Source of the DNA: a virus
Length of the DNA stretch: 64,000 bases
Virus record (IMG/VR): IMGVR_UViG_3300046115_000153
Coordinates: 1-64,000 of that record
Reading direction: 5' to 3' (one strand)
Positions 1-64,000 of the stretch are shown here, in pieces (within the stretch, counting starts at the first letter, position 1; each line of letters starts with the position of its first letter). The notes below the pieces were generated by a model. That model was given only the letters and a program-made list of their open reading frames with translations, was not told the DNA's origin and did not search any database. A program made the position numbers and the translations under genes.

Positions 1-200
1 CGGTGGTCGCACCGCCAGTGCGGGTAACCGCCACCTTCCCCGTCGTCAGTGTTCGACCGGCGGTTGCAGTAGCCGGCGAGCGCCGCCCGCAGGTCGTACC
101 AACGGTTCCGCGCCCGCCGCCGCTCGCTCCGCGCGATCGCGCGGAGCGTCGGCTCGCCGTCACGCCGCCAGCACCCGAGCGCCTGCCTGGCCGTGACCAC
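1..200 (-). CDS. hypothetical protein, first 66 codons only (continues past left edge); Cys/His-containing, possibly HNH/zinc-finger-like
   Basis: GTG at 200 with GAGGG about 9 nt upstream. The frame stays open to base 1 with G/C at almost every third codon position. It is missing from the ORF track only because no stop lies in the window. Track ORF 3..203(+) is its antisense shadow. Confidence 0.45.
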   Translation of the reverse strand, partial: MVTARQALGCWRRDGEPTLRAIARSERRRARNRWYDLRAALAGYCNRRSNTDDGEGGGYPHWRCDH

Positions 201-210
201 TAGCCGGCCC

Positions 211-867
211 TCACGGGGCCGCCCGCAACCCGCCCGCGACCAGCATCAGCCTGGACGCCACCTTCTCCGACACCGCCGGGTCGTCCGGGTCCACGCCCAC
301 GTCCCGCAGCACCGCTTCCAGCACGTCGAGCACCCGGTCCCGGTAGGCGGCGAACAGGTCGAGCTGCGCCCGCTGCGCCCCCGCGTCCAGCGCCAGCTTG
401 TGGGCCTTGGCCTGCCGGTCCAGCGCGTCGAGCCACATGCCTACCAGCACGTCGGGCATCTCGCGGGCGCCGTTCGCCGAGGTGACCTGCTGGACGAGCT
501 GGACGCGGCCGTCGGCGTCGGCGTCGGCGCGGCGGGTGATCTCCCGTTCCAGGTAGGCGGTGAAGCCGGCGAGTTTGCCGCCCACTTCCAGCAGCCCGAC
601 CATCGGGTCCAGGTCGAGGGCCTGCCCGAACAGGGTGTCGTGGGAGTACACCTCGGCGTAGGTGGCCAGCGCGGCCGACCTACGGCCGTTGGGATGGCGC
701 CCGCCGTGGGCGCGGCACGGCCCGACCCGGTAGTCGGTGCCGTGCCCCTCCGGCCTGCCGCACCGGCCCATCGTCTTGGGGTTGCGGGCGTTGCAGTAGC
801 CGGGCAGGGGAAGCGGGTAGCCGTCCGCGTCGCGTTCCACGTCGTCCTCGGGCTCCTCGTCGTCCAT
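211..867 (-). CDS. putative terminase small subunit-like DNA-binding protein (218 aa)
   Basis: Inner ATG (867) of ORF 211..1263. Acidic N-terminus followed by the Cys/His motif CNARNPKTMGRCGRPEGHGTDYRVGPCRAHGG, which I recall from actinophage small terminases. The function call rests on memory only. Confidence 0.45.
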   Translation of the reverse strand: MDDEEPEDDVERDADGYPLPLPGYCNARNPKTMGRCGRPEGHGTDYRVGPCRAHGGRHPNGRRSAALATYAEVYSHDTLFGQALDLDPMVGLLEVGGKLAGFTAYLEREITRRADADADGRVQLVQQVTSANGAREMPDVLVGMWLDALDRQAKAHKLALDAGAQRAQLDLFAAYRDRVLDVLEAVLRDVGVDPDDPAVSEKVASRLMLVAGGLRAAP

Positions 868-923
868 GTGCGTGACGGTACGCCGGGTTCGGCTCCCGAA
901 AAGAGCCGTACCGTCTCGCCACG

Positions 924-953
924 GTGGACACCAGATGCTAATCTGGTGTCCAC
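924..953. promoter_or_regulatory. perfect inverted repeat GTGGACACCAGAT-gcta-ATCTGGTGTCCAC in a divergent intergenic region (operator candidate)
   Basis: 13-bp arms read directly from the sequence. Lies between the minus-strand start at 867 and the plus-strand start at 1021. The core GTGGACACCA recurs upstream of four other genes. Confidence 0.7.
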
Positions 954-1020
954 GCACCGGGGGAACCGCTCGCACCACACCCCCGTCCGCCTCTTTCGGA
1001 GAGTTGAAAAGGAGTGTCAG

Positions 1021-1302
1021 ATGAGCCGGTGGGACGACGACGAGGCGCAGGGCTGGGGGGTGGAAGCCGACAGCCTCCTGCTCGACGCCTGCGAGGCGGG
1101 CATGGCCGCGCTGCTGGCCTACGCCCGCGAGCAGTTGGAGGTGCGCATGCCCACTACGGGTGAGGTGCTCGAGCTGCTGGACCGCGCGGAGCGGGAAGCC
1201 GGGCTGGTACCCGGCGACGACCACCGGTCGGACGCCGAGGCGGCGGTCGCCCGGCTGCGCCACCAGCTCGCGTCGGTCCCGTCGTTCGCCGCGGCGGCCT
1301 GA
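1021..1302 (+). CDS. hypothetical protein (93 aa, acidic)
   Basis: ATG 1021 with AGGAG 7 nt upstream. Inner start of ORF 193..1302. GC3-rich frame. Confidence 0.7.
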   Translation: MSRWDDDEAQGWGVEADSLLLDACEAGMAALLAYAREQLEVRMPTTGEVLELLDRAEREAGLVPGDDHRSDAEAAVARLRHQLASVPSFAAAA

Positions 1303-1303
1303 G

Positions 1304-1600
1304 ATGGCCGTTCACCTCGCGGTCGCGGCCGAGCCTTTCGACTGCGCCACCTGCGACCGGTTCGTCCAGGACGGCGACCTGATCGCCGAGGTCGACGTCT
1401 ATCTGCTTTGCGAGTCCTGCGCGGAGAAGCTGCCCGGTTTCGTGCCGCTGTCACCAGTCGAGCGGGACCACCTGATCCGCCACGGCGTCCCCGCCTCGCA
1501 AGGCCACACCCACACCTGCGACGAGCACGGCCATGCCGTCCGCCACGCCGCCGACGAGTGCCGGTCGTCGAACTACTGCCCCGAAGGGTGCCTGTTCTGA
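1304..1600 (+). CDS. hypothetical Cys/His-rich protein (98 aa)
   Basis: ATG 2 nt after the upstream stop. CxxC...CxxC pattern. Inner start of ORF 1160..1600. Confidence 0.65.
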   Translation: MAVHLAVAAEPFDCATCDRFVQDGDLIAEVDVYLLCESCAEKLPGFVPLSPVERDHLIRHGVPASQGHTHTCDEHGHAVRHAADECRSSNYCPEGCLF

Positions 1601-1896
1601 TGACCGCCCTCGCCGACCCTGACACCCGCTTCCCCGGCCTGCCCGACGGCACCGCCTACGACGTGGCCGCCGTCGTGGAAGCCCGCACCGCCGGGCTGTG
1701 GGTGCTCGTGAAGCACCTGCGTGACGGCGGATGCCCGCGCCCCACCCTCCCGGACGTGCTGCTCACCGTCGTCCGCCGCGCCGAAAGCGAGGCGTATTTC
1801 GCCGACGACTGGACCGAACAGTTGCGCGACGCGGTGATCGGTGCTTGCGCCGACGTCGAAAACCTGATCTCACGCGCACGGCAGGTGACCCGATGA
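1600..1896 (+). CDS. hypothetical protein (98 aa)
   Basis: TGATG junction with the upstream gene. Inner start of ORF 1408..1896. Confidence 0.65.
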   Translation: MTALADPDTRFPGLPDGTAYDVAAVVEARTAGLWVLVKHLRDGGCPRPTLPDVLLTVVRRAESEAYFADDWTEQLRDAVIGACADVENLISRARQVTR

Positions 1897-2045
1897 CCAC
1901 CGACGACGCCCCCATCCGCGAGCCGATGCGCCCGTACCGCCGGCCGCGCCGCATGCGCCCGACCGGGCCACACCGCCACGCCCGCAAGATCCGCACCCAA
2001 GCGCCGAGGAGCGCCACGACTACTCAAACGGGGAGGGCTGTCTGA
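1893..2045 (+). CDS. small basic hypothetical protein (50 aa)
   Basis: ATGA overlap at both ends. GC3 is high in the first two thirds. Below the track size cut-off. Confidence 0.4.
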   Translation: MTTDDAPIREPMRPYRRPRRMRPTGPHRHARKIRTQAPRSATTTQTGRAV

Positions 2046-2245
2046 TGTCCGCCTGCGAAAAATGCTGGGGGGACGCCTACACGCGCGCATTGTTCTCGGG
2101 CCGAGATCAGGTCGACGTGTACCGGGAACTGATCGCCGAATCGTCGGCCGACTCGTGCACACCAGAGGAACGTGCCGGCCAGTTCTGGGACGCCGAACTA
2201 CAGCGGGACATTCGATTCCCTGTCGAGGAAGGCGTGACCCGATGA
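2045..2245 (+). CDS. hypothetical protein (66 aa, CxxC)
   Basis: Track ORF. GGGAGG lies upstream of ATG 2045. Confidence 0.6.
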   Translation: MSACEKCWGDAYTRALFSGRDQVDVYRELIAESSADSCTPEERAGQFWDAELQRDIRFPVEEGVTR

Positions 2246-2306
2246 GTGCCCGGTCGGACGAGGTGTATTTCGGCGTGCGCTGCGCCGTGTGCGAGGAGCG
2301 GTCCCG

Positions 2307-2522
2307 ATGACCCTCATCCGCGACGTCCAGGCGGTGATCCGCTACGTCGGCGGCGAGCACGACGGCGACCTCGACGTCTACCGGATCGCCAGCGACGCCG
2401 ACTACGACGCGACGTTCCGCAACCCGCCACTCGACGGCACGCCGAAACAGGCGGGCTACGTCGTCGAAGAGATCCGGTCGGCGTTCACCCATCCCCCACT
2501 GACCACCGAGGAGACCGCGTGA
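2307..2522 (+). CDS. hypothetical protein (71 aa)
   Basis: ATGA junction. Inner start of ORF 2289..2522. Confidence 0.6.
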   Translation: MTLIRDVQAVIRYVGGEHDGDLDVYRIASDADYDATFRNPPLDGTPKQAGYVVEEIRSAFTHPPLTTEETA

Positions 2523-2764
2523 CCACCGCCCTGACCGATCGCACCGCCGGCCTGCTCGCCCAGCTCGACACGGCCACGGCCACCACCCGGGTCGCGAACG
2601 CCGTCGAAGCGACCGACCGGGACGCCGTGCTGCTCACCGACGAAGGGCTGGCCGTCGCGTACGCCCCCGATCGGCGGTTCCCCGGCGAGCCCTACCGGGA
2701 CGGCGACGGGCTGCGCTACTCGCGGCAGTGGCTGGGCGCTTTGCGCACGGTGGAAGCGGAGTGA
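2519..2764 (+). CDS. hypothetical protein (81 aa)
   Basis: GTGA overlap. Inner start of ORF 2246..2764. Confidence 0.6.
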   Translation: MTTALTDRTAGLLAQLDTATATTRVANAVEATDRDAVLLTDEGLAVAYAPDRRFPGEPYRDGDGLRYSRQWLGALRTVEAE

Positions 2765-2952
2765 CCGGCGACCTGTACGACACGGCCACGTGCCAGTGGT
2801 GCGGTCACGTCGCCGGCCTGCACTCCGGCTCGTCGGGCTGCGTCGCCTCCGACGACGACGGCTACGGCGGGGACGACGAGTGCGGGTGCGACGAGTACGC
2901 GTCCCTCGTCGCCGACTGGGAACTGGCCGACGAGGAAAGCGGGAGTCACTGA
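2761..2952 (+). CDS. hypothetical acidic Cys-rich protein (63 aa)
   Basis: GTGA overlap. Inner start of ORF 2728..2952. Confidence 0.55.
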   Translation: MTGDLYDTATCQWCGHVAGLHSGSSGCVASDDDGYGGDDECGCDEYASLVADWELADEESGSH

Positions 2953-3176
2953 TGGACGACCGGACCGCCGAGCTGCTCGCCGAAGCGGCGATCTCGGACG
3001 CCACCGTCGAATACGAGACGCTGCGCGAGGCGGTGTTCGCCCAGGAGACCTCCGTCGGGTTCCTCCACGAGCTCCTGTCGGCGACACCCCGCGCGTTCAC
3101 CCGAGCGCTCAACGACCCGGCGGTGCGCGGTCGTGCCGGCGAGCTGGGCGCGCGGATGCCGAGGTGGTCGGCGTGA
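2952..3176 (+). CDS. hypothetical protein (74 aa)
   Basis: TGATG junction. Inner start of ORF 2790..3176. Confidence 0.6.
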   Translation: MDDRTAELLAEAAISDATVEYETLREAVFAQETSVGFLHELLSATPRAFTRALNDPAVRGRAGELGARMPRWSA

Positions 3177-3358
3177 ACGCCGTCGAACTGCACGCCGCCT
3201 GCCGGGCGCACCTCGCCCAGGCGGCCGTCCACGTGGACGCGGCGAGCGCGCTCGCCGACTGCCCGGACGACGCCCGCCAGCGGGTGCACGCCGCCCGCGT
3301 CTGCCTGCTCAGCGCCGAGTGGGTGCTGGACGAGATCCAGGACGGGGCGCGGGAGTGA
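3164..3358 (+). CDS. hypothetical protein (64 aa; alternative GTG at 3173)
   Basis: Track ORF. Paralogue of the next gene. Confidence 0.55.
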   Translation: MVGVNAVELHAACRAHLAQAAVHVDAASALADCPDDARQRVHAARVCLLSAEWVLDEIQDGARE

Positions 3359-3540
3359 CCGGCGACGAGCTGTGGGCCGCCTACCACGAGGCGCTCGCCG
3401 ACGCGGCCGTGGAGGTCGCGACAGCCCGGGCGCTCGAGCGTTCCCCCGAGAAGGCGCAGCGGCACCTGCACGCGGCGCGCGCCCTGTTGAACGACGCCGA
3501 ACGGTCGCTGGTCGTCGTGCTGTGCGGAATGCGGCAGTGA
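3355..3540 (+). CDS. hypothetical protein (61 aa), paralogue of 3164..3358
   Basis: GTGA overlap. Shares the ...HAAR..LL..AE... pattern with the previous gene. Inner start of ORF 3133..3540. Confidence 0.55.
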   Translation: MTGDELWAAYHEALADAAVEVATARALERSPEKAQRHLHAARALLNDAERSLVVVLCGMRQ

Positions 3541-3770
3541 GCGCCCGCGACCAGCGCTGGGAGGGCGCGGTCGAAGAGGTCCTCGGCGGCTCGTTCACCG
3601 CCCAGTTGCACGACCTCGACGACACGCTTCCGCCCCATTCGGCCGAAATCTGGGCTGCTGCCGTGGACGACACCGACCGGGAGCTGATCCGGCCGGGAGC
3701 GCTGTTCTTCCTGACCGTCACCGAGACCGGCGCCGACCTCCGGTTCCGCCGAGTCGGGGACGCGCCGTGA
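3537..3770 (+). CDS. hypothetical protein (77 aa)
   Basis: GTGA overlap. Inner start of ORF 3372..3770. Confidence 0.6.
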   Translation: MSARDQRWEGAVEEVLGGSFTAQLHDLDDTLPPHSAEIWAAAVDDTDRELIRPGALFFLTVTETGADLRFRRVGDAP

Positions 3771-3946
3771 CCGATCCCCTCGCCCCAGTTCGAGCCGCTC
3801 TCGCCAAGGCCCACGCTTCCCGCGACGCGGTGCCGGAGACCGTGCCCCGCCTGCCGGACCTGTCCCGACCCGCGCCCGTGCTGCCCCGCCACTGGGGGCA
3901 GCACGAAGACCCGTTCGCGACGAGTTTCGAGAGGAACGACCTGTGA
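3767..3946 (+). CDS. hypothetical protein (59 aa)
   Basis: GTGA overlap at both ends. GC3-rich. One residue below the track cut-off. Confidence 0.5.
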   Translation: MTDPLAPVRAALAKAHASRDAVPETVPRLPDLSRPAPVLPRHWGQHEDPFATSFERNDL

Positions 3947-4004
3947 CCACCGAGACGACCACCGGGCTGGTGCCCGGGCAGCGCGGGCGAGCGGGGGTGC
4001 CGGC

Positions 4005-4640
4005 GTGAGCGCGGCCGACGTGCGGGACGCGCTGCACCGGGCACGCGCCGCGATCAACGACGCCGAGCTGATGACGACAGCAGAGGAAGCGACCGAGGGG
4101 TTGACCCCGTCCGGGCCGCCCGAGGTCACTGTGGACGACATCGTCGCGGCGATCGAGGCGGCCGACGAGGCCTACGCCGCCGGCCGGGGTCGCATGGAAG
4201 CCGCGCTCGTCGCCTACGCCGCACGGCACGCGGTGCCGAGACCTGCCGCGCTGTGCTATTGCGCCACCGGCCGGGGCGAGCCCACGCAGGCGGACGGGCT
4301 GCGTGCGGCGGCTCGGCTCGTCGAGATGGTGGGTGACGCCGCCGAGCTGGCCGTCGGCGTCAGCTACAACTACCCGTACGTCGTCGACGCCCAGGTCACC
4401 TACGACCGCTACACCGACGACCTGGCGGCGCAGGACGTGTCGAGGCTGGCGCGGCTCCGTGCCGTGGCCGCCCGGCTGTCGCTGGCCCCGGCGGAACGGC
4501 ACCCCGGGCGGGTGGCCAGCAGCGTGTACGTAGAGCTGGCCACGACGGTCGACGGGGTGCCCGCGTCGGCGTGGGCTCTCATAACCACCCCGGCCGGCGT
4601 CGCCGAGGCGCGTGCCTGGATCGCCGAGGTGGCGTCGTGA
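4005..4640 (+). CDS. hypothetical protein (211 aa)
   Basis: Track ORF. GTG start coupled to an upstream micro-ORF at 3943..4008. Confidence 0.7.
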   Translation: MSAADVRDALHRARAAINDAELMTTAEEATEGLTPSGPPEVTVDDIVAAIEAADEAYAAGRGRMEAALVAYAARHAVPRPAALCYCATGRGEPTQADGLRAAARLVEMVGDAAELAVGVSYNYPYVVDAQVTYDRYTDDLAAQDVSRLARLRAVAARLSLAPAERHPGRVASSVYVELATTVDGVPASAWALITTPAGVAEARAWIAEVAS

Positions 4641-4879
4641 GCGGCACGACGCCCGCGCCGGGCGGGGCACCTGAGACCACCGACCAGTGGGCGGAACGGG
4701 TCCTGCGCCGCGAGACGGCCGCCGGAGTACCGCTGAGGGCCGCTACCGACAGCATGCTCGTCGGGTTCGCGCGGGGGTTCGCGCTCGACCGCGACGAGCT
4801 GACCGACCTCACCCGGATCGCGCACGTCCGCGCGACTCTCGCCGTCGAGGCGCGGCTGCGGGCGGAGGGCCTGTCGTGA
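4637..4879 (+). CDS. hypothetical protein (80 aa), paralogue of 5341..5547
   Basis: GTGA overlap. Inner start of ORF 4571..4879. Shares the W-AER-LR ... LRAEGLS pattern with its paralogue. Confidence 0.6.
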   Translation: MSGTTPAPGGAPETTDQWAERVLRRETAAGVPLRAATDSMLVGFARGFALDRDELTDLTRIAHVRATLAVEARLRAEGLS

Positions 4880-5100
4880 TCCCGCCCTACGTGCCGCCGA
4901 CCACTTCCGGCCTGTTCGACATCGACGGCGCTCGGTCGGTCTCGCGTGCCGACACGGTCCCGCTACGGGTGCCGTTCCGGCGCCGCCGGTTCACGGCCGC
5001 GACGCTGGCCGTCGCGTTCGTCGCCGTCGCGGCACTGACGTTCTGGGCGAGTTACCGCGTCGCCATGTGGCTCGTCGGCACAGGGCAGGTGGGCAGATGA
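4876..5100 (+). CDS. small membrane protein (74 aa, one TM)
   Basis: GTGA overlap. Hydrophobic stretch FTAATLAVAFVAVAALTFWASY. Confidence 0.6.
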   Translation: MIPPYVPPTTSGLFDIDGARSVSRADTVPLRVPFRRRRFTAATLAVAFVAVAALTFWASYRVAMWLVGTGQVGR

Positions 5101-5170
5101 CCGTCTACGGCGTCGGCCCGGCGCACGTCCGGGCGTTCCGGTTCGGCGCGGTGCGACGCCGGGAGACGCC

Positions 5171-5344
5171 ATGACCCTGTACGCCTGGCTGCTGGCCGCC
5201 CTGGTCGTCGTCGGTGTCGCCAGCGGCGGTGCGGGTGGTGCGCTGCTCGCGCTGGCGGGTGTCGTCCTCGCGGCGGCACGGTGCGCGTGGCGGGACGACC
5301 GGCCGGTCGGGTACGCGGGGATGCTCCCGAGGTACGTCCGGTGA
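5171..5344 (+). CDS. small membrane protein (57 aa)
   Basis: ATGA overlaps on both sides. Hydrophobic N-terminal 35 aa. Below the track cut-off. Confidence 0.5.
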   Translation: MTLYAWLLAALVVVGVASGGAGGALLALAGVVLAAARCAWRDDRPVGYAGMLPRYVR

Positions 5345-5547
5345 GCACGCCTGCGAAGACCTACGAGTGGGCCGAGCGGACGCTTCGTGAGCACGCCGCG
5401 CGCTGGGGTGGCTTGACGACTGCCGCTGACGGCTTGCTGGCCGCCAGCGCCCGGTCGCTCGTCGGGGGCTACGACCCGGATGCCGTGGCGCGCATGGAGG
5501 CGATTGTGGCGGCCGAGGCGGCACTGCGGGCCGGAGGTCTGTCGTGA
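5341..5547 (+). CDS. hypothetical protein (68 aa), paralogue of 4637..4879
   Basis: GTGA overlap. Inner start of ORF 5281..5547. Confidence 0.6.
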   Translation: MSTPAKTYEWAERTLREHAARWGGLTTAADGLLAASARSLVGGYDPDAVARMEAIVAAEAALRAGGLS

Positions 5548-5756
5548 TGACTTGCGCCCGCGCTGGGTGCGATGCGCGACACGACAACAACTCGGACTAC
5601 TGCTTGGCGCACTGGCTCCTCGCCAGCTTCGAGAGTCGCCGCCCCGCGCTCGATCGCGCCGAGCCCGCCGTCTGCGTCCGCTGCTGCCACGAGATCGGCG
5701 GGACCGTCGAGCACACCGAGGACGGACCTGCCTGTGCGGGAGGGTGCACGACATGA
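5544..5756 (+). CDS. Cys-rich zinc-binding-like protein (70 aa)
   Basis: Track ORF with GTGATG start. Multiple C/H pairs. Confidence 0.6.
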   Translation: MMTCARAGCDARHDNNSDYCLAHWLLASFESRRPALDRAEPAVCVRCCHEIGGTVEHTEDGPACAGGCTT

Positions 5757-5968
5757 GCGACCACAACTGGCGATGCGACTACGTCCGCTACCCCGACGAC
5801 CCCGACAAGGAGTGCCACTGCGCGCCGAGTGACGTCAACCCCGTCTGCGGCTGCCACCTCTCCGCCCGCTGCCCGACCTGCACCTGCTGCAAGACCTGCG
5901 TCGGCTGCCACTGCGCCGAGGCGCGGGTCGAGAACGGACCCGACCAACCCGACGACCGCACGACCTGA
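5753..5968 (+). CDS. very Cys-rich protein (71 aa; CHC...CGCH...CPTCTCCKTCVGCHC)
   Basis: ATGA overlap. Inner start of ORF 5480..5968. Confidence 0.6.
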   Translation: MSDHNWRCDYVRYPDDPDKECHCAPSDVNPVCGCHLSARCPTCTCCKTCVGCHCAEARVENGPDQPDDRTT

Positions 5969-5983
5969 CCGAGGAGAACACAC

Positions 5984-6229
5984 GTGCTGACCGCGACCCC
6001 CAACCTGTTCGAGGCCGTCTACGCCCACGACACGAGCGAGCTGAGAACGGTTCTGCCTGTCGTGGGCTTCTACGCCCGCGGCGGCTACCTGCCCTACGCC
6101 GTAGTGCTGGACGGCACCACCGGGCACCTCGTCTCAGCTCGCGAGCACCGACCCGACAACAAAATCCTCGTCGTGATCCGCGCCGTAGCCGCCCTGGAAG
6201 TGGTCGGACCGGAGAACTCCGATGCCTGA
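5984..6229 (+). CDS. hypothetical protein (81 aa)
   Basis: Track ORF. GAGGAG lies upstream of GTG 5984. Confidence 0.65.
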   Translation: MLTATPNLFEAVYAHDTSELRTVLPVVGFYARGGYLPYAVVLDGTTGHLVSAREHRPDNKILVVIRAVAALEVVGPENSDA

Positions 6230-6557
6230 CCCCGGCGAGCCCGGCCGCGAGCTGGTCGTCTTCTTCGGCCGCGAAGGCGACGACGACAGGGACCCCTACG
6301 CCGTGCCCTACGGCGCGCTGCGCGTATACACCGAACCGGACGACGACCCCGACGAGACAGCACGGTTCGCCCTCGACCACCTGCTACGCGAACGGGCCCG
6401 GGTCGACAGCGCGATCCGGCGCTGCGCCCAGGGCCGGTGGCGGGTCGCCGTCCCGCCCGACTCCGACCGGGTACGGGACCTGTCCGACTGGACCGTGCCG
6501 GCCGACGTCAGGTCGGCGGCGGCGGAAGCGCTAGGACTGGCGGCCGACGATGACTGA
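6222..6557 (+). CDS. hypothetical acidic protein (111 aa)
   Basis: Track ORF. 8-nt overlap with the upstream gene. Confidence 0.65.
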   Translation: MPDPGEPGRELVVFFGREGDDDRDPYAVPYGALRVYTEPDDDPDETARFALDHLLRERARVDSAIRRCAQGRWRVAVPPDSDRVRDLSDWTVPADVRSAAAEALGLAADDD

Positions 6558-6753
6558 CGGCGCCCGAGTGCCGGCGGCCGGCGGTCGCGACGTCGTGCTC
6601 CGGTTGACGGTCCGCGCGGACGGGACCGCCGACCTCACGACCGGCGTCGACCGGGTGGCCGTGGTCAAGATCCTGCGCGACCACCTGGCCGCCTTCGAAG
6701 CCGAACTCGACCTAGCCGGACAGGTCTTCGATGCGAGCCGTCACAAAAAGTGA
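6550..6753 (+). CDS. hypothetical protein (67 aa)
   Basis: Track ORF. 8-nt overlap with the upstream gene. Confidence 0.6.
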   Translation: MTDGARVPAAGGRDVVLRLTVRADGTADLTTGVDRVAVVKILRDHLAAFEAELDLAGQVFDASRHKK

Positions 6754-6795
6754 CGAACTAGCGGCCTTTTGTGGGCCACGACGAGAGGACGCACG

Positions 6796-7053
6796 ATGAG
6801 CATCGTGACCACGCTGGTGGACCGCCTGTTCCCGCCCCGACCGGAACTGGTCGCCTGCCGGGAGGCGCACGCCGACCTGTGGATCAGTTCGGCGGCCGAG
6901 GAAGCGGCCGGGATCGACTGGGAGACCGACCGGTTCGCGGAACTGAACGGCCTGGCGAACGACACTGACGTGTCACTGACGCGGGTGGAGCGGTGGTTCC
7001 GCCTGATGGGCGGCACCGGCGACCTGGTGCGCACCCGGACCGAAACCCGATGA
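6796..7053 (+). CDS. hypothetical protein (85 aa)
   Basis: ATG 6796 after GAGAGGA. Inner start of ORF 6769..7053. Confidence 0.6.
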   Translation: MSIVTTLVDRLFPPRPELVACREAHADLWISSAAEEAAGIDWETDRFAELNGLANDTDVSLTRVERWFRLMGGTGDLVRTRTETR

Positions 7054-7526
7054 GCCGCGAGGGCACCCGGTGGAACACCGCCGTCCACGAGGCGGGGCGC
7101 TGGGTCGTCGGCCGGGCGCTCGGCGCTCGTGGTCTCGGCGCGGTCGCCGGCGAACGCGACGCCGCCCTCGCACTTGTCGCCGCCCTCGAGGCCGAGAACG
7201 CGGGGATGCGCTGGGCGCTGCGGCGCATCCGGGACGACGACGAGCCGACCCTGCCCGAGCGTGACGCCGCCGTGGACGCGCTGGGCGACGACCTGTCCGA
7301 CTACCCGCGCGACGCCGTCGTCATCGCCGCCGCGGTCCTCGCCGAGCTCGACCCGCTCGCGCCCGACGAGCGCCCCGTCGCCGACCTGCCTCTGCCCGAG
7401 CCGCAGTGCGTCACCTGCGGCGACACCGGCTACGTCAAGCCCCGGGCCGGACTCCCCTACGAGACCTGCACCTGCACAGCCGGCCCGGCCTTCGCCCTAC
7501 CCGAGCCCGAGGAGGGCCAGCGATGA
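7050..7526 (+). CDS. hypothetical protein (158 aa, C-terminal CxxC..CxC)
   Basis: ATGA overlap. Inner start of ORF 6993..7526. Confidence 0.65.
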   Translation: MSREGTRWNTAVHEAGRWVVGRALGARGLGAVAGERDAALALVAALEAENAGMRWALRRIRDDDEPTLPERDAAVDALGDDLSDYPRDAVVIAAAVLAELDPLAPDERPVADLPLPEPQCVTCGDTGYVKPRAGLPYETCTCTAGPAFALPEPEEGQR

Positions 7527-7894
7527 CGCAGATCCCGAACGGGCCGAACGACTACCCGTGGCACAGCGTGGACGTCACCGCCGACCGGATCGCACGGCAC
7601 CTCACCGCCGTCGCCAACCGGCACGACGCCGAAGGCCAGGCGCTGCTGGACGCCGACCCGCACAGCACCGAAGGCAAGCTCTACCGCGCGGTGACGGCCG
7701 CCTACGTCAACGAGTTCACCGTCGTCTACCTGCTGCGCCACGTCGCCCGGCGGGACGTCAGGCTCGCCGACGAGCTCGCGCGCGCGGTCTGGGAGTGCTG
7801 GAACGACGGCGGCACCATGCACGAGCTGCTGTGGGAATGGGCCCGCGACTACGGCCAGCACGACACCGCACCCGCCGAGGCGGGCACGACATGA
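7523..7894 (+). CDS. hypothetical protein (123 aa)
   Basis: ATGA overlap. Inner start of ORF 7406..7894. Confidence 0.65.
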   Translation: MTQIPNGPNDYPWHSVDVTADRIARHLTAVANRHDAEGQALLDADPHSTEGKLYRAVTAAYVNEFTVVYLLRHVARRDVRLADELARAVWECWNDGGTMHELLWEWARDYGQHDTAPAEAGTT

Positions 7895-8151
7895 CCCACG
7901 CCCACCGCCGCCCCCACCGGTACGCCCCGCCCCGCGTCACCGGCTGGGCCGCCCTCGCCGCCGCCGGAACTGTCGCGGTCGGCGTCAGCGTCGGCCTGCT
8001 CGTCACCGCCGACAGCGCCGACGCCGCGCCGGCCTTGCCGGCGGTGCGCTACTGCGAGGACTTCGGCGGCGTCATGCGCTGCGCCGACCGCGAGCCGCTC
8101 TGGTCCGTCGAGCGGACCGCGGACCCCGACGCCGTACTGATCGCCCCCTAG
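7891..8151 (+). CDS. secreted or membrane-anchored small protein (86 aa)
   Basis: ATGA overlap. Signal-anchor-like segment WAALAAAGTVAVGVSVGLLV. Inner start of ORF 7129..8151. Confidence 0.6.
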   Translation: MTHAHRRPHRYAPPRVTGWAALAAAGTVAVGVSVGLLVTADSADAAPALPAVRYCEDFGGVMRCADREPLWSVERTADPDAVLIAP

Positions 8152-8258
8152 ACCCCCGGCGTCCTGACCACCCCCCCGTGCCAGGACGCCGGCCGGACCG
8201 CCCGTCGGGACGAACCCCCCGGTCCCGACGGGTGCCAGACCGCACCGAGAGGACCGGC

Positions 8259-9077
8259 ATGGACCTGCGAGAACTGCTCGAGTCAGGCGCGGCGCAGGGC
8301 TGCGGCCCGAGCTGGCGGACCGCCGCCGCACCACCCGAACTGTGGGCCGTCCACGTGCAAGGCCCCGACGACGTACTACCCATGCGCAGCCACGCCGCCG
8401 CCGAGAAGTACGCCAACACGCTCAACAAAAGCTGGGCGAAGTACTGCACGGCCTACCCGGACGAGACCGGGTTCCGGCCGAACCTCCACGCCGTCGTCGC
8501 CCCGTGGGACGGCGCCGCAGAGGCCCACGCAGCCGACGTCGAGCGATACGAGAACGAGCCGAGCCCTGACCGCCCCACGGACCCGCCCCGGGGATCGGCT
8601 GCGACGTCGGCCCCGGGGCGGCACCAGCAGAGAGGAGAGCGCAGTGAGCCTGCGAGACGCGCTACGGCGGGTCGCCGACGCGCTGACGCCGCCGCCCGAG
8701 ACCTGCGTCCACTGCGGCCAACCCGTCGACGCCCACCCGGATTGTCCGAACAGGTGAGCGCCGCCGAGCCTGGCCCGTTCGACCGGCCCCGCAGGCTCCC
8801 CGACCGCCGGGTCCACAACCCCGGCTCGGTCGACGACGGCAGCCGGGAAATGGTCGACCTCGCCACCGGCGAGCTCGTCGTCCTCCCGCCGTCCGAAACC
8901 CGCGCCCGCCGTCTCGCCCAACGCGCCGCCGCCCACGCCGCCCGCCTCGACGACGCCCGGCAGGCCGCCGACGTCCGCGCCCACGAATGGGCTGTCGTCG
9001 CACGCGGCAACCTGCCCCGGCGCACCCCGGCCGGACTGGAACGGCCAGCCGGCTACGAGCACGGAGGTGCCCCCTGA
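8259..9077 (+). CDS. hypothetical protein; the frame has no stop until 9077, so the 3' boundary is uncertain (see findings)
   Basis: ATG 8259 after GAGAGGA. GC3 is high from 8259 to about 8640, collapses from 8640 to 8750, then rises again from 8754. Confidence 0.4.
   Translation: MDLRELLESGAAQGCGPSWRTAAAPPELWAVHVQGPDDVLPMRSHAAAEKYANTLNKSWAKYCTAYPDETGFRPNLHAVVAPWDGAAEAHAADVERYENEPSPDRPTDPPRGSAATSAPGRHQQRGERSEPARRATAGRRRADAAARDLRPLRPTRRRPPGLSEQVSAAEPGPFDRPRRLPDRRVHNPGSVDDGSREMVDLATGELVVLPPSETRARRLAQRAAAHAARLDDARQAADVRAHEWAVVARGNLPRRTPAGLERPAGYEHGGAP
8644..8757 (+). CDS. zinc-ribbon micro-protein (37 aa, CVHCGQPVDAHPDCP)
   Basis: GTG 8644 after AGAGGAGAG. GC3-rich in the +1 frame exactly where the long frame loses GC3. 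Its stop overlaps GTG 8754. Confidence 0.45.
   Translation: MSLRDALRRVADALTPPPETCVHCGQPVDAHPDCPNR
8754..9077 (+). CDS. hypothetical protein (107 aa)
   Basis: GTGA overlap with 8644..8757. GC3-rich. Confidence 0.45.
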   Translation: MSAAEPGPFDRPRRLPDRRVHNPGSVDDGSREMVDLATGELVVLPPSETRARRLAQRAAAHAARLDDARQAADVRAHEWAVVARGNLPRRTPAGLERPAGYEHGGAP

Positions 9078-9610
9078 TGACCACCAGGAACGACCCAGGG
9101 CCACTACTACGGTCGCCTGCCCGCCGCGACCTACGGGTCCTCATGAGCCGCGCGAAGAACCGGCCGTGGTACGGCCAGGAGGCCGTGCACCCCCGGCACG
9201 TCCTCGCCACCACCGCGCTCACCGAACCCGGGCGGCCGGTCAGGTTGCTCCTCACCTACGACGCGGGCTACCACGCCTGCGGCTGGTGGCGGAACAGCGA
9301 CTACGACCGGTGCTGGCACCTGTCCGTCAGCTGCCTCGCCGGACTGCTCGTGCCCGGGCGCGCGCCGACGGACGTGGAAGCGCCGTCGGACGACGAGGTC
9401 AGGGCGTGGTCGCGGGCGCTGTTCGGGGAGCACGTCGTGTGGACCTGGACGGAGCCTCCCGCGAGCACGCTGGACCCCTACCGCAAGCCGGGCGTCGCGC
9501 ACGTGCGGCTGTTCACCGACCGCGCCGGGACGCCGATCCTGCCGGTGGGTGAGGTCTACGACCTGAAACCCTGGGACGACGGGACGAGCCCCGCGAAGGT
9601 GTTCCGGTGA
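9077..9610 (+). CDS. hypothetical protein (177 aa)
   Basis: TGATG junction. Inner start of ORF 8987..9610. Confidence 0.7.
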   Translation: MTTRNDPGPLLRSPARRDLRVLMSRAKNRPWYGQEAVHPRHVLATTALTEPGRPVRLLLTYDAGYHACGWWRNSDYDRCWHLSVSCLAGLLVPGRAPTDVEAPSDDEVRAWSRALFGEHVVWTWTEPPASTLDPYRKPGVAHVRLFTDRAGTPILPVGEVYDLKPWDDGTSPAKVFR

Positions 9611-9966
9611 CCCCCTCAAATGACGGGGCAAAAGTAGGCGACCTCCCACGCCGCACCAGGTCAGTGACCTACTGCGCCCGGTGCGGCGCGCTCGAGACCA
9701 TGCACGAGATCCGGCCCGACGGGACGCGGGGCAGGCGCCTCGGCACGTCCAGCGCCCTCCACGGGGTCCCTCTCGCGGGCGTCGCCTGCCCCGGTTACCA
9801 GCCCGGCCGCACCGAGGAGCGCCCGCCCGAAGAGGAGCTACGGCGACGCCTGGCAGCCGTGACGGCTCTGCACGAGCCATGGGGCTTCGAGCCGCTCTGC
9901 GCGGTCTGCGACGACCAGACCGAGTGGCCCTGCCCCACCGTGCTCGCCGCCCGAGGCGAGCTGTGA
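9607..9966 (+). CDS. hypothetical Cys-containing protein (119 aa)
   Basis: Track ORF. GTGA overlap. Confidence 0.65.
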   Translation: MTPSNDGAKVGDLPRRTRSVTYCARCGALETMHEIRPDGTRGRRLGTSSALHGVPLAGVACPGYQPGRTEERPPEEELRRRLAAVTALHEPWGFEPLCAVCDDQTEWPCPTVLAARGEL

Positions 9967-10045
9967 ACGCCCCGTGGCCGCCGCGCCCGCCCCTGCCCTC
10001 GTGCTATCCCGTCAGGTACCCCGTCCTGCTCGAAGGGAACGACCG

Positions 10046-10327
10046 ATGAGCGCACCCGACATCTCGTACCAGCCGTCCGCCCACCCCGGCGACCACCTCG
10101 TCTCCACCTACCTGGACCTGGCCCGCTGGCTCGGCGGCGACAACACCAGCTGGACCGGCGACTTCCTCCGGCTGCTCGCCAAGTCCGACCCCCAGCACCG
10201 CGAGGCCCTGCGCCGCGCCGCGCCGCGCGCCGTCGCCGCCTGGGAGATCTGGTACCCGGCGGGCGAGGAGCTGACCGGCGACCAGCTCGCGGCCCGGGTC
10301 GACGGCGCCGCCACGGGGCAAACCTGA
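10046..10327 (+). CDS. hypothetical protein (93 aa)
   Basis: ATG after GAAGGGA. Inner start of ORF 9974..10327. Confidence 0.6.
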   Translation: MSAPDISYQPSAHPGDHLVSTYLDLARWLGGDNTSWTGDFLRLLAKSDPQHREALRRAAPRAVAAWEIWYPAGEELTGDQLAARVDGAATGQT

Positions 10328-10378
10328 TGCGAAATGTCGTGACACACGGTCACACTCCCCGTAGGGAGGTGACCGGCG

Positions 10379-10591
10379 ATGGCCTACTACGTGGCCTCGG
10401 AGGACCGCGACGAGGCGTACGCGACCGGCGTCGACGGCGCGCCCCACCCCGAGGGCTGCACCGGATGGGCCGGCGAGGACGCCCAAGGCCGCCCCGTGCC
10501 GTGCCTCGCCTGCCACCCGGGCCTGCCCGAGCGGTTGCGACGCCAGCGGCGCCGCAACCGCGCCAGGGCAGGACTCGCACCCGTCCGCTGA
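10379..10591 (+). CDS. hypothetical protein (70 aa, basic C-terminus)
   Basis: Track ORF. GGGAGG lies upstream. Confidence 0.6.
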   Translation: MAYYVASEDRDEAYATGVDGAPHPEGCTGWAGEDAQGRPVPCLACHPGLPERLRRQRRRNRARAGLAPVR

Positions 10592-10607
10592 CCCGCAGGG
10601 AGACCTG

Positions 10608-10880
10608 ATGCCGGAAGCGACCACCAAGAGCGTCTACCGGTACACGGTCCCGCTCGACGACCAGTGGCACACCGTCCACCTGGACCACAGCCCGCTCGGC
10701 GCCGTCGAATTCGACGGGGGACGCGCGCTGTCGTTCTGGGCCGAGGACAACGGCGGGCCGAAGCTGGCCCGCCGGTTCCGCGGGTTCGGCACGGGCCACC
10801 CGGTGCCCGACGACGCCCGCTACTGGGGCACGGCGCCACGGAAGCACGGGCTGGTTTTCCACCTGTACGAGGCCCGCTGA
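10608..10880 (+). CDS. hypothetical protein (90 aa)
   Basis: Track ORF. GGGAGA lies upstream. Confidence 0.65.
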   Translation: MPEATTKSVYRYTVPLDDQWHTVHLDHSPLGAVEFDGGRALSFWAEDNGGPKLARRFRGFGTGHPVPDDARYWGTAPRKHGLVFHLYEAR

Positions 10881-10987
10881 TGGGTCGCCGCTTCGTCACC
10901 AAACGCCACCCCAACCGGCGACGGCGCCGCGACCGGTTACCCGGCCAGCAACCCACGCCACCCCGCCACTTAGGAGACCCGCACCCG

Positions 10988-11317
10988 ATGGCAAAGCCCG
11001 AGTACACCGTCACCGTCACGATCACGACCGTCGACCAGTGGCTCGCCCAGTACGCCCGCAACGAGGGCGAGAACCTCGTCCGGTACGTCGAGGAGCGGGT
11101 GACGGGAGACCGGCGGCCGCTTCTCCACACCTCCGTCGACCTGCTCGCCGACCTCGACCCCGGCGGTGTCTTCGCCATGAGCCACGTCGAGCAGTTCGCC
11201 ACCGTCCTGGCGGACGAGCTCGAACGGCGCAGGCGCCTGCCGGACCCCGACGTGGCCGCAGCCCTCACCGCCATGAACGAGGGCGTCGGCGCCTACCCCG
11301 CCGAGCAGACCTCGTGA
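10988..11317 (+). CDS. hypothetical protein (109 aa)
   Basis: ATG after TAGGAGA. Inner start of ORF 10664..11317. The upstream part of that ORF has poor GC3. Confidence 0.6.
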   Translation: MAKPEYTVTVTITTVDQWLAQYARNEGENLVRYVEERVTGDRRPLLHTSVDLLADLDPGGVFAMSHVEQFATVLADELERRRRLPDPDVAAALTAMNEGVGAYPAEQTS

Positions 11318-11523
11318 CCCCCCGGCAGCTCGCCGACAACGACCACCACCCCGACTGCGGCTGCACCAGGTGCGAACCGCCACCCGCCGCGGCACCCCGC
11401 CAACCCACCCGCGGCGCACGGGCGTTCGGCGCGTTCGTCGGCCTGTGCGTCACCGCCGTCGTCGCCCTCACCACCACCTGGCTCTGCGTCCTCCTCGTCA
11501 GCGCGATCGGACGAGCCTGGTGA
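11314..11523 (+). CDS. small membrane protein (69 aa)
   Basis: GTGA overlap. C-terminal TM segment. Inner start of ORF 11038..11523. Confidence 0.55.
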   Translation: MTPRQLADNDHHPDCGCTRCEPPPAAAPRQPTRGARAFGAFVGLCVTAVVALTTTWLCVLLVSAIGRAW

Positions 11524-11795
11524 CCGGCCGCGTCCGAGGCGCCTGGGCGGTCCTCATCGGCCGCGCCAAGGCCGTACCCCCGACGTCCCACAGCCTCAGC
11601 GACCTCGAGTCGCGCGTGGCGCTAGACAAGATCAGCGAGCTATGTGACGCCCTGTCGCGCGCCCACGGCGACATCGCGCACCTCGTCGGTATCGGCTGGC
11701 GGGACGACGAACGCCTTCAGCTGGCCGTCGAGGCGCAGCGCCGTATCGACGTCGCGCTCGGCCGCCACCCCGCCGAGGAGGCATCCGGTGGCTGA
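11520..11795 (+). CDS. hypothetical protein (91 aa)
   Basis: GTGA overlap. Inner start of ORF 11370..11795. Confidence 0.6.
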   Translation: MTGRVRGAWAVLIGRAKAVPPTSHSLSDLESRVALDKISELCDALSRAHGDIAHLVGIGWRDDERLQLAVEAQRRIDVALGRHPAEEASGG

Positions 11796-12276
11796 CCGAT
11801 GGTGGCGCCTGCGCGACCAGCTCCGGGCCATCCGCCGCGCCCTCGAGGAACATCACGGCCTGCCGCCGTGGGTCGCCCCGCCAGACGAGGGGCGCCTGCC
11901 CGGCGCACGCCGCCGCGGCGAGTTCGACGACATCGACGCTTTCGTGATCATCGAGTTTGGGCGGCTGCGTAACCGTGTAGCCGAACTCAAGGCGCTGCTG
12001 GCGCAGGCCGAGGACTACGCCCGCGAACAGGGCGACGCCGCGGCGGCGGCCGAGGCCGCGGTCGACCGGGTACGGGCCGCGTGCGCCGAGCTGGCAGGTG
12101 CGACACCGGACCCGGACGACCCGCTCGGCACCGGGATCGCCGAGGGGCTGCACGTCGCCGCGAGACGGGTCCGGGCCGCCCTCGACGGCCCGACGGCGTC
12201 CGACGACCTCGCGGCCGGGATCTCCGGTCCGCCGCTCGGCACGGCCCGGTACTCGGCAGGGCCGGACCGTGGCTGA
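11788..12276 (+). CDS. hypothetical protein (162 aa)
   Basis: GTG inside the junction motif GTGGCTGACCG, giving an 8-nt overlap. Inner start of ORF 11644..12276. Confidence 0.6.
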   Translation: MADRWWRLRDQLRAIRRALEEHHGLPPWVAPPDEGRLPGARRRGEFDDIDAFVIIEFGRLRNRVAELKALLAQAEDYAREQGDAAAAAEAAVDRVRAACAELAGATPDPDDPLGTGIAEGLHVAARRVRAALDGPTASDDLAAGISGPPLGTARYSAGPDRG

Positions 12277-12844
12277 CCGCCTGGCCCTGCCCGACGGCTG
12301 GCGGCTCGCCGAACGCTGCCGGGGCTACAGCTACGACCTGTACCGGACCGTCGACCCGTACGACGAGAGGGTCGCGCACGTCGGCAAGGGTTTCTGGGGC
12401 TGGCACGGCTCGCTGGCGATCGCGGGCAAAACCGGGTGGAGCTGGACGGCGCCCACCCGGGACGACGTGGTCCGGCAGGTGCTGCGGCACCTGGGTGCGG
12501 TGGGCGAGGCGGGCCAGCTGGCCGAGGACCGGATCGAGTGGGGCCACCGCCTCGCGGCGAGTTACCCGGGCCGGGACCGGTTCAACGACGCCGACGACGT
12601 CCGCTCGTGCTGGGACTCGGTTACCAGGTCGGTCCGCGCCACCCCGTGCGACGACCCGACGAGCAACGGCTACCCGCAAGACCACCTGTGGCGGCGAGTC
12701 ACGGTCACCGAGTGGCAGGCGGGCGGCAACTGCCGCGCGGAGTCGCACAGCAAGGGGACGTGGACACCCACCTGCAACCGCCCACGCGGCCACGGCGGGG
12801 CGCACCGTGACGGGGACTACGTCTGGACGGACGAGCCGTGCTGA
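12269..12844 (+). CDS. hypothetical protein (191 aa)
   Basis: Same GTGGCTGACCG junction motif. Inner start of ORF 12098..12844. Confidence 0.65.
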   Translation: MADRLALPDGWRLAERCRGYSYDLYRTVDPYDERVAHVGKGFWGWHGSLAIAGKTGWSWTAPTRDDVVRQVLRHLGAVGEAGQLAEDRIEWGHRLAASYPGRDRFNDADDVRSCWDSVTRSVRATPCDDPTSNGYPQDHLWRRVTVTEWQAGGNCRAESHSKGTWTPTCNRPRGHGGAHRDGDYVWTDEPC

Positions 12845-13110
12845 CGCGCCTCCGCGCCCGCTGGGTGACGTGCCGGTGCGGGCACCCCGTGGCCTGGCAC
12901 CGGCATGACACGCGACCCGAGGACCGGACGTGCGCCGGACGCAACTGCGGCTGCGAACGACCCCGCCGCTGGGGTCGTCTCCGCATGCACGACGTGCTGT
13001 TCAACCGGCCTGGCGAGGGGACCCGTGGCCGAGCAGTACGTACAGCGCGGCCGGGAGCTCGTGGAGGGTCTACTCGCACAGCTCGACGTCCCGCACGGCG
13101 CGCCAGTTGA
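12838..13110 (+). CDS. zinc-finger-like protein (C..CGH...C..C.C.RPRRWG); 3' end uncertain
   Basis: Track ORF. GC3 is good only to about 13022, then another frame (GTG 13025..13153) takes over. Paralogous motif in 40637..41002. Confidence 0.45.
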   Translation: MLTRLRARWVTCRCGHPVAWHRHDTRPEDRTCAGRNCGCERPRRWGRLRMHDVLFNRPGEGTRGRAVRTARPGARGGSTRTARRPARRAS

Positions 13111-13153
13111 CGACCAGCCAGCCGCCGCACATGCGGTCGAGAGGGGCGAGTAG

Positions 13154-13387
13154 ATGGCGGACGACGGCCGACCGAACGCCGAACTGCTGTACGACCTGCT
13201 CGCCGACCTCGACCGCGACCCGGACGGCTACGTCACCAAAGCAGGTATTGCGGCGCTCATCCGGTCCACGTGGCCGGACGCCCCGCCCGGTCCTGACGAC
13301 GGCGCGCTGTGCGACTGCGGCTGTGGCCGCGCCGACGACGACTGCGTCATCGACGCGCCGCTCGACGAGGTGACCGCCGGTGCCTGA
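13154..13387 (+). CDS. hypothetical acidic protein (77 aa)
   Basis: Track ORF. Last gene of the plus-strand block. Converges on the minus-strand gene 13529..13882. Confidence 0.6.
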   Translation: MADDGRPNAELLYDLLADLDRDPDGYVTKAGIAALIRSTWPDAPPGPDDGALCDCGCGRADDDCVIDAPLDEVTAGA

Positions 13388-13528
13388 GGCAGCGGCAGCG
13401 GCGTCGCTCGTCGCCCCCGACACAGCCGTCAGGAAACCAGGTCCCGCACATCCCGCCATGTCGTCTCGTCCAATGGGGCCCGCCGTCGTTGACGACGCCG
13501 GCGCGTTCGGGGAACGTGGCGTCTGACG

Positions 13529-13882
13529 TCACACCAGATCGCCCCCCGCCATCAGCCTCAGCACCTCGGCGGCCAGCGCCGCACGGTGCTTCGACCGGGA
13601 CTTCGACTCCGCCTCGAGCAGGTCGAGCACCGCCGTCGCGCGTTCCACTTCGGCGATCGCGTCCTGCGGCTGGTGGGCGAACACGAACGTCGCGTCGCCG
13701 TCAGTGTCCCCGTAGGTGTCGGCGACGAGGTCACGGCCGCGGCCGTCGTCCACGAAGATCCGGCTTCCGCCGTGCGGGTAGACGTTCTGCCGCCACGGCC
13801 CGGGAGTGGCCCGTTCCGCGAGGCGGCGGCGGTCCAGCAGTCGTTCGCGCAGGGCACGGGCGAGGTCGGCGGGGTCAGGCAT
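13529..13882 (-). CDS. DUF6221-like protein (117 aa)
   Basis: Inner ATG of ORF 13529..13936, overlapping the upstream stop by 8 nt. The GPW...FVFAHQP..AIAEVERATAVLDLL pattern resembles that family (from memory). Confidence 0.55.
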   Translation of the reverse strand: MPDPADLARALRERLLDRRRLAERATPGPWRQNVYPHGGSRIFVDDGRGRDLVADTYGDTDGDATFVFAHQPQDAIAEVERATAVLDLLEAESKSRSKHRAALAAEVLRLMAGGDLV

Positions 13883-14615
13883 CGGCGGCCCACTCGGGCC
13901 GGCAGTCCGGGTGCCACGCCCAGATCGCCGCGACATGACGTAGCGCCCGCGCGCCCGCGTAGTTCACGTTCAGGTCGCCGTCGTTCGCCGCGAGCGCCAT
14001 CGACGCCACCAGCGACCGCAGCGCCGCGACACGGGCGAGGATCTCCGCCCCGCGCTTCTCGGCGTCACAGTCGCACTCGTCCGAGCCGGTACGCGCCGAA
14101 CCGCAGCTCTCGACCGCCTTCGGGCAGGAGTACCAGCAGTCGTCGCAGTGGTAATGCCCAGGGTTTCGACCGCGCTCCTCCTCCTCGCCGATCCTCGCCA
14201 GGACGAACGCGACGAACGGGTCGGCCTCGGAGAACCCGCACGCCCCCTTGCCCGCCGGGCGGGAGACGTCAGGCACGGCGACCGTCGCCGCCCCCCCGGA
14301 TTCGACCGGCCCCGGCGGCGCCAGCCAGTAGAACCGGGCCGTGCCGGCCGCGTCGGTCACCACGTGGCTGGCCACGTCCGCGCCGGTCCAGCCGCGGACC
14401 CGTTTCTCGTACTGCCACAGGTTGTGCACCCGCGACCGGGCGTCCGGACCGTCGTCCAACGCGACCGAGCCGGCACCCGGCCAGCCCGCACCCCACCCGC
14501 CGTCGGCCAGCCACCGGTCCACCGCCGCCGCCAGCGGCCGTTCCCCCGGCTTCGGCTTCCGGCGCCGCCCGCCGTCGGGACGGCCGTGCCGGTACGAGCC
14601 CGGGTCGACCGGCAC
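13875..14615 (-). CDS. hypothetical protein with C-terminal Cys-rich DUF6221-like domain (246 aa)
   Basis: Track ORF. Pattern FVLARIGEEEE...CDCDAEKRGAEILARVAALRSL...WAWHPD. Confidence 0.55.
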   Translation of the reverse strand: MPVDPGSYRHGRPDGGRRRKPKPGERPLAAAVDRWLADGGWGAGWPGAGSVALDDGPDARSRVHNLWQYEKRVRGWTGADVASHVVTDAAGTARFYWLAPPGPVESGGAATVAVPDVSRPAGKGACGFSEADPFVAFVLARIGEEEERGRNPGHYHCDDCWYSCPKAVESCGSARTGSDECDCDAEKRGAEILARVAALRSLVASMALAANDGDLNVNYAGARALRHVAAIWAWHPDCRPEWAADA

Positions 14616-14639
14616 CTGCCACCCCCTCCACCTCGGACG

Positions 14640-15011
14640 TCACAGGATGCCCGCTTTCGACGCCGACACCAAGACCAGCAGCCACACGGACACGTTGCCC
14701 GACCAGCGCACACCGTAGGTCACGACCGCGTGAGCCCACGGCTTGGCGTGCCGGGCGAGGCGACGGCGGACCCGCTTCGTCAACCACGTCTCGACGACGT
14801 GGCAGCGGCGGCACAGAGGCTTGAGCACCCACAGCGGGACGCGGCCGGTCTCGCCGCTGAACTGGTAGGTCAGGTGGTTGAGCTGCAGCCGGTCTTTCCG
14901 GCGGCACCAGAAGCAGCGTTTGCGGGTGTACGGGGAAGCCCAGTAGCGGCGTTTCGTCTCCTCCCAGCCGGGGCCGTAGACACGGGCCGACCATTCGGCG
15001 AGAGTGCTCAC
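14640..15011 (-). CDS. HNH-like zinc-finger protein with C-terminal TM (123 aa)
   Basis: Track ORF. CFWC...LNHLTY...CRRCH pattern and a hydrophobic tail. Function is tentative. Confidence 0.45.
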   Translation of the reverse strand: MSTLAEWSARVYGPGWEETKRRYWASPYTRKRCFWCRRKDRLQLNHLTYQFSGETGRVPLWVLKPLCRRCHVVETWLTKRVRRRLARHAKPWAHAVVTYGVRWSGNVSVWLLVLVSASKAGIL

Positions 15012-15253
15012 CTTTTCAGCTCTATTCGCTTGGGCAGAAAAGCGTCCAGCGACGTGGGGACGTCCGCGACGCCGTCCTCCCAGTAGGCGTTGAAAAGCAT
15101 CGACGTCAGAGCGTGGTAGACGGCGCTCGACTCTTCCGTCGTCGGCACTGTCCGGCCGAAGACTTTCGTGACGGTCGCCGCTTCGGCGACCGTCATGGTC
15201 ACTGTCACCGTGGCCGGCTCGTCGCCGTCGAACGTGATGCTGTCGACCCTCAT
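15008..15253 (-). CDS. hypothetical protein (81 aa)
   Basis: Track ORF. ATGA-coupled to the downstream gene. Confidence 0.6.
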   Translation of the reverse strand: MRVDSITFDGDEPATVTVTMTVAEAATVTKVFGRTVPTTEESSAVYHALTSMLFNAYWEDGVADVPTSLDAFLPKRIELKR

Positions 15254-15281
15254 GGCCGCCCCTCCTCCGTCACTCTTCGTG

Positions 15282-15323
15282 TTGTCGCGCTTGTCGCGCT
15301 TGTCGTTGTCGCGCTTGTCGCGC
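15282..15323. repeat. four direct copies of TTGTCGCGC (plus a half copy), clt-like
   Basis: Copies at 15282-90, 15291-99, 15306-14 and 15315-23. An inverted GCGACAA lies at 15394-15400. The array is non-coding and begins 90 nt downstream of the traB-like stop. Confidence 0.75.
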
Positions 15324-15369
15324 CGAGCGAAAGCATTGCCGTAGCCGATCGTGTCGGCCGTCCGCGGCG

Positions 15370-15392
15370 CTTGTAGCGGGGGCCGCTACAAG
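15370..15392 (-). terminator. hairpin CTTGTAGCGG-ggg-CCGCTACAAG directly after the traB-like stop
   Basis: 10-bp perfect stem read from the sequence, 21 nt downstream of the stop at 15413. No clear U-tract. Confidence 0.5.
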
Positions 15393-15412
15393 TGCGACAA
15401 GCCCCGTACTGA

Positions 15413-17494
15413 CTACGGACAGTGGTCGGCGTGCACGTAGGGTCCGCGTTTTACCGGCTGCACGGCCCACCCCTCGGAAACACCCGCCTGAAACCAGTCG
15501 TTGACCGTCTGCCGGGACGTCCTGTGCCCCTCCGCCGCGAGACGCTGCCAAATGTCGGTGACGCTCGCACCGGCACGGCCCGCCTCCCGCAACAGCTCGA
15601 CCGTCCGCACGCGCGGATCTTTATCGGGAGGAGGACCGGGCGAATCCCCCGGCGTTTCCTTCGCCTGCGTCCATTCGGCCGCGAGAATCTCCTCGAAAGC
15701 CCTGTCCACGTCGGCCTGAGACGGCTCCGCCTCATTCCCCCCGGGCTTTTCGGCCGCTTCCCGCTCGACGCGCATCCGATCGGCTATCTCGTTCATCCGG
15801 GCCGTCGCCGCGCCCATCTCCGCGACCGGGTCGCCACCGGGACTCGCCGGCCCCGGGGACGGCGGGGCGGCGGCCGCCACCTCCGGGACGGCGGCGCCGT
15901 CGAGCATCCAAGCGATGTTCTCCGCGTCCCAGCGGGTCGTCCAGTCCTCCCCTGCGACGGCCGCCGACACCGGGTCCAGCGCCGGACGGCGGCCCGCCAC
16001 GGCGACCGCCACGTGGTCCACGGTCGACGGTGTCACCCGGTAGGTCTGCGACGGCTCCGGCCGCTCCGAATCCTGGGCGACCAGCGCGTTCCCCGGGTAG
16101 GGAATGTCCCGTGCGGTGATACCCGACGAGTTGTCGAACAGCTTGTGGATCTCCTCGTCCTTCGCTTTCATCATGACGAGCACCCCCGATTGGATACGCG
16201 CGTCTATCCCACCCAATGCGTCGCCGGTCGGGCGCAGCGACGTGCGCACAATGTTGATCCCCTCGCCCCGGAACTCCTCCTGGATGGTCAGCAGCAGCTC
16301 GGCGACCCGGACTCGCACCCGGTCGGTGACACCGGAACCGGTGATTCCCTTCCCCTCGTCGACAAGCACCGTGATCTGCGGCAACGTCGCCGACACGGGC
16401 AGCAGGTCGGTGTCGTGCTCCCGCTTCAGCCGGGCGTACTCAGGCGACGCCGCGCGCGCCCTGCCGATCCGTTCGATCATCTCGCACATGACCACGGCGC
16501 GCTCCGGGGTGCGGGTCACGAAATCAATCGCCGGCCTTTCCGCGCGGCCTTCCAACCACGGCCGGACGAAGTCGTCGAGCAGGTTTCCCTTGAAGTCGAC
16601 GACGCATATCAGCTCGTCGACCATCTCCGAAAGGCGCAGCGTGAACACCCGCATCAGGTTGGACTTGCCGCCCTTCTTCTGGCCGACGATCAGCACCGAG
16701 TCCTGTCTGGTGTTGACCAGCGTTTTCGAACTGTCGCGCTTCACCCCGACGTCGTAGTCGTCGTTGGCGCTGCGCATCGGGCAGTCCAACGGGTACGGGA
16801 CCGGGGAGGACAGCGCGTTGTGGGTGGACACGGCCAGCAGCACCCGGTCACGCCCCGCGCCCTCCGCCACGTCGATGCCGCAGCCCTCGGGCAGCCGGGC
16901 ACGGGAAGCCAGGTTCGCAGCCCGGGAAGCCACGTCGGACGCGGTCGCACCACCGCCGAGACGGGCCTCCACCGTGTACCCCGGCTCGTCGCAGTTAGGG
17001 GTGGACGGCCACGCCTCCACCGCCACCACCTGCGCCGACACGTGGCAGATCTCCCTGAGCAGACCCTCCCACTCCTGCGCCCGACGCTGCCTCGAAGTGA
17101 CGGCCAGCTGCGCCGTACGGCGCTCCCGCTCCGCCCGCTCCCGGCGGCCCGCCGCCGAACCCAGCAGACCCAGCACCAGCCCCCCGCCAGCCAAGACGCC
17201 GACCCCCTCCACCGACCACGGCGTACGGGCGGCGGCCCACGCCACCCAGCCCCCCGAGCAGGCGAAACACGCCGCGCGGAAGACCACGGCGAACCCCGTC
17301 AGGCCCGACCGGACGGCGGCCAGCGCGGCGGCCAGCCCCGCGGCGGCACCCGCGAAGGCCGGGTACCGCCAGTCCAGCCCGGTGACGTCGCCGAGAACAG
17401 CCAGCGCGAACGTGGTGACGGTCGCGTTGACCGTGGCCATCACCGGGCCGTGCCGCCACGACAAGTCGAACAGCTGCCACGGCACGGTCGTCAC
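15413..17494 (-). CDS. traB: TraB/TraSA-like FtsK/SpoIIIE-family DNA translocase (693 aa)
   Basis: GTG 17494 overlaps the upstream stop (GTGTGA), an inner start of ORF 15413..18043. N-terminal TM helices, Walker A GQKKGGKSN, Walker B-like ITVLVDEGKG and a C-terminal winged-helix-like tail. Confidence 0.8.
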   Translation of the reverse strand: MTTVPWQLFDLSWRHGPVMATVNATVTTFALAVLGDVTGLDWRYPAFAGAAAGLAAALAAVRSGLTGFAVVFRAACFACSGGWVAWAAARTPWSVEGVGVLAGGGLVLGLLGSAAGRRERAERERRTAQLAVTSRQRRAQEWEGLLREICHVSAQVVAVEAWPSTPNCDEPGYTVEARLGGGATASDVASRAANLASRARLPEGCGIDVAEGAGRDRVLLAVSTHNALSSPVPYPLDCPMRSANDDYDVGVKRDSSKTLVNTRQDSVLIVGQKKGGKSNLMRVFTLRLSEMVDELICVVDFKGNLLDDFVRPWLEGRAERPAIDFVTRTPERAVVMCEMIERIGRARAASPEYARLKREHDTDLLPVSATLPQITVLVDEGKGITGSGVTDRVRVRVAELLLTIQEEFRGEGINIVRTSLRPTGDALGGIDARIQSGVLVMMKAKDEEIHKLFDNSSGITARDIPYPGNALVAQDSERPEPSQTYRVTPSTVDHVAVAVAGRRPALDPVSAAVAGEDWTTRWDAENIAWMLDGAAVPEVAAAAPPSPGPASPGGDPVAEMGAATARMNEIADRMRVEREAAEKPGGNEAEPSQADVDRAFEEILAAEWTQAKETPGDSPGPPPDKDPRVRTVELLREAGRAGASVTDIWQRLAAEGHRTSRQTVNDWFQAGVSEGWAVQPVKRGPYVHADHCP

Positions 17495-18873
17495 ACGTTC
17501 CACAGCTTCTCCCCCGGCCGGGGGGCTTCCCGGCGGGCCAGGTCGGCCTCGTGGGCACGGCGGGCGGCCGGCTGGATCTCCTCGGCCGCCCTCGACGCCG
17601 CCGCGCCGACCTGCGCCATCGCGTACAGCAGGTCGGTGACGGACCGGGCGGCGGGCAGGTCGGACTGGGTCTTCACCGCCAGCGTTCTGATCGTCTTCGC
17701 GAAGTTGTCGGCCATCTTCGGCAGCTCGCCGAGGTGGGCGACGAACTCGAACATGTCGGCGGGCGCGTACTTCGCCATAGCGGCGAAAGCGTCCTCGAGG
17801 TGTTGGGCCGGTGCGAACTTGGACACGGGCACTCCTTCCGGGTTTCCGGCCGGGGCCGGCTGTGGCCGCGCGGCCGGGTTCGGCACGGGCGGAGACGGTG
17901 CCGGGGTCGCCGGCGGGGCGGGCTTGCCGAGGACCTTGCCGTTCGCGGCGGCGGGCTTGGCGACCTGCCCGGACACGCCGGGCCCGACACCGGCCGGGCT
18001 GCGGCGGCGCAACCGGCGCCACAGTGCGCGCAGAAGCCGCCACGCGGCGCGAAACAACTTCCGTACGGCCCGGCCCAAGCCCCGGCGGCCCATCGCCAGC
18101 GCGACGAACCCGGTGGCCAGCGCCCGGCGGGGCACGGTCCCGCCGGGCCGGCGGGCGACCGCGAACGCCGCACGTCCCCGACTGGCACGGGTGGCACGCC
18201 GGGCGTCGCCGTACGCGCCTCCGACAGCGCGGCCGGTGCGGCGCGCGGTACGGGCCAACGCACCTGTCGCGGCCCTCGCGGCCGTACCGGTACGCGACGG
18301 TGCACCGTGCCTGCGGCGGGCCGGTGCGAACGCGGCCGTACCGGTACGTGCGGCGGTACGGCGAAGGGCACGCGGCACGGGCGGGGTGCCGGTACGGCGA
18401 GAGGACGGTGCGATCGTGCGGTGGTCGGCGGTCGTACCGGTACGACCACCGCGGCCCTTGCCCGCGGCGCCCGCACCCGAACCGGTACCGACGGGACGGG
18501 GCCTACGCGCACCGGTACTACTCCCGGCGAGGGAGCGGGCAGGCACCGTACGGCCAGTACCGGCGACCCCGTACGGCGCCGCACCGGAACGGGCACGGCG
18601 TACGGCGCGGCGCTGGGCGACGCCCGCACCCGCGACGCCCGCACCCGCGACGGCGAGCCCTGTCAGCCCCGCCGCGGTGTAGGCGCCCGCACCCGCGACG
18701 ACGACCACGTCCGCCGCCAGCACCAGCAGCGGGCCGGCGGGGACGCGCGGGGTGCGGGGTGCGGGGTGCGGCGGCGGCACCCCGTCGGGCGGTGCGGGCA
18801 CGGCCCGCACCGGTACGGCCGGGGGTGCGGGCCGTGCGGTCACGGGTGCGGCGGCGGGCGGCGGGCGGGTCAC
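17491..18873 (-). CDS. Pro/Arg-rich membrane protein in the Spd position (460 aa)
   Basis: GTGA-coupled inner start (18873) of ORF 17491..18921. One TM region, RTGT repeats and a structured C-terminal 130 aa. Function is inferred from position only. Confidence 0.6.
   Translation of the reverse strand: MTRPPPAAAPVTARPAPPAVPVRAVPAPPDGVPPPHPAPRTPRVPAGPLLVLAADVVVVAGAGAYTAAGLTGLAVAGAGVAGAGVAQRRAVRRARSGAAPYGVAGTGRTVPARSLAGSSTGARRPRPVGTGSGAGAAGKGRGGRTGTTADHRTIAPSSRRTGTPPVPRALRRTAARTGTAAFAPARRRHGAPSRTGTAARAATGALARTARRTGRAVGGAYGDARRATRASRGRAAFAVARRPGGTVPRRALATGFVALAMGRRGLGRAVRKLFRAAWRLLRALWRRLRRRSPAGVGPGVSGQVAKPAAANGKVLGKPAPPATPAPSPPVPNPAARPQPAPAGNPEGVPVSKFAPAQHLEDAFAAMAKYAPADMFEFVAHLGELPKMADNFAKTIRTLAVKTQSDLPAARSVTDLLYAMAQVGAAASRAAEEIQPAARRAHEADLARREAPRPGEKLWNV
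18283..18444. repeat. three perfect 12-bp palindromes CGTACCGGTACG plus flanking half-sites
   Basis: Perfect copies at 18283-94, 18337-48 and 18433-44 (the last extends to the 16-bp GTCGTACCGGTACGAC). A half-site lies at 18385-96, with more GGTAC/GTACC between 18247 and 18566. Confidence 0.8.
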
Positions 18874-19094
18874 GGGGCTTCCCCCGCCCGGGCCGCGAAC
18901 AGGTCGGCTACCTGCCGCCACGTCGCCTCGCTGGCCGGGCGAGTGCCGGCGGCGGACTCGGCGTCACGTCGGACCGTCGGGCAGGCCACGGCGGCGGCGG
19001 TGTCGGCCGCGGTCAGGCCGGGCGCGGCGAGGTCGAGCACCCGCGCCAGCCGCTCGACCTTGGCGCGGCGCGCGGCGGCCTCGTGCCAGTTCAC
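18870..19094 (-). CDS. hypothetical protein (74 aa)
   Basis: GTGA overlaps at both ends. In frame with the C-terminus of ORF 18870..20180. Confidence 0.5.
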   Translation of the reverse strand: MNWHEAAARRAKVERLARVLDLAAPGLTAADTAAAVACPTVRRDAESAAGTRPASEATWRQVADLFAARAGEAP

Positions 19095-20038
19095 TTGGTA
19101 CCCGCCTTCATCTCGCCGACGTACCGGCGGGCGGTCGCCACCGACAGTCCGATCCCCGGCCCGAACTCCTTCGCGAGCGCGGTGTTGGAACGCGGGTCGT
19201 CGGCCGGCACCCGCGCGATCAGCTCGGCGAGCGTGGCGCGGCCCTTGCCCGCGGCCCGGGCAGGTGCCGCGGCCCGGGCGGGTGCCGCGCCAGCGGCGGG
19301 CGGGGCCGGCGGCACCCGAGGTGCCAGTGCCGCCGGGGGACGCACCTCGAGGTGCGCCGGTTCGGGCGCGAGCTCGCCGAGCCGGTACAGCACCCGCACC
19401 CGGTGCGGGGCCTTCCACCGCCACTTCCGGCCGCCGTACGCCTCCCGCACCGCCGACAGCGCCAGCAGCCGGGAACGTTCCCGGTGGAGCGCCTCCGCGT
19501 AGCCGCGGGTCTCCCACAGCACCATCCGCCGCCACATGACAGCGGTGGACAGCGGGGCCAGCAGCCAGCGTGCCCGACGCACCCGTTCCATCCGCGTCGG
19601 CGAACTCAGCTTGGCGTGCCGCCGCACCGTGTGCGCGCCCACCTCCACGGCGACCACCCACACCAGGGGCAGCGTCGCGTGGGCGACCCTGCCGAGCAAG
19701 GTCGGCTGCGGGGCGACGTTGAGGTAGACGGTGGTGCCGACCAGCGCCCACGGGACGGCCCGCAGCCAACGGGTCCGCATGTCCATCCGGGCGTGCAGGA
19801 TGTCCGTCGCCGTGAAGATCGCTATGCCGATGTCGACGCCGAGCGGCGCGGACCACGCCCACCAGCCGAACGACGGGGCGACAGCCGCCTGGACGGCGGC
19901 GAACGAGTTGGCGAACCCGACCAGGCCGAGGACGGCGGCGAGGACCGCGACGGTTTTCACCGCCCGCCGTTCGCCGTCGGTCAGGGGTGCTGGCGGGGCG
20001 GGGCCGGTGTCGCGGCCGGTGGCCTCGTGGTCGCTCAT
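19091..20038 (-). CDS. DUF2637-like membrane protein with C-terminal HTH (315 aa)
   Basis: Track ORF. Four TM segments with a PLGVDIGI motif. C-terminal region RATLAELIAR...LSVATARRYV. Confidence 0.7.
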   Translation of the reverse strand: MSDHEATGRDTGPAPPAPLTDGERRAVKTVAVLAAVLGLVGFANSFAAVQAAVAPSFGWWAWSAPLGVDIGIAIFTATDILHARMDMRTRWLRAVPWALVGTTVYLNVAPQPTLLGRVAHATLPLVWVVAVEVGAHTVRRHAKLSSPTRMERVRRARWLLAPLSTAVMWRRMVLWETRGYAEALHRERSRLLALSAVREAYGGRKWRWKAPHRVRVLYRLGELAPEPAHLEVRPPAALAPRVPPAPPAAGAAPARAAAPARAAGKGRATLAELIARVPADDPRSNTALAKEFGPGIGLSVATARRYVGEMKAGTK

Positions 20039-20334
20039 GAGTACCAGTATGACTCATTGCCGTGAACCGGTGTCGTGACCCAGTTTCGTGATCTGGATGT
20101 TCGCCCGCGTTCGGCCCGGTTCGCGGTGCCGGTCGGGGCCGCCGTGAGAGCCCCGAGGAGCCCCGCGCCCTCTGGACCACCTGGACACCCCCTCCCGCCC
20201 GTCCACGGGGCTCTCAGCCTCTCCCGCGACGGGCCTCGGAGGCGGTGTCCCGCCGCTCCGCGAGGGACGACCGGGCGGACGCGCCGCCGGCCCTTTTCGA
20301 GAGACGTCGCGGCTCTCCACGGGAGTCGGCCCGG

Positions 20335-20868
20335 TCACGCCGAGAGCACCGGGAGCGCACCGACGGGCGGTGCGGCGAAGTCGGGAGACCACGGTTCCCA
20401 GTCCCCCCGCCTGCTCCGCCCGGCCGGCGGGCCGGTGAGGCGCAGGTAACGCACCGCGTTCTCGGGGTCGACGGCGAAACGGGAGCACCGGCACGGCCCC
20501 CACGTCCCGTCGCGCCTCTCGCTGGGCCCGTGCTCGGCGGTGGCGAGCGCCGCGACGACCTCGAGGCCGGGCCGGGCGAACAGCTCGACGTAGCGCCAGA
20601 GCTTGGCGAGCTCGGCCGAGCTGAACCCGGGGCTGAGGTCGGCCTTGCCGGTCAGCCGGTTGACGGTGGTCAACCGCGCACCGAGGAAGACGATCTGGCC
20701 GGGTTTGAACGCGACCCAGTCGAACGCGCCCTTGGACATGTGCGCCCGGCCGAGGTCGTCGACCTCGTAGCCGTCACGGACCAGCGCGTGCGGGACCGCG
20801 ACCCGTTCGAAGTCGCCGCCCTCGAGGCTGCGCTTGCGGTTCCAGGCCTGTTCGGCGGTGCGTGCCAT
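20335..20868 (-). CDS. hypothetical protein (177 aa), weak Hjc/PD-(D/E)xK-nuclease-like pattern
   Basis: Track ORF with a GGAGAGGGGA RBS. GGDFER...GYEV...FDWVAF pattern, but no clear catalytic E-x-K. Confidence 0.5.
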   Translation of the reverse strand: MARTAEQAWNRKRSLEGGDFERVAVPHALVRDGYEVDDLGRAHMSKGAFDWVAFKPGQIVFLGARLTTVNRLTGKADLSPGFSSAELAKLWRYVELFARPGLEVVAALATAEHGPSERRDGTWGPCRCSRFAVDPENAVRYLRLTGPPAGRSRRGDWEPWSPDFAAPPVGALPVLSA

Positions 20869-20949
20869 CTCGGTCCCCTCTCCAATTCCAAGATCTTTTT
20901 CTTGCTTACGGCACCGGGTGCCACAACTGCCGGGACGGGTCGCTTCCGC

Positions 20950-21252
20950 TCAGTCCGGGGCCTTGCCGTCCAACGCGGTCCGGACGCCGACGACGGTCGA
21001 CGACGCCTCGACGCCGGCCAGTGCGGCGTCGAGGCGGCCGACGACGACGGCCTCGGCCCGGCGGCGCCCCTCGGGGGTGGCCGGGTCCACGTCGAGGCGG
21101 TAGCTCGAGGTGACGACGACCCAGACGTCCCGCCGAGGGACGTCGCCCCGCTGGGCGTCACGTTCGGTGACGACGAGTGCCGAGCGGGCTTGGTCGGCGG
21201 CTTCGGGGGTGTTCAGGGGGTGGTCCACCGTAATCTCACTTTCGGTGTTCAT
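20950..21252 (-). CDS. hypothetical protein (100 aa)
   Basis: Track ORF. First gene after the AT-rich region. Confidence 0.6.
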   Translation of the reverse strand: MNTESEITVDHPLNTPEAADQARSALVVTERDAQRGDVPRRDVWVVVTSSYRLDVDPATPEGRRRAEAVVVGRLDAALAGVEASSTVVGVRTALDGKAPD

Positions 21253-21485
21253 CTGAATTTGGAACGTGACCGATTTGACGCTTCTGACAGAAGCGCCCGC
21301 TCAAGAAACCGCTGGTAGCGGGGCGATTACTTTTGTAGTTTCTGTCAATGCATTCAGGCCCTTAAATAAGTAACCCTTCTCTTGTCCTTTTTTACACATT
21401 TATCCGTTTTGACCATCTCTACCCCCCACTTTTCTCTCTACGAGCCCGAAAGCGTCGACACAATCGACACATTCGCGGCCCCTGT
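21253..21485. promoter_or_regulatory. AT-rich non-coding region with short repeats (ori and/or promoter candidate)
   Basis: Lowest-GC stretch of the window. Contains the palindrome GCTTCTGACAGAAGC (21280-94), TCGACACA twice (21455-62 and 21464-71), GACGCT/AGCGTC copies and a TTGACA hexamer on the minus strand. Confidence 0.6.
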
Positions 21486-23573
21486 TCACGGGGCGGCCAG
21501 GAACCGGGGATTCGCCTGGTAGCGCGGGGATTCCGGCCTGCCGCGCTTGGCCGGCGGCGAGGGGACGCGGCGGACGTAGCCGAGGTCCTCGAGGTCGAGT
21601 AGGACGCGCTCGACGTCGGAGACGTGACGGACCCAGTCCTGCCCGGCGAGTCCTCGGTGCAGTTCCCGAACACTCAGCGTCCACTCCGAACCCGACTTTG
21701 GTGACGCTGCGTCGATAGCGTCAGAAGCGTCTGATCGGTGACGCTCAAAATACGCGCCTGTACTCCGCGTAGCGGAGCGGTGGGTGCGGCGGATCCATTC
21801 GAGGGCGGTCTCGAGCTGGTCGCGCCGTGACGCTCCGTCGGCGAGCACCTCGCGGGCGTGGGCCACCAGGAACGGGGCCAGTGCCAGCGCGGCGGCCATC
21901 TCCGGGCCGGTCACCCGCGGGTGCGCGTCACCGGGCCGCTCGGCGAGCGCGAACAGCGCCGCGACCCGGACGAGGGTGCCGGGCAGCTTGGCCGCCCACG
22001 CGGCCACCTCGGAGAGGTCCCCGAGGTCGGGGTGCAGCCGCTGCTCGTGCGGCCAGCGCCAGGCGTCGAAGGCTGCCCGTGCGTCGGCGTCGAGCAGCAC
22101 CGTGCCGGGCGACCCGCCGGTGGCCGCGTCCTGCCCGGCCGCGAACACCTTGCCCACGGTCGCGACCCACTCGGCCTCGACCTCCGGGGGTGTCTCCGGC
22201 GCGTCGTTGGCCCGCGTCCCGACGGTGGTGGCGGGCCACGCGAACAGCATCCGGGGCAGCAGGCCGCGGGCGGTGAACTGCCGGACCCTGACGGCCGCCG
22301 CGATCACGTCGGGTTGGACGACGAAGCCGAGGGCGAGGAACGGCCGTTCGATGTCGAGCGGTTCGCGGGAGACCCGGTCGACCATGACGTGCTCGCCGTT
22401 GTACGCCTTCAGCACCAGGTCGAGGTTGGCGGAGCCGTCCTTGGAGTACCGTCCGGCCAGCGTCCCGAGCAGCCCGCCCTCGGCGGTGAGCACGGCCATC
22501 GGCCCGTCCTGGCTCTCCATGAGCCGGGCCAGTTCCTCGGGTGTGGTGTCGTCGCAGGTGAGCCGGGTCCGCCTCGGCGGGGTGGTGTCGGCCAGCCGCA
22601 CCGCGAGGTCCTCGGCCTCGGCGGCGGCCTCGTCGGCGGCGTGGCCCGGCCCGGCTTTCGCGGCGGCGTCGAGGGCGGCCTTGGCCCGCGCTTCCAGGAT
22701 CCTGTAGTGGGCGGTGGCGGCGGCGAAGGTCTCGGCCTCGGTGGCGCGGACGCCGCGGGTGATCGCGGTCAGTGCGCCGCCGACGGCGTTGACGACCGCC
22801 GACTTGCGGGCGCCGGAGTCGGACAGTGCCACGAGGTACAGTGCGGTCTGTTCCGTCCAGCCGGGCCGGACCCGGATTTCCCAGTTGCCCCGGGTGGCGG
22901 CGGACAGCACCGCGAGGGCGGCGAACGCGGCGAGGTCGGGCGGGGTCTGGGTGTTGGCGGCGACGGCGGCCACCACTCGCCGGACCGTGCCGGGCAGTGC
23001 GGCGGTCGGGAACTCCGGCAGCCGCGCGGACAGCGGCTTCGGTTCGGGCCAGCGGTTGCCCGATCGCCACGCGACGACGTCGAGGACGCCTCGCAGGTGG
23101 CGTTCCAGTTCGCCCCAGCCGTCGCGGTCGTCGACCGTCGTGGCGAGCTGCGCGGCCCGCGCGATCCCCGCGGCGGCCTCCCGGCCCCGCGCGGCGTCGG
23201 CGACCGCCCGGACCTGGCCGGGCAGGGTCGACGGCCCGACGGCCCGGTCGACGAGCTGGCGGAGGTAGTGCGTCCCGCCGACGGTGTCGAGGACGTCGCG
23301 GCCGTCCCCGCCGCGCCCGGCCACTTCGGGGGTGCGGTGCGCGAGCAGCGCCGCGACGGCGACGTCGCTGGCCGGTCGCCCGGCGGCGAGCAGCTCGCGC
23401 ACCGCACGGTGGACTTCGCCGTGGGCGGGTCTGCGGAAGTCGGACGCGTCGAGGTCGGCGACCACCAGTTCGGCGGCGCGCTGGTCGGTCAGTGCCGCGC
23501 CCAGGCAGTTCTGCTCCGCGCGCAGGACCGCCCGGTCGTAGTCCGACCCGTCGGGGTCGCCGTCAGTTGTCAT
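21486..23573 (-). CDS. DnaB-N-terminal-domain / DUF3987-type replication helicase-like protein (695 aa)
   Basis: ATG 23573 after CAGGAGGAG, an inner start of ORF 21486..25154. N-terminal LRAEQNCLGAAL pattern resembles the DnaB N-domain. Large DUF3987-like core and a C-terminal winged-helix. Confidence 0.7.
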   Translation of the reverse strand: MTTDGDPDGSDYDRAVLRAEQNCLGAALTDQRAAELVVADLDASDFRRPAHGEVHRAVRELLAAGRPASDVAVAALLAHRTPEVAGRGGDGRDVLDTVGGTHYLRQLVDRAVGPSTLPGQVRAVADAARGREAAAGIARAAQLATTVDDRDGWGELERHLRGVLDVVAWRSGNRWPEPKPLSARLPEFPTAALPGTVRRVVAAVAANTQTPPDLAAFAALAVLSAATRGNWEIRVRPGWTEQTALYLVALSDSGARKSAVVNAVGGALTAITRGVRATEAETFAAATAHYRILEARAKAALDAAAKAGPGHAADEAAAEAEDLAVRLADTTPPRRTRLTCDDTTPEELARLMESQDGPMAVLTAEGGLLGTLAGRYSKDGSANLDLVLKAYNGEHVMVDRVSREPLDIERPFLALGFVVQPDVIAAAVRVRQFTARGLLPRMLFAWPATTVGTRANDAPETPPEVEAEWVATVGKVFAAGQDAATGGSPGTVLLDADARAAFDAWRWPHEQRLHPDLGDLSEVAAWAAKLPGTLVRVAALFALAERPGDAHPRVTGPEMAAALALAPFLVAHAREVLADGASRRDQLETALEWIRRTHRSATRSTGAYFERHRSDASDAIDAASPKSGSEWTLSVRELHRGLAGQDWVRHVSDVERVLLDLEDLGYVRRVPSPPAKRGRPESPRYQANPRFLAAP

Positions 23574-25243
23574 CGGCTCCTCCTGGTGTCCGTGGTCCTG
23601 GCGTTCGCGAAGTGACGGTCGACGCGGGGTGACGCCCGCCGGACGGTGATCAGGTCGGCGACCTCGGCTTTGGTGGCACCGTCGGGGACGTCGAGGCGCA
23701 TCCGCGCGGCCAGGTCGAGCTGCGCGGGGCTGGGCGGCTGTTTGCCCGACCGCCACGACGCGGTGCGCGACGTGCCGGAGAACCCGCGCGCCGAGGCGCG
23801 GTCGATGGCGAGCGCCCGCTGTTCGCCGAGCGCCATGGCCAGGGCGAGGTCGGGGACGGCGCCGGACCACCGGGGGTTTCCCCGGCCGGGCGGGAATTCG
23901 GCGAGCGCCCACCTTTCGCCGGCCTGGTCGGGGTAGAGGGCGACGTAGCCTTTGCCTGCGGGGGCGAACCAGTGGCCGCCGTCGGTCCGCAGCCAGACGG
24001 CTTTCGACGTCCCGAACAGGTCGACGTCGACCGCTTTCCCGAGTTTTACCCGCGTCACCCGTTCGACGGCTTCGGTGAGCGTCTCCCCGTCTTCGGGGCG
24101 TTCCTTTTCGGCCTTGTCCGGGATCTCGCCGGCCGCGAGGTCGAGGAGGGTGCACAGTTTGTTGTCTGCCGTCGTCCCGACCAGGTCGAGAATCAGCGCG
24201 TCCGTTTTCCCTGGGTACGGCCTCAGTACTCTTCCGCACATTTGGACAAACAAAGGCGCGGACCGTGTCGGCCGTGCCATGACCGCGACCTCGGCGCGCG
24301 GGATGTCGGTTCCCTCGGTCAGGACGGCGCAGTTGCACAGGACGTCGAGGCCGCCGTTTCGGAGCCCTTTTATCGCCGTGTCGCGGGCGTCGGGGTCCAT
24401 CGCGCCCCAGACCGCTTCGGCTTTGAACCCGGCTTCGCGCAGCGCTTGCGCGGCGGCCTGCGCGGTGGCGACGGTGGGGGTGAACACCAGTCCCGGTCGG
24501 CCGGGGGCGTGGGTGGCGTACGCCTGCGCGACGGCGGTCTCGAAGTGGGCTTCGGTGAGCGCGTCGCCGAGCTGACCCGCGGCGTAGTCCCCCGCGCTGA
24601 CGTCCACGTCGTCCAGGTCGAGCCCGATCGGGACGGAGATCCCTTTCGGGTTGACGAGGTACCCGTCGGCGACCATCTCGAGTACGGACCGTTCGTAGGC
24701 GACTTCCTGCCAGACGGACCCGAGCCCGACTTTGTCGCCTCGAGCGAGGGTGGCGGTGACGCCGAGGGTGCGCGTTCCGCCTTCGCGGAAGCATCCGAAG
24801 TATTCGAGGATTCCGAGGTAGGTCGGGCTGACGGAGTGGTGCGCCTCGTCTACGACTACTTGCGCGAAGGCGTCGCGCGGCCATTTCTCTATGCGCCGCC
24901 GCGACGCGAGCGTCTGTACGCTCGCTACGACCGCCTGACATTCCGGCCCGGCGTTCCGGGTCGCCATCTCGACACCTACGACGACGTCCGGGTCGATGGC
25001 CGCGATCTTCCCGGCGGCTTGGTCGACGAGTTCTTTTCGGTGTGCGAGGACGAGGGTCCGTCCGGGCTCTTCGGAAACCATGTGCGCGAAGCAGACCGTC
25101 TTGCCTCCGCCAGTCGCCATGATCATGGCGACGCGGTTCGTGCCCCTTTCCCACGCGGCCCGGACCGCGTCGACCGCCTCGCGCTGGTAGGGCCGCAGCG
25201 GCAATCCGGGAGTGCTGTTCCGGCTCTCCAGAAGAGTCGTCAC
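23570..25243 (-). CDS. SF2 DEAD/DEAH-box DNA helicase (557 aa)
   Basis: GTGA-coupled inner start of ORF 23570..25300. Motifs ATGGGKT, VVDEAHH and TATLARGD. Confidence 0.8.
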   Translation of the reverse strand: MTTLLESRNSTPGLPLRPYQREAVDAVRAAWERGTNRVAMIMATGGGKTVCFAHMVSEEPGRTLVLAHRKELVDQAAGKIAAIDPDVVVGVEMATRNAGPECQAVVASVQTLASRRRIEKWPRDAFAQVVVDEAHHSVSPTYLGILEYFGCFREGGTRTLGVTATLARGDKVGLGSVWQEVAYERSVLEMVADGYLVNPKGISVPIGLDLDDVDVSAGDYAAGQLGDALTEAHFETAVAQAYATHAPGRPGLVFTPTVATAQAAAQALREAGFKAEAVWGAMDPDARDTAIKGLRNGGLDVLCNCAVLTEGTDIPRAEVAVMARPTRSAPLFVQMCGRVLRPYPGKTDALILDLVGTTADNKLCTLLDLAAGEIPDKAEKERPEDGETLTEAVERVTRVKLGKAVDVDLFGTSKAVWLRTDGGHWFAPAGKGYVALYPDQAGERWALAEFPPGRGNPRWSGAVPDLALAMALGEQRALAIDRASARGFSGTSRTASWRSGKQPPSPAQLDLAARMRLDVPDGATKAEVADLITVRRASPRVDRHFANARTTDTRRSR

Positions 25244-25764
25244 GGGCGCGCCGGAGCGGGCGCGGGCGACGACTTCGACTTCACGCGGCGTGCCGCGCAC
25301 CGTTCCCCGCCCGCGACGCGCTCGGCCTTCACGAACCGTCCGACCGCCGCGTCCCAGACGTACCGCCGCACGACCTTGCCGAGCGCTTCGGCCCGGTCGG
25401 CGGTCCAGCCTGACCCGTACGTCTTCGAGTCGGGGCGGTAGACCCTCAGCAGGTGCGTGCGGTCCTGGGCGATCAGCTTGTCGCGGGCTTTGAACCCGTC
25501 GGGCTCCCAGCGCCTGTTCTTCGGCAGGTGTTCGACGAACTTCCTGTTTTCGACGGTCCAGCCGAACGTGGCGGCCCGCGAACGGGCCACGGTGTCGACC
25601 CCTTCGGCGCCGCCGGAGACGACGTACCCTTCGTCGGTTTCGATCTCACGCCGGAATTGGGTGCAGGCTAGGTGGACCAGCGTGGAGGCGCAGGCTTCCG
25701 CGAGTTCGCCGGGGAGCGACGTCGACCCGACGACGGCCAGCCGTACCGGCACCACCGCGTTCAC
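25240..25764 (-). CDS. SLOG/DUF2493-like protein (174 aa)
   Basis: GTGA-coupled start, C-terminal part of ORF 25240..26400. VVGSTSL...VVSGGAEGVDTVA pattern. Confidence 0.55.
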   Translation of the reverse strand: MNAVVPVRLAVVGSTSLPGELAEACASTLVHLACTQFRREIETDEGYVVSGGAEGVDTVARSRAATFGWTVENRKFVEHLPKNRRWEPDGFKARDKLIAQDRTHLLRVYRPDSKTYGSGWTADRAEALGKVVRRYVWDAAVGRFVKAERVAGGERCAARRVKSKSSPAPAPARP

Positions 25765-26003
25765 GGCGCCTCCGCCCGTTCGGCCAGCACCACGTCGTAG
25801 CCCGCCCACCGGGCCAGTGCCACCAGAGCGTCGACTTCGACGTGCCGGCCGTCGAGCAGCCGGTTGACGGTGGTGTTCGCGATTCCCGTCTCGCGGGCGA
25901 CGGCCCGTAGGGACATTCCCCGCGTTCGCGCCCGCCGTTCGACCGCGCGGGCGACCTCCGCGGCGAGCAGGTCGGCGTCCGGGTCGCGGCGGTGCGCGCT
26001 CAC
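25761..26003 (-). CDS. XRE-type HTH protein (80 aa)
   Basis: GTGA-coupled at both ends. MSLRAVARETGIANTTVNRLLDG. Confidence 0.6.
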   Translation of the reverse strand: MSAHRRDPDADLLAAEVARAVERRARTRGMSLRAVARETGIANTTVNRLLDGRHVEVDALVALARWAGYDVVLAERAEAP

Positions 26004-27742
26004 CGGTCGGCCGCCAGTGCGGCGAGGACCCGTTCGGCGACCAGCCGTGCGGCCGGGGGGGTGACGGCGTTCCCGGCCATGCGGACCCTGTCGCGCTTGG
26101 TCCCTCGCATGAGGTACGTGTCGGGGAAGGCCATGGCCGCGAGGATCTCGGCGGGTTCGAGCATCCGGAACGTGCACCCGTCGACTTCGGTGTCGGGCAC
26201 GTCGCCGGGGGCCCGGGTGACCAGCGCGTGCCGGTCCTTGGTGGTGACTGTGCTCGCCGGGTACCGGACGTGCCGGGCCACGCCGTTGCCGTAGTAGGGC
26301 ACGAGCACGGAGTCGGGGACCGTGACGAGCGACTGGTGGCCCGTGGTTGTGACGACGCGGGTTGGCTGGTCGAACGGGGTGCACGTTCTTGCGACGTCAC
26401 CGCGCCCGCCGCTGTTGTTGTTCCGTATCACGAACCCGCTCGGGACGACGAGCCCCTGGTGGTTGCCGTTGGCCGAGACGGTGGTCAGCGGGTCGGCGGT
26501 CGACGTGGCACGGACGTTCTGCCTCAGTACCGCGAGGAACGCCTCGGGGACGACGACCGAGTTTTCGAGCCGCGTCGTCCGCGTCCGCACAGGTTCGGAC
26601 GCCGGCCGGGCGCGCGACCCGTCCCGCGCTTCGACCGGTACGACCGTCGGCGGGCAGACGATCCCGTCGGTCTCGCGGGTGGTGCGTACCCGCATGGGGA
26701 CGTCGACTGGCCGCGGTCCGTCGTTCCACGTCCCGCCGGCCGGGACGAGCATCGGCGGCGTGACGAAGGCGTCGGACGCGGTCGTGGTCCGGACCGGCAC
26801 GGGCCGGTTCGGGGGCCGTACCCGAGAGTCGGGTATCCGTTCGAAGGTGTTGCCTCCGACGGGGACGCCGACGGGCCGCCCGTACCGGGCCAGCCCCGCT
26901 CGGATGCGTTCCCGTGTCGCCGCCGCCAGCGGCCGGTTCCGGTCGCCGATCAGTCCGCCGAGGTCAGTCCAGTTGATCGCGGTGGCGGCGGGCAGTGCGA
27001 AGGGTTCGACTTCGCCCCGGCAGGCCGGGCAGTGGTAGGTGTACTGCGCCCGGTACCGGCCCCAGTGCTGCTCGAAGGGCCGCTTCCACGACTGGACGGC
27101 GTCGACTCGCGCTTCGCAGGTCGGGCACCATCCGGGTGGCCTGACGTCGAGGTCGGGGGCGGTGGCGCCTTTTCGCCAGAAGACGACGTAGATCCGGTCG
27201 CGGTACTGGGGCGCGCCGAGCCAGCCGTAGTTCTTGCCGTGCGCGAACGCGCTGTTGAGGTAGACGACGTGGTGGTCGTAGCCGGCGGCGTCCATGGCCG
27301 CCAGCCACGCCGGCCAGTACATCCACCGGACGGCGTCGACCACGTTTTCGACGATGACGGCCCGGTAAGGCCTGCCGCGCATCAGCATGGCCTCGACGAA
27401 GCGCGGGACGTCCCACATGGTCGCTCGTGACCGTTCGGCGGACGGGTCGGGGCCGTCTTCGCCGAAGATGTCCGCCTGCCCGGTGGCTCTACGCACGCCT
27501 TTGGCTACAGAATGGTTGGTACATTCCGGGCTCGCCCAGAGGACGTCGGTGGTCGGGTAGTGGCGCGGGTCGGTCCGCGAGATGTCGGCGCAGGAGTGTT
27601 CGGTCTCCGGGTGGTTCAGGCCGTGGACTTCGACGGCGAGCTTGTTGTGGTTGCTGGCGTGGATCACGTACATCCCTGCCTGCTGCATGCCCTTGGTCGA
27701 CCCGCCGCAGCCGCAGAAGAGGTCGAGGACGGTGGCGCTCAC
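26000..27742 (-). CDS. DNA (cytosine-5)-methyltransferase with Zn-ribbon insert and expanded TRD (580 aa)
   Basis: Track ORF. Motif I DLFCGCGG, motif IV SPECTNHS, ENV, motif X GNAVTPP. CPTC...CPAC insert. Six P-x-T-x-T...LV repeats. Confidence 0.9.
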   Translation of the reverse strand: MSATVLDLFCGCGGSTKGMQQAGMYVIHASNHNKLAVEVHGLNHPETEHSCADISRTDPRHYPTTDVLWASPECTNHSVAKGVRRATGQADIFGEDGPDPSAERSRATMWDVPRFVEAMLMRGRPYRAVIVENVVDAVRWMYWPAWLAAMDAAGYDHHVVYLNSAFAHGKNYGWLGAPQYRDRIYVVFWRKGATAPDLDVRPPGWCPTCEARVDAVQSWKRPFEQHWGRYRAQYTYHCPACRGEVEPFALPAATAINWTDLGGLIGDRNRPLAAATRERIRAGLARYGRPVGVPVGGNTFERIPDSRVRPPNRPVPVRTTTASDAFVTPPMLVPAGGTWNDGPRPVDVPMRVRTTRETDGIVCPPTVVPVEARDGSRARPASEPVRTRTTRLENSVVVPEAFLAVLRQNVRATSTADPLTTVSANGNHQGLVVPSGFVIRNNNSGGRGDVARTCTPFDQPTRVVTTTGHQSLVTVPDSVLVPYYGNGVARHVRYPASTVTTKDRHALVTRAPGDVPDTEVDGCTFRMLEPAEILAAMAFPDTYLMRGTKRDRVRMAGNAVTPPAARLVAERVLAALAADR

Positions 27743-27990
27743 GGCATTGCCACCCGGAACACGACGTAGGCGGCCAGTTCTCCGTCTCGCAGCGCCGCCG
27801 CGACCACAGGTTCGTCCCGCTCGTCGGCGCAGTCGAACAGCCAGTCGGTGGAGTCCCCGGCGGCGAGCGGCACGACGGCGTGCAGCCGGTCGTCGGGTAC
27901 GCCGACGGCGGCCCGGAACTCGTGGTCGTACCGGTTGCGCCGGCAGAACTCGAGGGAGACGGCGAAGCGTTCGCGTTCGGTGTCGTTCAC
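27739..27990 (-). CDS. hypothetical protein (83 aa)
   Basis: Track ORF. ATGA-coupled at both ends. Confidence 0.6.
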   Translation of the reverse strand: MNDTERERFAVSLEFCRRNRYDHEFRAAVGVPDDRLHAVVPLAAGDSTDWLFDCADERDEPVVAAALRDGELAAYVVFRVAMP

Positions 27991-28784
27991 AGTGCCACCT
28001 CGCTGTGGTGGTCGGTGAACAGGTCGCCTTGGGACAGTCGGCGTGCGATGACGGCGCAGTACGTTTCGTCGGCTTCGATCCCGACGGCGCGCCTGCCCAG
28101 CTGGCGTGCCACGGCGAGCGTGCTGCCGCTGCCGGCCGTCGGGTCGAGCACGGTTCCGCCGGGCGGGCAGGAGTAGGCGAGAAGTGGCCGCAAGATCTCG
28201 AAGGGCTTTTCGGTGGGGTGCAGGGCGACGCCGCGCAGGTTGTTAGCCCGAATCACCGAGCGGACGAGGCGGGTGCCGTCGTCGACCCACGCACCCCGGC
28301 CGATGGAACCCGTGTGAGTACGAGCGCCTCCGGACCTGACCGTGGACCCCCGATGGTGCTCGGCCGCTTCGCGCTGGGGATCGAACCGAAGCTCTCCCCA
28401 TGACCCCTGGTACCAGTGCGTGATCAGTTCGTGTACTCGCTTAAATCGGTCGGCGGCGAAGTTCGTCCCGGCGTTCTTCTCCCAGACCGTCGTGTCGACC
28501 GTCCATTCGCCGACGACGTCTTGGGCGAGTTTCCAGCCGGCGAACTCGTCGCGGCGGTCCAAGAACATGCGCATGCTGCCGAAGCACCACATCTGCCGGG
28601 TGCGCTCGGCGACGACAGCGGGCCAGCCGTCGGGCCACCGGTCCCATTCGAGGGAGGTCTCCTGGTAGGGAGGGTCGACGATCGCGACGTCGGCGGTCAG
28701 GTCCAGTTCGGGCAGGACTGCCCGGCAGTCGCCTAGGTACAGGTCGACCCCGCCGTCCGAGTAGTACGGCTTGACGGCGCTCAC
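27987..28784 (-). CDS. N6-adenine / N4-cytosine DNA methyltransferase (265 aa)
   Basis: Track ORF. Motifs DPPY, HPTEKP and VLDPTAGSGST. Confidence 0.85.
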   Translation of the reverse strand: MSAVKPYYSDGGVDLYLGDCRAVLPELDLTADVAIVDPPYQETSLEWDRWPDGWPAVVAERTRQMWCFGSMRMFLDRRDEFAGWKLAQDVVGEWTVDTTVWEKNAGTNFAADRFKRVHELITHWYQGSWGELRFDPQREAAEHHRGSTVRSGGARTHTGSIGRGAWVDDGTRLVRSVIRANNLRGVALHPTEKPFEILRPLLAYSCPPGGTVLDPTAGSGSTLAVARQLGRRAVGIEADETYCAVIARRLSQGDLFTDHHSEVAL

Positions 28785-30151
28785 AAAGCCTCCTCTGGCA
28801 TTTGCCGGATGCGCAGGTCTTCGGGGATGTCGGCCAACCGCTCGCCTTTACCTGCCACCCCTATTGCCTTGGCGAGCGGGGTTCCGAGCTGTTTGAAAAA
28901 GTAGGGAACGCCGGCCGCGGCGCACTGGTCTCGAAGGTCGCGCGCCCATCGCAGGTCCATCGGCCGGGCGTTGCGGCCGGACTCCCCGCCGCAAACCAGC
29001 CAGTCGATGCCGACTTGGTCGTCGCAGTCGTATTCGACGCCTGTGCCGTAGTCGGTGCGGGTCGCGAACCCGGTGCGCACGACTGCCGGTCCGGGCCGTT
29101 CGACGTCGCCGAGCAGGTCGACCGGGCCGAGGAGCGGCTCTGCTGAGATCCAGCGGCCGGCGGCCGGGGTGCCGAGCAGGGCGGGGATGCGCAGGTCGGC
29201 GGCCTTCTGGTTTTCGACGCTGACACCGAGATGCACGCAGTCCAGTACGGCACGCGCGCCCGGCTGAGGTTTCGACCTAACGGGCAAGGACCAGTGTTTT
29301 CCGGTGACAACATTCTGAATCTGCGTGTCCGACACCGGGTAGTCCCGGGCGATCCGGTAGGCCGACTCGCCGGCCCGGGATCTTTCGCGGATCGCGACTA
29401 CGTCGGCTTCGTTCAGCTTCGTACAGGACTGACCTGTGCCGTGGCGGATTCGATCTGCCAGGTTCTCCTGTCGATTGCTCCATTGGAGATTTGAGAGTCT
29501 ATTGTCGGTCGGGTGTCCGTTGAGGTGCCGTACTTCCTCTTGCTGCGCGGCTGGGCGCACGAAAGCTGCAAGGACGAGCCGATGCACCAAGAGGGCTTCT
29601 CCCGACCTTGGTGATCCCTTGCGGTGCAGGCGGATGCGGCAGTGTCCGTGTTCGCCTCGCTCCTGCTTCATCCCGCCGAGAGTGTCGTTTCGCTTCCCGA
29701 GGATTTCGCCGCGCGTGGTGACGCTGTAGCCAGGGAATCCGGGGACCGGGCGGACGTCGTACGGTTCGGGGATCTCGCCGGAATACCAGCGGGTTACCCA
29801 TGACCGCATCCTTCCATGGCGCTTCGTGAGGATTTGATAGTCGTGCTTGGGCGCCATCCCCATGACCTGCCAGACCTTGGCGATGAACTCGTCGGGCACG
29901 TCTTTGTGGAACAGGTCGCTCATCGAATTGACGAAGATGCGGCGCGGTTTCTTCCATCGAAACGGCAGGTCAAGTCGGTCGGGTCGGAGGGTGACGTCGA
30001 AGCCGTTTTCGAAGTAGTGGCCTGCCACGCCCCGGAACCTTTCGGAGAAGGTTCGGGCGTAGCAGTTCAGGCACCCGTCGGAAACGTCTTCGCAGCCGGT
30101 CACCGTGTTCCACGTGGAGGTCGTCCAGCTGATGGACGTGACCGCGCTCAT
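28781..30151 (-). CDS. phage Gp37/Gp68 (DUF5131) family protein carrying an in-frame NUMOD4/HNH endonuclease insertion (456 aa)
   Basis: ATGA-coupled inner start of ORF 28781..31240. N-terminal ISWTTSTWNTVTGCEDVSDGCLNCYA and C-terminal SAEPLLGP...DWLVCGGESG..ARP...FFKQLG. Middle 175 aa has PGFPGY...HRLV...RHLNGHPTDNRLSNLQW. Confidence 0.75.
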   Translation of the reverse strand: MSAVTSISWTTSTWNTVTGCEDVSDGCLNCYARTFSERFRGVAGHYFENGFDVTLRPDRLDLPFRWKKPRRIFVNSMSDLFHKDVPDEFIAKVWQVMGMAPKHDYQILTKRHGRMRSWVTRWYSGEIPEPYDVRPVPGFPGYSVTTRGEILGKRNDTLGGMKQERGEHGHCRIRLHRKGSPRSGEALLVHRLVLAAFVRPAAQQEEVRHLNGHPTDNRLSNLQWSNRQENLADRIRHGTGQSCTKLNEADVVAIRERSRAGESAYRIARDYPVSDTQIQNVVTGKHWSLPVRSKPQPGARAVLDCVHLGVSVENQKAADLRIPALLGTPAAGRWISAEPLLGPVDLLGDVERPGPAVVRTGFATRTDYGTGVEYDCDDQVGIDWLVCGGESGRNARPMDLRWARDLRDQCAAAGVPYFFKQLGTPLAKAIGVAGKGERLADIPEDLRIRQMPEEAL

Positions 30152-31284
30152 CCGTTCAACCTGATCGGCATGAGCATGTGGGTGTAGCTGCCCTGGTCGT
30201 CGCCGACGACCAGATGGGGTTTGCCGGGTTCGACGAAGCGGATGCGGGCGATGTCGCCACTGGTGGCGGTCAGGGCGTCTCGCAGGTAGTGCGGGTTGTA
30301 GGCCAACGTGACCGTGTCCAGCCCGTCCAGCTGGCAGGAGGCTTGGATTTCGATCTGCCCGGCGCCGTTCGGGTCTTTCGCCCGAACGGTCAGCACGTCG
30401 GCGGCTGCTGCCAGCATCACCGGGGCGGTTTTCCCGGTGACCGGTTTCACCCGGTCCAACGTGTCGAGCAGCACCGCGCGGTCGACGGTGAGGGTGACGG
30501 CCAGCTGGTTGTCGGCGGGTAGCAGCCGCCGGTAGGGCGGGAATTTGGCGTCGATCAGACGGGTGGTGGCGTGCCGGTCTTCCCAGGCGAGCCCGGCCAG
30601 TCCCGCACCGTGCGCACCGGTGCCCACGTGCAGGGTGACGGCACCGCTGGCGCTGTCGGCGAGGTCGCGCAGCGTTTCGGCGGGCAGAACCGCCGAGATC
30701 ACGCTGTCGGCGCCGTCTGCGAGCTGGCAGTCCCAGTCGACGTCGGCGGCGGCCAGCCGGTAGCGGTCGGTGCAGGCGATGCGTAGCGGCAGGCCGGCGG
30801 TGGCTTCCACCTGCACTCCGGTGAGCGCGGGCAGGGTGTCGTCTTTCCCGGCGGCGACGGTGACCCGTCTGACGGCGGTGCGCAGCCTGTCCGCGTCGAC
30901 CGTGCCGAGCGCGGCGGGCAGGGCGGGCAGGGTCGGGTAGTCGTCGCAGTCCAGGGTGGGCAGCCGGGCGGTGAGCCCGTCGGAGGTGACGACGACGAAC
31001 GAGCCGTCGGAGACCAGTTCGACCTGTTCGCCGGGCAGTCGTTCGGCGACCTGGGCGAGCAGCCGGCCTCCGACGAGCAGCCGCCCGCCGGCGTGGACGG
31101 TGGCGACCACGGCGACGTGCCGGGCCGCCTCGTAGTCGAACGCGTCGACCGTGAGCCGCCCGTCGTCCGCGGTGAGCAGCAGCCCGCCGAGCACCTGCAT
31201 CTGGGTGGTGGGTCGGCTTGGGAGGGTGCGGGCGGCCCATCCGACGGCGTCGCGGAATTCGGCTGCGCCCAGGGTGGTTTTCAC
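30148..31284 (-). CDS. dnaN: DNA polymerase III beta sliding clamp (378 aa)
   Basis: GTGA-coupled inner start of ORF 30148..31386. Three-domain clamp pattern ...ACTDRYRLA...ATTRLIDAKFPPY...YNPHYL...MLMPIRL. Confidence 0.85.
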   Translation of the reverse strand: MKTTLGAAEFRDAVGWAARTLPSRPTTQMQVLGGLLLTADDGRLTVDAFDYEAARHVAVVATVHAGGRLLVGGRLLAQVAERLPGEQVELVSDGSFVVVTSDGLTARLPTLDCDDYPTLPALPAALGTVDADRLRTAVRRVTVAAGKDDTLPALTGVQVEATAGLPLRIACTDRYRLAAADVDWDCQLADGADSVISAVLPAETLRDLADSASGAVTLHVGTGAHGAGLAGLAWEDRHATTRLIDAKFPPYRRLLPADNQLAVTLTVDRAVLLDTLDRVKPVTGKTAPVMLAAAADVLTVRAKDPNGAGQIEIQASCQLDGLDTVTLAYNPHYLRDALTATSGDIARIRFVEPGKPHLVVGDDQGSYTHMLMPIRLNG

Positions 31285-31568
31285 AGCGGGTCCCCCTGAA
31301 GTCGGGCGGTGCGGGCGGGAAGGTTCTGGCGTCGGAAGGCGGCGAGCTCGGCCGGGCCGTCGGGCAGCGGTCCGACGTCGATCCACGCGAGGACGTCGCC
31401 GGGCGAGATCCGCACGGGGTCGCAGGCGTAGCGCTCGACCGTCCAGCCGTCCGGGTGTTCCGCGACGACGGAGACGGTCATGACGGCGCCGGGCACGTCG
31501 AGCCGTGCGGCGGCTGTCGCGGACAGGTGGGCGACGACGAGGTGCCCGACGGGCAGGACGGCGCTCAT
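31281..31568 (-). CDS. hypothetical protein (95 aa)
   Basis: ATGA/GTGA coupled. C-terminal part of ORF 31281..32081. Confidence 0.6.
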   Translation of the reverse strand: MSAVLPVGHLVVAHLSATAAARLDVPGAVMTVSVVAEHPDGWTVERYACDPVRISPGDVLAWIDVGPLPDGPAELAAFRRQNLPARTARLQGDPL

Positions 31569-32557
31569 CGTCCTGCCGCCTTGGCTTCGGTGGCCTTTTC
31601 TGCCACGGCCGTGCGGATTTTCGAGGCCTTCTCGTCGCTTTGGACCGGCTCGACCGCGGTCCCGTCCGTCGTCGGCTCGCCGGCCGGGTAGCCGTAGTTG
31701 GCGAGAACGTGTTCGCGGGTCCGTTCGACGTCGATCCGCTTGCCGATCCTCTGCGCGTGCGAGACGTGGTCGGCGAGCGTGTGTTCGGCCGCTGTCAGGC
31801 AGATCTCGCTGACGACCGTCGCGGGCAATGCGCACGGGCCGTTCGTGGGCGCGATCGCGTCCGCCAGGGCGTACAGCTGCCTGAGCCCGCCTTGCGCCAG
31901 AAGCTTCTTGACGGTGACCGGGAGCCGGGTCAGGCGTCGGACGTAGGCGGCGAGTTGTTCTTTGCCGCGCTCGACTCGACGGACCTCGGATTCGAGGCGT
32001 TCGGTGGCCTCTCGGAACTCGGCGACCGCGGTGTCGAGGTCGCGCCGTCCCTGCCGGCTCGGGAGCGGGGCGAACCGCCACGTCCAGCCCATGACCGCGC
32101 CCGCGTTGACAGCCACGTCGATCCAGTCGTCACGAGACTTCTCGGCTTCGCGCATCCGCCGGTAGGCCGCGTCTTCGCGGCGTCCGGCGGCGGTCATCTC
32201 CTGTTCGAGCTGCCGGCACCGGTCGGCGAGCGCCACGTCGTCGGGCCAGCCGGCCCGCATCTGAGCGTCGGCGAGTTCGGGGTCGCTGGACTTCCACCAG
32301 TCGGGCACGAGGTCGGTGGCGACGCCCCGGCGGACCAGTTCGGCGCACACGCGGCTCAGGTGGGCGAGTTCGCGGCGCACGGTCCGGTCGGCGTCGACCT
32401 GGGCGGCGCCAGCCTGCCCCCGGTAGCGGTGGACGTCCCGTTCGGCCTTCTCGCGCAGTTTCTCGCACTGGTCGCGGGCGGCTTCGAGCTGGGAGACTCG
32501 CGCCGTCAGGCGCGAGATCTCCTTCTCTTCGTCGGTGCGGTGGTCGTAGACGCTCAT
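31565..32557 (-). CDS. coiled-coil hypothetical protein (330 aa)
   Basis: Track ORF. Charged heptad-like regions. Confidence 0.65.
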   Translation of the reverse strand: MSVYDHRTDEEKEISRLTARVSQLEAARDQCEKLREKAERDVHRYRGQAGAAQVDADRTVRRELAHLSRVCAELVRRGVATDLVPDWWKSSDPELADAQMRAGWPDDVALADRCRQLEQEMTAAGRREDAAYRRMREAEKSRDDWIDVAVNAGAVMGWTWRFAPLPSRQGRRDLDTAVAEFREATERLESEVRRVERGKEQLAAYVRRLTRLPVTVKKLLAQGGLRQLYALADAIAPTNGPCALPATVVSEICLTAAEHTLADHVSHAQRIGKRIDVERTREHVLANYGYPAGEPTTDGTAVEPVQSDEKASKIRTAVAEKATEAKAAGR

Positions 32558-32835
32558 CGCCTACCGCCGGGCTTCGGGATCAGGTGGGCGTAGTGGGCGA
32601 GCGCGACGTACCGGACGCCGCCTGACTTCCCGACGGCGACGTGGCCGGCGGCCCGAAGGTATTTGATCGCGCCGCCGACCGCGCGGCGGTGGCGGAACTG
32701 GCCCCAGACGGTGGCGACGCGCAGGACGTGCGCGCCGTTGGCGGCCTGTTCGCGGAGGTAGCGGAGGATTTCGCCGGGGTCGACGGGCTGGACGGTTTCG
32801 GCACTGTCGGTGCCGTCTGTGACAATGGGTCGCAC
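32554..32835 (-). CDS. hypothetical protein (93 aa), possibly winged-helix
   Basis: GTG 32835 after GGGAGG. Inner start of ORF 32554..33057. Confidence 0.5.
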   Translation of the reverse strand: MRPIVTDGTDSAETVQPVDPGEILRYLREQAANGAHVLRVATVWGQFRHRRAVGGAIKYLRAAGHVAVGKSGGVRYVALAHYAHLIPKPGGRR

Positions 32836-32873
32836 GACGTGCGCACCTCCCGTGTGGGTGCGTTGCTGTTGGA

Positions 32874-32915
32874 GGACGGCCCGGCGCCACCACGCGACCG
32901 GGCCGTCCGCTTTTT
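32874..32915 (+). terminator. hairpin GGACGGCCCGG-13nt-CCGGGCCGTCC followed by GCTTTTT (plus-strand orientation)
   Basis: 11-bp perfect stem plus a T5 run read from the sequence. Lies antisense to the 5' flank of gene 32554..32835. Confidence 0.5.
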
Positions 32916-33159
32916 CGAGGCGTCTCGCCTCTCGTCGAGAGTCATCCTGACCCTCGAAAAGGGGCGAGGGAAGTGGGGTCTCCCGCGTCTCACGACGCGG
33001 GAGGGGGGCTAGGCCCGGCGGAGCGTGGAGGCGTTCACCATCTCGTGGTCGTCCCACGGGACGGGCACTAGATGCGGGCTCGCCACTGCTGACACCGGGT
33101 GCTCCTCCCTGTTCGTGGCGGGCGTGGTGAGGTGGGTGCCGACCCGGGTCGCGTGCCGG

Positions 33160-33348
33160 TCACCGCCATCCCCTCCGGCGTTGCCGGCCTTTCTCTTCGA
33201 CCGTGGCGTGCACGGTCAGCACCGCGTCGCGGTCCTCCGGGGTCAGCTCGTCGAGTACGCGGGGCAGGAGCCCGTCCTTGCGGCTCAGCCCTTCGAGGAG
33301 CGCGTACACCGCGATGCCGGCCATGCGCTCGTCTTCCGACTGGCTCAC
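33160..33348 (-). CDS. hypothetical protein (62 aa)
   Basis: Track ORF. ATGA-coupled to the Nudix gene. Confidence 0.55.
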   Translation of the reverse strand: MSQSEDERMAGIAVYALLEGLSRKDGLLPRVLDELTPEDRDAVLTVHATVEEKGRQRRRGWR

Positions 33349-33809
33349 CGGTCCCGCCCCGGTCGTTCGGGCGCGGGGTCTCCGGCGGTGAGGGCGGCGG
33401 CGACGATCTGGGTGTGGTCGAACGCCAGCCCGTCGTGGAGGGCGTCGGGGACGGGTACCCAGCGGGCGGCGGTGGCGTCGTCGGCGGCGGCCGGGGCCGG
33501 CATGGCGGGCAGGTCGGCGCGGTAGGCGAAGCTGACGTAGCGGCCGCGGGGGTCACGGCCGGGCGTGCTGTAGACGCCGACCAGTTCGAGTTCGGATTCC
33601 GCCGCGAAGACTCCGGTCTCCTCGAGGAGTTCCCGGCGGGCGGCGTCTTCCACGTCCTCGCCGGGTTCGACGTGACCGCCGGGCAGCGCCCACTGGCCGG
33701 CGAACGGCGGCCAGCCGCGGCGGATCAGCAGCACGTGCGGCACCCCGCCGGGGAAGGCGAGGACCACTACGTCGGCGGTCAGGCGGGCGTTCTCACGGTC
33801 GTCACTCAT
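33345..33809 (-). CDS. Nudix hydrolase (154 aa)
   Basis: Inner ATG of ORF 33345..34070. Nudix box GGHVEPGEDVEDAARRELLEETG. Confidence 0.85.
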   Translation of the reverse strand: MSDDRENARLTADVVVLAFPGGVPHVLLIRRGWPPFAGQWALPGGHVEPGEDVEDAARRELLEETGVFAAESELELVGVYSTPGRDPRGRYVSFAYRADLPAMPAPAAADDATAARWVPVPDALHDGLAFDHTQIVAAALTAGDPAPERPGRDR

Positions 33810-34138
33810 GGGCGGGGTCCTCCCTGGTCGGGTACGGGACGGGGGGCCGGGGCGCGGCGGGCGGCCCCGGCCGCGCGAAGCTGGTCGAGCGGCTCGTCGG
33901 CCGCCGCGGCGGTCTCCGCCTCGAACGGGTAGAGGTCGAGTGTCCGCGCGGCCCTGCCGCCGGTCGGCGGCAGCGTCGCCGTGCAGGGGCAGAACGCCGA
34001 GCTGTTGACGTGCCCGCACGGGTGCCGGGTGACGGCGGCGGCGACTGGGCTCAGGGTGTGCGGGGCGCACGCGGTGGCCCGTTCCATCGCGGCCAGTCCG
34101 GTGGCGCCCAGTGTCGGCGCGAGCGGGAGCGCGCTCAC
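33806..34138 (-). CDS. hypothetical Cys-containing protein (110 aa)
   Basis: Track ORF. ATGA-coupled. Confidence 0.55.
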   Translation of the reverse strand: MSALPLAPTLGATGLAAMERATACAPHTLSPVAAAVTRHPCGHVNSSAFCPCTATLPPTGGRAARTLDLYPFEAETAAAADEPLDQLRAAGAARRAPAPRPVPDQGGPRP

Positions 34139-34419
34139 CGGTCGGCCTCGTCCGGGTCGACGGCGTAGGCGCCCAGCCGGGCGAGGAACGCCGTGGCGTA
34201 CCCGGTCGGGGTGTCGACGACGAGGAAGACGTCTCCGGCTTGGGCGCCGATGTTGACGACGTCCTGCCAGTTCGCGACTTCGGTGCGGGGCGCGTTTTCG
34301 GCGAGCCGTTCGAGCATGAGCCGGTTGGCGGCGAGGGATTGTTCGATGGCCTTGTCGAGGTCGACGAGTTCGGGGTGCTGGTTGTAGAAGTCGTCGACGG
34401 GGTCGGTGAGGCCGGTCAT
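34135..34419 (-). CDS. hypothetical protein (94 aa)
   Basis: Track ORF. Coupled at both ends. Confidence 0.6.
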   Translation of the reverse strand: MTGLTDPVDDFYNQHPELVDLDKAIEQSLAANRLMLERLAENAPRTEVANWQDVVNIGAQAGDVFLVVDTPTGYATAFLARLGAYAVDPDEADR

Positions 34420-34523
34420 CGGGTGCCTCCGTCTGCGCCGACGAGGTTGTCGGGCTGCTTCCGCTGGGGCTTGCAGGTGTGGTTTTTGCCGGGGTTGGGT
34501 GCGCCGCAGCCCATGCAGATCAC
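34416..34523 (-). CDS. zinc-ribbon micro-protein (35 aa, CMGCGAPNPGKNHTC)
   Basis: GTGA-coupled to the Bro-N gene. In frame with the C-terminus of ORF 34416..35276. Confidence 0.4.
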   Translation of the reverse strand: MICMGCGAPNPGKNHTCKPQRKQPDNLVGADGGTR

Positions 34524-35269
34524 GGGGTGCCGCCGATCTGGCGGCGGGTGGCGATTACTTCGAAGCGGGGGCCGGGCGGACGGCCGCGCATGATCCCGGC
34601 GGGCCGGGGGGTCTTGCGGAGGTGTCCGGCGTCGACGAGGTCGGCGAGTACGGCGGCGACGGCTTCGGAGTGGTAGGCCCAGTGCTGCCCGGCGAGTCCT
34701 CGGTGGGCGTCTCGGAGGCTGAACGTGTCGCCTTCGGCGAGTTCGCGGTGGCGGACCCAGCGGAGTACGGATTCGGCGGGGGTGGGTGGTGCGGGCGGGG
34801 GTTGGACGAGTCCGGCGTCGGCGAGTAGTTGGAGTGCGGTGCGTTTGGCTTCGGAGCGGGGGAGGTAGCCGGCGCGGGCGGCGGCGTCGAGTCCGCTGAT
34901 GTGGTCGGCGAGCGGGCTGGCGATGGGCTGCGGCTGGTCGTCGGGCTGTTCGTAGCGGCCGGTCTTGCGGATGGCGGGCAGGACTTCGTCCACGATCCAG
35001 TCCTGGAAGTCCTCGGCGGCGGGTAGGTCGCTCCGCATCGCCAGCCGGTAGATGCCGGGTTCTGAGACGACGGTGAGGTCCTGGATTCCGCCAGGGGTAC
35101 TCATCGGGTGAGTACCCCTGTGTCGCTCGCGCAGGATGCGCACAGCGTTGGCGGCGTCCCGGTAGCCGAGGATCTTCGCGGCGTCGGCGGCGGCGAACCA
35201 CGGCTGGTCGTCGATCAGGACGGTCCGGAGTTCGGTGCCGTTGAACGCGAAGGGAACGATCTCGGTCAC
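34520..35269 (-). CDS. Bro-N domain protein / antirepressor-like (249 aa)
   Basis: GTGA-coupled inner start of ORF 34520..35335. FNGTELRTVLIDDQPWFAAADAAKILGY. C-terminal winged-helix is shared with 21486..23573. Confidence 0.8.
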   Translation of the reverse strand: MTEIVPFAFNGTELRTVLIDDQPWFAAADAAKILGYRDAANAVRILRERHRGTHPMSTPGGIQDLTVVSEPGIYRLAMRSDLPAAEDFQDWIVDEVLPAIRKTGRYEQPDDQPQPIASPLADHISGLDAAARAGYLPRSEAKRTALQLLADAGLVQPPPAPPTPAESVLRWVRHRELAEGDTFSLRDAHRGLAGQHWAYHSEAVAAVLADLVDAGHLRKTPRPAGIMRGRPPGPRFEVIATRRQIGGTP

Positions 35270-35475
35270 GCGGCACCGCCAGGGACGAGCGCTTCGATCT
35301 CGTCTTTGCGGAAGCGGCGGTGCGCGCCGTGCCACTTGACGGTCAGCTCGCCGCGGTCACCCATGCGGGTGAGGCGTTTGCGGCCGTAGCCGCTGATGTC
35401 CGCCGCTACGGCGGGAGGGAGCCACACGACGGGAGGACTGGTGTCCACCGGTGCGAGCAGGGCAGGATGACCCAC
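35266..35475 (-). CDS. excisionase-family (MerR-like HTH_17) DNA-binding protein, about 69 aa; start uncertain
   Basis: Within ORF 35266..35550. ...RKRLTRMGDRGELTVKWHGAHRRFRKDEIEAL. The N-terminal part of the ORF covers a terminator hairpin. Confidence 0.5.
   Translation of the reverse strand: MGHPALLAPVDTSPPVVWLPPAVAADISGYGRKRLTRMGDRGELTVKWHGAHRRFRKDEIEALVPGGAA
35439..35448 (-). promoter_or_regulatory. GTGGACACCA motif copy (reads GGTGGACACCAGT on the minus strand)
   Basis: Read from the sequence at the 5' end of the Xis-like gene. Confidence 0.5.
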
Positions 35476-35518
35476 GGGTCGGCCTTTCGTTCGAGAGACG
35501 GTTGAGGCCGGTTCCAAC

Positions 35519-35548
35519 GTCCCGGCGGTGTTGACGCACCGCCGGGAC
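35519..35548 (-). terminator. hairpin GTCCCGGCGGTG-6nt-CACCGCCGGGAC after the GntR gene
   Basis: 12-bp perfect stem, 48 nt downstream of the GntR stop (35596). Confidence 0.55.
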
Positions 35549-35595
35549 ACCCGGCCGTCCAGCTATTCGAACTCTAGGGTTATCCCGCTTTTAGG

Positions 35596-36354
35596 TCAAG
35601 CCTGGGATGTGCCGAACTTCCAGGCGTGCCGCATCCGTGGGCCGTAGGTGACCATCCGCTCGACGGTCACCACGTCGCCGACCGCGTTCCTTGCCGTCCG
35701 GAACACCTCGGAGACGGGCGCGCTCGGAGCCACCTCGAGCAGTCCGGCCTCTTCGGCGGTCGCGGCTCGGGCCATGACCTCGTCCTCGCCGCCCGTGATC
35801 TCGAAGTCGGTGTGCGACATCAGTTGCATGGCGTTGGTGGGCAGCAGTTCGGGATTCGTCAGCGCTGGGACTGCGGCGGCGACCGCGTCCGAGTAGTAGG
35901 AGGTGGCGATCTGGGCGGGCCGCCCGTCGGAGATCATGAGGCGTTGGCGCCACGCCACCTCTGTGCCGGCTTCGTAGCCGTAGGCGTGGGCGACGTCTGG
36001 CGGCGCCGGCATGCGTCCCGCGCCCGTTACGCGCTGGGTGCCGACCTTCCCGATTCGGCCGACGACGTCCTTCCACCGCTTGCGGGTGCCGTCCGGGCCG
36101 GGCAGGGTCATCTCGGTCATCCAGTTGACGACCGGTATCTCCTCGACTACGAAGGTCCCTCGTCCGGGCTTCGTCTCCACGAGGCCCCAGCTCTTGAGCA
36201 GGTCGAACGCGGCCTGTCCTGTCTGGAACGACGCCCTCCGTTCCGCCTTCAGGGTCGGGAGACTGGGGATCTGGTCCCCTGCCCGAAGCTCGCCTCTGGT
36301 GATCTTGTCTCGGATCTCTTCGGCGATTCGCTGGTACGTGTGCTGTGCCGCCAC
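35596..36354 (-). CDS. GntR-family (HutC/UTRA-type) transcriptional regulator (252 aa)
   Basis: Track ORF. N-terminal YQRIAEEIRDKITRGELRAGDQIPSLPTL...GLVETKPGRGTFV and a UTRA-like C-terminal half. Confidence 0.85.
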   Translation of the reverse strand: MAAQHTYQRIAEEIRDKITRGELRAGDQIPSLPTLKAERRASFQTGQAAFDLLKSWGLVETKPGRGTFVVEEIPVVNWMTEMTLPGPDGTRKRWKDVVGRIGKVGTQRVTGAGRMPAPPDVAHAYGYEAGTEVAWRQRLMISDGRPAQIATSYYSDAVAAAVPALTNPELLPTNAMQLMSHTDFEITGGEDEVMARAATAEEAGLLEVAPSAPVSEVFRTARNAVGDVVTVERMVTYGPRMRHAWKFGTSQA

Positions 36355-36414
36355 CGTGACCCCCCTAACTGGTTTCGCGGGATATCCCGGTCAAGCAGTT
36401 AGGTTACGCGCGTC

Positions 36415-36433
36415 GGGGCGAAATGGTGTCCAC
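36415..36433 (-). promoter_or_regulatory. 19-bp element GTGGACACCATTTCGCCCC (minus strand), copy 1
   Basis: Identical to 37465..37483. Ends 61 nt upstream of the GntR start. Confidence 0.7.
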
Positions 36434-36539
36434 GTAGCTGCGCACGGCAGGTGTCCGAACCACCACATGTAGGGAGCGTCGCTCACCCGCATCGCACGCC
36501 CCTTTGACGGTCGGCGAATCAAACCCGATGTCCGCGCGG

Positions 36540-36944
36540 TCAAGGACAGAACCGTTCGACCGGCGTCCCGTCCACCGCGCCGCAGTCCGGCGGGACGCCG
36601 GTCAGCGCCTCCCGGGCGCGGTCGCCGGCTTCGGCCGCATCACGCATCTGCCGGGTGTCCAACGCTGTGAGCTGGTCCAGTTCCGCCAACGCTTCGCCGC
36701 CGCGGCAGAATCCCTGCTGCCAGCCTCGGACCTCGACCAGCGGCCGGGGGTCCCGTGTCGGCGCGTCCGTCGGCGGCCCCTCGGTCGCGTCTTCGCAGAC
36801 GACCAGGTAGGCCCGCTGGTAGGCGGTCAGCGCCGGGCTGTCGACTGCCGCAGGCTCCACGAGATCCCCACCAGCCTCGCCCGAGCATCCCGCTAACGCA
36901 GCCAGTGCCACCGAACAAGCCAGTACCGCCCACCGTGCCCGCAT
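36540..36944 (-). CDS. lipoprotein (134 aa)
   Basis: Inner ATG of ORF 36540..37196. Signal peptide plus lipobox LAALAGC. Confidence 0.7.
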   Translation of the reverse strand: MRARWAVLACSVALAALAGCSGEAGGDLVEPAAVDSPALTAYQRAYLVVCEDATEGPPTDAPTRDPRPLVEVRGWQQGFCRGGEALAELDQLTALDTRQMRDAAEAGDRAREALTGVPPDCGAVDGTPVERFCP

Positions 36945-36997
36945 GTGCTCCCCCACTCGACTTGGTCCCGCTTGTGTGATCGCCGCCCGCCCACCCG

Positions 36998-37417
36998 TCA
37001 GCGGGGCAGCGCGTGCGCCGGCACCGGCAGCTGCCCGATGCCGTAGGCCAGCAGGATCGACATGCACCCGCCCTGCCCCGCCCGCCGGGCCACGTCGGTC
37101 AGCAACGCCCAAGCCGACGTCCGCGCGCCCCGTTCGGCGAGCAGCCCCACCGTCTCGACCACACCCGCCGCCAGCTGCGTGGCCGTACCGTCGCACCCGT
37201 CGGCCGCCTCTTCGGCCAACCGCTGGTAGGCGTCGACTTTGGCCGGGTCGGCACCCAGCCGGTCGGCGGCGGCCAGCCGGTAGCCCGCGCTGTTACGGTC
37301 CACGGTCGGCGGCGCGGTCACCGTGACGGTGACTGTTTCTACTGGTGTCGCCGTCCCGCCGCCGCACCCCGCCACCACGACTAACGCCAACGCCGGTAAC
37401 ACCCGCCGTGCCCGCAT
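36998..37417 (-). CDS. lipoprotein (139 aa)
   Basis: Inner ATG after GAGGGGGG in ORF 36998..37483. Lipobox VVVAGC. Confidence 0.7.
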   Translation of the reverse strand: MRARRVLPALALVVVAGCGGGTATPVETVTVTVTAPPTVDRNSAGYRLAAADRLGADPAKVDAYQRLAEEAADGCDGTATQLAAGVVETVGLLAERGARTSAWALLTDVARRAGQGGCMSILLAYGIGQLPVPAHALPR

Positions 37418-37464
37418 GCGTCCCCCCTCGGTCGGGCGGATCTTAACGCGCGGCCCGCACCCGT

Positions 37465-37483
37465 GGGGCGAAATGGTGTCCAC
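37465..37483 (-). promoter_or_regulatory. 19-bp element GTGGACACCATTTCGCCCC (minus strand), copy 2
   Basis: Identical to 36415..36433. Ends 48 nt upstream of the lipoprotein start at 37417. Confidence 0.7.
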
Positions 37484-37528
37484 TGTCAGCGGTGGTGCCG
37501 GTACGCCCTACGCACCGTCGGACGTCAG

Positions 37529-37602
37529 CAGGGGCGACGGGACTCGAACCCGCAACCGCCGGTTTTGGAGACCGGTGCTCTAGCCAGTTGAGCCACACCC
37601 CT
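37529..37602 (-). tRNA. tRNA-Trp (anticodon CCA), 74 nt, no encoded CCA end
   Basis: Folded by hand. Acceptor AGGGGTG/CGCCCCT, anticodon arm CCGGT-CTCCAAA-ACCGG, T-arm GCGGG-TTCGAGT-CCCGT. Confidence 0.9.
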
Positions 37603-37789
37603 ACGAATCGGGGTGGGTCACCATCGGGTCGGGAGCACGATGCGAGGGTACCGCGCCGGGGACAAGCGGAGGGCCCCCGCCGTAGACGGGGACCCTCGCG
37701 GCCCTGCTGGTGCTCGCTTGCGCGCTGAACCATTCCCGGAGAAGCGCGCTCCCGCTGTCAGTCGCGGACACACTACCCCACGGCCACGG

Positions 37790-38032
37790 CTACTCGACGT
37801 CGACCACAGACCGCCAGACCAGGCTGGACGGCACCCGGAACAGCAGCTCCCCCGCCTCCACGTCCACGGTCTGCAACTCCAACCCGACCGCGTGCGCCTT
37901 CAGCGCGGCGAGGACGCCGCGCCGGTCGGCGTCGTCGGTCAGGGTGACGAGCAGGTACCGCCGGCCGCCGCGCCACAGCACCTCGACGCCGGGCCACTCG
38001 GAGGGTGGTGCGGTTTCGGTCGGTGCGACCAC
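37790..38032 (-). CDS. hypothetical protein (80 aa), paralogue of 38182..38427
   Basis: GTG after GGAAGGA. Inner start of ORF 37790..38209. Shared pattern LLVTL...VLA.L...AVGLEL..V..E.G..LFR.PS.L.WRSVVD. Confidence 0.55.
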   Translation of the reverse strand: MVAPTETAPPSEWPGVEVLWRGGRRYLLVTLTDDADRRGVLAALKAHAVGLELQTVDVEAGELLFRVPSSLVWRSVVDVE

Positions 38033-38181
38033 GACTGGTCCTTCCTGACCGGTCGGGCTCCTTTGGGGAGCGGGAAGGGGTGACGGCCCCCGACCGGGGG
38101 GGTACGGGGGCCGCCACGACTGTGGGGGCCGGGTCAGTGGGGTCGGTTCGGCCTGCCCCCGCCGCTCCACCCCGGCGATCG

Positions 38182-38427
38182 CTACAGGGTGTCGACGACG
38201 GAGCGCCACGCCAGGGGGCTCGGCATTCGGAACAGCATTCCGCCGATTTCCTCGGAAACGGCGACGAGTTCGAGGCCGACGGCTCGCGTGCTCAGCACGG
38301 CGAGGACGGCACGGGTGTCGGTGGTTTCGCCCAGTGTGACCAGCAGGAACTTGTGGTTGGCGCTCCAGTGGTATCCCACTCCGGACTCTGGCGATAAGCC
38401 GGTGCGGACGGGTACGGTGTAGTCCAT
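38182..38427 (-). CDS. hypothetical protein (81 aa), paralogue of 37790..38032
   Basis: Track ORF. Confidence 0.6.
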   Translation of the reverse strand: MDYTVPVRTGLSPESGVGYHWSANHKFLLVTLGETTDTRAVLAVLSTRAVGLELVAVSEEIGGMLFRMPSPLAWRSVVDTL

Positions 38428-38587
38428 ATAGGTGTTAACCCCCGAGACGGTTAGGACCTAGGCCCCGTTTGGTGCTCGACACACCGGACGGGGCCACTTG
38501 CGTTCAGGTGGTCACGCTAGCGGGTCGCAGGACATAGGGAAAGAGCACGTGGGGTTACCACGTGTCGCGACCTAGCGTGCTGTACTC

Positions 38588-38794
38588 GTGACCGCCGATC
38601 CAGAGTTCGTCGACATGGCCGACCTGCGGGAGATGCTCGCCGTGTCCCGGTCCCGCGCCTACACGATCAGCCGTGACCGGACGTTCCCGGAGCCGGTGGT
38701 CGACAGGCCGCGCTACCGGGCGTGGCGACGCGCCGAGGTCGAGGCGTGGATGGACGTCCACCGACCCGGCTGGCGCGTCGCGCCCCCTACCTGA
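38588..38794 (+). CDS. AlpA/excisionase-type HTH DNA-binding protein (68 aa)
   Basis: Track ORF. DLREMLAVSRSRAYTISRDRTFPEPV...WRRAEVEAWM. The palindrome CACGTGG-ggtta-CCACGTG lies just upstream. Confidence 0.65.
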   Translation: MTADPEFVDMADLREMLAVSRSRAYTISRDRTFPEPVVDRPRYRAWRRAEVEAWMDVHRPGWRVAPPT

Positions 38795-39002
38795 GCCGCC
38801 TCCCGCGTCCCGCGCCGGTGCCGCCGGCGAACCTGAGTACCAGCGGTTCGCGCAGCCGCAGCTCGTCGGTCCTGTCGACCACCTGCCGCAGCAGCGCCGC
38901 GACCAGCGCCTCCGACGTGGTGCCCGCGCCCGCGTACAGGCTGACGGTCCCGTCCGCGTCCACCTCGACTCGCGGCTCGTCCCGATCTGGCGACGTCGTC
39001 AC
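38787..39002 (-). CDS. hypothetical protein (71 aa)
   Basis: GTG after GGGGAGGGA. Inner start of ORF 38787..39275. GC3-rich. Confidence 0.5.
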   Translation of the reverse strand: MTTSPDRDEPRVEVDADGTVSLYAGAGTTSEALVAALLRQVVDRTDELRLREPLVLRFAGGTGAGRGRRLR

Positions 39003-39130
39003 TGCCGTTCCCTCCCCCGAATCGTCCGCATGTCCGGCGAAGGGTAGCGAGTCGAGGCGTCTAGGTACAGGGCACGTGCTCTGAGTACGTGGTCCTACCG
39101 ACCCTTCAAACACAACCCCTGACACGGCGA

Positions 39131-39160
39131 AGCCCCGCGACCGACGTCGGTCGCGGGGCT
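39131..39160 (-). terminator. 30-bp perfect palindrome AGCCCCGCGACCGAC/GTCGGTCGCGGGGCT followed by TTGTGTTTG on the minus strand
   Basis: Read from the sequence. 55 nt downstream of the stop at 39215. Confidence 0.65.
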
Positions 39161-39214
39161 CGCCGGGGCTTCGTCCAACCGCGGGGAGTTGAAACGCCTT
39201 TCGTGGCGAGGCGT

Positions 39215-39460
39215 CTACCTGAGCGCGAGGCAGGCCGTGGCCACGACAGTCGCCAGCCAGCACCCGCCGATCCACAGCCGGACGCGCACGCCCTCGAGAC
39301 CCGGCGGCAGCGCCGCGGGAGGTTCGCCGCCGGGCGGCGGCACGTCAGGCGGCCGGGCCGTGCCGGCCAGCATTTCGAGCAGGCGTTCGACCCGAAAGAA
39401 CGCCTCGATCTCGCGGTCGAGGTCGTCGGGTTCGCCCCGGTCGGTCTCGGTGGTCGTCAC
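39215..39460 (-). CDS. small membrane protein (81 aa)
   Basis: GTGA-coupled to whiB. C-terminal TM. Inner start of ORF 39215..39583. Confidence 0.55.
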   Translation of the reverse strand: MTTTETDRGEPDDLDREIEAFFRVERLLEMLAGTARPPDVPPPGGEPPAALPPGLEGVRVRLWIGGCWLATVVATACLALR

Positions 39461-39705
39461 GTCAGGGTCCGGACTCGAAGTCGCTTCAGCGCGCGGCGCT
39501 CGTCCTCGGACAGGCCGCCCCAGACTCCGGCGGCCTGGCCGGTCTCCAACGCCCAGGTCAGGCAGTCGTACGTCACCGCGCAACGACGGCAGACCGCTTT
39601 CGCCTTTTCCAGCTGGTCCGCCGCTGGCCCGGTCGTCCCGACCGGGAAGAAGATGTCAGGCGGCTCGTCCCCGCACAGCGCGCGTTCCCGCCAGTCGGTC
39701 GTCAT
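39457..39705 (-). CDS. whiB: WhiB-family transcription factor (82 aa)
   Basis: Inner ATG of ORF 39457..40227. Four Cys (C-x22-C-x2-C-x5-C), the GVWGG turn and a basic tail. Confidence 0.85.
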   Translation of the reverse strand: MTTDWRERALCGDEPPDIFFPVGTTGPAADQLEKAKAVCRRCAVTYDCLTWALETGQAAGVWGGLSEDERRALKRLRVRTLT

Positions 39706-39994
39706 GTCACCGCTGTCTCCGTTCCGTGAGTAGTAGGTGCCGGCGGGGTCCTCTCGACCTGGCGTCCGAGGACCCCGCCGACTGGCGGTCGTCGTCCGTT
39801 CACGACGACCGTCTGTGCCGACCCGCCGCGCTCTGGTCGTGGCGGTCGGCGGTACGTGCCCTCCCGGGTCGCGGGGTTCGTGCCCGCACGGCCCGGGAGG
39901 ACGGTGGTGACCGCCGACGCGGGCGGGGGACACCCGCGCCGACGGCCGTAGGGGTGCCGGCGGCGGGCCGGGGGGGGTGCCTGCCGCCGGCACG

Positions 39995-40255
39995 TCATGG
40001 GTGCGCCCGGTGGGAGCGCGGGTGGTGGCCGGACGAGACGAGGTCGGAGTACGACAGCACCGGGTGCGTGCTGACGTCGACCGGGTCGGGGTCGGCGGGG
40101 AACGCCACCGACCGCACGACCACGGGCAGCGGTCCGGTAGCCGGCCCGACGCCGGGTGTTCGTTCGGCGCGGTTGGCGCGCACCGCGGCGGTCGTCGCGA
40201 CGCCGACCGCACCGCCGAGAGCCCCACCGAACATGCCGAGCAGGAAGCAGATCAC
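39995..40255 (-). CDS. small membrane protein (86 aa)
   Basis: GTG after AGGGGGAAG. Inner start of ORF 39995..40375. Confidence 0.5.
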   Translation of the reverse strand: MICFLLGMFGGALGGAVGVATTAAVRANRAERTPGVGPATGPLPVVVRSVAFPADPDPVDVSTHPVLSYSDLVSSGHHPRSHRAHP

Positions 40256-40473
40256 GTCTTCCCCCTGTTTTCGCGGCCGGAGTTCCCGACCTGGATCGCC
40301 TCCGCTTCGTGGGTGTCGAATCGCCGCGCTGTCGGAGCCGCGGCGTGCTTCCCAGCTCCGCACCTGCATCGGCACCGGTCGGCCGGGGCGCTGAGTACGG
40401 CCACGGCCACGACGCAGGCCGACGCGAAGACGACGACTCCGAGCGCCGCGAGGAACGTCGTAGTGCCGATCAC
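40252..40473 (-). CDS. small membrane protein (73 aa)
   Basis: GTGA-coupled at both ends. TM segment FLAALGVVVFASACVVAVAVL. Confidence 0.5.
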   Translation of the reverse strand: MIGTTTFLAALGVVVFASACVVAVAVLSAPADRCRCRCGAGKHAAAPTARRFDTHEAEAIQVGNSGRENRGKT

Positions 40474-40640
40474 GGCTCGACCGCCCACTGCCGCTGGCAG
40501 CCGCCGCACACCTGGACCTGTGCCCGGCTCAGCCCCGCCGGCCGGCTGGTCAGCAGGCAGGCGGGGTGCGCGCAGCCCACGGCCAGAGGCCGTGCCGGCC
40601 GTCGGCGTCGGGCGGTCCACCACACCCTGACCGCGATCAC
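40470..40640 (-). CDS. Cys-rich micro-protein (56 aa)
   Basis: GTGA-coupled at both ends. C-terminal part of ORF 40470..40979. Confidence 0.4.
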   Translation of the reverse strand: MIAVRVWWTARRRRPARPLAVGCAHPACLLTSRPAGLSRAQVQVCGGCQRQWAVEP

Positions 40641-41002
40641 GCGGGCCTCCCCCACCGGCGCGGCCTCGTGCACCCGCACCACGCGCCGAGGCCGAGGCAT
40701 CCCGGCCCGAACCGGTCGCGGTAGTGGCGGGCGACCGCGTGCCCGCACCCCTTGGTGCGGCAGGTGGCCCACCGGGGCCGGCGGGCGAGTAGGCCGGTCA
40801 CGGCGCCGCCCCGGTTCCGGCGCCTTCGCCTGGCGGCAGCGGCAGGACGTCGCACGCGGCGGTCGAACATCCGCTCCATGCGTCCGACGCGCTCGGCCAA
40901 CGGGGCCGTGCGCCCAGGTTCGTGCTGACCCCAGTTGATGATCCAGTCGCCGTCTCCCGTGCTGACGTAGCGGTCGCACGGCGGCGTGGGCGGTTCAGGC
41001 AC
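40637..41002 (-). CDS. zinc-finger-like protein (121 aa), motif shared with 12838..13110
   Basis: Track ORF. C..GCGH.V..H...C...C.C.RPRRWG. Confidence 0.6.
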   Translation of the reverse strand: MPEPPTPPCDRYVSTGDGDWIINWGQHEPGRTAPLAERVGRMERMFDRRVRRPAAAARRRRRNRGGAVTGLLARRPRWATCRTKGCGHAVARHYRDRFGPGCLGLGAWCGCTRPRRWGRPA

Positions 41003-41261
41003 CGATTGTCACCTCGTCTTCGTCGAACAGTTCGGCGGCGTCCGCTCCCGCTTGCAGCCACCACGGGTACGGCTCGTCGAGGTCGTCGTCGTCGAACGGG
41101 ACCGGCCAGCGCGCGGCCGAGAGGGTCCACGGGTAGGCCCATCCGGGCGGGTCGTCGACCGAGAGCAGGCCGGGTACGACGAGTTCAGGGTCGCGCGGGT
41201 CGGAGGGCAGGACGCACAGCTCCTGGCACGCCTGCCGGGCGCCGTCGTCGGGCTCAGGCAC
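40995..41261 (-). CDS. hypothetical acidic protein (88 aa)
   Basis: Track ORF. Confidence 0.6.
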   Translation of the reverse strand: MPEPDDGARQACQELCVLPSDPRDPELVVPGLLSVDDPPGWAYPWTLSAARWPVPFDDDDLDEPYPWWLQAGADAAELFDEDEVTIGA

Positions 41262-41625
41262 CGGCGCCGACCGTCTCGTCCTCGAACGGTTCGAGCATCG
41301 AGAGCAAGGTCGACTCGTCTGCCTCGGCGAGCACCGCGCGGGCGAAGTCGGTGAAGGTGTGCCGTCGCAGGAACCCGCGCTGCTCGTAGATCGCGCCGTA
41401 CGAGTCCCAGTCGTGGCCCGTGCTGTCGAGCATCGACGTGCCGCGTTCGTCGGCGCGGCGCAAGCGGGCTTCGGGCGGGTTGGAGCTGGTGTGGTCCTGC
41501 CGCGAGGTCAGATGGCCCAACATCTCCGCGCGGGTGCCCACGGCGGTCGGTGACTCGACGATCGAGGACCACTCGATGTAGAGATCGACGTCCCGCGCGC
41601 ACTTGATGATCTCGTAACCCATCAC
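41254..41625 (-). CDS. hypothetical protein (123 aa)
   Basis: Track ORF. A conserved 37-nt leader lies upstream. Confidence 0.65.
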   Translation of the reverse strand: MMGYEIIKCARDVDLYIEWSSIVESPTAVGTRAEMLGHLTSRQDHTSSNPPEARLRRADERGTSMLDSTGHDWDSYGAIYEQRGFLRRHTFTDFARAVLAEADESTLLSMLEPFEDETVGAGA

Positions 41626-41676
41626 TCGCCCCTCTCGAACATCTGCGTGACCCTCGTCGTCCTGCCGTCGTCGGGC

Positions 41677-41961
41677 TCAGGCACCGGCGGTGACCAGCCG
41701 GCCGACCCCCACCGAGCACGACGGGCAGGCTCGGACGTGGGCGGCGTGCGGGACGCACAGCCCGGTGTCCGCGTCGTCGTTGTCGGCGTGGTGCAGCGTG
41801 TAGGCCGCGTCGACCCCGCAGACGCCGTTGACGACGTCGTCGAGTCCGTCCCACGCCCGGACGTCGCCGGCCGCGAACGAGCACCGCCCGGCCGGCGTCG
41901 GGTTCATCACCACGCCGTGCCCGTCGGCGGCGTGGTGGGCGCCCATCACTACGAGGTTCAT
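41677..41961 (-). CDS. hypothetical His/Cys-containing protein (94 aa)
   Basis: Track ORF. Same conserved leader upstream. Confidence 0.55.
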   Translation of the reverse strand: MNLVVMGAHHAADGHGVVMNPTPAGRCSFAAGDVRAWDGLDDVVNGVCGVDAAYTLHHADNDDADTGLCVPHAAHVRACPSCSVGVGRLVTAGA

Positions 41962-42094
41962 CTACTCGCCCCTCTCGAACGCTTGTGCGACCCTCGGCGC
42001 GTGCGGGTGCTGCCGCTGGTCGGCGGCGGCTGGCTGGTCGGCGGCGGCTGGCTGGTCGTGCAGAAACCTGATCACGACATGCCCGCCCTTCTGA

Positions 42095-42367
42095 TCAGTT
42101 CGCGCCAGTCGACGTCAACCGGACGGCTCCCGTAGACGGCGGCGATGGTCGCGGTGACGTCGACGCGCGGATCTCGTCGCGCACGACCGCCAGCGCCAGC
42201 TCCACCCAGTCGACGTCGCCGTGACGGTCGACGTGCAACGTGTCCGGGTGGAAGGCCATGCGTCGGATCCAGTACTCGTGCCAGACCAGTAGTTCGACCG
42301 CCGCCAGCGAGGCGTCACGACCTCGGGCGCCGAGCCGTAGCGCGGAGGCGAGTTCGGCGGGGGTCAT
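42095..42367 (-). CDS. hypothetical protein (90 aa)
   Basis: Track ORF. ATGA-coupled upstream. Confidence 0.55.
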   Translation of the reverse strand: MTPAELASALRLGARGRDASLAAVELLVWHEYWIRRMAFHPDTLHVDRHGDVDWVELALAVVRDEIRASTSPRPSPPSTGAVRLTSTGAN

Positions 42368-42606
42368 GACGCCACCGCCATAGCCGGGGGCAGCCGCACG
42401 AAGGTGATGCGCCGAGGCCCCCGGACGCCGCGCGACCCGTCGGCCAGCACGATCCGCCCGTCACGTGCGAGCTCGAGAAGCGCCACCCGCGCACGCTCGG
42501 AAGTGCAGCCGACCACGTCGGCCACCTGCCGCTGGACACTGTGCCTACCGGGGGTCATCTCACCCCGCTCGCGGACGAGTTCGTAGATCCGTTCGGTGAA
42601 GTTCAC
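42364..42606 (-). CDS. putative winged-helix DNA-binding protein (80 aa)
   Basis: GTGA-coupled to the erf-like gene. C-terminal part of ORF 42364..43296. Confidence 0.5.
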   Translation of the reverse strand: MNFTERIYELVRERGEMTPGRHSVQRQVADVVGCTSERARVALLELARDGRIVLADGSRGVRGPRRITFVRLPPAMAVAS

Positions 42607-43481
42607 GCCGGCTCCCAGTTCGGCTCGTTCGGCTCTTCGACCGGGAAGTCGGCGGCGGGTGCAGTTGGAACGGCAGGCGCAGGCGGGGCCGACTTCGGCG
42701 CGAACCGCTCCCGACCGGTCCGGTCCAGCAGTGCGCCGAGCGGCTCCTCGTCGCCGACGCCGTTCGTCACCAGCGCGCCGACCATGCGGTACTGCCTGAT
42801 CTCGTGGTGGATCTGCGCCATCCGCTGGCGGGTCGTCGCCGGGTGGACGATCTCGTCCCGGTAGGACGACGGCGGGCGTACGACCGCCTCGCCTCGCTCG
42901 ACGTTCTGACTGTCCGGGTCCATGTCGCCGGTCGGGACGAGCCCGCCGTGCATCAGCAGCGTCCGCAACGCCACCGCCTGCGCCTTGGCGCTCCCCTTGT
43001 CCCCCGAGTCCAGCGACTCGCCCGCCGCCTGGACCTCGATGTGGTCGCCCTTCGGGCCGTAGATGCGGTAGGTCACGACCACCGTGCATTCGCGGGTGCT
43101 CTTGCCCGTCGAGGTCTTGGTGTCGCGGTAGGTGGGGTCGACCTTCGTCGGCAGGACGAGCACGCCGTGCAGCCGGCAGGCCGGACCGAAGACGTTCAGG
43201 GCGTCGTCGACCCCTCGGTAGTTGAACCGAGCCGGGCCCTCGGTGACCTTCTGGTCCTTGCCGATGTAGCGGACGGTCCCCATGACACGGGACCACGCGA
43301 CGTGCACGGGCACCTCGGGCGGGCCGCCAGCCGGCGGTTCCGGGATGTCGACCTCGGCCGGTGCGTACGTTTCGGGCTGGACGGGCGCGGGTGCCGGGTC
43401 GGTCTGACGTGGCCGGGCCTGTGCGGGTGAAGCCTGCCCGTTGCGCGCCAGCGTCGAGGCGCGGTCGGCGAGGGTGGTCAT
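42603..43481 (-). CDS. Erf-family single-strand annealing protein (292 aa)
   Basis: ATGA-coupled inner start of ORF 42603..44447. ...FNYRGVDDALNVFGPACRLHGV...ESLDSGDKGSAKAQAVALRTLL. Confidence 0.75.
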   Translation of the reverse strand: MTTLADRASTLARNGQASPAQARPRQTDPAPAPVQPETYAPAEVDIPEPPAGGPPEVPVHVAWSRVMGTVRYIGKDQKVTEGPARFNYRGVDDALNVFGPACRLHGVLVLPTKVDPTYRDTKTSTGKSTRECTVVVTYRIYGPKGDHIEVQAAGESLDSGDKGSAKAQAVALRTLLMHGGLVPTGDMDPDSQNVERGEAVVRPPSSYRDEIVHPATTRQRMAQIHHEIRQYRMVGALVTNGVGDEEPLGALLDRTGRERFAPKSAPPAPAVPTAPAADFPVEEPNEPNWEPA

Positions 43482-44515
43482 GACGGGATCTCCTGAAGTC
43501 TGTGCTGGCGGGCGATCCAGAGGGTCGCGCCGGGATTGCGGGTCACGCACGTCTCGTAGGCGTCGGGGAACTCGGCTGCGAGCTTCGCGAAGTCGCACTT
43601 CTCGCGGCCCTCGGTCGGGCGGAGTTCGTAGGCGAGGTCGCCGTCGAGCACCGCTGCTTGCGCCCCGCCGAGGGCGGCGAGCATCCCGACCTTCGCCGCG
43701 TCCTGCCGCGCCTTGGCCGCCTTGCCTTCGAGGCGTGCGGTCTCGTACTGCTCGAGCTGGTCGACCGCCGTGCCGGTCAGCGCCGGGAAGGCGTCGAGGT
43801 CGACGACTCCGGTCCGGTTCGGATGGAGCTGGTCGAGCAGGTCGAGCATCGGGTCGACCGGCTCTTCGCCGGTCAGCGCCGGCACGCGGCCGTCCTGGAT
43901 GTCGTCCCACGACCGGTCGACTACCGCCACGACGTCGGCGATCAGCTGCTCGTGGTCGGAGCGCCGGACGACGTACTGCCGGAAGTCGTTGCCGCCGATG
44001 AGCGTGGCGACGTGGGCGTGATCGTAGCCGGTGACGTGGATTTGCCAGAGCACCTGCGCCAGCACGTCGTCGGGAACGTTGCGCTTCCAGCTGCCGGCCT
44101 TGTACGCCGACCGGCATTTCACCTCGACGGCGCAGCGTTCGTGCTCGTCGCGGTTCATCGGGCATTCGTCGCAGCGGCGGTCGAGCGTGCACCGGTGGTG
44201 CGGGGCGTCCTTGCGGGCGATCAGCCCGACACGGCGGACCACGGACCGGTTGCGCCGAGCCCACTCGCGGGCGACCGTCTCCTCGAGCAGGGTTCCCCAG
44301 CGTGCCGGCTCGCTCTGGTCGGCGTCGTCGAGCGGCAGTTCGCCTCGTTTGTCGTAGTAGACGTGCTGCGCGGAGGCGAACGTGGAGACACCCATGACGG
44401 CGGCGACGTCGCTGGACCCGATGCCCTTGCGCCGTTCGGCGAGCCACAGGTCGCGGTCGGCCGAGGCGGGGAGGACGATCCGGTACGGCGGTGCGGTGCG
44501 GGTCGGGGACGTCAT
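43478..44515 (-). CDS. YqaJ/lambda-Exo-like recombination exonuclease (345 aa)
   Basis: ATGA-coupled inner start of ORF 43478..44548. GIGSSDVAAVMG...EVKC...Q.LWQ.HVTG. Confidence 0.8.
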   Translation of the reverse strand: MTSPTRTAPPYRIVLPASADRDLWLAERRKGIGSSDVAAVMGVSTFASAQHVYYDKRGELPLDDADQSEPARWGTLLEETVAREWARRNRSVVRRVGLIARKDAPHHRCTLDRRCDECPMNRDEHERCAVEVKCRSAYKAGSWKRNVPDDVLAQVLWQIHVTGYDHAHVATLIGGNDFRQYVVRRSDHEQLIADVVAVVDRSWDDIQDGRVPALTGEEPVDPMLDLLDQLHPNRTGVVDLDAFPALTGTAVDQLEQYETARLEGKAAKARQDAAKVGMLAALGGAQAAVLDGDLAYELRPTEGREKCDFAKLAAEFPDAYETCVTRNPGATLWIARQHRLQEIPS

Positions 44516-45288
44516 GCGGCTACCTCCGTTCCGACGAACGGACGCCACGGCCAGTCACGTCCGACCACCGCGTCCGGCTGGCGCGGGTCGGCTTTCGTGC
44601 GCAGGTACTGTTCGAATCCCGCCGCCCATTCGCTGTACCGTTCGGCCTGCCACAGGTGCAGTTCGGGCAGGGCCAGTTCGCGTAGCGGCGTGTAGTCGAG
44701 GTGACGACGGCGGCCGTTCGGGCTGACGGCGCCGGTCTCGGTGGTGCGAACCTGACGCCACACCACCCTCGCGGCCGAATAACAATCACCGAGAGCGTCG
44801 TGCGCGTCGGTGGCTTTCACCCGGTAGTGCGCTGCGAGGTCGACCAGCTTCCGTGAACCGGGCCGGTAAGGGTCGCATGCTCGATCTAGAACGAGAGGGT
44901 CGACGACGAGAACATTCGTCAGGTCGAGACCTCGGCCGGCATGGCGTCGGAGTTCGCGGTCGAGCAGGCTTACGTCGAACGAGGCGTTGCACGCGACGAC
45001 GCATTGACCTTTCGCCCACGCGCCTTCGACGAGCTGGGCGACCGCCGGTATCACGTCGGCGGGGTTCAGCCCTTCGGCTTGCGCCCGTTCGTCGGTGATT
45101 CCGTGAATCGCCTGAGCGCCTTCGGGAATCGACACTCCTGGATTTACGAGATGGCAACGCGAACGCTCGACGCCTTTCGGTCCGATCTGGACGACGGCGA
45201 TTTGGACGATGCGGTCGGTTTCGATTTCGACGCCGGTCGATTCGGTGTCGAGGACGAGCTGGGGTAGTTCCCACCACGGCGCGGTCAC
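44512..45288 (-). CDS. DnaQ-like DEDDh 3'-5' exonuclease (258 aa)
   Basis: GTGA-coupled inner start of ORF 44512..45651. Exo motifs LDTESTG, CNASFDVSLL and HDALGD. Confidence 0.8.
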   Translation of the reverse strand: MTAPWWELPQLVLDTESTGVEIETDRIVQIAVVQIGPKGVERSRCHLVNPGVSIPEGAQAIHGITDERAQAEGLNPADVIPAVAQLVEGAWAKGQCVVACNASFDVSLLDRELRRHAGRGLDLTNVLVVDPLVLDRACDPYRPGSRKLVDLAAHYRVKATDAHDALGDCYSAARVVWRQVRTTETGAVSPNGRRRHLDYTPLRELALPELHLWQAERYSEWAAGFEQYLRTKADPRQPDAVVGRDWPWRPFVGTEVAA

Positions 45289-45899
45289 GACATCCGTCCC
45301 GTCACCGCGTCGAACACGGCCATCGCGAACTCGGCGTCGGGCAGGGCCTCGTGGACCCCGACGCGATCGATCCCGAGCGCCTTGGCGAGCTTCGTCGAGT
45401 TCCACGGCAGCGTCAGGTCCGGGCATGATTCGACGGTCTCGTCGCCGGCCTGCACAGCGTGGTGCCACCAGCCGTGCAGGTACCCGTAGGCCATGGCCCC
45501 GACGTCCACCGGCCGGTAGTGCCACGTCGGCTTCAGTCCGTGGCGGGCGAGGAGCAGCCGGAGCATCCGCGCGTCGAACTGCGCGTTGGACCCGATCAGG
45601 ACGGCGTCGCGCAGCAGCTCGGCCAAACATTCGGCGAGTGTCGGAGCGCACGCCCAGGCGTCCGTGTTCGCTGCGAGACGCGGGTCACCGTAGGTGGTGT
45701 TGAGATGTGCGGTCCGCTCGTGGAACCGGCCGATCTTCAACGCCTCCGGGTCGGCTAGGTCGAGGTAGTCGGGCTGGACGAACCAGCGGAATCGCTCCTC
45801 GACGCCGGGGCGACGGCGGACGACTGCGATCTCCCACGGCTGGTGATGGTCTTCGAGGCCCGTAGTTTCAAGATCGACGAACGCTAGGGTCCCACTCAC
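45285..45899 (-). CDS. second DnaQ-like DEDDh exonuclease (204 aa)
   Basis: GTG 45899 in frame with ORF 45285..46925. Exo motifs FVDLETTG, SNAQFDARML and HEALPD. Confidence 0.7.
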   Translation of the reverse strand: MSGTLAFVDLETTGLEDHHQPWEIAVVRRRPGVEERFRWFVQPDYLDLADPEALKIGRFHERTAHLNTTYGDPRLAANTDAWACAPTLAECLAELLRDAVLIGSNAQFDARMLRLLLARHGLKPTWHYRPVDVGAMAYGYLHGWWHHAVQAGDETVESCPDLTLPWNSTKLAKALGIDRVGVHEALPDAEFAMAVFDAVTGRMS

Positions 45900-46610
45900 G
45901 GTCGCACCGTCCCCGGCCGGTCCAACCTGACCGCGTCGCTCGGTATCTCGTAGATGGCGGCCCATTCCCACGCTTCGGTGCCCTTGCCCGGGTCTACCAA
46001 CATCCAGCCGATGCCGTGGCAGGCTTCGAACGTGGCGACCCAGACACGCAGGTCGCGGGTGTTGGCAGGGCGTGCGAGGACGGCGCCGATCGGCGGCCCG
46101 CGTGCCGGTGGCGACCGATTCGGCGTCGAGTAGCAGGCCGACGACTTCGCAGGTGGTTTCGGTGTCGTGCCAGGAGCCCCGGTCGTCGGTCAGCTCGTCG
46201 CGTTGGCCGAACCTGTCGGCGATCCGGGCGAGCTGTCCGAGGGTTCGCGGGAGCCGGTCGGCGAGGTCGGCGAGTGCGGTGAGCAGGTCGGCGAGGTCGG
46301 CGGGGTGGGTGAGCCCGCCGTCGCTCGCGATCGTCAGATGGTTGACCTGCCGTATCGCTTCGGCCGCCGCGCGGGCGTGGACGACGGGTTCGGGGGTCTG
46401 GTCAGCATCTGCCGTCACCTCGACCGAGGGTGTAAACGTGCGCTCCACCCAGTAGTCGGAGTGCTCCCGTCCCAGCGTCTTCAGTGCGAGCACGGGAAGG
46501 TCGACGGTGCCCGCGCCTTGGTAGTCCTCGCACGGGAACTCCATGTGCCAGCACGACGCCTTCAGGCAGTGGTCGCAGACCGTTACGAGGGCACGGTCGT
46601 CGGCGCTCAC
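45896..46610 (-). pseudogene. hypothetical gene whose coding signal switches to the +1 frame between about 46189 and 46085 (frameshifted, recoded or sequencing error)
   Basis: Frame A (GTG 46610) is GC3-rich to about 46085 and then becomes low-GC3 read-through. Frame B is GC3-rich from about 46090 to TGA 45896-98, which overlaps the next GTG. Frame B has no start codon after its upstream stop at 46190-92. Confidence 0.5.
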
Positions 46611-46933
46611 AGGGTCACCGCCCCGACTTGGGCGTCGAGCCACGCCAGCGGCACCCACACGTAGTACTGGTCGGGGCCGTCCCACGCGACCGCGACCGGG
46701 ATCGGCGCCTTGGTCACCTCGAAACGCTCGCAGTCCTCGTGCAGGTACTCGGCGACGTAGGCGTCGCCGCCGTTGACGTACGCCTCCACGGTGGCGGTGC
46801 CGTACGCCTCCACGGTGGCGGTGTCCTGACGGTTTACGACGAAACGACCGTCCTCCCCGAGATCTGCCCAGTCGCCGTCGGCAAGCGCTCGTTCGAGTTC
46901 GGCCTGAGTCCTGACCGTCCGCCAACGCATCAC
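46607..46933 (-). CDS. hypothetical protein (108 aa) with internal 24-bp tandem duplication (TATVEAY x2)
   Basis: GTGATG-coupled inner start of ORF 46607..47077. Confidence 0.6.
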   Translation of the reverse strand: MMRWRTVRTQAELERALADGDWADLGEDGRFVVNRQDTATVEAYGTATVEAYVNGGDAYVAEYLHEDCERFEVTKAPIPVAVAWDGPDQYYVWVPLAWLDAQVGAVTL

Positions 46934-47175
46934 GCCACCGCCCCGATGCCGCGAGGCCCGTCGACCGGTGCGGCGCTCACCACGTACGGCCCGCCGACGC
47001 TGCCCCACGCCATCGCCTCGCCCGTGCCGCGCCTCGCCTCCGCGCGGCGAACGGCCTCGGCCCGCGACTCGTCGCACGGCGGGCCGGGGACGTCGACCAA
47101 CAGGTCGGCGCCCCGCTCCTGACGGAACTCGACCAGATAGGTCGTGGTCCCAGTTCCGCTACCCTCGTCTTGCAT
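46930..47175 (-). CDS. hypothetical protein (81 aa), first gene of the early operon
   Basis: Track ORF. AAGGAGGA RBS. Confidence 0.6.
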   Translation of the reverse strand: MQDEGSGTGTTTYLVEFRQERGADLLVDVPGPPCDESRAEAVRRAEARRGTGEAMAWGSVGGPYVVSAAPVDGPRGIGAVA

Positions 47176-47250
47176 CCCGTGTCCTCCTTGGTTGTCGGGG
47201 TGCGTAGGCCCTCGTCCCGGATCTCCGGTCCGGACGGGGGCCGATCACGT

Positions 47251-47544
47251 TTACGCCGCCGTTCCCCGCGCCTCGTCGCGGCAAGCGGTCCGGCTCTTCG
47301 TAAGAGGCGTCACGAGCACGAAGAGGGCGTCGAACTCGACGCCGGCCACCTCCGCGATCCTCTCCGCCAGCTTCGGCGTGCAGGACGTCCGGCGACCGGA
47401 CAGCAGGTGCCCGATCATGCCGTTCGACCGAAGCCCGAGGTCCTTGGCCAGCTGGCGTTGAGAGATCCCGGCAAGGGCCGCCCGTAGCGTGCCCGGCTGG
47501 ACGCGGAGCCGGGCCGTGGTGGTGGTCCGCACCCAGTTGCCCAA
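47251..47544 (-). CDS. XRE-family HTH regulator, Cro-like by position (93-97 aa; TTG 47544 or GTG 47532)
   Basis: Inner start of ORF 47251..47832 after GGAGGAG. ISQRQLAKDLGLRSNGMIGHLLSGRR. Confidence 0.75.
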   Translation of the reverse strand: MGNWVRTTTTARLRVQPGTLRAALAGISQRQLAKDLGLRSNGMIGHLLSGRRTSCTPKLAERIAEVAGVEFDALFVLVTPLTKSRTACRDEARGTAA

Positions 47545-47571
47545 GGTCCCGCGCTCCTCCCGTTGCCGGTT

Positions 47572-47581
47572 TGGTGTCCAC
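47572..47581 (-). promoter_or_regulatory. GTGGACACCA motif copy upstream of the Cro-like gene
   Basis: Read from the sequence. 28-40 nt upstream of the start. Followed by the inverted repeat GAGTCG-tgt-CGACTC (47588-47602) and a third GAGTCG at 47610-15. Confidence 0.6.
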
Positions 47582-47758
47582 TCTACAGAGTCGTGTCGAC
47601 TCCGCAAGAGAGTCGGGCCGATTTCGGCGGCAGGGCCGGAAGTCCCGTAGGGGTCATGTAGCCGTCGCGCCGTAGCGACGTCGGGCGATACTTGCGGCGA
47701 CACTTGCCCCGAACGACCGTGCCCCGGCGGGGCCGAGACCCTGACAGGAGCACCCCGC

Positions 47759-48337
47759 GTGACGGAAGAGGCGGGCGAGCCGACCGCGTTGCAAGAACTT
47801 ATCCTCGAGGCCAAGCGGGGCGAGGACGACATCTCCTACGCCCGGCTGGCTGCCCGCGCGGGCAGGCGGCCGGACGGCAGGCCGTGGATGCTCCCCGGCC
47901 AGATCCAGAAGTACGCGACCCTGACTTTGGAAGACCCGCCGCGCCCGGCCGCGATCACGGGGCTGGCGCGGGCGCTCAGACGGCCCGAGAGGGTCGTGCG
48001 CGCGGCGATAGGTGAGACGTTCGGGTTCCGCGACCCGTTGCCGGAGGAGGTGCGCGGTCTCAGCTACGCGCACGGGCTGGCCGAGCGTGCCGACGCGCTG
48101 GACGACCCGGTGGTACGGCAGAAAGTGCTCTGGGCGTGGGAGCACCTCCTGCGGAGCGTCGAACCGGCTCTTGACGTCGCCGTGCCGGAGACTGTCGGTG
48201 AGGTCGGGGAGGCGTTGCTGGACGCGGTCCGGGCGATGAGTGACACCCAGCGCCGCAAGGCCAGGGCCGTCCTCGACGAGGTCCTCGGCGAGGGTGACGA
48301 GGTGCCGGAGAACACGAACGGGCCGGCGCCCGCCTAG
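47759..48337 (+). CDS. hypothetical regulator, CI-like by position (192 aa)
   Basis: Track ORF. CAGGAG upstream of the GTG. Divergent from the Cro-like gene. Possible HTH around DISYARLAARAG. Confidence 0.55.
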   Translation: MTEEAGEPTALQELILEAKRGEDDISYARLAARAGRRPDGRPWMLPGQIQKYATLTLEDPPRPAAITGLARALRRPERVVRAAIGETFGFRDPLPEEVRGLSYAHGLAERADALDDPVVRQKVLWAWEHLLRSVEPALDVAVPETVGEVGEALLDAVRAMSDTQRRKARAVLDEVLGEGDEVPENTNGPAPA

Positions 48338-48540
48338 CCGTCGCCCAAGCCGGACATGGCCTCGCGGACTCTGCGCAGGACCTTCTCGGCCCCGACCGCC
48401 TGGCGTTCGGCGTCGAAGCGGTCGGCCAGCGGTAGCGACTCGTCGTTCGCCCGCGCCTTGAGGTCCCTGATCGTCCCGACCGCGTCCGCCAGCGGTGCGA
48501 ACTCCGCGTACTCCCCCGAGCCGACCGCGTTGCTGGACAT
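48334..48540 (-). CDS. hypothetical protein (68 aa)
   Basis: Inner ATG of ORF 48334..48687. Converges on 47759..48337. Confidence 0.5.
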   Translation of the reverse strand: MSSNAVGSGEYAEFAPLADAVGTIRDLKARANDESLPLADRFDAERQAVGAEKVLRRVREAMSGLGDG

Positions 48541-48775
48541 CAGAAACCCCCGGGCACACCCGCGGCCCGCGCGGCCGTGGCTCAGAACAGTAACCTCCGT
48601 CGCCCGGCGTCCAGTCGGGCGGCGAGTTCGTGACCTACCGTGATCTGCTGTTTGTGGCGGCAGCGTGACTGTTGCGTGCATGTGCACTTTGCGTCGGGCG
48701 CTGACTACGCGTCAAGCGGGGTAATCCCCTACCTACAGACGATTTCGAGCCCGGTGGGGGAACTAGTCGGGCATG

Positions 48776-49099
48776 TCAGGCGGAACGGGCGCGGCGTGCC
48801 GTTCCGCCCTGCGCGAGCCTGCGCTTCTCGGCCTTGGCCAGTCGCGCCTTGGCCATCTCGCCGCCGATCACCAGCTTGATCCGACGTTCTAGTTCGGCCG
48901 GCTCGATGGCCTCCTTGGCTTTCGCGTACTCCGGGCCGTCCGGGTCGAGCAGTCCCTTCGGGTCGACGGCCTTCCGCTCGAGCCGCAGCTCGCGGGACAG
49001 CCGCAGTTTGACCGTCGACTTCTGCGGGTCCAGCTTCAGGTGCTTGGCGTAGGCGGCGACCCGCGCCCTGTCTCTTCGCTCTCCTGGTGTGCTCCCCAT
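48776..49099 (-). CDS. Lys/Arg-rich hypothetical protein (107 aa) just downstream of the integrase
   Basis: Track ORF. Confidence 0.6.
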   Translation of the reverse strand: MGSTPGERRDRARVAAYAKHLKLDPQKSTVKLRLSRELRLERKAVDPKGLLDPDGPEYAKAKEAIEPAELERRIKLVIGGEMAKARLAKAEKRRLAQGGTARRARSA

Positions 49100-49168
49100 G
49101 GCGGGGCACTCTGCCGCTCTGACGTGCGTCCGTCAACCCTAGAGAGACGAATTGCCTCTTCACGAGAG

Positions 49169-50149
49169 TCAGAGGCGGTCGTCGAGGCGCATTCGGCGGT
49201 GGGCGTTGCGCGCCCTGTCGCTGGCCGACGACGCGGCGTACCGGGCGAGCATCGCGTCGGAGTTCCACCCCATCAGACGCTTGAGATCTTGCGTGTTGCC
49301 GTCTCGGCGTTGCCAGTCGTCGGCGAACTTGTGGCGGAACAGGTGCGGGTGGACGTGGCCGATGCCGGCCTGCCGTGCACGACGCTTCAGCATCTGGCCG
49401 ACACCCGACGGGGAGAGCGCCCCCCGTCCCGCTTCGGCCAGCCACAGCTCGGGCATGTTCTTCGTTTGCTGCTTTCCACGGAGCCGCAGGTATTTCTCGA
49501 GCGCCTGCCCGGTTTTCGCGCCGAACGGGACGTAACGGTCCTTGCGCCCCTTGCCTTCGACGTGGATCTCGTCGCGCCCCATGTCGAGGTCGGTGACCTC
49601 GAGCCTGCCGATCTCTTCCCGCCGGCATCCTGTCGAGAACAGCAGCCGAATGATCGCGGTGTCGCGCACCTCGGTGAACCCGCGCCCCTTGCAGGCGGTG
49701 AACAGCGCGGCGATTTGCTCGTCGGGCATGACCGGCACCGTCTTCTCGGGGACGATCGGCTCTTTCAGCCCGCGCATCGGCGACCGGTCGATCACCTCGT
49801 CGAAGACGAGGTAGTTGCACCAGGCGCGCAGGTTGCGCCAGTGCTGGTGGACGTAGCTCGGCTTGTCGCCCTTCGCTCCTCGGTGGGCGAGGAACAGTTC
49901 GACGTGCGCCCGCCGTAACGCCTCGGCGTCGTCCGGCCGTAGGACGTCGTGGTCGCCCTCGGTCGGCAGTCGGCCGAGGAAGTCGACGAAGAGGTTGCCG
50001 CACCCGGTGTAGATCCGAATGGTGTTCTTCGCTACCTGCCTGCCGTCTACGTGGCGTATCCAGGAGCGGAGGTAGGACTCCCACGTGGCTTGCCAGGCGT
50101 CGCCCGAAGTGTCGGTCATGGGTCCGGGAGTGTAGACCATGATCGTCAA
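49169..50149 (-). CDS. int: tyrosine recombinase / phage integrase (326 aa; alternative ATG at 50119)
   Basis: Track ORF. Catalytic pattern GCRREE...HLFRHKF...MLARY. Confidence 0.9.
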   Translation of the reverse strand: MTIMVYTPGPMTDTSGDAWQATWESYLRSWIRHVDGRQVAKNTIRIYTGCGNLFVDFLGRLPTEGDHDVLRPDDAEALRRAHVELFLAHRGAKGDKPSYVHQHWRNLRAWCNYLVFDEVIDRSPMRGLKEPIVPEKTVPVMPDEQIAALFTACKGRGFTEVRDTAIIRLLFSTGCRREEIGRLEVTDLDMGRDEIHVEGKGRKDRYVPFGAKTGQALEKYLRLRGKQQTKNMPELWLAEAGRGALSPSGVGQMLKRRARQAGIGHVHPHLFRHKFADDWQRRDGNTQDLKRLMGWNSDAMLARYAASSASDRARNAHRRMRLDDRL

Positions 50150-50228
50150 GATAGATTTCTGTCGCTCAGACTTGCCGCCGCACCGAGCTCCGACGGAGGG
50201 GCAAAACGTGCTGGTAGTACTGTGTTTG

Positions 50229-50273
50229 TGGGCGCGGCAGGGATCGAACCTGCGACCACTCGCTTGTAAGGCG
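50229..50273 (-). other. att core: 3' half of a tRNA-Val(TAC)-like sequence (anticodon loop to discriminator), no 5' half
   Basis: The minus strand reads CCTTACAAGCGAG-TGGTC-GCAGGTTCGATCCCTGC-CGCGCCC-A. No matching GGGCGCG acceptor strand or D-arm lies upstream, and the anticodon stem pairs at only 3 of 5 positions. Confidence 0.7.
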
Positions 50274-50480
50274 GCGCACTAGCTCTGACTTGCGGTTTCG
50301 GGGGATTCACAGGCCCGTACCATGATCGTCTGTCTGCATGCGCGGTAGGTAGATTGCTCCCGCACCGATCTTCGGAACCGGCTCGGCGGGCCGCTGAGGC
50401 GCCCATCTGTACCGACCCAGCCAAGCACACGCCTCGACGACGGTCGCCGTACGTCCGTCCCTAGGTCGTCCGGACGCGAG

Positions 50481-50520
50481 GAAGCCGCCGGCCCGGGAGA
50501 GAGGGCGGGCCGGCGGCTTC
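50481..50520 (-). terminator. hairpin GAAGCCGCCGGCCCG-10nt-CGGGCCGGCGGCTTC after the holin gene
   Basis: 15-bp perfect stem, 20 nt downstream of the stop at 50540. Confidence 0.65.
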
Positions 50521-50539
50521 GTCTCGGGAGGGTCGGCGC

Positions 50540-50830
50540 CTAGCCGACGCCCTTCGGAACCTTCGTCTGGATCAGTCCCGTCGACCCGGTCAGTCCCAGC
50601 GGCTTCCACAGGTTCAGGTGGGACAGCGTCGCCACGGCGAACCCCTCGGCGGCGAACAGTACCGCCGACTTCCATTCGTAACCGGGGTCCGACTGTAGCT
50701 CGACGAGGATTCCGGTCGCGGCGGACAGTAGCGCGGTGACGCCGGCCTTGACCGCCTGCGGCGCGCGCCGTGCCGCGAACAGCGCGGTCAGCCACGGGAC
50801 GAAGGCCGTCACCGCGGCGGTGACCAGCAT
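50540..50830 (-). CDS. holin-like membrane protein (96 aa; alternative GTG at 50845)
   Basis: Inner start of ORF 50540..51742. Two to three TM segments. Immediately follows the endolysin gene. Confidence 0.6.
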   Translation of the reverse strand: MLVTAAVTAFVPWLTALFAARRAPQAVKAGVTALLSAATGILVELQSDPGYEWKSAVLFAAEGFAVATLSHLNLWKPLGLTGSTGLIQTKVPKGVG

Positions 50831-50847
50831 GTGCGAGAGTTCCACGA

Positions 50848-51876
50848 CTACTCCTGTTCCGGTACGGGTCCGGCGGCGGGCGGGTACTCGACGCCGAGGT
50901 GGTCCAGCAGGACGGCGAGCATGTGCTCGACGGGTGACGGGGCCATTTCGAGCACCTCGCTCATGACGAGGTCCGTCCCGGCGATGGTGTGCAGGGCGTC
51001 GACCTTGCCGCCGATGACCGCGATCTCCTGGCGTCCGGTGTGGACGGCGACGCCGACGAGGCCGAGCTGTTCGGCCAGTCGGACGAGTGCGGACTGGACG
51101 TCGCCGACCTTGTTGTAGGTGGCGCCGATGACGGCGCCGCCCTTCGGTGCCTGTCTGATCGCCGGTTCTACCAGGAAGACCTCGTCCCGCAGGGCCTCGA
51201 GCACCATCCGGGCGATGTCCTTCTTGTCCTGTTCGGTCACGGGCTCCTCCTTTACCGCGGAACGGCTGCCCAGCCACTCGCGCACGACACGGTTGGCGTC
51301 CGAACGGCCGGGGACGCCCGGCTGGCTGGCGGACGAGGTGTACTGCCGGGCGACGACGTACTCGCGCGGCCATCCCGGTGGCAGCGGCACCCGGTCGTCG
51401 CCGACAGGGTTGTAGTTGGCGACGTGCAGCCTGCGCCATCCTTCGGGCAGTGCCGCGGCGGCCAGCCCTGCCGGTCCGAGGTAGTAGGTACCGCTGTAGA
51501 CCACCCCGCCGTGGTAGCCGAGTTCGGCCGTCCGCTCGCAGAACCTGGCGGCGTGGGCGGCGGCCCGCCCCTCCTGTCCCGGCTCCTCGACGTCGAGGCA
51601 CACCCAGTCGCGCTCGCCGAGCCCGCCGTAGGCGCGCAGCGTGCGGTGGAAGTGCTCGGCCTCGGCCGCGCCCGACCAGCGCGACGGCCTGGCGAAGTGG
51701 TAGGCGCCCCGGCTCAGCCCGAGCGCGCCGGCCGCCGCCCACCAGACCCCGAACAGCGGGTTGACGTAGCCGGTCCCCTCGGACGCCTTGACGAGAATCC
51801 GGTCGTAGCCGGCCGCGGCGTAGGCGTCGAGGTCCAACCCTCGCTGGTAGACGGCGACGTCGGCGAACTCGGCCAT
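50848..51876 (-). CDS. endolysin, GH25 muramidase domain plus C-terminal domain (342 aa)
   Basis: ATGA-coupled inner start of ORF 50848..52260. DVAVYQRGLDLDAY...ILVKASEGTGYVNP...GAYHFARP. Confidence 0.85.
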   Translation of the reverse strand: MAEFADVAVYQRGLDLDAYAAAGYDRILVKASEGTGYVNPLFGVWWAAAGALGLSRGAYHFARPSRWSGAAEAEHFHRTLRAYGGLGERDWVCLDVEEPGQEGRAAAHAARFCERTAELGYHGGVVYSGTYYLGPAGLAAAALPEGWRRLHVANYNPVGDDRVPLPPGWPREYVVARQYTSSASQPGVPGRSDANRVVREWLGSRSAVKEEPVTEQDKKDIARMVLEALRDEVFLVEPAIRQAPKGGAVIGATYNKVGDVQSALVRLAEQLGLVGVAVHTGRQEIAVIGGKVDALHTIAGTDLVMSEVLEMAPSPVEHMLAVLLDHLGVEYPPAAGPVPEQE

Positions 51877-52385
51877 CAGCGGCCCCCGGGGGCGACGAAC
51901 CCGGCAGGGCAGTCGAGCCGTTCGGCGGTGTCCTGGGTGAGCGCCAGGAAGTCCGTCCGGCGCCGCGCGTTCGACTCCAGGTTCGCGGTTGCCTGGTCGA
52001 TGAACGCGACGGCGGCCCGCGAGTCGGGATCGGAGCTTTCCGCTAGCAGTGGGCGCAGCCCCCGGTAGAGGTCGACCGTGTTGCCCGACGAGGCGGCCGA
52101 TTGGGCGAGCAGCGCGTTCAGGTTGCAGGTGTTGGCCCGGATGTCGGCCTGCGCTACCGCCGCGTCGTGCTGGGTGCTGTTCAGCCCGAACCCGAGGACG
52201 GCCAGGGTGGCGGTGAGCGCGACGTCCAGAGCGACCGACGTGCAGGTGGCGACGATCCACAGGGTTTTACGGCGGACGATCGCGTTTCCTTGGACGACGG
52301 CGGCGTCCAAGGCGGCGACGGACTCCCGGTTTCCTTCGAGCGCCTTCTCCATCCGCGCGAGCATCCCGGCGAGGTCGTCAGCCAT
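51876..52385 (-). CDS. membrane protein of the lysis cassette (169 aa)
   Basis: Track ORF. Central TM segment. Confidence 0.6.
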   Translation of the reverse strand: MADDLAGMLARMEKALEGNRESVAALDAAVVQGNAIVRRKTLWIVATCTSVALDVALTATLAVLGFGLNSTQHDAAVAQADIRANTCNLNALLAQSAASSGNTVDLYRGLRPLLAESSDPDSRAAVAFIDQATANLESNARRRTDFLALTQDTAERLDCPAGFVAPGGR

Positions 52386-52587
52386 CGGTTTCCCCCATCT
52401 CGGCCATCTGGTGGCGGATCAGTTCGATCAGGGCGTCGATGTCGTCGACGTTTCTCGTGACCCGGTCACGGAGCCCTTTGACCAGCGCCAGCGCTTCCTT
52501 GCCGTATTGGACTTCCCGGCGTAGCGCCGCGTCCCCGCCGGGCGAGACGTAGAGCTTCTCCCCGTCCCCGTCTTCGCCCGCTGTCAT
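52378..52587 (-). CDS. hypothetical protein (69 aa)
   Basis: ATGA-coupled inner start of ORF 52378..53151. Confidence 0.5.
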   Translation of the reverse strand: MTAGEDGDGEKLYVSPGGDAALRREVQYGKEALALVKGLRDRVTRNVDDIDALIELIRHQMAEMGETDG

Positions 52588-52907
52588 GCGCCCCCCCGGT
52601 GCAGGAATTCCCGCAGCAGGTCTTGGGTGGCACGCATCCCGTCGTTCGCTCGCACCAGTGTCGGTCCCGTCTCTCGTAGTTCTCTGGTCAGTTCCACCTG
52701 GGCGGCACGCAGGTCGGCGACTGTGGCGTCCCGGACGGCGATCTCCCGTTCGTAGCTGGCACGCAGGTCGGCGACCCGTTCGGCCGCCGCCTGTTTCTGG
52801 TCGTCGAGCGCCCAGCCGGGGACGACTTTGCGGAGCAGGACCAGTGCGAGGAGCGCGCCGAAGGCTGGTACTCCGAGGACGACGTTGGTCCAGTCGGTGA
52901 GGCTCAT
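52584..52907 (-). CDS. N-terminal-TM plus coiled-coil protein (107 aa), holin or spanin-like by position
   Basis: Track ORF. Confidence 0.55.
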   Translation of the reverse strand: MSLTDWTNVVLGVPAFGALLALVLLRKVVPGWALDDQKQAAAERVADLRASYEREIAVRDATVADLRAAQVELTRELRETGPTLVRANDGMRATQDLLREFLHRGGA

Positions 52908-52928
52908 GCCGTCCGCGTCCCGGGTATT

Positions 52929-54050
52929 TCACGCACCGAACAGTTCCAGGTACTTGCGGGCGGCGTTCGGGTTCTGCCCGTTCATGATCCCCATCCGCTG
53001 GGCGGTGTCCTCGTAATAGCATTCCCCTGCCATGACGCCTTTGCTCTGGGCGTATTTGAATTCGCCGTGCATGTTGGCGACGAACGTGGGGTTGTCCCCG
53101 CCGTGGTTCCCTCCGGCCACGTTGCCGGAGTTGCACGCCCACTCGGGGCACAGGAACTGCTTGCCTTCCGAGATCGCCAGCTCTATGTACCAGCGGACGC
53201 CGTTGACTTCCCGTGCTTCGACGTGGAAGTCTTTGCGGCCGCCGGAGGTCGAGGTACCGCCGAAGCTGGGCGGGAAGTGGTCGTAGTAGTCGACGCCGAT
53301 GAAGTCGACGTAGTCCTTGCCGGGGTAGATGTTGCGCGGGTCGTTGGCTGGGAAAGCCCCCGCCCCGAAGCCGGGGCTGTCGTGGCCGTTCGGCACCCAG
53401 CCGAACAGCGCGTCTTCGTAGACGGACCGTACGACGGTGACGAACCGGCGGAACGTGTTCACGTATTCGGCGTAGTTCCGGTAGTTCTGCGAGCTGCCGG
53501 AAGGACCGGACCAGTAGTGCAGTTTGAAATGGTTCGCCTCCCAGCCGGGGGAGAAGATCGGCCGGGCGAACTTCTGCGCCTCACGGGCCGCCCAGTTCTG
53601 GCCGAACTTCCGCCATTCCGTGTCGTAGTCGCCGCGTGCCGCCGCGGCGTAGCTGAACCCGCCGGACGGGAAGAACGGCATCTGCACGACCAGTACCACC
53701 GTCTTGTCGGTCCACACGCCCTGCGGCAGCGAGGTGGCCGCCACCATCGGGCTCCAGCCGCCGTAGCGGGGCGGGTAGGCGAGCGCGATCCCGCACTTCC
53801 GTTTGCGCCACGCCCCGAACGCTTCGGCGCCGGTCTGCGTGTTGTTGTTCGGGTTCCCCCCGGACGGCCAGAACCCCGCCGGCTGCGGGTCAGGGTCGGG
53901 TTCCGGGTCGAGATCGGGCGGCTGGCCCGTCTCTTCGAGCGCGGCGACCCGGGCGGCCAGCGCGGCCCGTTCCCGGTCGGCGGTGTCGGCCCGCGTGTGC
54001 ATCGCGGCGACCGCCAGCGCGAACTCCTCCGAGCTCGGTACTGAAACCAT
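52929..54050 (-). CDS. GH26-like glycoside hydrolase with N-terminal coiled-coil and Pro/Asp linker (373 aa)
   Basis: Track ORF. GWEANHFKLHYWSG and IYPGKDYVDFIGVDYYDH resemble GH26 signature regions (from memory). Confidence 0.55.
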   Translation of the reverse strand: MVSVPSSEEFALAVAAMHTRADTADRERAALAARVAALEETGQPPDLDPEPDPDPQPAGFWPSGGNPNNNTQTGAEAFGAWRKRKCGIALAYPPRYGGWSPMVAATSLPQGVWTDKTVVLVVQMPFFPSGGFSYAAAARGDYDTEWRKFGQNWAAREAQKFARPIFSPGWEANHFKLHYWSGPSGSSQNYRNYAEYVNTFRRFVTVVRSVYEDALFGWVPNGHDSPGFGAGAFPANDPRNIYPGKDYVDFIGVDYYDHFPPSFGGTSTSGGRKDFHVEAREVNGVRWYIELAISEGKQFLCPEWACNSGNVAGGNHGGDNPTFVANMHGEFKYAQSKGVMAGECYYEDTAQRMGIMNGQNPNAARKYLELFGA

Positions 54051-54059
54051 GACCTCTCC

Positions 54060-54368
54060 TCACACTGCGATCTTGTCGACGACGAACGCGTCGCCGCCGC
54101 GTACCCGGCCGCCCTGCCGGCCTGACCCGCTGGACGTGGTGACCAGCACTTTCACCACGTCGTTCACCGCCGGGACCGCGATGTTGTAGCTGTTCGAGTA
54201 GCGGACCCCGGTCGCGACCGCCGCCCCGCCGGTCGTCTGCGCCAGATCCACCGACTTGGGCGGGCCGGCGTTGACGGCGACGACGACCCACGTCCGCACC
54301 GAGACGCCGCCGCCCTCCCGTTCGACGACCGTGGCCGCGAGCTCCTCCGCGACACCCATCTCAGGCAC
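54060..54368 (-). CDS. hypothetical tail-region protein (102 aa)
   Basis: Track ORF. Confidence 0.55.
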   Translation of the reverse strand: MPEMGVAEELAATVVEREGGGVSVRTWVVVAVNAGPPKSVDLAQTTGGAAVATGVRYSNSYNIAVPAVNDVVKVLVTTSSGSGRQGGRVRGGDAFVVDKIAV

Positions 54369-55488
54369 CTCCCGATCGCCGTATCCGGCAGTTGAGCTGG
54401 ATCTCCCCCGCGTAGGACAGCGGCACGGAGACCGACTGGACGACGGCGGTGTCGTCGAACCCGCTGCGGAGCCGGGTTATGTGGATCACGTCGCCGGGGT
54501 CGATCGCGTGGTTGGGGACGCCGGACACGGTGACGACCTCGGTCGCGCCGGAGAGCTGCCGCAACCGGGCGTCGGCGGCCCGCTGCGCCTGGTCGGTGGT
54601 GGTGACCAGCGGGTTGGTCTCCCACACCGGGCGGGGTCCGTACGGCCCGTAGTAGTAGGTGGGGCTCTGCGGGTCGTCGTCTATCGCGACCGCCCGTACC
54701 GGCGCGTTGGAGCTGTTCTCGCCGGTGACGACGACGGCGTTCGCCCCGCCGGCCGACCGCGAGTAGCGCCGCTCGAGTTTGGTCGCCGGGTTCGTCGGCC
54801 CCTCCGTGAACTGCCACGACACGGGCTGCGCGCTGGGGTCTGGCACGTCCCGGACGACTAGCCGGCCGTCCCGGTCGAAGTAGGTTTCAGCACCCACCGC
54901 CTCGGCGAAGGCCTGCACGCCGTCTGCCCACCGGTCGGCCTTCTCTTCGAGCACGTGCGGCGGGAAGACGTCGGCGGCCGACAGCAGGTCGACGACGGTC
55001 AGGCCGGGGTAGCCGTCTTCGGCGAGGTTCCGGATGGCGGTGGCCGCGTCGGTGCCGGTGGCGGTCGTCCACGGGACGAGCAGTTTGGCGTCGCCGAGCC
55101 TGCCGGCCCGGTCTTCCCCGGACAGTGAGACGGCGATCCCGTCGGCGGTGTCGACCAGGTCGGAGTCGGTGATGGTGAACACGCCTTGCGGTACGAGTTC
55201 GCTGGTGCCGTCCGGGTAGGTGATCCCGGCGTGGATGACGAGTTCGTTGCCGTAGATGTCCAGCGGGGTGCGTTGTCGGCTGGTGGGGATCAGCCCGTCG
55301 GGGAGGCCGACGACTTCGACCGAGCAGGTGCGTAGGACGTCGGCGGTGGCGTCGGCGCGGACGTCGCCGCCGACGACGCGTAGTCCCGAAGCGACGGTGA
55401 CACCGGAGCGGGTGATTTCTACGGAGGCGGCGAACTGGTAGCTGGCGGTGACCGACCGTTTGTACCGGTCGGAGACGTCGTAGGCCAT
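54361..55488 (-). CDS. minor tail protein (DUF5047-like, 375 aa)
   Basis: Track ORF. The N-terminal ...VSDRYKRSV..S......V.......L.V.GG.V..D... pattern is typical of actinophage tail proteins (from memory). Confidence 0.6.
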   Translation of the reverse strand: MAYDVSDRYKRSVTASYQFAASVEITRSGVTVASGLRVVGGDVRADATADVLRTCSVEVVGLPDGLIPTSRQRTPLDIYGNELVIHAGITYPDGTSELVPQGVFTITDSDLVDTADGIAVSLSGEDRAGRLGDAKLLVPWTTATGTDAATAIRNLAEDGYPGLTVVDLLSAADVFPPHVLEEKADRWADGVQAFAEAVGAETYFDRDGRLVVRDVPDPSAQPVSWQFTEGPTNPATKLERRYSRSAGGANAVVVTGENSSNAPVRAVAIDDDPQSPTYYYGPYGPRPVWETNPLVTTTDQAQRAADARLRQLSGATEVVTVSGVPNHAIDPGDVIHITRLRSGFDDTAVVQSVSVPLSYAGEIQLNCRIRRSGGA

Positions 55489-55494
55489 CGCGTG

Positions 55495-57063
55495 CTACTT
55501 CGCGCTCACGAGGACGCGGCCGAGCCGCAGTGCGCGGGCGGACGCGGCCAGCGTCCGCAGCCGGACGATGTACCCGAGTGCGGTGCTGGTCGTCGGCAGG
55601 TTGGTGGTGTGGGTGGCGGCAAGGACGCCGTTCACGAAGAACCGCACCGACGTGCCCGCGCTGTTGACCTCGATCTTCAGCTCGTACGAGGTCGCCGCGG
55701 CGATGGCGACCGTGCTGACGGTGACCGTCGCCGCGCTGCCCCCGGCGGTGACGCACCTCCAGAACGCTGTCCCGTCGAGCCCTGTGTCGTACCTGAACGC
55801 GGCGACGTGCTGCGTCGTCGGGTCCGCGGTCAGCGCGGCCAGCTCGGCGGAGGTGAGCCCCGCCCACAGCCTGGTCGAGGTGATCGCGCTCGCGTCGGTG
55901 GTGATCCGCGTGTAGAACAGGGGTCCCCAACGGGTCTGTACCGGCCCGAACGCGCTGATGATCCCGGCGTCGACGTCGGCCGCCGCCGTGGTCGTGTAGG
56001 AGACCCCAGGGCCGGCGGCGGTGGGGTCGTCGGCAGGTGTGATGTTGGTGGTGGCGACGGTGGGTGCGGCGGTCCCGTCGGTGACGAGTGTCGTTCCGCC
56101 GCCGGGTGCGGCCACCGTCATCTGCCGGCGGTGCACGGGTGCGATCAGCTCGTCCTCGTGCCCGGCCCGGGTACGTACCAGCAGCCGGCCGCCGGAGCCG
56201 ACCGGACCCCAGACGACGGCGCCCGCTGTGGTGACGAATCCCGACTCGGCGGTGTGCGTGCCGTCCGGGTTGGAGTTCGGCGCCGTGGTGGCGTCGCCGA
56301 TCGCCAGCACTTCTACGCCGCCGGCAGGGTCGCCTCCCATGCCCATCCGGACGCCGCCGCGGGTGTTCGCGGCGAACGACCTGCCGGTGGTGTCGAACGA
56401 GCAGAACAGGATGTCGGTCGCGTCGGCGGAGATCAACCCCGCTCCCCCGGCCGGCAGTACGACGAAGATGTCCGCCGCGTCGGAGTCGACGACTTTGAAC
56501 CCGGCCTTGAGCGACGTGGTGTTGAGCCTGACGACGAGCCCGTACCGGGTGTTCTCGCCGGCAGGCACGACGAGGTTCCACACGCCCTCGTTGGCGCTTC
56601 CGCTGGTGCCGAGCAGCCGTTGGACGGTGCCGCCCGAGGTGTAGGTACCCGACCCGGTGACCCCGTCCAACGTGAACGTCGTCGCCCCGGTCCTCGTGAT
56701 CGTGAACGTGCCGTTCGCACCCACGAACCCGGCCACCCCGACGATGGTGACCACGTCGGCGGTGCCGTAGCCGTGGCTGGCCGTCGTGGTCACCGTGACC
56801 GTGGTGGTCCCGGCGACCGTGGACACGACGAGCGGCGCCCCGCCCATCGCGATCGTCCCGTCGGCGCGGACCGCGAACCGGGCGAGCAGGTCACCGGACA
56901 GCATCGACGACAGCAGCATCGTCGTCGTCGCGGCGGCTACGGTGTCGACGTCCATCAGCGCGGAGATGCGCTTCACGTAGTAGGCGAGGTCGCTGTGCTT
57001 CTGGGCGTGACTCTGGTCGCCGGAGGCCACGGAGTCGTCGAGCGCGGACAGTTCGGTGGCCAC
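55495..57063 (-). CDS. minor tail / fibre-like protein (522 aa)
   Basis: GTG 57063 overlaps the upstream TAG by 1 nt, an inner start of ORF 55495..58656. Gly/Thr-rich beta-like repeats. Confidence 0.65.
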   Translation of the reverse strand: MATELSALDDSVASGDQSHAQKHSDLAYYVKRISALMDVDTVAAATTTMLLSSMLSGDLLARFAVRADGTIAMGGAPLVVSTVAGTTTVTVTTTASHGYGTADVVTIVGVAGFVGANGTFTITRTGATTFTLDGVTGSGTYTSGGTVQRLLGTSGSANEGVWNLVVPAGENTRYGLVVRLNTTSLKAGFKVVDSDAADIFVVLPAGGAGLISADATDILFCSFDTTGRSFAANTRGGVRMGMGGDPAGGVEVLAIGDATTAPNSNPDGTHTAESGFVTTAGAVVWGPVGSGGRLLVRTRAGHEDELIAPVHRRQMTVAAPGGGTTLVTDGTAAPTVATTNITPADDPTAAGPGVSYTTTAAADVDAGIISAFGPVQTRWGPLFYTRITTDASAITSTRLWAGLTSAELAALTADPTTQHVAAFRYDTGLDGTAFWRCVTAGGSAATVTVSTVAIAAATSYELKIEVNSAGTSVRFFVNGVLAATHTTNLPTTSTALGYIVRLRTLAASARALRLGRVLVSAK

Positions 57064-60000
57064 TAGACGATCTCCCACACTAGGTCTGTCACCACGTCGT
57101 AGTCGTGCTCGGACGGGTCGGGGCGGTCGACTTCGACGGCGGTCACTTCGACCAGCCGCAGCGGCGTGTCCAGCCGGACGACCGAGATTTTCAGCACGGT
57201 GCGGCGTTCGCCGCCGAGCCGGACGTACCACTGCTCGCCGAAGTCGGACTGGAACAGCAGCGGCCCGCCTGACCTGCGCAGTTCTTCGAACTGCCGGTAC
57301 GACCCGGCCGTCTTGAAGACCAACGGCAGCGAGAACTCCTCGCCTTTCACCACGTCGGAGACGACGACGGCGTGCTCCCGGCCGAGGGTGTCGTGCACCT
57401 GCTGCGGCTGCCGGGACGAGGACTCGAGGTCGCCGCCGACCGTCACCGCGAGCAGGCGTGCCGGTACCAGCGGGTCGCGCAGCCAGAACCCGTCGGCGGG
57501 CAATGTCGCCGTGGCTTCGTCGGACGGCACGGACACGACGACAGCGCCGCCTTCGGCGTCCACGTCGTAGTCGACGGCCGCGGTGGACGCCCGGTAGGTG
57601 CGGGCGGCGCCGGGCGGGGTTTCGTAGTCGTGGACGGCGACCGTCCGGTCGTCGCCGTAGGCGGCCCCGGTGGTGCCCCGCACCTGCTCCCACGTCTGCC
57701 CGCCGTCGTCGGTGTACTCGGCGAGTGCGTACCCGTCGGCGGCCGGGCCGGGTTGGAACACTTCCGGCGCGGCAGTGCCCCGCACGACGTGCACGCGGGT
57801 GATCGCCCCCGCCCCGGATTGGACGGCGCTGGTGGCGAGCGCGGCCTGCACGTGGGCTGTCCCGGCGGGTGCGCGCATGGTGTGCGCGGAGTCGGCCCAC
57901 GCCACGCCGGGGTCGGGCAGCACGTCGGCGGCGAACGACTGGGCGAGTTCCCCGTCGGAACTGTCGGTGAACCGCAGGCCGACGCGGAGCAGGCTGACGT
58001 CGGCGTCGATCCGCCACAGCCACGCCCGGACCGCGTAGTCCGAGCCGGCTTCGGCGGGCTTGCCCGGCCCGTAGGCGAACACGGCGGACGGCACGCCGGA
58101 GCTGCCGTCCCACGACAGTTCGAGGGCGGCACCGGAGGGGGGTACAACGTAGGCGGCGCGTGCCACGGTGGCGTCGTCGCCGGCCGTCCACCCGGCGACC
58201 CCGGCGGCGGACTCCTCGAACGTGGATTCGTTGGGACCGTACAGGTTGGTGACGGTGAGCCCGCCCCGCGACCACGGCCGGTCGTGGCCGGGCATCAGGG
58301 CGAGCTTGTCCCAGACGAACGTCTCGCCCGCCCCGGTGGGGAACGAGACGAGAACCGTTTTCGCTATCGCCGCGTCGGCGGGCACCGTCAGGTTGCGGGT
58401 GCTGCCGGTGAGGCTGCCGTCGGTGGCGGTGGTGAACGGCGTCCCGAACGCGTGCCGCGACAGGTCGTCGACGGTCAGGTGGTCGAACGTCCACGTGCGG
58501 GCGACCGCGTCGGCACCGTTCTGCGCGGTCAGCGACACCCGGCCGGCGGTGAACAGCCCGTTCTCGCCGGCCCACCCCCATTTGGCGGGCTCCTGCAGCG
58601 AGGCGTCCCACGCCTTGAGCGCGAGTGTCGTCCCGTGGGCCCGGAGCCGCACCCACACGCCCTGCGCGGGGATCGTCAAGCTGACCGTGGCGAGCACGGT
58701 GGACGACCCGTCCTGCACCCGCAGGTACACGGCGCCGCCGTCGGGGCTGACCTCAGCCCAGTAGCCGGCGTTCGGATGGGACGGGTTCGGTCCGTTCCAC
58801 GTGCCGTCCGTGCGGACGCACACGTTGGCGCGCATCTCCGCCGACGTGGACGACGGCCGGCACAGGACGACGACTTCGCAGTCGTCCTGCGAGGCCATCC
58901 CGCTCGCGTACATGCGGGCCGGGGTGGAGTAGGCGACCGCGCCGGTGACGAGCCGGCCGGCGTTGCTCTGGATGCTGTCGGTGGCCGCCCCGGCGTGGCT
59001 GGACGTCCACTTCCCGGTGTCCCACGGCGCGCCGTCGGTGCCGGTGAAGTCGTCGTCGAAGACCAGTTCGACCAGCGGGTCTCCGCCGGTGCCGTGCCAT
59101 TCGACGTCGGCCCGGCAGGGCCGTGCGGCGTCGGCGGCCTGCCAGGAGGACGCGGTCAGCGTCAGCGGGTCGCCGGGGTTGACCGGGGTGCCCCAGCCGT
59201 ACCGGCCGCCGGTGAACGCCCGGCCCTGCCGGGCCGCGGTGGCGGTCATCTCCAACAGCTGTGACCCGGACGACGCCCCGGACACGACGGGTGCCAGGTC
59301 CCCCGCCTGGAACGTGTCGACGCGGCTGATCGAGTTGGCGTTGTACATGCCGAGGCCGACGCGGGTGCCGGTGGTGATCTGCGTGTCCGTCCACTGGCCG
59401 AGCAGCACGCCGTTCAGGTAGACGGAGATCGTCGACCCGGAGATTTCGCCGCGCCAGGTGGCGGGCAGGGTGAGCGTGGTGGGCAGGCTGCGGAAGCCGC
59501 TGACCGCGTGGCCGACCCCTGCTATCGCCTTCCACACGGCGAACCTGTTGAACTGCTGGTTCAACTCGACGACGTAACCGGTGTAGGCCGCCGAACTCAT
59601 GCGGAGGACGACGTGCGCCGACCGGTCGGCGCTGGTGCTCAACGTGTTGACGACGACTTGCGCGTAGTGGTCGGAGCTGGGCAGGTCGCTGTCGGTGCGG
59701 ATCGTCGGCGGGAGGATCAGTTCGGTGTTGGAGCTGGTCAGCTGGTTGGTGGCGACGGCGAACGCCCCGGCGACCACCGTCCAGGCGATGTCGGTGTTGG
59801 CGGCCGACAGCGCGCCGTCCGCCCCGGTGAACGTCTCGTCGAGGGTGGTGACGGTCGGCAGGGTGGAGCTGATGCTGTCCAGCACGGTGTTGTCGTCGGC
59901 GTACCAGCCGTCGCCCTCGCCGGCCGCCGCCGCCGTGGACGCCTGCCCGACGGCGAGCAGGTTGTCCCGTTGGACGACGGTGAGCGTGTTGCGCCGGGCG

Positions 60001-60848
60001 GCCGTGTCGCTGGCCACCGTCAGCGTGGGGGTGGCCGGCAGGTCGCCGCCCATGACGAAGTCGGCGCTGGCCCACGGGCCGTAGCGGCCGCCCGACCCGG
60101 CGTCGGCCACCCGGACGTACACGTGGTAGTCGCCGGGTGGCAGCGGCACGCCGACGGCCACCGACTGGGCGGAGGTGAGGACGGACCCGGAGTCCCAGAA
60201 CGCGCTGGACGTGTCCGGTCCGAAGCCGGCGGCGGCGTGCTGCGCGGCGGTGAAAACCTTGGCTTGGACCCGTTCGAGGCTGGCGCCCTCGGTGTCGTTG
60301 TAGGAGAACTCGACGGCCGGTACCTGGGTGCCGGTGACGGTGCCGACGGGGGCGGTGACCACGCAGGTGGGTGCCTGGTCGTAGACGACGTCGGCGTACA
60401 CCTCGTAGACGCGGACGTTGGTGTCGTTGGCCGCGACGACGACCTGCAGGTTGGGTACGACGACGCTGTTGTCCCAGGCCGCGCCGCCGGGGGCGGTGAC
60501 CATCGACCCGTAGGCTTTCGTCGCGATCGTGCTGGTCGGCTTCTCGCCGGCGGACAGGACGAGCGACTGGTAGCCGCCGGTGCGGGGCAGGTACTGGATG
60601 CCGACGTCGAGCCGGGCCGAGCTGTTGCCCCGGCGGCGGACGCGTACGGACACCGACCGGATCTGGGCGTAGGCGGGGAGGGTGAGCGGGCCGAGGTCGA
60701 AGACGAGCAGCCACGCCCCGGCCGCACCCTGGACGTAGGTGGCGTCGTCGGTCGGGTCGTCGTCGGTGGCACCGTGCGCGGACGCCCCGACGACCGTCCA
60801 GCCGGAGTTGTAGAACGTGCCGTTCGGGCGCAACGTCGCGGTGGCCAT
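57063..60848 (-). CDS. very large minor tail protein: N-terminal carbohydrate-binding/LamG-like modules fused to a C-terminal distal-tail (Dit)-like domain (1261 aa)
   Basis: ATG 60848 overlaps the tape-measure stop (ATGA), an inner start of ORF 57063..62468. C-terminus FWLRDPL...FSLPLVF...WYVRLGGERRT. Confidence 0.7.
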   Translation of the reverse strand: MATATLRPNGTFYNSGWTVVGASAHGATDDDPTDDATYVQGAAGAWLLVFDLGPLTLPAYAQIRSVSVRVRRRGNSSARLDVGIQYLPRTGGYQSLVLSAGEKPTSTIATKAYGSMVTAPGGAAWDNSVVVPNLQVVVAANDTNVRVYEVYADVVYDQAPTCVVTAPVGTVTGTQVPAVEFSYNDTEGASLERVQAKVFTAAQHAAAGFGPDTSSAFWDSGSVLTSAQSVAVGVPLPPGDYHVYVRVADAGSGGRYGPWASADFVMGGDLPATPTLTVASDTAARRNTLTVVQRDNLLAVGQASTAAAAGEGDGWYADDNTVLDSISSTLPTVTTLDETFTGADGALSAANTDIAWTVVAGAFAVATNQLTSSNTELILPPTIRTDSDLPSSDHYAQVVVNTLSTSADRSAHVVLRMSSAAYTGYVVELNQQFNRFAVWKAIAGVGHAVSGFRSLPTTLTLPATWRGEISGSTISVYLNGVLLGQWTDTQITTGTRVGLGMYNANSISRVDTFQAGDLAPVVSGASSGSQLLEMTATAARQGRAFTGGRYGWGTPVNPGDPLTLTASSWQAADAARPCRADVEWHGTGGDPLVELVFDDDFTGTDGAPWDTGKWTSSHAGAATDSIQSNAGRLVTGAVAYSTPARMYASGMASQDDCEVVVLCRPSSTSAEMRANVCVRTDGTWNGPNPSHPNAGYWAEVSPDGGAVYLRVQDGSSTVLATVSLTIPAQGVWVRLRAHGTTLALKAWDASLQEPAKWGWAGENGLFTAGRVSLTAQNGADAVARTWTFDHLTVDDLSRHAFGTPFTTATDGSLTGSTRNLTVPADAAIAKTVLVSFPTGAGETFVWDKLALMPGHDRPWSRGGLTVTNLYGPNESTFEESAAGVAGWTAGDDATVARAAYVVPPSGAALELSWDGSSGVPSAVFAYGPGKPAEAGSDYAVRAWLWRIDADVSLLRVGLRFTDSSDGELAQSFAADVLPDPGVAWADSAHTMRAPAGTAHVQAALATSAVQSGAGAITRVHVVRGTAAPEVFQPGPAADGYALAEYTDDGGQTWEQVRGTTGAAYGDDRTVAVHDYETPPGAARTYRASTAAVDYDVDAEGGAVVVSVPSDEATATLPADGFWLRDPLVPARLLAVTVGGDLESSSRQPQQVHDTLGREHAVVVSDVVKGEEFSLPLVFKTAGSYRQFEELRRSGGPLLFQSDFGEQWYVRLGGERRTVLKISVVRLDTPLRLVEVTAVEVDRPDPSEHDYDVVTDLVWEIV

Positions 60849-63800
60849 CAGCGCCGCCCGGTCCCGCTGCGAATGAGCCGTACGACGTCGGACAGCGCGC
60901 CGTCGACCTCGGTGCGGACGACCCGCCCGATGACCTGCGCGTCGGGGCCCGCGCCGTTGACGGTGACAGTGGTGTCGCCGATGTCGACGTTGATGACCGA
61001 GACCGCCGTGAACGGCGTGTAGTTCGCCGGCCGCACCATGCCACCAGTCGCGAAGCCGGGCACCGGGCCGCCCGCCGCGAAACGCGGTACGACGTCGGCC
61101 AGCCCGGCGTTGAGCAGCGCCATCCTGTACGGCCCTTGTTTGGCGGCAGCCTGCGCGCGGATCACCCATTCCCCGGCGGACAGCGCGGCGAGGATCGAGT
61201 CGGAGGTGGAGGTGCCCGGCCCGGTGACCATGCCGCCGCGCGCGAACCCGCTGCCCGCCGGAGGCGCCCCGGTCGTCACGTACGCGGTCGTGATGGTCGT
61301 GGTGATGCTGGTCGGAACCGAGTTCAGCGAACCGATGTAGGTGTCGACAGAGCCCTGCGCCTCGGCGAGGCCGGGAGTCGTGAACTCGGTCTGCACAAGC
61401 GGGACGACCTGCGCGGACGTGTCGATGTAGAACTGCACGGCGGTGGTCGTCTCGGTGACGGCCCCCGTCGTCTCGACGAGGTCGGCGGTCGCCTGGTCGA
61501 GGGTGGCCGAGTAGGCGGTCGTCGACTCGCTGGCGGTGTCGGTGGCCGCCGTCAAAGTGGGGAGCTGGACGCCGGAGGCGAGGTCCCACTGGGTGCCGAG
61601 CAGCGTCAGCCCGGCGAGGTGCTCGGCCTCGGTGAGCGTCGACTCCTGGGTGGCCAGCGTCTGGGTCTGCGTGCCGACCAGCACGGCGGGCATCCGCTCG
61701 CCGACGTTCAGATCTGTCTCCACCCCGATCAGCTGCATGCCGAGGAGCCGTTCGGTGTTGGCGAGGGTCTCCTCCTGCGTCGCCAGCGTCTGCGTCTGGG
61801 TGGCGAGGAGGGTCAGCGGGTAGCGCTCGGTGTTGTTCAGGTCGGCTTCCGCGCCGATCAGCAGCTGCCCGGCGAGGTTCTCCGTGTCGGCGAGGGTGCC
61901 TTCCTGGGTGGCGAGTGTCTGCGTCTGGGTGCTCAGCAGGGTGAGTGGGGAACGCTCGACGTTGTTGAGGTCCGTTTCGACACCGAGCAGCTGCAGGCCC
62001 AGCAGGTTCTCGGTGTTGGCCACCGTGTTCTCGCCGGTGGCCAGGGTCTGCGTGTCGGCGGCCAGCGTCGCCAAGCCCAGGTCGGCGGTGGCCCCGGTCA
62101 GGGTTTCCCGGTACAGGCCGGTGGTCTGGTCGGCGAGGCCGGTGGTGGTGGCGAGGTAGCCGGTGCTGCGGTCGGCTTCCCACAGCCGGGGCACGACGTC
62201 GCGTAGGGCGTCGGTGGTCTGGTCGACGCCGGCGGCGGTCTGGCTGTAGACCTCGGCGAGCGTCTGCCCGCCCTGCTCGACGAGCTGGATCGCGCCGGTG
62301 GCCCCGGTGGCGGTGCTGCCGGCGGTCCCGGTGGCGGGGCCGCCGACGGCGAGGCCTCGCACAGGGCCACCGGCCGCCATGCGCGGGACGACCAGCGCCC
62401 GGCCTTCGTTGAGCGCGGCCATGGCTCGCGGCCCGTAGCGGCGAGCGGCGTCGGCGCTGATCACCCATTCGCCGTTGCTGGCCATGATTGGTACCTGGTC
62501 GGAGGTCGGCCCGCCCGGTCCTGTCACCTGCCCGCCGGTGGCGTAGTGCGTCGAGGCCGGCGAACCGGGCGACGTCCGGTTGATGTACTCCCGTTCGATG
62601 TTCTGCCGGATGGTGATGTCGATGTTCCGGGGCATCAACGCGAGCTGGCGGCGCAGCTCGGAGACGCTGGCGTTGGCGATGTCCAGGCCGGGTGTGGTCA
62701 CCGGCACTTCGATGCTGTCGGGCACCAGGTTCATCTCGCCGATGAGCGCCCGGATGTCACCCTCGGAGATCCCCGCCTGCGCACCGAAGTTGAGCAGGTC
62801 GGTGACCCCGGCGGCGATCGTGTCGTTGTACGCCTCGGCCGCCGCGTCGGCGCCCTCCGTGGCGACCGTCGCGTTGTACTGCGCCTGCGCGTCCTTCTCC
62901 AGCTGCTGGACCAGGCCGAGCAGCATGTTCTGGTTCCGCAGGCCCGCCTCGCTCGACGTGTCGAGCGACGTCGACAGGTTGCCGTTGGCGTCGCGGGCGA
63001 GGGACGCCCGCGACGCCAGTTCGATCATCGAAAGCTGCCAGTTGTTCGCCGACATCGCCCCCGACACCAGCCGGCCGGTGAGCAGGTCGAACGTCGTGGT
63101 CAGGCCCGCCAGCGCCTCGTCGGCCGCCTTCACGTCGAACGTCAGCAGGTTCATCTGCTGCTGCGTGCCCAACGTCGCCGGGGCGGCCTCTAGCATCGCG
63201 CCGATCGCCAGCCGCATTTTCGTTTCCAGGCCTGCGGACCCGTCCGCCGCGTCTTGCAGCCCGGTGGTCAGGTCCAACCCGAACCGCTGCGCCAGCGTCT
63301 GGACCTGGGCGCCGGTCAGGCCGAAAATCTCGGCCAACGCGTTGGTGTGCGACTGCATGGTCGCGTTCTGGGCGTTGACCTGCTCGACGGCGTAGTCGTA
63401 GGCGGCCAGCCCCAGCACTGTCTGGTGGATAGCGTCGATGCCGCCCTGGTTCGCGGCGGTGGCCCGCTGGTTGGCCGCCGCCATCTCGTCCAACTTGACC
63501 CGGGCGGCGTCGTACGACGCCGGGACGCTCGGGTCGATCGCGCCCAGGATCTCCCCGACCTGCGACTCCAGCGCGGCCACCCGGGCGGCCGCCTTTTCGA
63601 CGTCGTCGAACGCGGAGACGACCGCGTAGATGCTGCCGGTGGCGACAGCGGCGGCTGCCCCGAACACCAGCATGCCCCGGGCCAGGCTGCCGTTCCCGAA
63701 CGTCCTGGTGATCGTCGCGGCGGCCATCACGACGGCGTCGGTCAACCTCGTGACCCCCGCCGCCGCCGCGCCGCCCGCCGCCGCACCCAGCGCGGCGAGG

Positions 63801-64000
63801 CCGCCGACGATGCCGGTGATGTTCAGCGTGGCGTAGGCCGCGACCAGCGTGATCACGGCCATGCGGTTGTCGGCGAGGAACCCGGTCGTCGTCGACAGCG
63901 CCGTCGCCAGGGCGTTGAAACCGGCGACCGCCGCACCGACACCCAGCCTGGCGAGGCCGGCGGCGATGTCGTCCAGGTGGAGGTCCTGGGCGATGTCGAC
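60848..64000 (-). CDS. tail tape measure protein, N-terminus beyond the right edge (more than 1050 aa)
   Basis: ORF 60848..63862, and the same frame stays open to base 64000. TM-rich N-region and coiled segments. Duplicated GEWVI.A.AA...LN.G...VVPR.AAGGPV.G.A.GG motif. Confidence 0.85.
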   Translation of the reverse strand, partial: VDIAQDLHLDDIAAGLARLGVGAAVAGFNALATALSTTTGFLADNRMAVITLVAAYATLNITGIVGGLAALGAAAGGAAAAGVTRLTDAVVMAAATITRTFGNGSLARGMLVFGAAAAVATGSIYAVVSAFDDVEKAAARVAALESQVGEILGAIDPSVPASYDAARVKLDEMAAANQRATAANQGGIDAIHQTVLGLAAYDYAVEQVNAQNATMQSHTNALAEIFGLTGAQVQTLAQRFGLDLTTGLQDAADGSAGLETKMRLAIGAMLEAAPATLGTQQQMNLLTFDVKAADEALAGLTTTFDLLTGRLVSGAMSANNWQLSMIELASRASLARDANGNLSTSLDTSSEAGLRNQNMLLGLVQQLEKDAQAQYNATVATEGADAAAEAYNDTIAAGVTDLLNFGAQAGISEGDIRALIGEMNLVPDSIEVPVTTPGLDIANASVSELRRQLALMPRNIDITIRQNIEREYINRTSPGSPASTHYATGGQVTGPGGPTSDQVPIMASNGEWVISADAARRYGPRAMAALNEGRALVVPRMAAGGPVRGLAVGGPATGTAGSTATGATGAIQLVEQGGQTLAEVYSQTAAGVDQTTDALRDVVPRLWEADRSTGYLATTTGLADQTTGLYRETLTGATADLGLATLAADTQTLATGENTVANTENLLGLQLLGVETDLNNVERSPLTLLSTQTQTLATQEGTLADTENLAGQLLIGAEADLNNTERYPLTLLATQTQTLATQEETLANTERLLGMQLIGVETDLNVGERMPAVLVGTQTQTLATQESTLTEAEHLAGLTLLGTQWDLASGVQLPTLTAATDTASESTTAYSATLDQATADLVETTGAVTETTTAVQFYIDTSAQVVPLVQTEFTTPGLAEAQGSVDTYIGSLNSVPTSITTTITTAYVTTGAPPAGSGFARGGMVTGPGTSTSDSILAALSAGEWVIRAQAAAKQGPYRMALLNAGLADVVPRFAAGGPVPGFATGGMVRPANYTPFTAVSVINVDIGDTTVTVNGAGPDAQVIGRVVRTEVDGALSDVVRLIRSGTGRR
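61547..62065. repeat. four tandem 129-bp (43-aa) repeats inside the tape measure gene
   Basis: TQTQTLATQE recurs at residues 645, 688 and 731 of the track ORF, with a diverged copy at 602-611. The period is exactly 43 aa. Confidence 0.75.

What the first reader, a model, noticed from the sequence alone, without database searches (positions are those of the whole stretch)
924..953. Head-to-head pair of a 13-bp site whose core GTGGACACCA marks the 5' region of six genes across the element
GTGGACACCAGAT-gcta-ATCTGGTGTCCAC sits between the divergent terminase-small-like gene (start 867) and the 12-kb plus-strand gene block (start 1021).

The same core, always oriented 5'-GTGGACACCA-3' on the coding strand of the downstream gene, occurs at four further places:
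- 35439-48, at the 5' end of the Xis-like HTH gene (inside the provisional CDS 35266..35475, whose start is uncertain);
- 36424-33, upstream of the GntR gene;
- 37474-83, upstream of a lipoprotein gene;
- 47572-81, upstream of the Cro-like gene.

Apart from the Xis-like copy, the sites lie 28-88 nt upstream of the start codons.

About one random 9-mer hit is expected in 64 kb on both strands. Six oriented, promoter-proximal hits suggest a dispersed operator (stoperator-like) or a dedicated promoter element. It would link the immunity switch, the moron island, the orphan block and the late genes.
Basis: seen in the sequence. Interest (0 to 1): 0.65.

Follow-up and report, generated by a model that had tools for sequence, protein, structure and literature searches.

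The report
Conserved operator network of an actinophage
A 10-base DNA word found six times in this roughly 100-kb high-GC phage genome sits at the same promoter positions in related uncultivated phages, so it is almost certainly the binding site of the phage's own regulator, an ordinary kind of phage switch in a new lineage.

Summary
GTGGACACCA occurs exactly six times at the stated coordinates, against 0.16 expected. All copies lie in non-coding DNA or at a gene's 5' edge. Variants with one or two mismatches occur at background level.

Related metagenomic phages (A, B, C, D and three short contigs) keep the site at the same positions while the flanks diverge:
- the palindrome between the g2 and g3 homologues;
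- the site abutting the only -10-like hexamer upstream of the Cro-like gene;
- the sites before the lipoprotein and GntR genes;
- the site inside the 5' end of the Xis-like gene.

Bases 6-10 (CACCA) are invariant in 25 sites. Base 5 switches from A to G in both palindrome arms of phages A and D, and also at A's Cro-like promoter.

This pattern fits an operator for a phage-encoded, specificity-determining DNA-binding regulator. The best candidate is the 192-aa protein in the CI position, possibly together with the Cro-like protein. It argues against a host factor, a CRISPR-type hairpin or a packaging site. GntR is unlikely to be the binder. The "terminase-small-like" label is unsupported.

Whether the internal sites repress, activate or block elongation (stoperator-like) is untested. 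This is a new member of a known kind.

Just outside the window lies a type IV-B-like Cas cluster with a Cas6e-like gene.

The parts
924..953 (.). Perfect 13-4-13 palindrome made of two operator cores, GTGGACACCA at 924-933 (+) and 944-953 (-), between divergent genes g2 and g3.
   Evidence: It is the only strongly conserved block of the g2-g3 intergenic region in phages W, A, B and D.
936..944 (+). Predicted extended -10 element, TGcTAATCT, of the rightward promoter for g3 and the 12-kb block of small genes. It lies in the centre of the palindrome. The right arm would cover about -7 to +3 and the left arm about -27 to -18.
   Evidence: TAAnnT preceded by TGc is conserved in W, A, B and D. It is the only TANNNT on that strand in the A, B and D intergenic regions. 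The transcription start is inferred, not mapped.
875..880 (-). Predicted -10 hexamer TACCGT, 7 nt before the g2 ATG. This suggests a leaderless g2 mRNA. g2 has no Shine-Dalgarno sequence.
   Evidence: TAC(C/G)(G/A)T is conserved 41-43 nt from the palindrome in W, A, B and D. In A the gene is instead leadered, with an SD. Inferred.
211..867 (-). g2, 218 aa, the first gene of the leftward operon that continues outside the window (Cas-like cluster, terminase). It carries Cys/His motifs and its function is unknown. It is not demonstrably a small terminase.
1021..1302 (+). g3, 93 aa, the first gene of the 12-kb plus-strand block. It is conserved in phages A and B.
47572..47581 (-). Single operator core at the Cro-like (early) promoter. 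Its first two bases are the last two of the -10-like hexamer TAGAGT (47585-47580). It would cover about -8 to +2.
   Evidence: The same arrangement occurs in A (TAGAGTGGGCACCA), B (TACGGTGGACACCA) and C (TACGGTTGACACCA). This hexamer is the only TANNNT on either strand of the roughly 200-bp switch region in all four phages.
47251..47544 (-). Cro-like XRE-family HTH protein, 97 aa, first gene of the early operon. Candidate binder.
   Evidence: Pfam HTH_3/HTH_31. Homologues occur in A, B and C.
47759..48337 (+). 192-aa protein in the CI position: divergent from the Cro-like gene and next to the integrase. Best candidate for the operator-binding immunity repressor.
   Evidence: It gives a weak match to PHROG 12831 'transcriptional repressor', as do all four homologues. 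The predicted N-terminal five-helix HTH-like domain has pLDDT of about 75. It is conserved in A, B and C. Binding is inferred.
37474..37483 (-). Single operator core 44 nt downstream of the tRNA-Trp gene and 28 nt upstream of the -10-like hexamer TAAGAT (37445-37440) of the lipoprotein gene.
   Evidence: Orthologous sites: B CTGGACACCA, L029 CCTGACACCA, L030 CTGGACACCA, L031 ACCGACACCA.
36424..36433 (-). Single operator core 17 nt upstream of the -10-like hexamer TAACCT (36406-36401) of the GntR gene. It shares the 19-mer GTGGACACCATTTCGCCCC with the 37474 site.
   Evidence: Orthologous sites with 17-18 nt spacing: L029 GTGGACACCA, L030 ATGTACACCA, L031 GTTGACACCA.
35439..35448 (-). Single operator core inside the 5' end of the Xis-like HTH gene (35266-35475), about 120 nt downstream of a predicted promoter. 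This is the position most compatible with an elongation block.
   Evidence: GGACACCAG is conserved in B, L029 and L030 although the surrounding N-terminal codons diverge.

Best explanation
GTGGACACCA (consensus nTGG[A/G]CACCA) is the operator of a phage-encoded sequence-specific DNA-binding regulator that sets the phage's regulatory, probably immunity, specificity. The most likely binder is the 192-aa protein encoded divergently from the Cro-like gene, possibly sharing the site with the Cro-like XRE protein.

Proposed action at each site:
- At the early promoter, one site overlaps the -10 element and the start point, so a bound protein would exclude RNA polymerase.
- Between g2 and g3, two sites in inverted orientation sandwich the extended -10 of the rightward promoter, so a dimer or two monomers would shut it. 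They also lie 41-43 bp upstream of the promoter predicted for the leftward g2/late operon.
- Three more sites lie inside the early transcription unit, co-oriented with the early-promoter site. They sit after the tRNA, after the lipoprotein gene and after the GntR gene, next to the promoters of the following genes. They would act as auxiliary operators or as roadblocks that insulate downstream lytic genes.

Shown: the sites exist, are far above chance, are positionally conserved, and one base co-varies among sites of a genome. Inferred: promoter positions, the identity of the binder, and the sign of regulation at each site.
For: 1. Six exact copies against 0.16 expected, all non-coding or at a gene edge.
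2. Phylogenetic footprint. The palindrome is the only strongly conserved block of the g2-g3 spacer in W, A, B and D. The Cro-promoter site is conserved in W, A, B and C. The lipoprotein, GntR and Xis sites are conserved in 4-5 relatives with diverged flanks. Positions 6-10 are invariant in 25 of 25 sites.
3. Co-variation. Phage A has G at position 5 in both palindrome arms and at its Cro promoter. Phage D has G in both arms despite W-like flanks. W and B have A at all sites. This points to a trans factor that differs between phages.
4. In all four switch regions the site abuts the only TANNNT hexamer present. This is the classic operator position.
5. An HTH protein pair in divergent CI/Cro arrangement lies next to the site and is conserved in A, B and C.
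6. The word also marks the starts of two further transcription units, g3 rightward and g2 leftward.
Against: - No binding or transcription data exist, and all promoters are consensus guesses.
- A's two contigs (L004, L016) and C's two contigs (L015, L029) are linked only by coming from the same sample, so part of the co-variation argument assumes one genome per sample.
- Position 3 (G/T) varies among sites within the C-sample contigs, so not every variant is a specificity switch.
- The 192-aa protein has no Pfam domain, only a weak PHROG match, a low-confidence model (pLDDT 58) and no significant structural neighbour.
- Recognition-helix differences track the operator variant equally well in the 192-aa and the Cro-like proteins, so the binder is not identified.
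- Sites upstream of the lipoprotein and GntR promoters keep a phased spacing to the -10 (17-18 or 27-28 nt). This fits activation as well as repression.
Confidence: 0.65

Rival explanations
1. Same DNA site, but the bound phage protein is mainly a temporal activator or dual regulator, for example the Cro-like protein. It would shut the early and g3 promoters by occlusion and turn on the promoters that carry the site upstream: lipoprotein, GntR and the g2/late operon.
For: - Spacing from the site to the next -10-like hexamer is conserved and phased: 17-18 nt at the GntR site in four phages; 27-28 nt or 17 nt at the lipoprotein site.
- The distance from the palindrome to the predicted g2 -10 is a constant 41-43 bp in W, A, B and D.
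Against: - Constant spacing may only reflect shared ancestry.
- The centres (-34.5, -45.5, about -60, about -80) are not all on one face of the helix.
- The Xis site lies inside a CDS far from any promoter.
- There are no expression data.
Confidence: 0.15
2. The word is a core promoter element read by a dedicated sigma factor or a polymerase-associated phage factor.
For: All copies lie within 90 nt upstream of a start codon or at a gene's 5' edge. The four single copies share one orientation relative to transcription.
Against: - The position relative to the nearest TANNNT hexamer varies from overlapping to 28 nt upstream.
- No second conserved block lies at fixed distance.
- The word is GC-rich and unlike a melting element.
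- No sigma-like gene was found among the proteins scanned, though the scan was incomplete.
Confidence: 0.07
3. The element works at the RNA level. The palindrome would form a hairpin, or the 5' leaders from the palindrome (containing UGGUGUCCAC) would pair with GUGGACACCA in the other mRNAs.
For: - The A-to-G change is compensatory in both arms in A and D.
- The single copies all put GUGGACACCA on the sense strand.
Against: - At the Cro promoter the word overlaps the only -10-like hexamer, so most of it would not be transcribed.
- With the -10 in the loop, the palindrome would not be transcribed as a whole.
- The inner 3 bp of the stem are not maintained in A and B.
- There is no Rfam match.
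- Single sites have no local complementary partner.
Confidence: 0.04
4. The word is the site of a host protein, such as DnaA. The reverse complement TGGTGTCCAC resembles the Streptomyces DnaA box TTGTCCACA (consensus recalled from my own knowledge).
For: 7 of 9 bases match the DnaA-box consensus.
Against: - The variants that co-vary within phages alter box-critical bases: TGCCCAC in A and D, TGTCAAC in C and L031.
- The last A of the box is not conserved.
- A host factor would not give phage-specific variants.
Confidence: 0.03
5. The palindrome is a packaging or recombination site recognised by g2 acting as a small terminase, and the other copies are accessory sites.
For: The palindrome always lies next to the g2 homologue, and g2 heads the operon that contains the large terminase.
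Against: - g2 has no terminase signature in Pfam or PHROGs and no structural match.
- The large terminase is 4.5-9.4 kb away.
- The other copies sit at the immunity switch and at promoters up to 47 kb away, and they share the same variant.
Confidence: 0.03

Closest known systems
Repressor-operator/stoperator systems of Cluster A mycobacteriophages (L5 gp71, TipsytheTRex repressor; PMC9283540, PMC6550527) and of R4-like Streptomyces phages (PMC10276819)
   Same: - A short asymmetric site is used singly.
- One copy lies at the early lytic promoter and further copies lie in short intergenic gaps of the transcribed region.
- The single copies are co-oriented with transcription.
- The site sequence differs between related phages, in step across a genome.
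- The candidate repressor is of similar size (192 aa against 183 aa) with an N-terminal HTH.
   Different: - Only five loci in about 80 kb examined, against 8 to more than 20-30.
- The conserved core is 9-10 bp rather than 13 bp.
- One locus is a perfect inverted pair.
- The candidate repressor shows no detectable sequence similarity to the L5-type repressor (profile search of PDB sequences found nothing) or to any sequenced phage (tblastn).
- Monomer binding and elongation block are untested.
Lambda-type CI/Cro switch
   Same: Divergent repressor-like and Cro-like HTH genes next to an integrase. An operator overlaps the early promoter's -10 and start point.
   Different: - The switch region holds one half-site-sized copy, not three palindromic operators.
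- The 192-aa protein has no S24 peptidase or other recognised C-terminal domain.
- The same site recurs at distant promoters.
phiC31 repressor (c gene) with conserved inverted repeats (CIRs) at many early promoters (own knowledge, not checked in a paper here)
   Same: A Streptomyces-type temperate phage in which one repressor recognises a conserved repeat spread over several promoter regions.
   Different: CIRs are 17-bp inverted repeats at every locus, whereas here only one locus is inverted. There is no protein or DNA similarity to sequenced phages.

Membership tests
L5-type repressor/stoperator system | Many (more than 20) copies of a 13-bp asymmetric site across the genome (PMC9283540) | tested here: not met
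   There are 6 copies at 5 loci in 64 kb plus 16.6 kb of flanks. The conserved core is 9-10 bp. One- and two-mismatch variants occur at background level. About 19 kb of the genome was not seen.
L5-type repressor/stoperator system | Sites lie in promoters and short intergenic spaces, with one orientation relative to transcription | tested here: met
   All copies are non-coding or at a gene edge. All 4 single sites are co-oriented with the early operon. The sample is small (p about 0.06 for orientation).
L5-type repressor/stoperator system | One site overlaps the early lytic promoter | tested here: inconclusive
   The site abuts the only TANNNT hexamer of the switch region in W, A, B and C. The promoter is predicted, not mapped.
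L5-type repressor/stoperator system | The repressor is homologous to gp71 (HTH plus Stoperator domain) | tested here: not met
   A profile of four homologues against all PDB sequences at E up to 10 gave no repressor hit. tblastn against 50,697 phage records gave no match. The fold search gave no significant hit, but the model is poor.
L5-type repressor/stoperator system | Monomer binding and orientation-dependent block of elongation | not testable with these tools
   Needs EMSA or SEC-MALS and reporter assays with flipped sites.
Lambda-type CI/Cro switch | Divergent repressor and cro genes flanking the operators | tested here: met
   47251-47544 (-) is an XRE HTH protein and 47759-48337 (+) has a weak repressor PHROG match. 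The integrase is at 49169-50119.
Lambda-type CI/Cro switch | Several palindromic operators between the two genes; CI with a C-terminal S24 self-cleavage domain | tested here: not met
   There is one 10-bp copy, plus at most a degenerate GACAC repeat that is not conserved. There is no S24 or other Pfam domain.
CRISPR repeat / Cas6 hairpin | Repeat-spacer array, or a hairpin that co-occurs with cas genes | tested here: not met
   No array was found in about 80 kb and there is no Rfam CRISPR-DR hit. Relatives A, B and D keep the palindrome but lack the csf/cas6 genes.
DnaA box | Match to TTGTCCACA, maintained across relatives | tested here: not met
   The match is 7 of 9 at best. Variants in A, D, C and L031 change core bases.
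GntR/HutC operator of the phage's own GntR | The site co-occurs with the regulator gene | tested here: not met
   Phage B has no GntR homologue in the 60 kb fetched but keeps the palindrome, Cro, lipoprotein and Xis sites. 43 kb of B was not seen.

The most novel reading that the evidence does not exclude
In this phage alone, the pre-existing palindrome would double as an RNA hairpin substrate for the Cas6e-like protein encoded 2.4 kb downstream in the same operon. It would load the adjacent array-less type IV-B-like Csf complex with an RNA whose 10-nt arm matches the dispersed GTGGACACCA sites. That would be RNA-guided self-regulation layered on the protein operator network. A milder novel reading, at about 0.2 probability, is that the 192-aa protein is a new fold family that independently evolved monomeric, orientation-dependent stoperator-type repression.
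Probability: 0.02. Interest if true: 0.85.

Novelty: new member of a known kind. Interest (0 to 1): 0.35.

Why it matters
The finding gives a concrete, testable regulatory map for an uncultivated lineage of roughly 100-kb high-GC phages. No sequenced phage is related to this lineage.

One short operator ties together the immunity switch, the start of a 12-kb block of orphan genes, the head of the late/Cas operon and a small island of accessory genes. The A/G variant at position 5 predicts heteroimmune groups that could be tested directly.

The operator also offers a handle for identifying a repressor family with no known domains. It is not a new principle, because dispersed repressor sites are well known in actinobacteriophages.

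Tried and rejected
- CRISPR-type hairpin for the neighbouring Cas6e-like gene. Rejected because relatives A, B and D keep the palindrome without cas genes, and no array exists.
- DnaA box. Rejected by the co-varying changes.
- GntR as binder. Unlikely, because the fetched 60 kb of the 103-kb phage B has no GntR homologue.
- Small terminase or packaging site. No support for g2 as TerS.
- Known RNA family. Only the tRNA was found.
- Sigma-70 consensus scans around the sites were almost empty and not informative for this GC-rich genome.
- Searches for close relatives in INPHARED and IMG/VR, by DNA and by single proteins, mostly failed.
- The genome-collection scan and most metagenome hits for the central 20-mer were chance matches in low-GC organisms.
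- Structure prediction and fold search of the 192-aa protein and of g2 gave low-confidence models and no significant neighbours.
- A second degenerate copy about 20 bp upstream of the Cro site (GTCGACACGA) is not conserved in relatives.
- The 8-mer GGACACCA at 23584-23591, before the primase gene, is absent from phage B and is probably chance.
- Comparing recognition helices of the Cro-like and 192-aa proteins with operator variants did not discriminate between them.

Full report
**Observation**

Dinucleotide-preserving shuffles give 0.16 expected copies, and none of 100 shuffles reaches six. Positions 924-953 form a perfect 13-4-13 palindrome between the divergent starts at 867 (-) and 1021 (+).

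Variants with one mismatch (five extra hits) are at the chance level. Variants with two mismatches are not enriched outside genes. About 78% of the window is coding by my GC3-based gene calls. All five loci nevertheless lie in non-coding DNA or at a gene's 5' edge. The 16.6 kb that flank the window on the source-like contig hold no further copy.

**Context**

The window is part of a phage-like genome of roughly 100 kb with 71% G+C. It has three transcription units:
- An early leftward unit starts at a Cro-like XRE gene (47544). It runs through recombination and replication genes: YqaJ, DNA polymerase III beta, a C5 methylase, a helicase and a DUF3987 primase-helicase.
- A rightward 12-kb block of small genes starts at 1021.
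- A leftward unit starts at g2 (867). It continues outside the window through a Cas-like cluster and the terminase. If the genome is circular, as the layout suggests, it then continues into the tail and lysis genes at the other end of the window.

A 192-aa gene lies divergent from the Cro-like gene, next to a tyrosine integrase. No sequenced phage is related at the DNA or protein level.

**Relatives**

Homologues of g2, of the 192-aa protein, of a tail protein, of DNA polymerase III beta and of the lipoprotein led to related metagenomic contigs:
- phage A: Logan ERR10446212, loci L004 and L016;
- phage B: one 103-kb contig, JGI 3300037440, loci L006, L017 and L018;
- phage C: JGI 3300038383, loci L015 and L029;
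- phage D: Hainich groundwater, loci L019 and L026;
- three short contigs: L030, L031 and L032.

**Conservation of the palindrome**

The g2-g3 spacer is poorly conserved apart from the palindrome. The palindrome reads:
- W: GTGGACACCAGAT-TAGC-ATCTGGTGTCCAC
- A: GTGGGCACCACAT-TAGC-ATCTGGTGCCCAC
- B: GTGGACACCACTT-TAGC-ATCTGGTGTCCAT
- D: CTGGGCACCAGAT-TAGC-ATCTGGTGCCCAC

**Conservation of the single sites**

| Site | Sequences in each phage or contig |
|---|---|
| Upstream of the Cro-like gene | W TAGAGTGGACACCA; A TAGAGTGGGCACCA; B TACGGTGGACACCA; C TACGGTTGACACCA |
| Upstream of the lipoprotein gene | W GTGGACACCA; B and L030 CTGGACACCA; L029 CCTGACACCA; L031 ACCGACACCA |
| Upstream of the GntR gene | W and L029 GTGGACACCA; L030 ATGTACACCA; L031 GTTGACACCA |
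| Inside the 5' end of the Xis-like gene | W, L029 and L030 GTGGACACCA; B TCGGACACCA, in an otherwise diverged N-terminus |

Over 25 sites, positions 6-10 (CACCA) never vary and position 4 varies once. Position 5 is A in 20 sites and G in 5. All five G sites belong to A and D.

**Co-variation**

Phage A carries G at position 5 in both arms and at its Cro promoter. Phage D carries G in both arms although its flanks resemble W at about 78% identity. W and B carry A at every site. This is the behaviour expected of the recognition site of a factor that differs between phages, as in heteroimmune phage groups. It is not the behaviour expected of a site for a conserved host protein.

One caveat applies. 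A's two contigs are linked only by the sample they come from, and the same holds for C's two contigs. Position 3 (G/T) varies among the C-sample sites, so only position 5 is a clean switch.

**Position relative to promoters**

TANNNT hexamers are the -10 consensus typical of actinobacteria (established knowledge). They are rare in these regions.
- In each of the four Cro/repressor spacers (about 200 bp), the only TANNNT on either strand is the one whose last two bases begin the site. The site would then cover about -8 to +2.
- In the palindrome, the centre reads TGcTAAnnT toward g3 in W, A, B and D. This is an extended -10, and the two arms flank it.
- A second conserved hexamer, TAC(C/G)(G/A)T, lies 41-43 bp from the palindrome. 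In W, B and D it is 6-7 nt before the g2 ATG, and g2 lacks a Shine-Dalgarno sequence there. This suggests a leaderless g2 mRNA.
- At the GntR site the next TANNNT follows after 17-18 nt in four phages. At the lipoprotein site it follows after 27-28 nt, or 17 nt in L031.
- The Xis site lies about 120 nt downstream of a predicted promoter, inside the gene.

These placements are too varied for a fixed promoter element. They fit a DNA-binding regulator.

**Who binds**

The divergent gene pair next to the Cro-promoter site is the obvious candidate. The Cro-like protein is an XRE-family HTH protein. The 192-aa protein and its three homologues give a weak match to PHROG 12831, 'transcriptional repressor'. 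Its model shows an N-terminal five-helix HTH-like domain.

The 192-aa protein has no Pfam domain, no similarity to any PDB sequence including the L5-type repressor, and no significant fold neighbour. Both proteins differ most in phage A, whose operator differs, so the comparison does not decide between them. GntR is unlikely, because B shows no GntR homologue in the 60 kb fetched.

**Mechanism proposed**

The regulator occludes the early promoter and the g3 promoter. This step is an inference from position.

The three internal sites each follow an accessory gene (tRNA-Trp, lipoprotein, GntR) and precede the next promoter. They could be auxiliary operators. They could be activator sites, since their spacing to the -10 is conserved and phased. 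They could also be orientation-dependent roadblocks like the stoperators of L5-type and R4-type phages (PMC9283540, PMC6550527, PMC10276819). None of these can be settled without experiments.

**Rejected alternatives**

A striking neighbour raised the idea of a CRISPR-type hairpin. Just beyond the window start, the g2 operon encodes a Cas6e-like protein, Csf1, Cas11, Csf2, Csf3 and a CysH-like PAPS reductase. However, A, B and D keep the palindrome without these genes. No array exists in about 80 kb, and Rfam finds only the tRNA. The co-varying changes also undo the resemblance to a DnaA box. g2 shows no terminase features.

**Comparison and verdict**

The system works like the dispersed repressor-operator networks of actinobacteriophages. 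It is not a member of the L5 family: there are too few sites, the core is shorter, one locus is an inverted pair, and the candidate repressor is not homologous. It is a real, conserved regulatory element of an undescribed phage lineage, that is, a new member of a known kind. Interest is moderate to low for the element itself. The Cas cluster seen in passing deserves its own look.

Noticed in passing
L001 11469-16097 (source-like contig, 0.6-5.2 kb beyond window position 1, same strand as g2): The phage carries a type IV-B-like Cas cluster: Cas6e-like (351 aa, with a roughly 160-aa C-terminal extension), Csf1/Cas8, Cas11, Csf2/Cas7, Csf3/Cas5 and a CysH-like PAPS reductase. It lies in the operon between g2 and the terminase, and no CRISPR array exists in about 80 kb examined. 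Type IV-B systems are described as lacking both an array and a crRNA-processing enzyme (PMC8175902), so the Cas6e-like gene is unusual. Relative D has the PAPS reductase directly after the g2 region without csf genes, and A has a PAPS-reductase gene further down its g2 operon, also without csf genes. The csf/cas6 block therefore looks like an insertion next to a backbone cysH-like gene.
   Followed up: partly
L001 11383-11436: Upstream of the Cas6e-like gene lies a good -10 hexamer, TAGAAT. It is preceded at 17 nt by AAGGACACGA, a 7-of-10 match to the operator with the same spacing as at the GntR site. This may be chance.
   Followed up: no
L003 2994-4193 (about 5.8-7 kb beyond window position 64000): A TnpB/IS605 OrfB-type gene (OrfB_IS605, Cas12f1-like_TNB) is inserted on the opposite strand among the tail genes.
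   Followed up: no
window 36364-36403 and 35577-35587: Candidate operators for the phage's GntR/HutC-type regulator. The inverted repeat CCTAACTG...CAGTTAGG encloses the palindrome CGGGATATCCCG between the predicted GntR -10 and its start codon. A similar GGGTTATCCCG lies inside the predicted TTGACC-17-TAGAGT promoter upstream of the Xis-like gene. L030 has CCGGGATAACCGG at the equivalent place.
   Followed up: partly
window 35519-35548: A 12-bp-stem hairpin, GTCCCGGCGGTG-ttgacg-CACCGCCGGGAC, lies between the GntR stop and the Xis-like start. Phage B has a hairpin at the same place with changed stem bases but the same loop (L018 5887-5918). It has no U-tract. It could be a terminator, an attenuator or a protein site.
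   Followed up: no
window 47633-47646 and 47680-47710: The switch region holds two other blocks conserved in W, A, B and C. GGGACTTCCGGCCC is unique in the window. GCAAGTATC is the reverse complement of a GATACT -10-like element for the 192-aa gene, and it is duplicated in W as a 12-bp tandem repeat. These are possibly a second operator and the repressor promoter.
   Followed up: partly
window 37528-37602: A tRNA-Trp (CCA) gene lies 44 nt upstream of the 37474 site. The Logan contig of the same phage starts inside this tRNA and lacks window 23338-37558. This is probably an assembly break, since the window's own contig is 99.9 kb. Relatives B, L029 and L030 have no tRNA there.
   Followed up: partly
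window 865-880; L006 9989-10003; L019 181-195: g2 has no Shine-Dalgarno sequence. A conserved TACCGT lies 6-7 nt before its ATG in W, B and D, the layout of a leaderless mRNA. In A the homologue instead has an SD and a GTG start.
   Followed up: partly
window 211-867; proteins P0003, P0004: The g2 family carries a Cys/His motif (G-x-CNA...RC...GHGTDY..GPC..HGG.H.NGR). The motif is duplicated in the longer homologues. This suggests a zinc-ribbon nucleic-acid-binding N-terminus followed by long helices. No known family or fold match was found.
   Followed up: partly
L017 16070-16900; L015 7966-8475: Phages B and C have no integrase between the lysis genes and the 192-aa gene homologue, where W and A have a tyrosine integrase. 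The lineage may therefore include non-integrating or differently maintained members. A's g2 contig has a weak ParB_N hit.
   Followed up: no
window 61643-62053: A 129-bp tandem repeat (about 3 copies, 72-74% matches) lies inside the very long minus-strand gene that runs off the window end (60848-64000). On the source-like contig this gene carries a PhageMin_Tail domain, as in tape-measure proteins.
   Followed up: no
window 15413-17494; about 39457-39705: The phage encodes an FtsK/SpoIIIE-like protein (PHROG 31069) and a WhiB-family protein. Both are typical of actinobacterial mobile elements and support an actinobacterial host.
   Followed up: no

Follow-up and report, generated by a model that had tools for sequence, protein, structure and literature searches.

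A candidate clt at the 3′ end of a TraB/FtsK-like translocase gene in a phage-like element

Just beyond the stop codon of a traB-like gene, in the 64,000-bp stretch of viral DNA that was analysed as a whole (hereafter the window), lie a short tandem array, a hairpin and an inverted copy of the array word. [quoted passage not shown] To our knowledge, few clt sites have been defined experimentally, all of them in Streptomyces plasmids. In the literature, clt loci are described as short, element-specific direct repeats plus inverted repeats beside tra, which TraB binds via its winged helix (PMC4447253, PMC3583192, PMC4170104). The first-pass annotation of this DNA had proposed that the site follows the pattern of the Streptomyces plasmids with a different repeat word. 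The layout indeed fits and the word differs, but the element that carries it appears phage-like, rather than a Streptomyces plasmid.

Anatomy of the repeat site

The site and its neighbouring genes comprise the following features:

15008–15253, minus strand: 81-aa gene of phrog_16055, function unassigned, from the family that also follows traB in the related locus L001
15282–15323, minus strand: direct array, four copies of GCGCGACAA plus the half unit CGACAA on the gene strand
15324–15369, no strand: 46-nt spacer from array to hairpin, repeat-free and partly similar to the spacer of L001
15370–15392, no strand: hairpin with a 10-bp stem and a 3-nt loop, from RNA and DNA fold predictions
15394–15402, plus strand: inverted copy of the word, GCGACAAGC on the plus strand and TTGTCGC on the gene strand
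15413–17494, minus strand: TraB/Tra-like FtsK-family dsDNA translocase of 693 aa, with an alternative GTG start at 17503
15413–15616, minus strand: winged-helix-coding part of the translocase gene, with the putative recognition helix SRQTVNDWFQAGV
17491–17826, minus strand: 111-aa gene with no family assigned, translationally coupled to the translocase gene through a GTGA overlap
19091–20038, minus strand: DUF2637 membrane protein gene, Spd-like by position only

On the plus strand, the array reads TTGTCGCGC TTGTCGCGC TTGTCG TTGTCGCGC TTGTCGCGC, with the full units starting at 15282, 15291, 15306 and 15315 and the half unit occupying 15300–15305. The units abut each other, giving a start-to-start spacing of 9, 15 (9+6) and 9 bp. 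All four copies and the half copy thus sit where the first-pass annotation had placed them. The inverted GCGACAA that it had marked at 15394–15400 is likewise present, and extends to GCGACAAGC, which over 9 nt is the reverse complement of the array sequence GCTTGTCGC. Given how often the 7-mer occurs in the background, the chance of such an extra copy in the remaining ~117 nt of the intergenic region is roughly 0.01. The hairpin, also claimed earlier, consists of CTTGTAGCGG (15370–15379), the loop GGG and CCGCTACAAG (15383–15392), with ten pairs predicted to form. Its two arms are the repeat word with one mismatch (GCGCTTGTAGCG versus GCGCTTGTCGCG), making up an inverted pair of degenerate sites. 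Overall, the site holds 4.5 direct words, two degenerate words in the hairpin and one inverted word, spanning 15282–15402.

The site occupies a 159-nt gap between two minus-strand genes, in a region of 64–67% GC. The translocase stop codon is at 15413–15415 and the inverted copy begins 12 nt past it; the distance of 21 nt given previously holds for the hairpin but not for the start of the region. At the other end, the array lies 28 nt from the ATG (15253) of the next minus-strand gene, with a GGAGG ribosome-binding site in between. In agreement with the earlier description, the gap is non-coding. Two open reading frames that run across the repeats, at 15113–15376 on the plus strand and 15270–15551 on the minus strand, were rejected as genes: one of them overlaps the true flanking genes or runs antisense to them, the second begins inside traB, the repeat translates into the low-complexity sequence ARQARQ, and L001 has no homologous gene call. 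Neither a sigma-70-like promoter nor an Rfam family was detected in the region, no run of T follows the hairpin, and a scan for intrinsic terminators gave no call at the hairpin.

The word is confined to this spot of the window. There are four exact copies of TTGTCGCGC in the 64,000 bp, all inside the array, compared to a mean of 1.46 copies, placed anywhere, in shuffled sequences. With one mismatch allowed, 24 matches were found versus ~40 expected, so that the word is under-represented elsewhere and is not a dispersed genome word in the window; within this stretch, the count that the first-pass annotation had called for came out in line with its reading. The 7-mer core GCGACAA occurs ten times, close to the shuffle expectation, and five of these ten copies lie within 119 bp of the site. 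This distribution differs from that of KOPS, the 8-bp word read by the C-terminal winged helix (gamma) of FtsK, which is likewise a hexameric dsDNA pump whose motor is loaded by this reading: KOPS is dispersed and strand-skewed over the chromosome, whereas the window word is clustered at one site and does not show a KOPS-like distribution.

Tandem repeats as such are no rarity in this DNA. Analysis of the window (71% GC) using TRF revealed 85 arrays, about eight of them scoring >60; short tandem duplications are thus common and the array alone is unremarkable. What stands above chance is the combination of the non-coding position, the inverted copies and the recurrence of the same layout in relatives. 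When IMG/VR was scanned for exact matches to a pair of adjacent units (GCGACAAGCGCGACAA), more than 119 were obtained, all in unrelated contigs of 43–58% GC and mostly with only two copies.

The adjoining translocase

Scans of the 693-aa protein against Pfam (including FtsK_SpoIIIE, PF01580) and NCBIfam gave no match, and a sequence search of the PDB yielded only FtsK at an E-value of 0.03. Its identity was settled by the combination of PHROGs, structure prediction and profile comparison. The protein matches phrog_31069, ‘FtsK/SpoIIIE-like’, with an E-value of 5e-84. Matches found by tblastn include ‘DNA translocase FtsK’ genes of Streptomyces, Frankia, Thermobifida and Nocardiopsis plasmids, in addition to the actinophages Hiyaa, Spocter, Galactica, Keanu and P1312 and the plasmid-phage ZL12.

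The AlphaFold2 model (mean pLDDT 77) consists of three hydrophobic helices (residues 20–92), a long helix (98–153) and an alpha/beta domain (157–530), followed by a disordered linker and a confidently predicted three-helix domain with a wing. Structural similarity search using Foldseek revealed that the alpha/beta domain most resembles the FtsK motor (PDB 6t8b), with an E-value of 2.7e-16 and a TM-score of 0.66, ahead of TcpA, EccC and HerA. The motor carries the Walker A motif GQKKGGKS and the Walker B motif VLVDE. Modelled alone, the C-terminal domain reached a pLDDT of 90 with the same three helices and wing, and its structural matches are winged-helix DNA-binding domains (Fur, linker histone and FtsK gamma, PDB 2ve8), with TM-scores of 0.6–0.73 and weak E-values of at least 6e-3.

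Comparison of the family profile with pIJ101 Tra by hhalign gave a probability of 97.7% and an E-value of 1.7e-12. The protein also aligns with the pZL12 tra-region protein pZL12.71c (5e-32), including the N-terminal region. The clt of pIJ101 has three 5-bp repeats located away from tra, a layout that does not suit the repeat statistic, and this plasmid therefore served for the protein comparison only and not as a positive control. Altogether, the product of 15413–17494 is a TraB/Tra-type translocase by architecture and homology, which bears out the label traB-like given to the gene beforehand, with the winged helix at its C-terminus being a prediction. Surveys of AICEs or of clt sites that rely on PF01580 would miss elements with a translocase of this clade, even though comparisons of fold and profile identify it unambiguously.

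The 111-aa gene that overlaps the translocase gene has a good ribosome-binding site and a GTG start, and lies directly upstream of traB in L001, L002, L003, L005 and L006 as well. A mechanically called open reading frame of 476 aa that contains it is probably an over-extension. The DUF2637 family is also found upstream of traB in the Frankia locus L003. The sole GntR gene of the window (35596–36354) is 20 kb from the translocase, compared to ~5 kb upstream in L002, L003, L004 and L007. On the far side of the repeats, beyond the 81-aa gene, the minus strand at 13529–14615 and 14640–15011 holds two adjacent DUF6221 paralogues, one of them also scoring as Ead/Ea22-like, together with an HNH-endonuclease-like gene, and the gene order is the same in L001.

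Repeat clusters after the stop codon in related loci

A protein search defined a close clade of translocases, P0002 to P0009 (78–33% identity), and their contigs were examined along with the Frankia plasmid pFQ12 (AY027524). As a repeat score we pooled 8-mers in 200-bp segments and ranked these within each locus. In all nine close-clade loci, the segment that follows the translocase stop falls within the top 0–5.6% of its own locus. The clusters begin at the stop or a few bases past it, and each word is essentially confined to that spot. They usually consist of one or more inverted words, a GC hairpin and a direct array, built from a word that is specific to the locus:

L001: ATGGTGCAAGATCTTGCGACGC twice plus TTGCGACA
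L002: TGTTGCAAGATCTTGCGTC twice
L003 (Frankia CiP3): GACGCAA five times plus one inverted copy
pFQ12: TGACGCAA five times, the first overlapping the stop codon, then a GC hairpin and TTGCGTCA twice
L004: CAGTAGTCGTCGTC, a hairpin and GACGACGACTAC(TG) twice
L006: TTGCGACA(A) five times, in both orientations
L007: CCCGGACA six to eight times

The perfect palindrome CAAGATCTTG is carried by L001, L002, L005 and L006. An exact 10-mer, ACGGAACGTC, was also observed ~60–170 nt after the translocase stop in L001 (~3697–3706), L002 (8202–8211) and L003 (7088–7097); it is followed by GATCGG in L001 and L002, and the window has only a degenerate form, GCGGACGGCC...GATCGG.

The two Frankia loci, pFQ12 and CiP3, encode translocases of the same clade as that of the window, with 33–46% identity. 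Similar to the window, they have five direct words, a GC hairpin and one or more inverted words, starting at or just after the stop, but they differ in the word, (T)GACGCAA, and in the order, with the direct array first and the inverted copies last. The records carry no annotation of this cluster and no sign that it has been characterised.

Some more distant loci share the layout. Directly after the stop of L021, whose protein is 28% identical, CTGTCGC occurs twice, followed by a hairpin, another CTGTCGC and five copies of GCGACAG, which is the layout of the window with a word one base off. In L167 and L168, the stop codon of the translocase gene is followed by CCTGCACACC in both orientations. 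In the Thermobifida phage P1312 (L010, KT021004), words of the type GTGTCAC/GTCACA lie directly after the FtsK-like gene (5590–5750), and the same words are found in its IMG/VR relatives L023, L024 and L027. The word is near TGACACC, the word footprinted in the clt of pWTY27 (PMC3583192). The next open reading frame of P1312 is full of DNA repeats of the GGTCCGG type.

A post-stop cluster was not found in most of the distant IMG/VR homologues (25–35% identity), nor in Hiyaa and ZL12, so the position is clade-typical and not universal. In those that lack it, the strongest clusters lie upstream of traB. In many of the IMG/VR loci L011–L040, the strongest 7-mer cluster is located ~2.9–3.6 kb before the translocase stop and is made of locus-specific words, such as CCGCTAC ×9, GCGAACC ×7, GGGGTGA ×7, GGTGTCA ×6, CCGTACG ×13–15 and GCCGGTA ×13. 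L015 has nine words of the GCGACA type (six of the nine being GCGACAG) 4.5 kb upstream and none after the stop. Scans with the family alignment gave three loci in representative genomes, all of them distant, and seven in metagenomes.

The gene downstream of the repeats varies by locus, being NUDIX-like, ParA, a peptidase M48 or unassigned, and in L002 and L005 it is convergent with the repeats still present. The constant neighbour across loci is the translocase, rather than ParA or Rep.

The window protein and its closest relative, P0002 of L001, are 78% identical overall, with 87% in the motor, 71% in the N-terminus, 68% in the linker and 51% in the winged helix. In the DNA alignment of the two loci, the diverged block covers the winged-helix-coding region and the intergenic repeats, and both flanks are conserved; the words after the stop are GCGACAA in the window and TTGCGAC plus the palindrome in L001. 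The block looks like the outcome of a cassette exchange or of fast co-evolution. Because the coding region and the repeats are adjacent, the joint divergence could also reflect one recombination patch, not necessarily a functional coupling. Across the loci, recognition helices with RQAV go with TTGCG(A/T)C words, and those with RQT(V/I), in the window and L021, go with (T/C)TGTCGC; this pairing is suggestive only, given the small sample and with physical linkage as a confounder. The window and L001 nonetheless amount to a natural swap of specificity, in which the motors are 87% and the winged helices 51% identical and the words differ, providing an experimental handle on how winged helices of the TraB type read DNA.

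The gene module also has repeats on its other side. Between the DUF2637 and 111-aa genes, 17827–19090 (minus strand) is a repeat-dense stretch of 1.26 kb, especially at 18283–18817, for which the relatives have no gene call at the equivalent place. It contains the 12-bp palindrome CGTACCGGTACG, perfect at 18283, 18337 and 18433 and with five near copies, in addition to about eight copies of CCGCACC at 18687–18851. The GC3 signal changes frame across the stretch, and the long open reading frame that spans it (17491–18921) places the palindrome on CGT and GGT codons, which lowers the GC3 of that frame. This region could be a second cis site, and its arrangement of palindromes resembles the sps palindromes bound by SpdA2 (PMC4170104). 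It is denser than the post-stop array and could even be the real target of the translocase. L001 retains CGTACCGGTACG upstream of traB with an identical 54-bp spacing; since this palindrome is conserved between the two loci, it is the post-stop array whose change accompanies that of the winged helix.

Reading of the site and the element that carries it

We consider it probable, on the in-silico evidence, that the repeat cluster and hairpin form a clt, the loading site for the adjacent TraB/FtsK-like dsDNA translocase. The TraB/Tra-type identity of the neighbouring gene, the confinement of the word, the post-stop clusters of the relatives including pFQ12, the linkage to traB and the joint divergence of winged helix and word all favour this proposal, which the first-pass annotation had made from the window itself, and every in-silico test able to count against it came out favourable.

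The array might instead be an operator for another DNA-binding protein (the element's GntR-family repressor, the 111-aa protein coupled to the translocase or the 81-aa protein encoded downstream) that controls the downstream operon or read-through from traB, with the hairpin as the traB terminator. Its end 28 nt before the next ATG, the palindrome CAAGATCTTG of L001, L002, L005 and L006, which is typical of operators of dimeric HTH proteins, and the position of the hairpin ~20 nt after the translocase stop would all suit such a role. Yet the repeats track the 3′ end of traB, whichever family the downstream gene belongs to and even where it is convergent, and this speaks against a promoter or operator; in L002 and L005, the convergent orientation means that the repeats cannot be the promoter of the next gene. 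The first word of pFQ12 even overlaps the traB stop codon. Moreover, the word has no further copy at the GntR gene or in other intergenic regions of the window. With a sigma-70-like promoter and a T-tailed terminator both undetected, we regard an operator as unlikely.

Another reading takes the array as a non-functional product of slippage in a non-coding gap, beside a plain terminating hairpin. Exactly abutting units are what replication slippage would give, and several of the 85 TRF arrays of the window score equally or higher. Slippage leaves unexplained, however, why an inverted copy and both hairpin arms carry the same word, and why unrelated words recur in the same post-stop layout in every close relative and several distant ones, and we find it improbable. 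The least credible of the three, to which we give very little weight, makes the repeats iterons or centromere-like sites at which an extrachromosomal phage-plasmid would initiate replication or be partitioned. The element may indeed be extrachromosomal, as its integrase lies mid-genome with phage genes on both sides, and a ParA gene follows the repeat region in L004 and is nearby in L007. Iterons, however, are typically 17–22 bp long, compared to words of 7–9 bp here, and a region of 64–67% GC has no AT-rich stretch for unwinding. No rep or par gene adjoins the site in the window, where a primase/helicase-like gene is 6 kb away, and what stays constant beside the repeats is the translocase, not ParA or Rep.

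As a candidate clt, the site has a close counterpart in pWTY27, whose clt has four 7-bp direct repeats TGACACC plus inverted repeats and extends from the 3′ end of tra into ~160 bp of non-coding DNA (PMC3583192). That word is confined to the clt, gives a footprint with the FtsK-like Tra protein and is required for transfer (PMC3583192). The window shares with this TraA/clt system a cluster of direct and inverted words at the 3′ end of the tra gene and the confinement of the word, but differs in the word itself (GCGACAA, or GCGCGACAA as the 9-bp unit), in units that abut without spacers and in being known from sequence alone; besides, pWTY27 is a theta plasmid of 14 kb and the window element is phage-like. 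The pSVH1 word is GACCCGGA. The clts of pJV1 and pSVH1 are made of element-specific direct repeats of 8–9 bp (TRS), which the TraB winged helix recognises, plus imperfect inverted repeats, that of pJV1 having nine 9-bp repeats CCGCACA[C/G][C/G] (PMC4447253, PMC3583192, PMC4170104). Compared to these two systems, the translocase of the window is too diverged for PF01580 to score.

We propose that the translocase, presumably membrane-anchored, would assemble into a hexameric ring, from which the C-terminal winged helices extend on a flexible linker of ~95 residues and may each read one 7–9-bp word, GCGACAA(GC). Counting 4.5 abutting direct copies, one inverted copy and a degenerate copy in each hairpin arm, several sites would be available within ~120 bp, on which several winged helices of one or two rings could engage simultaneously, and the motor would thereby assemble on this DNA alone. 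By analogy with pSVH1, pJV1 and pWTY27, the array most likely nucleates the hexamer via the winged helices. ATP hydrolysis would then pump the unprocessed double-stranded element across a septum or hyphal contact. Physical binding, ring assembly and pumping direction, as well as any role in transfer for this phage-like element, are inferred.

The gene content indicates such an element. The window encodes a tape-measure protein (60848–63862), a DUF5047/Phage-tail_3 protein, a GH25 lysin and a tyrosine integrase (49169–50149), together with a YqaJ exonuclease, a Bro-N protein, a DnaN clamp, two DNA methylases, a DEAD helicase, a DnaB_N-DUF3987 protein and a tRNA-Trp. The phage genes lie within 49169–63862 and 21486–44548, and the genes just downstream of the repeats have PHROG matches too. 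Every gene identified from ~13.5 kb on, those of the translocase module among them, lies on the minus strand. The lysis/tail genes and the early genes are separated by the integrase, which is the order of an unintegrated phage genome. With its tape-measure, tail, lysin and integrase genes, the element resembles a phage or phage-plasmid and is neither a plain plasmid nor an AICE. No close relative was found among GenBank phages, and a blastn search with 13.5–21.4 kb returned nothing.

A precedent is the plasmid-phage pZL12 (PMC4170104, PMC3583192, PMC4487206), which is reported to conjugate as a plasmid (PMC3583192, PMC4170104). Similar to the window element, pZL12/phiZL12, Hiyaa and P1312 are tailed-phage genomes with a homologous TraB/FtsK-like translocase. 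P1312 has a post-stop cluster, the one of GTGTCAC words, whereas ZL12 and Hiyaa do not, and no defined clt was found for any of the three in the literature searched.

The locus and its relatives would extend in two directions the rule that a translocase gene has a short-word array and an inverted repeat at its 3′ end: to a diverged, Pfam-invisible translocase clade in Frankia plasmids and uncultured actinomycete elements, and to a genome with phage tail and lysis genes. More tentatively, and with considerable doubt on our part, a tailed temperate phage or phage-plasmid of ~100 kb might keep a complete TraB–clt pair with Spd-like partners as a second, capsid-independent route by which its double-stranded genome is pumped between hyphal compartments or mating mycelia. 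Winged helix and array together would then act as a specificity cassette, fast-evolving and exchangeable, that stops related co-resident elements from mobilising each other. Should phage genomes spread via TraB and a clt, this would have a bearing on the movement of temperate phages through mycelial bacteria.

Two further features of the element were observed. The tRNA-Trp (CCA) gene is at 37528–37602 on the minus strand, in the early region near the GntR gene, and the tape-measure gene contains about three copies of a 129-bp tandem repeat at 61643–62053 (72–74% matches).
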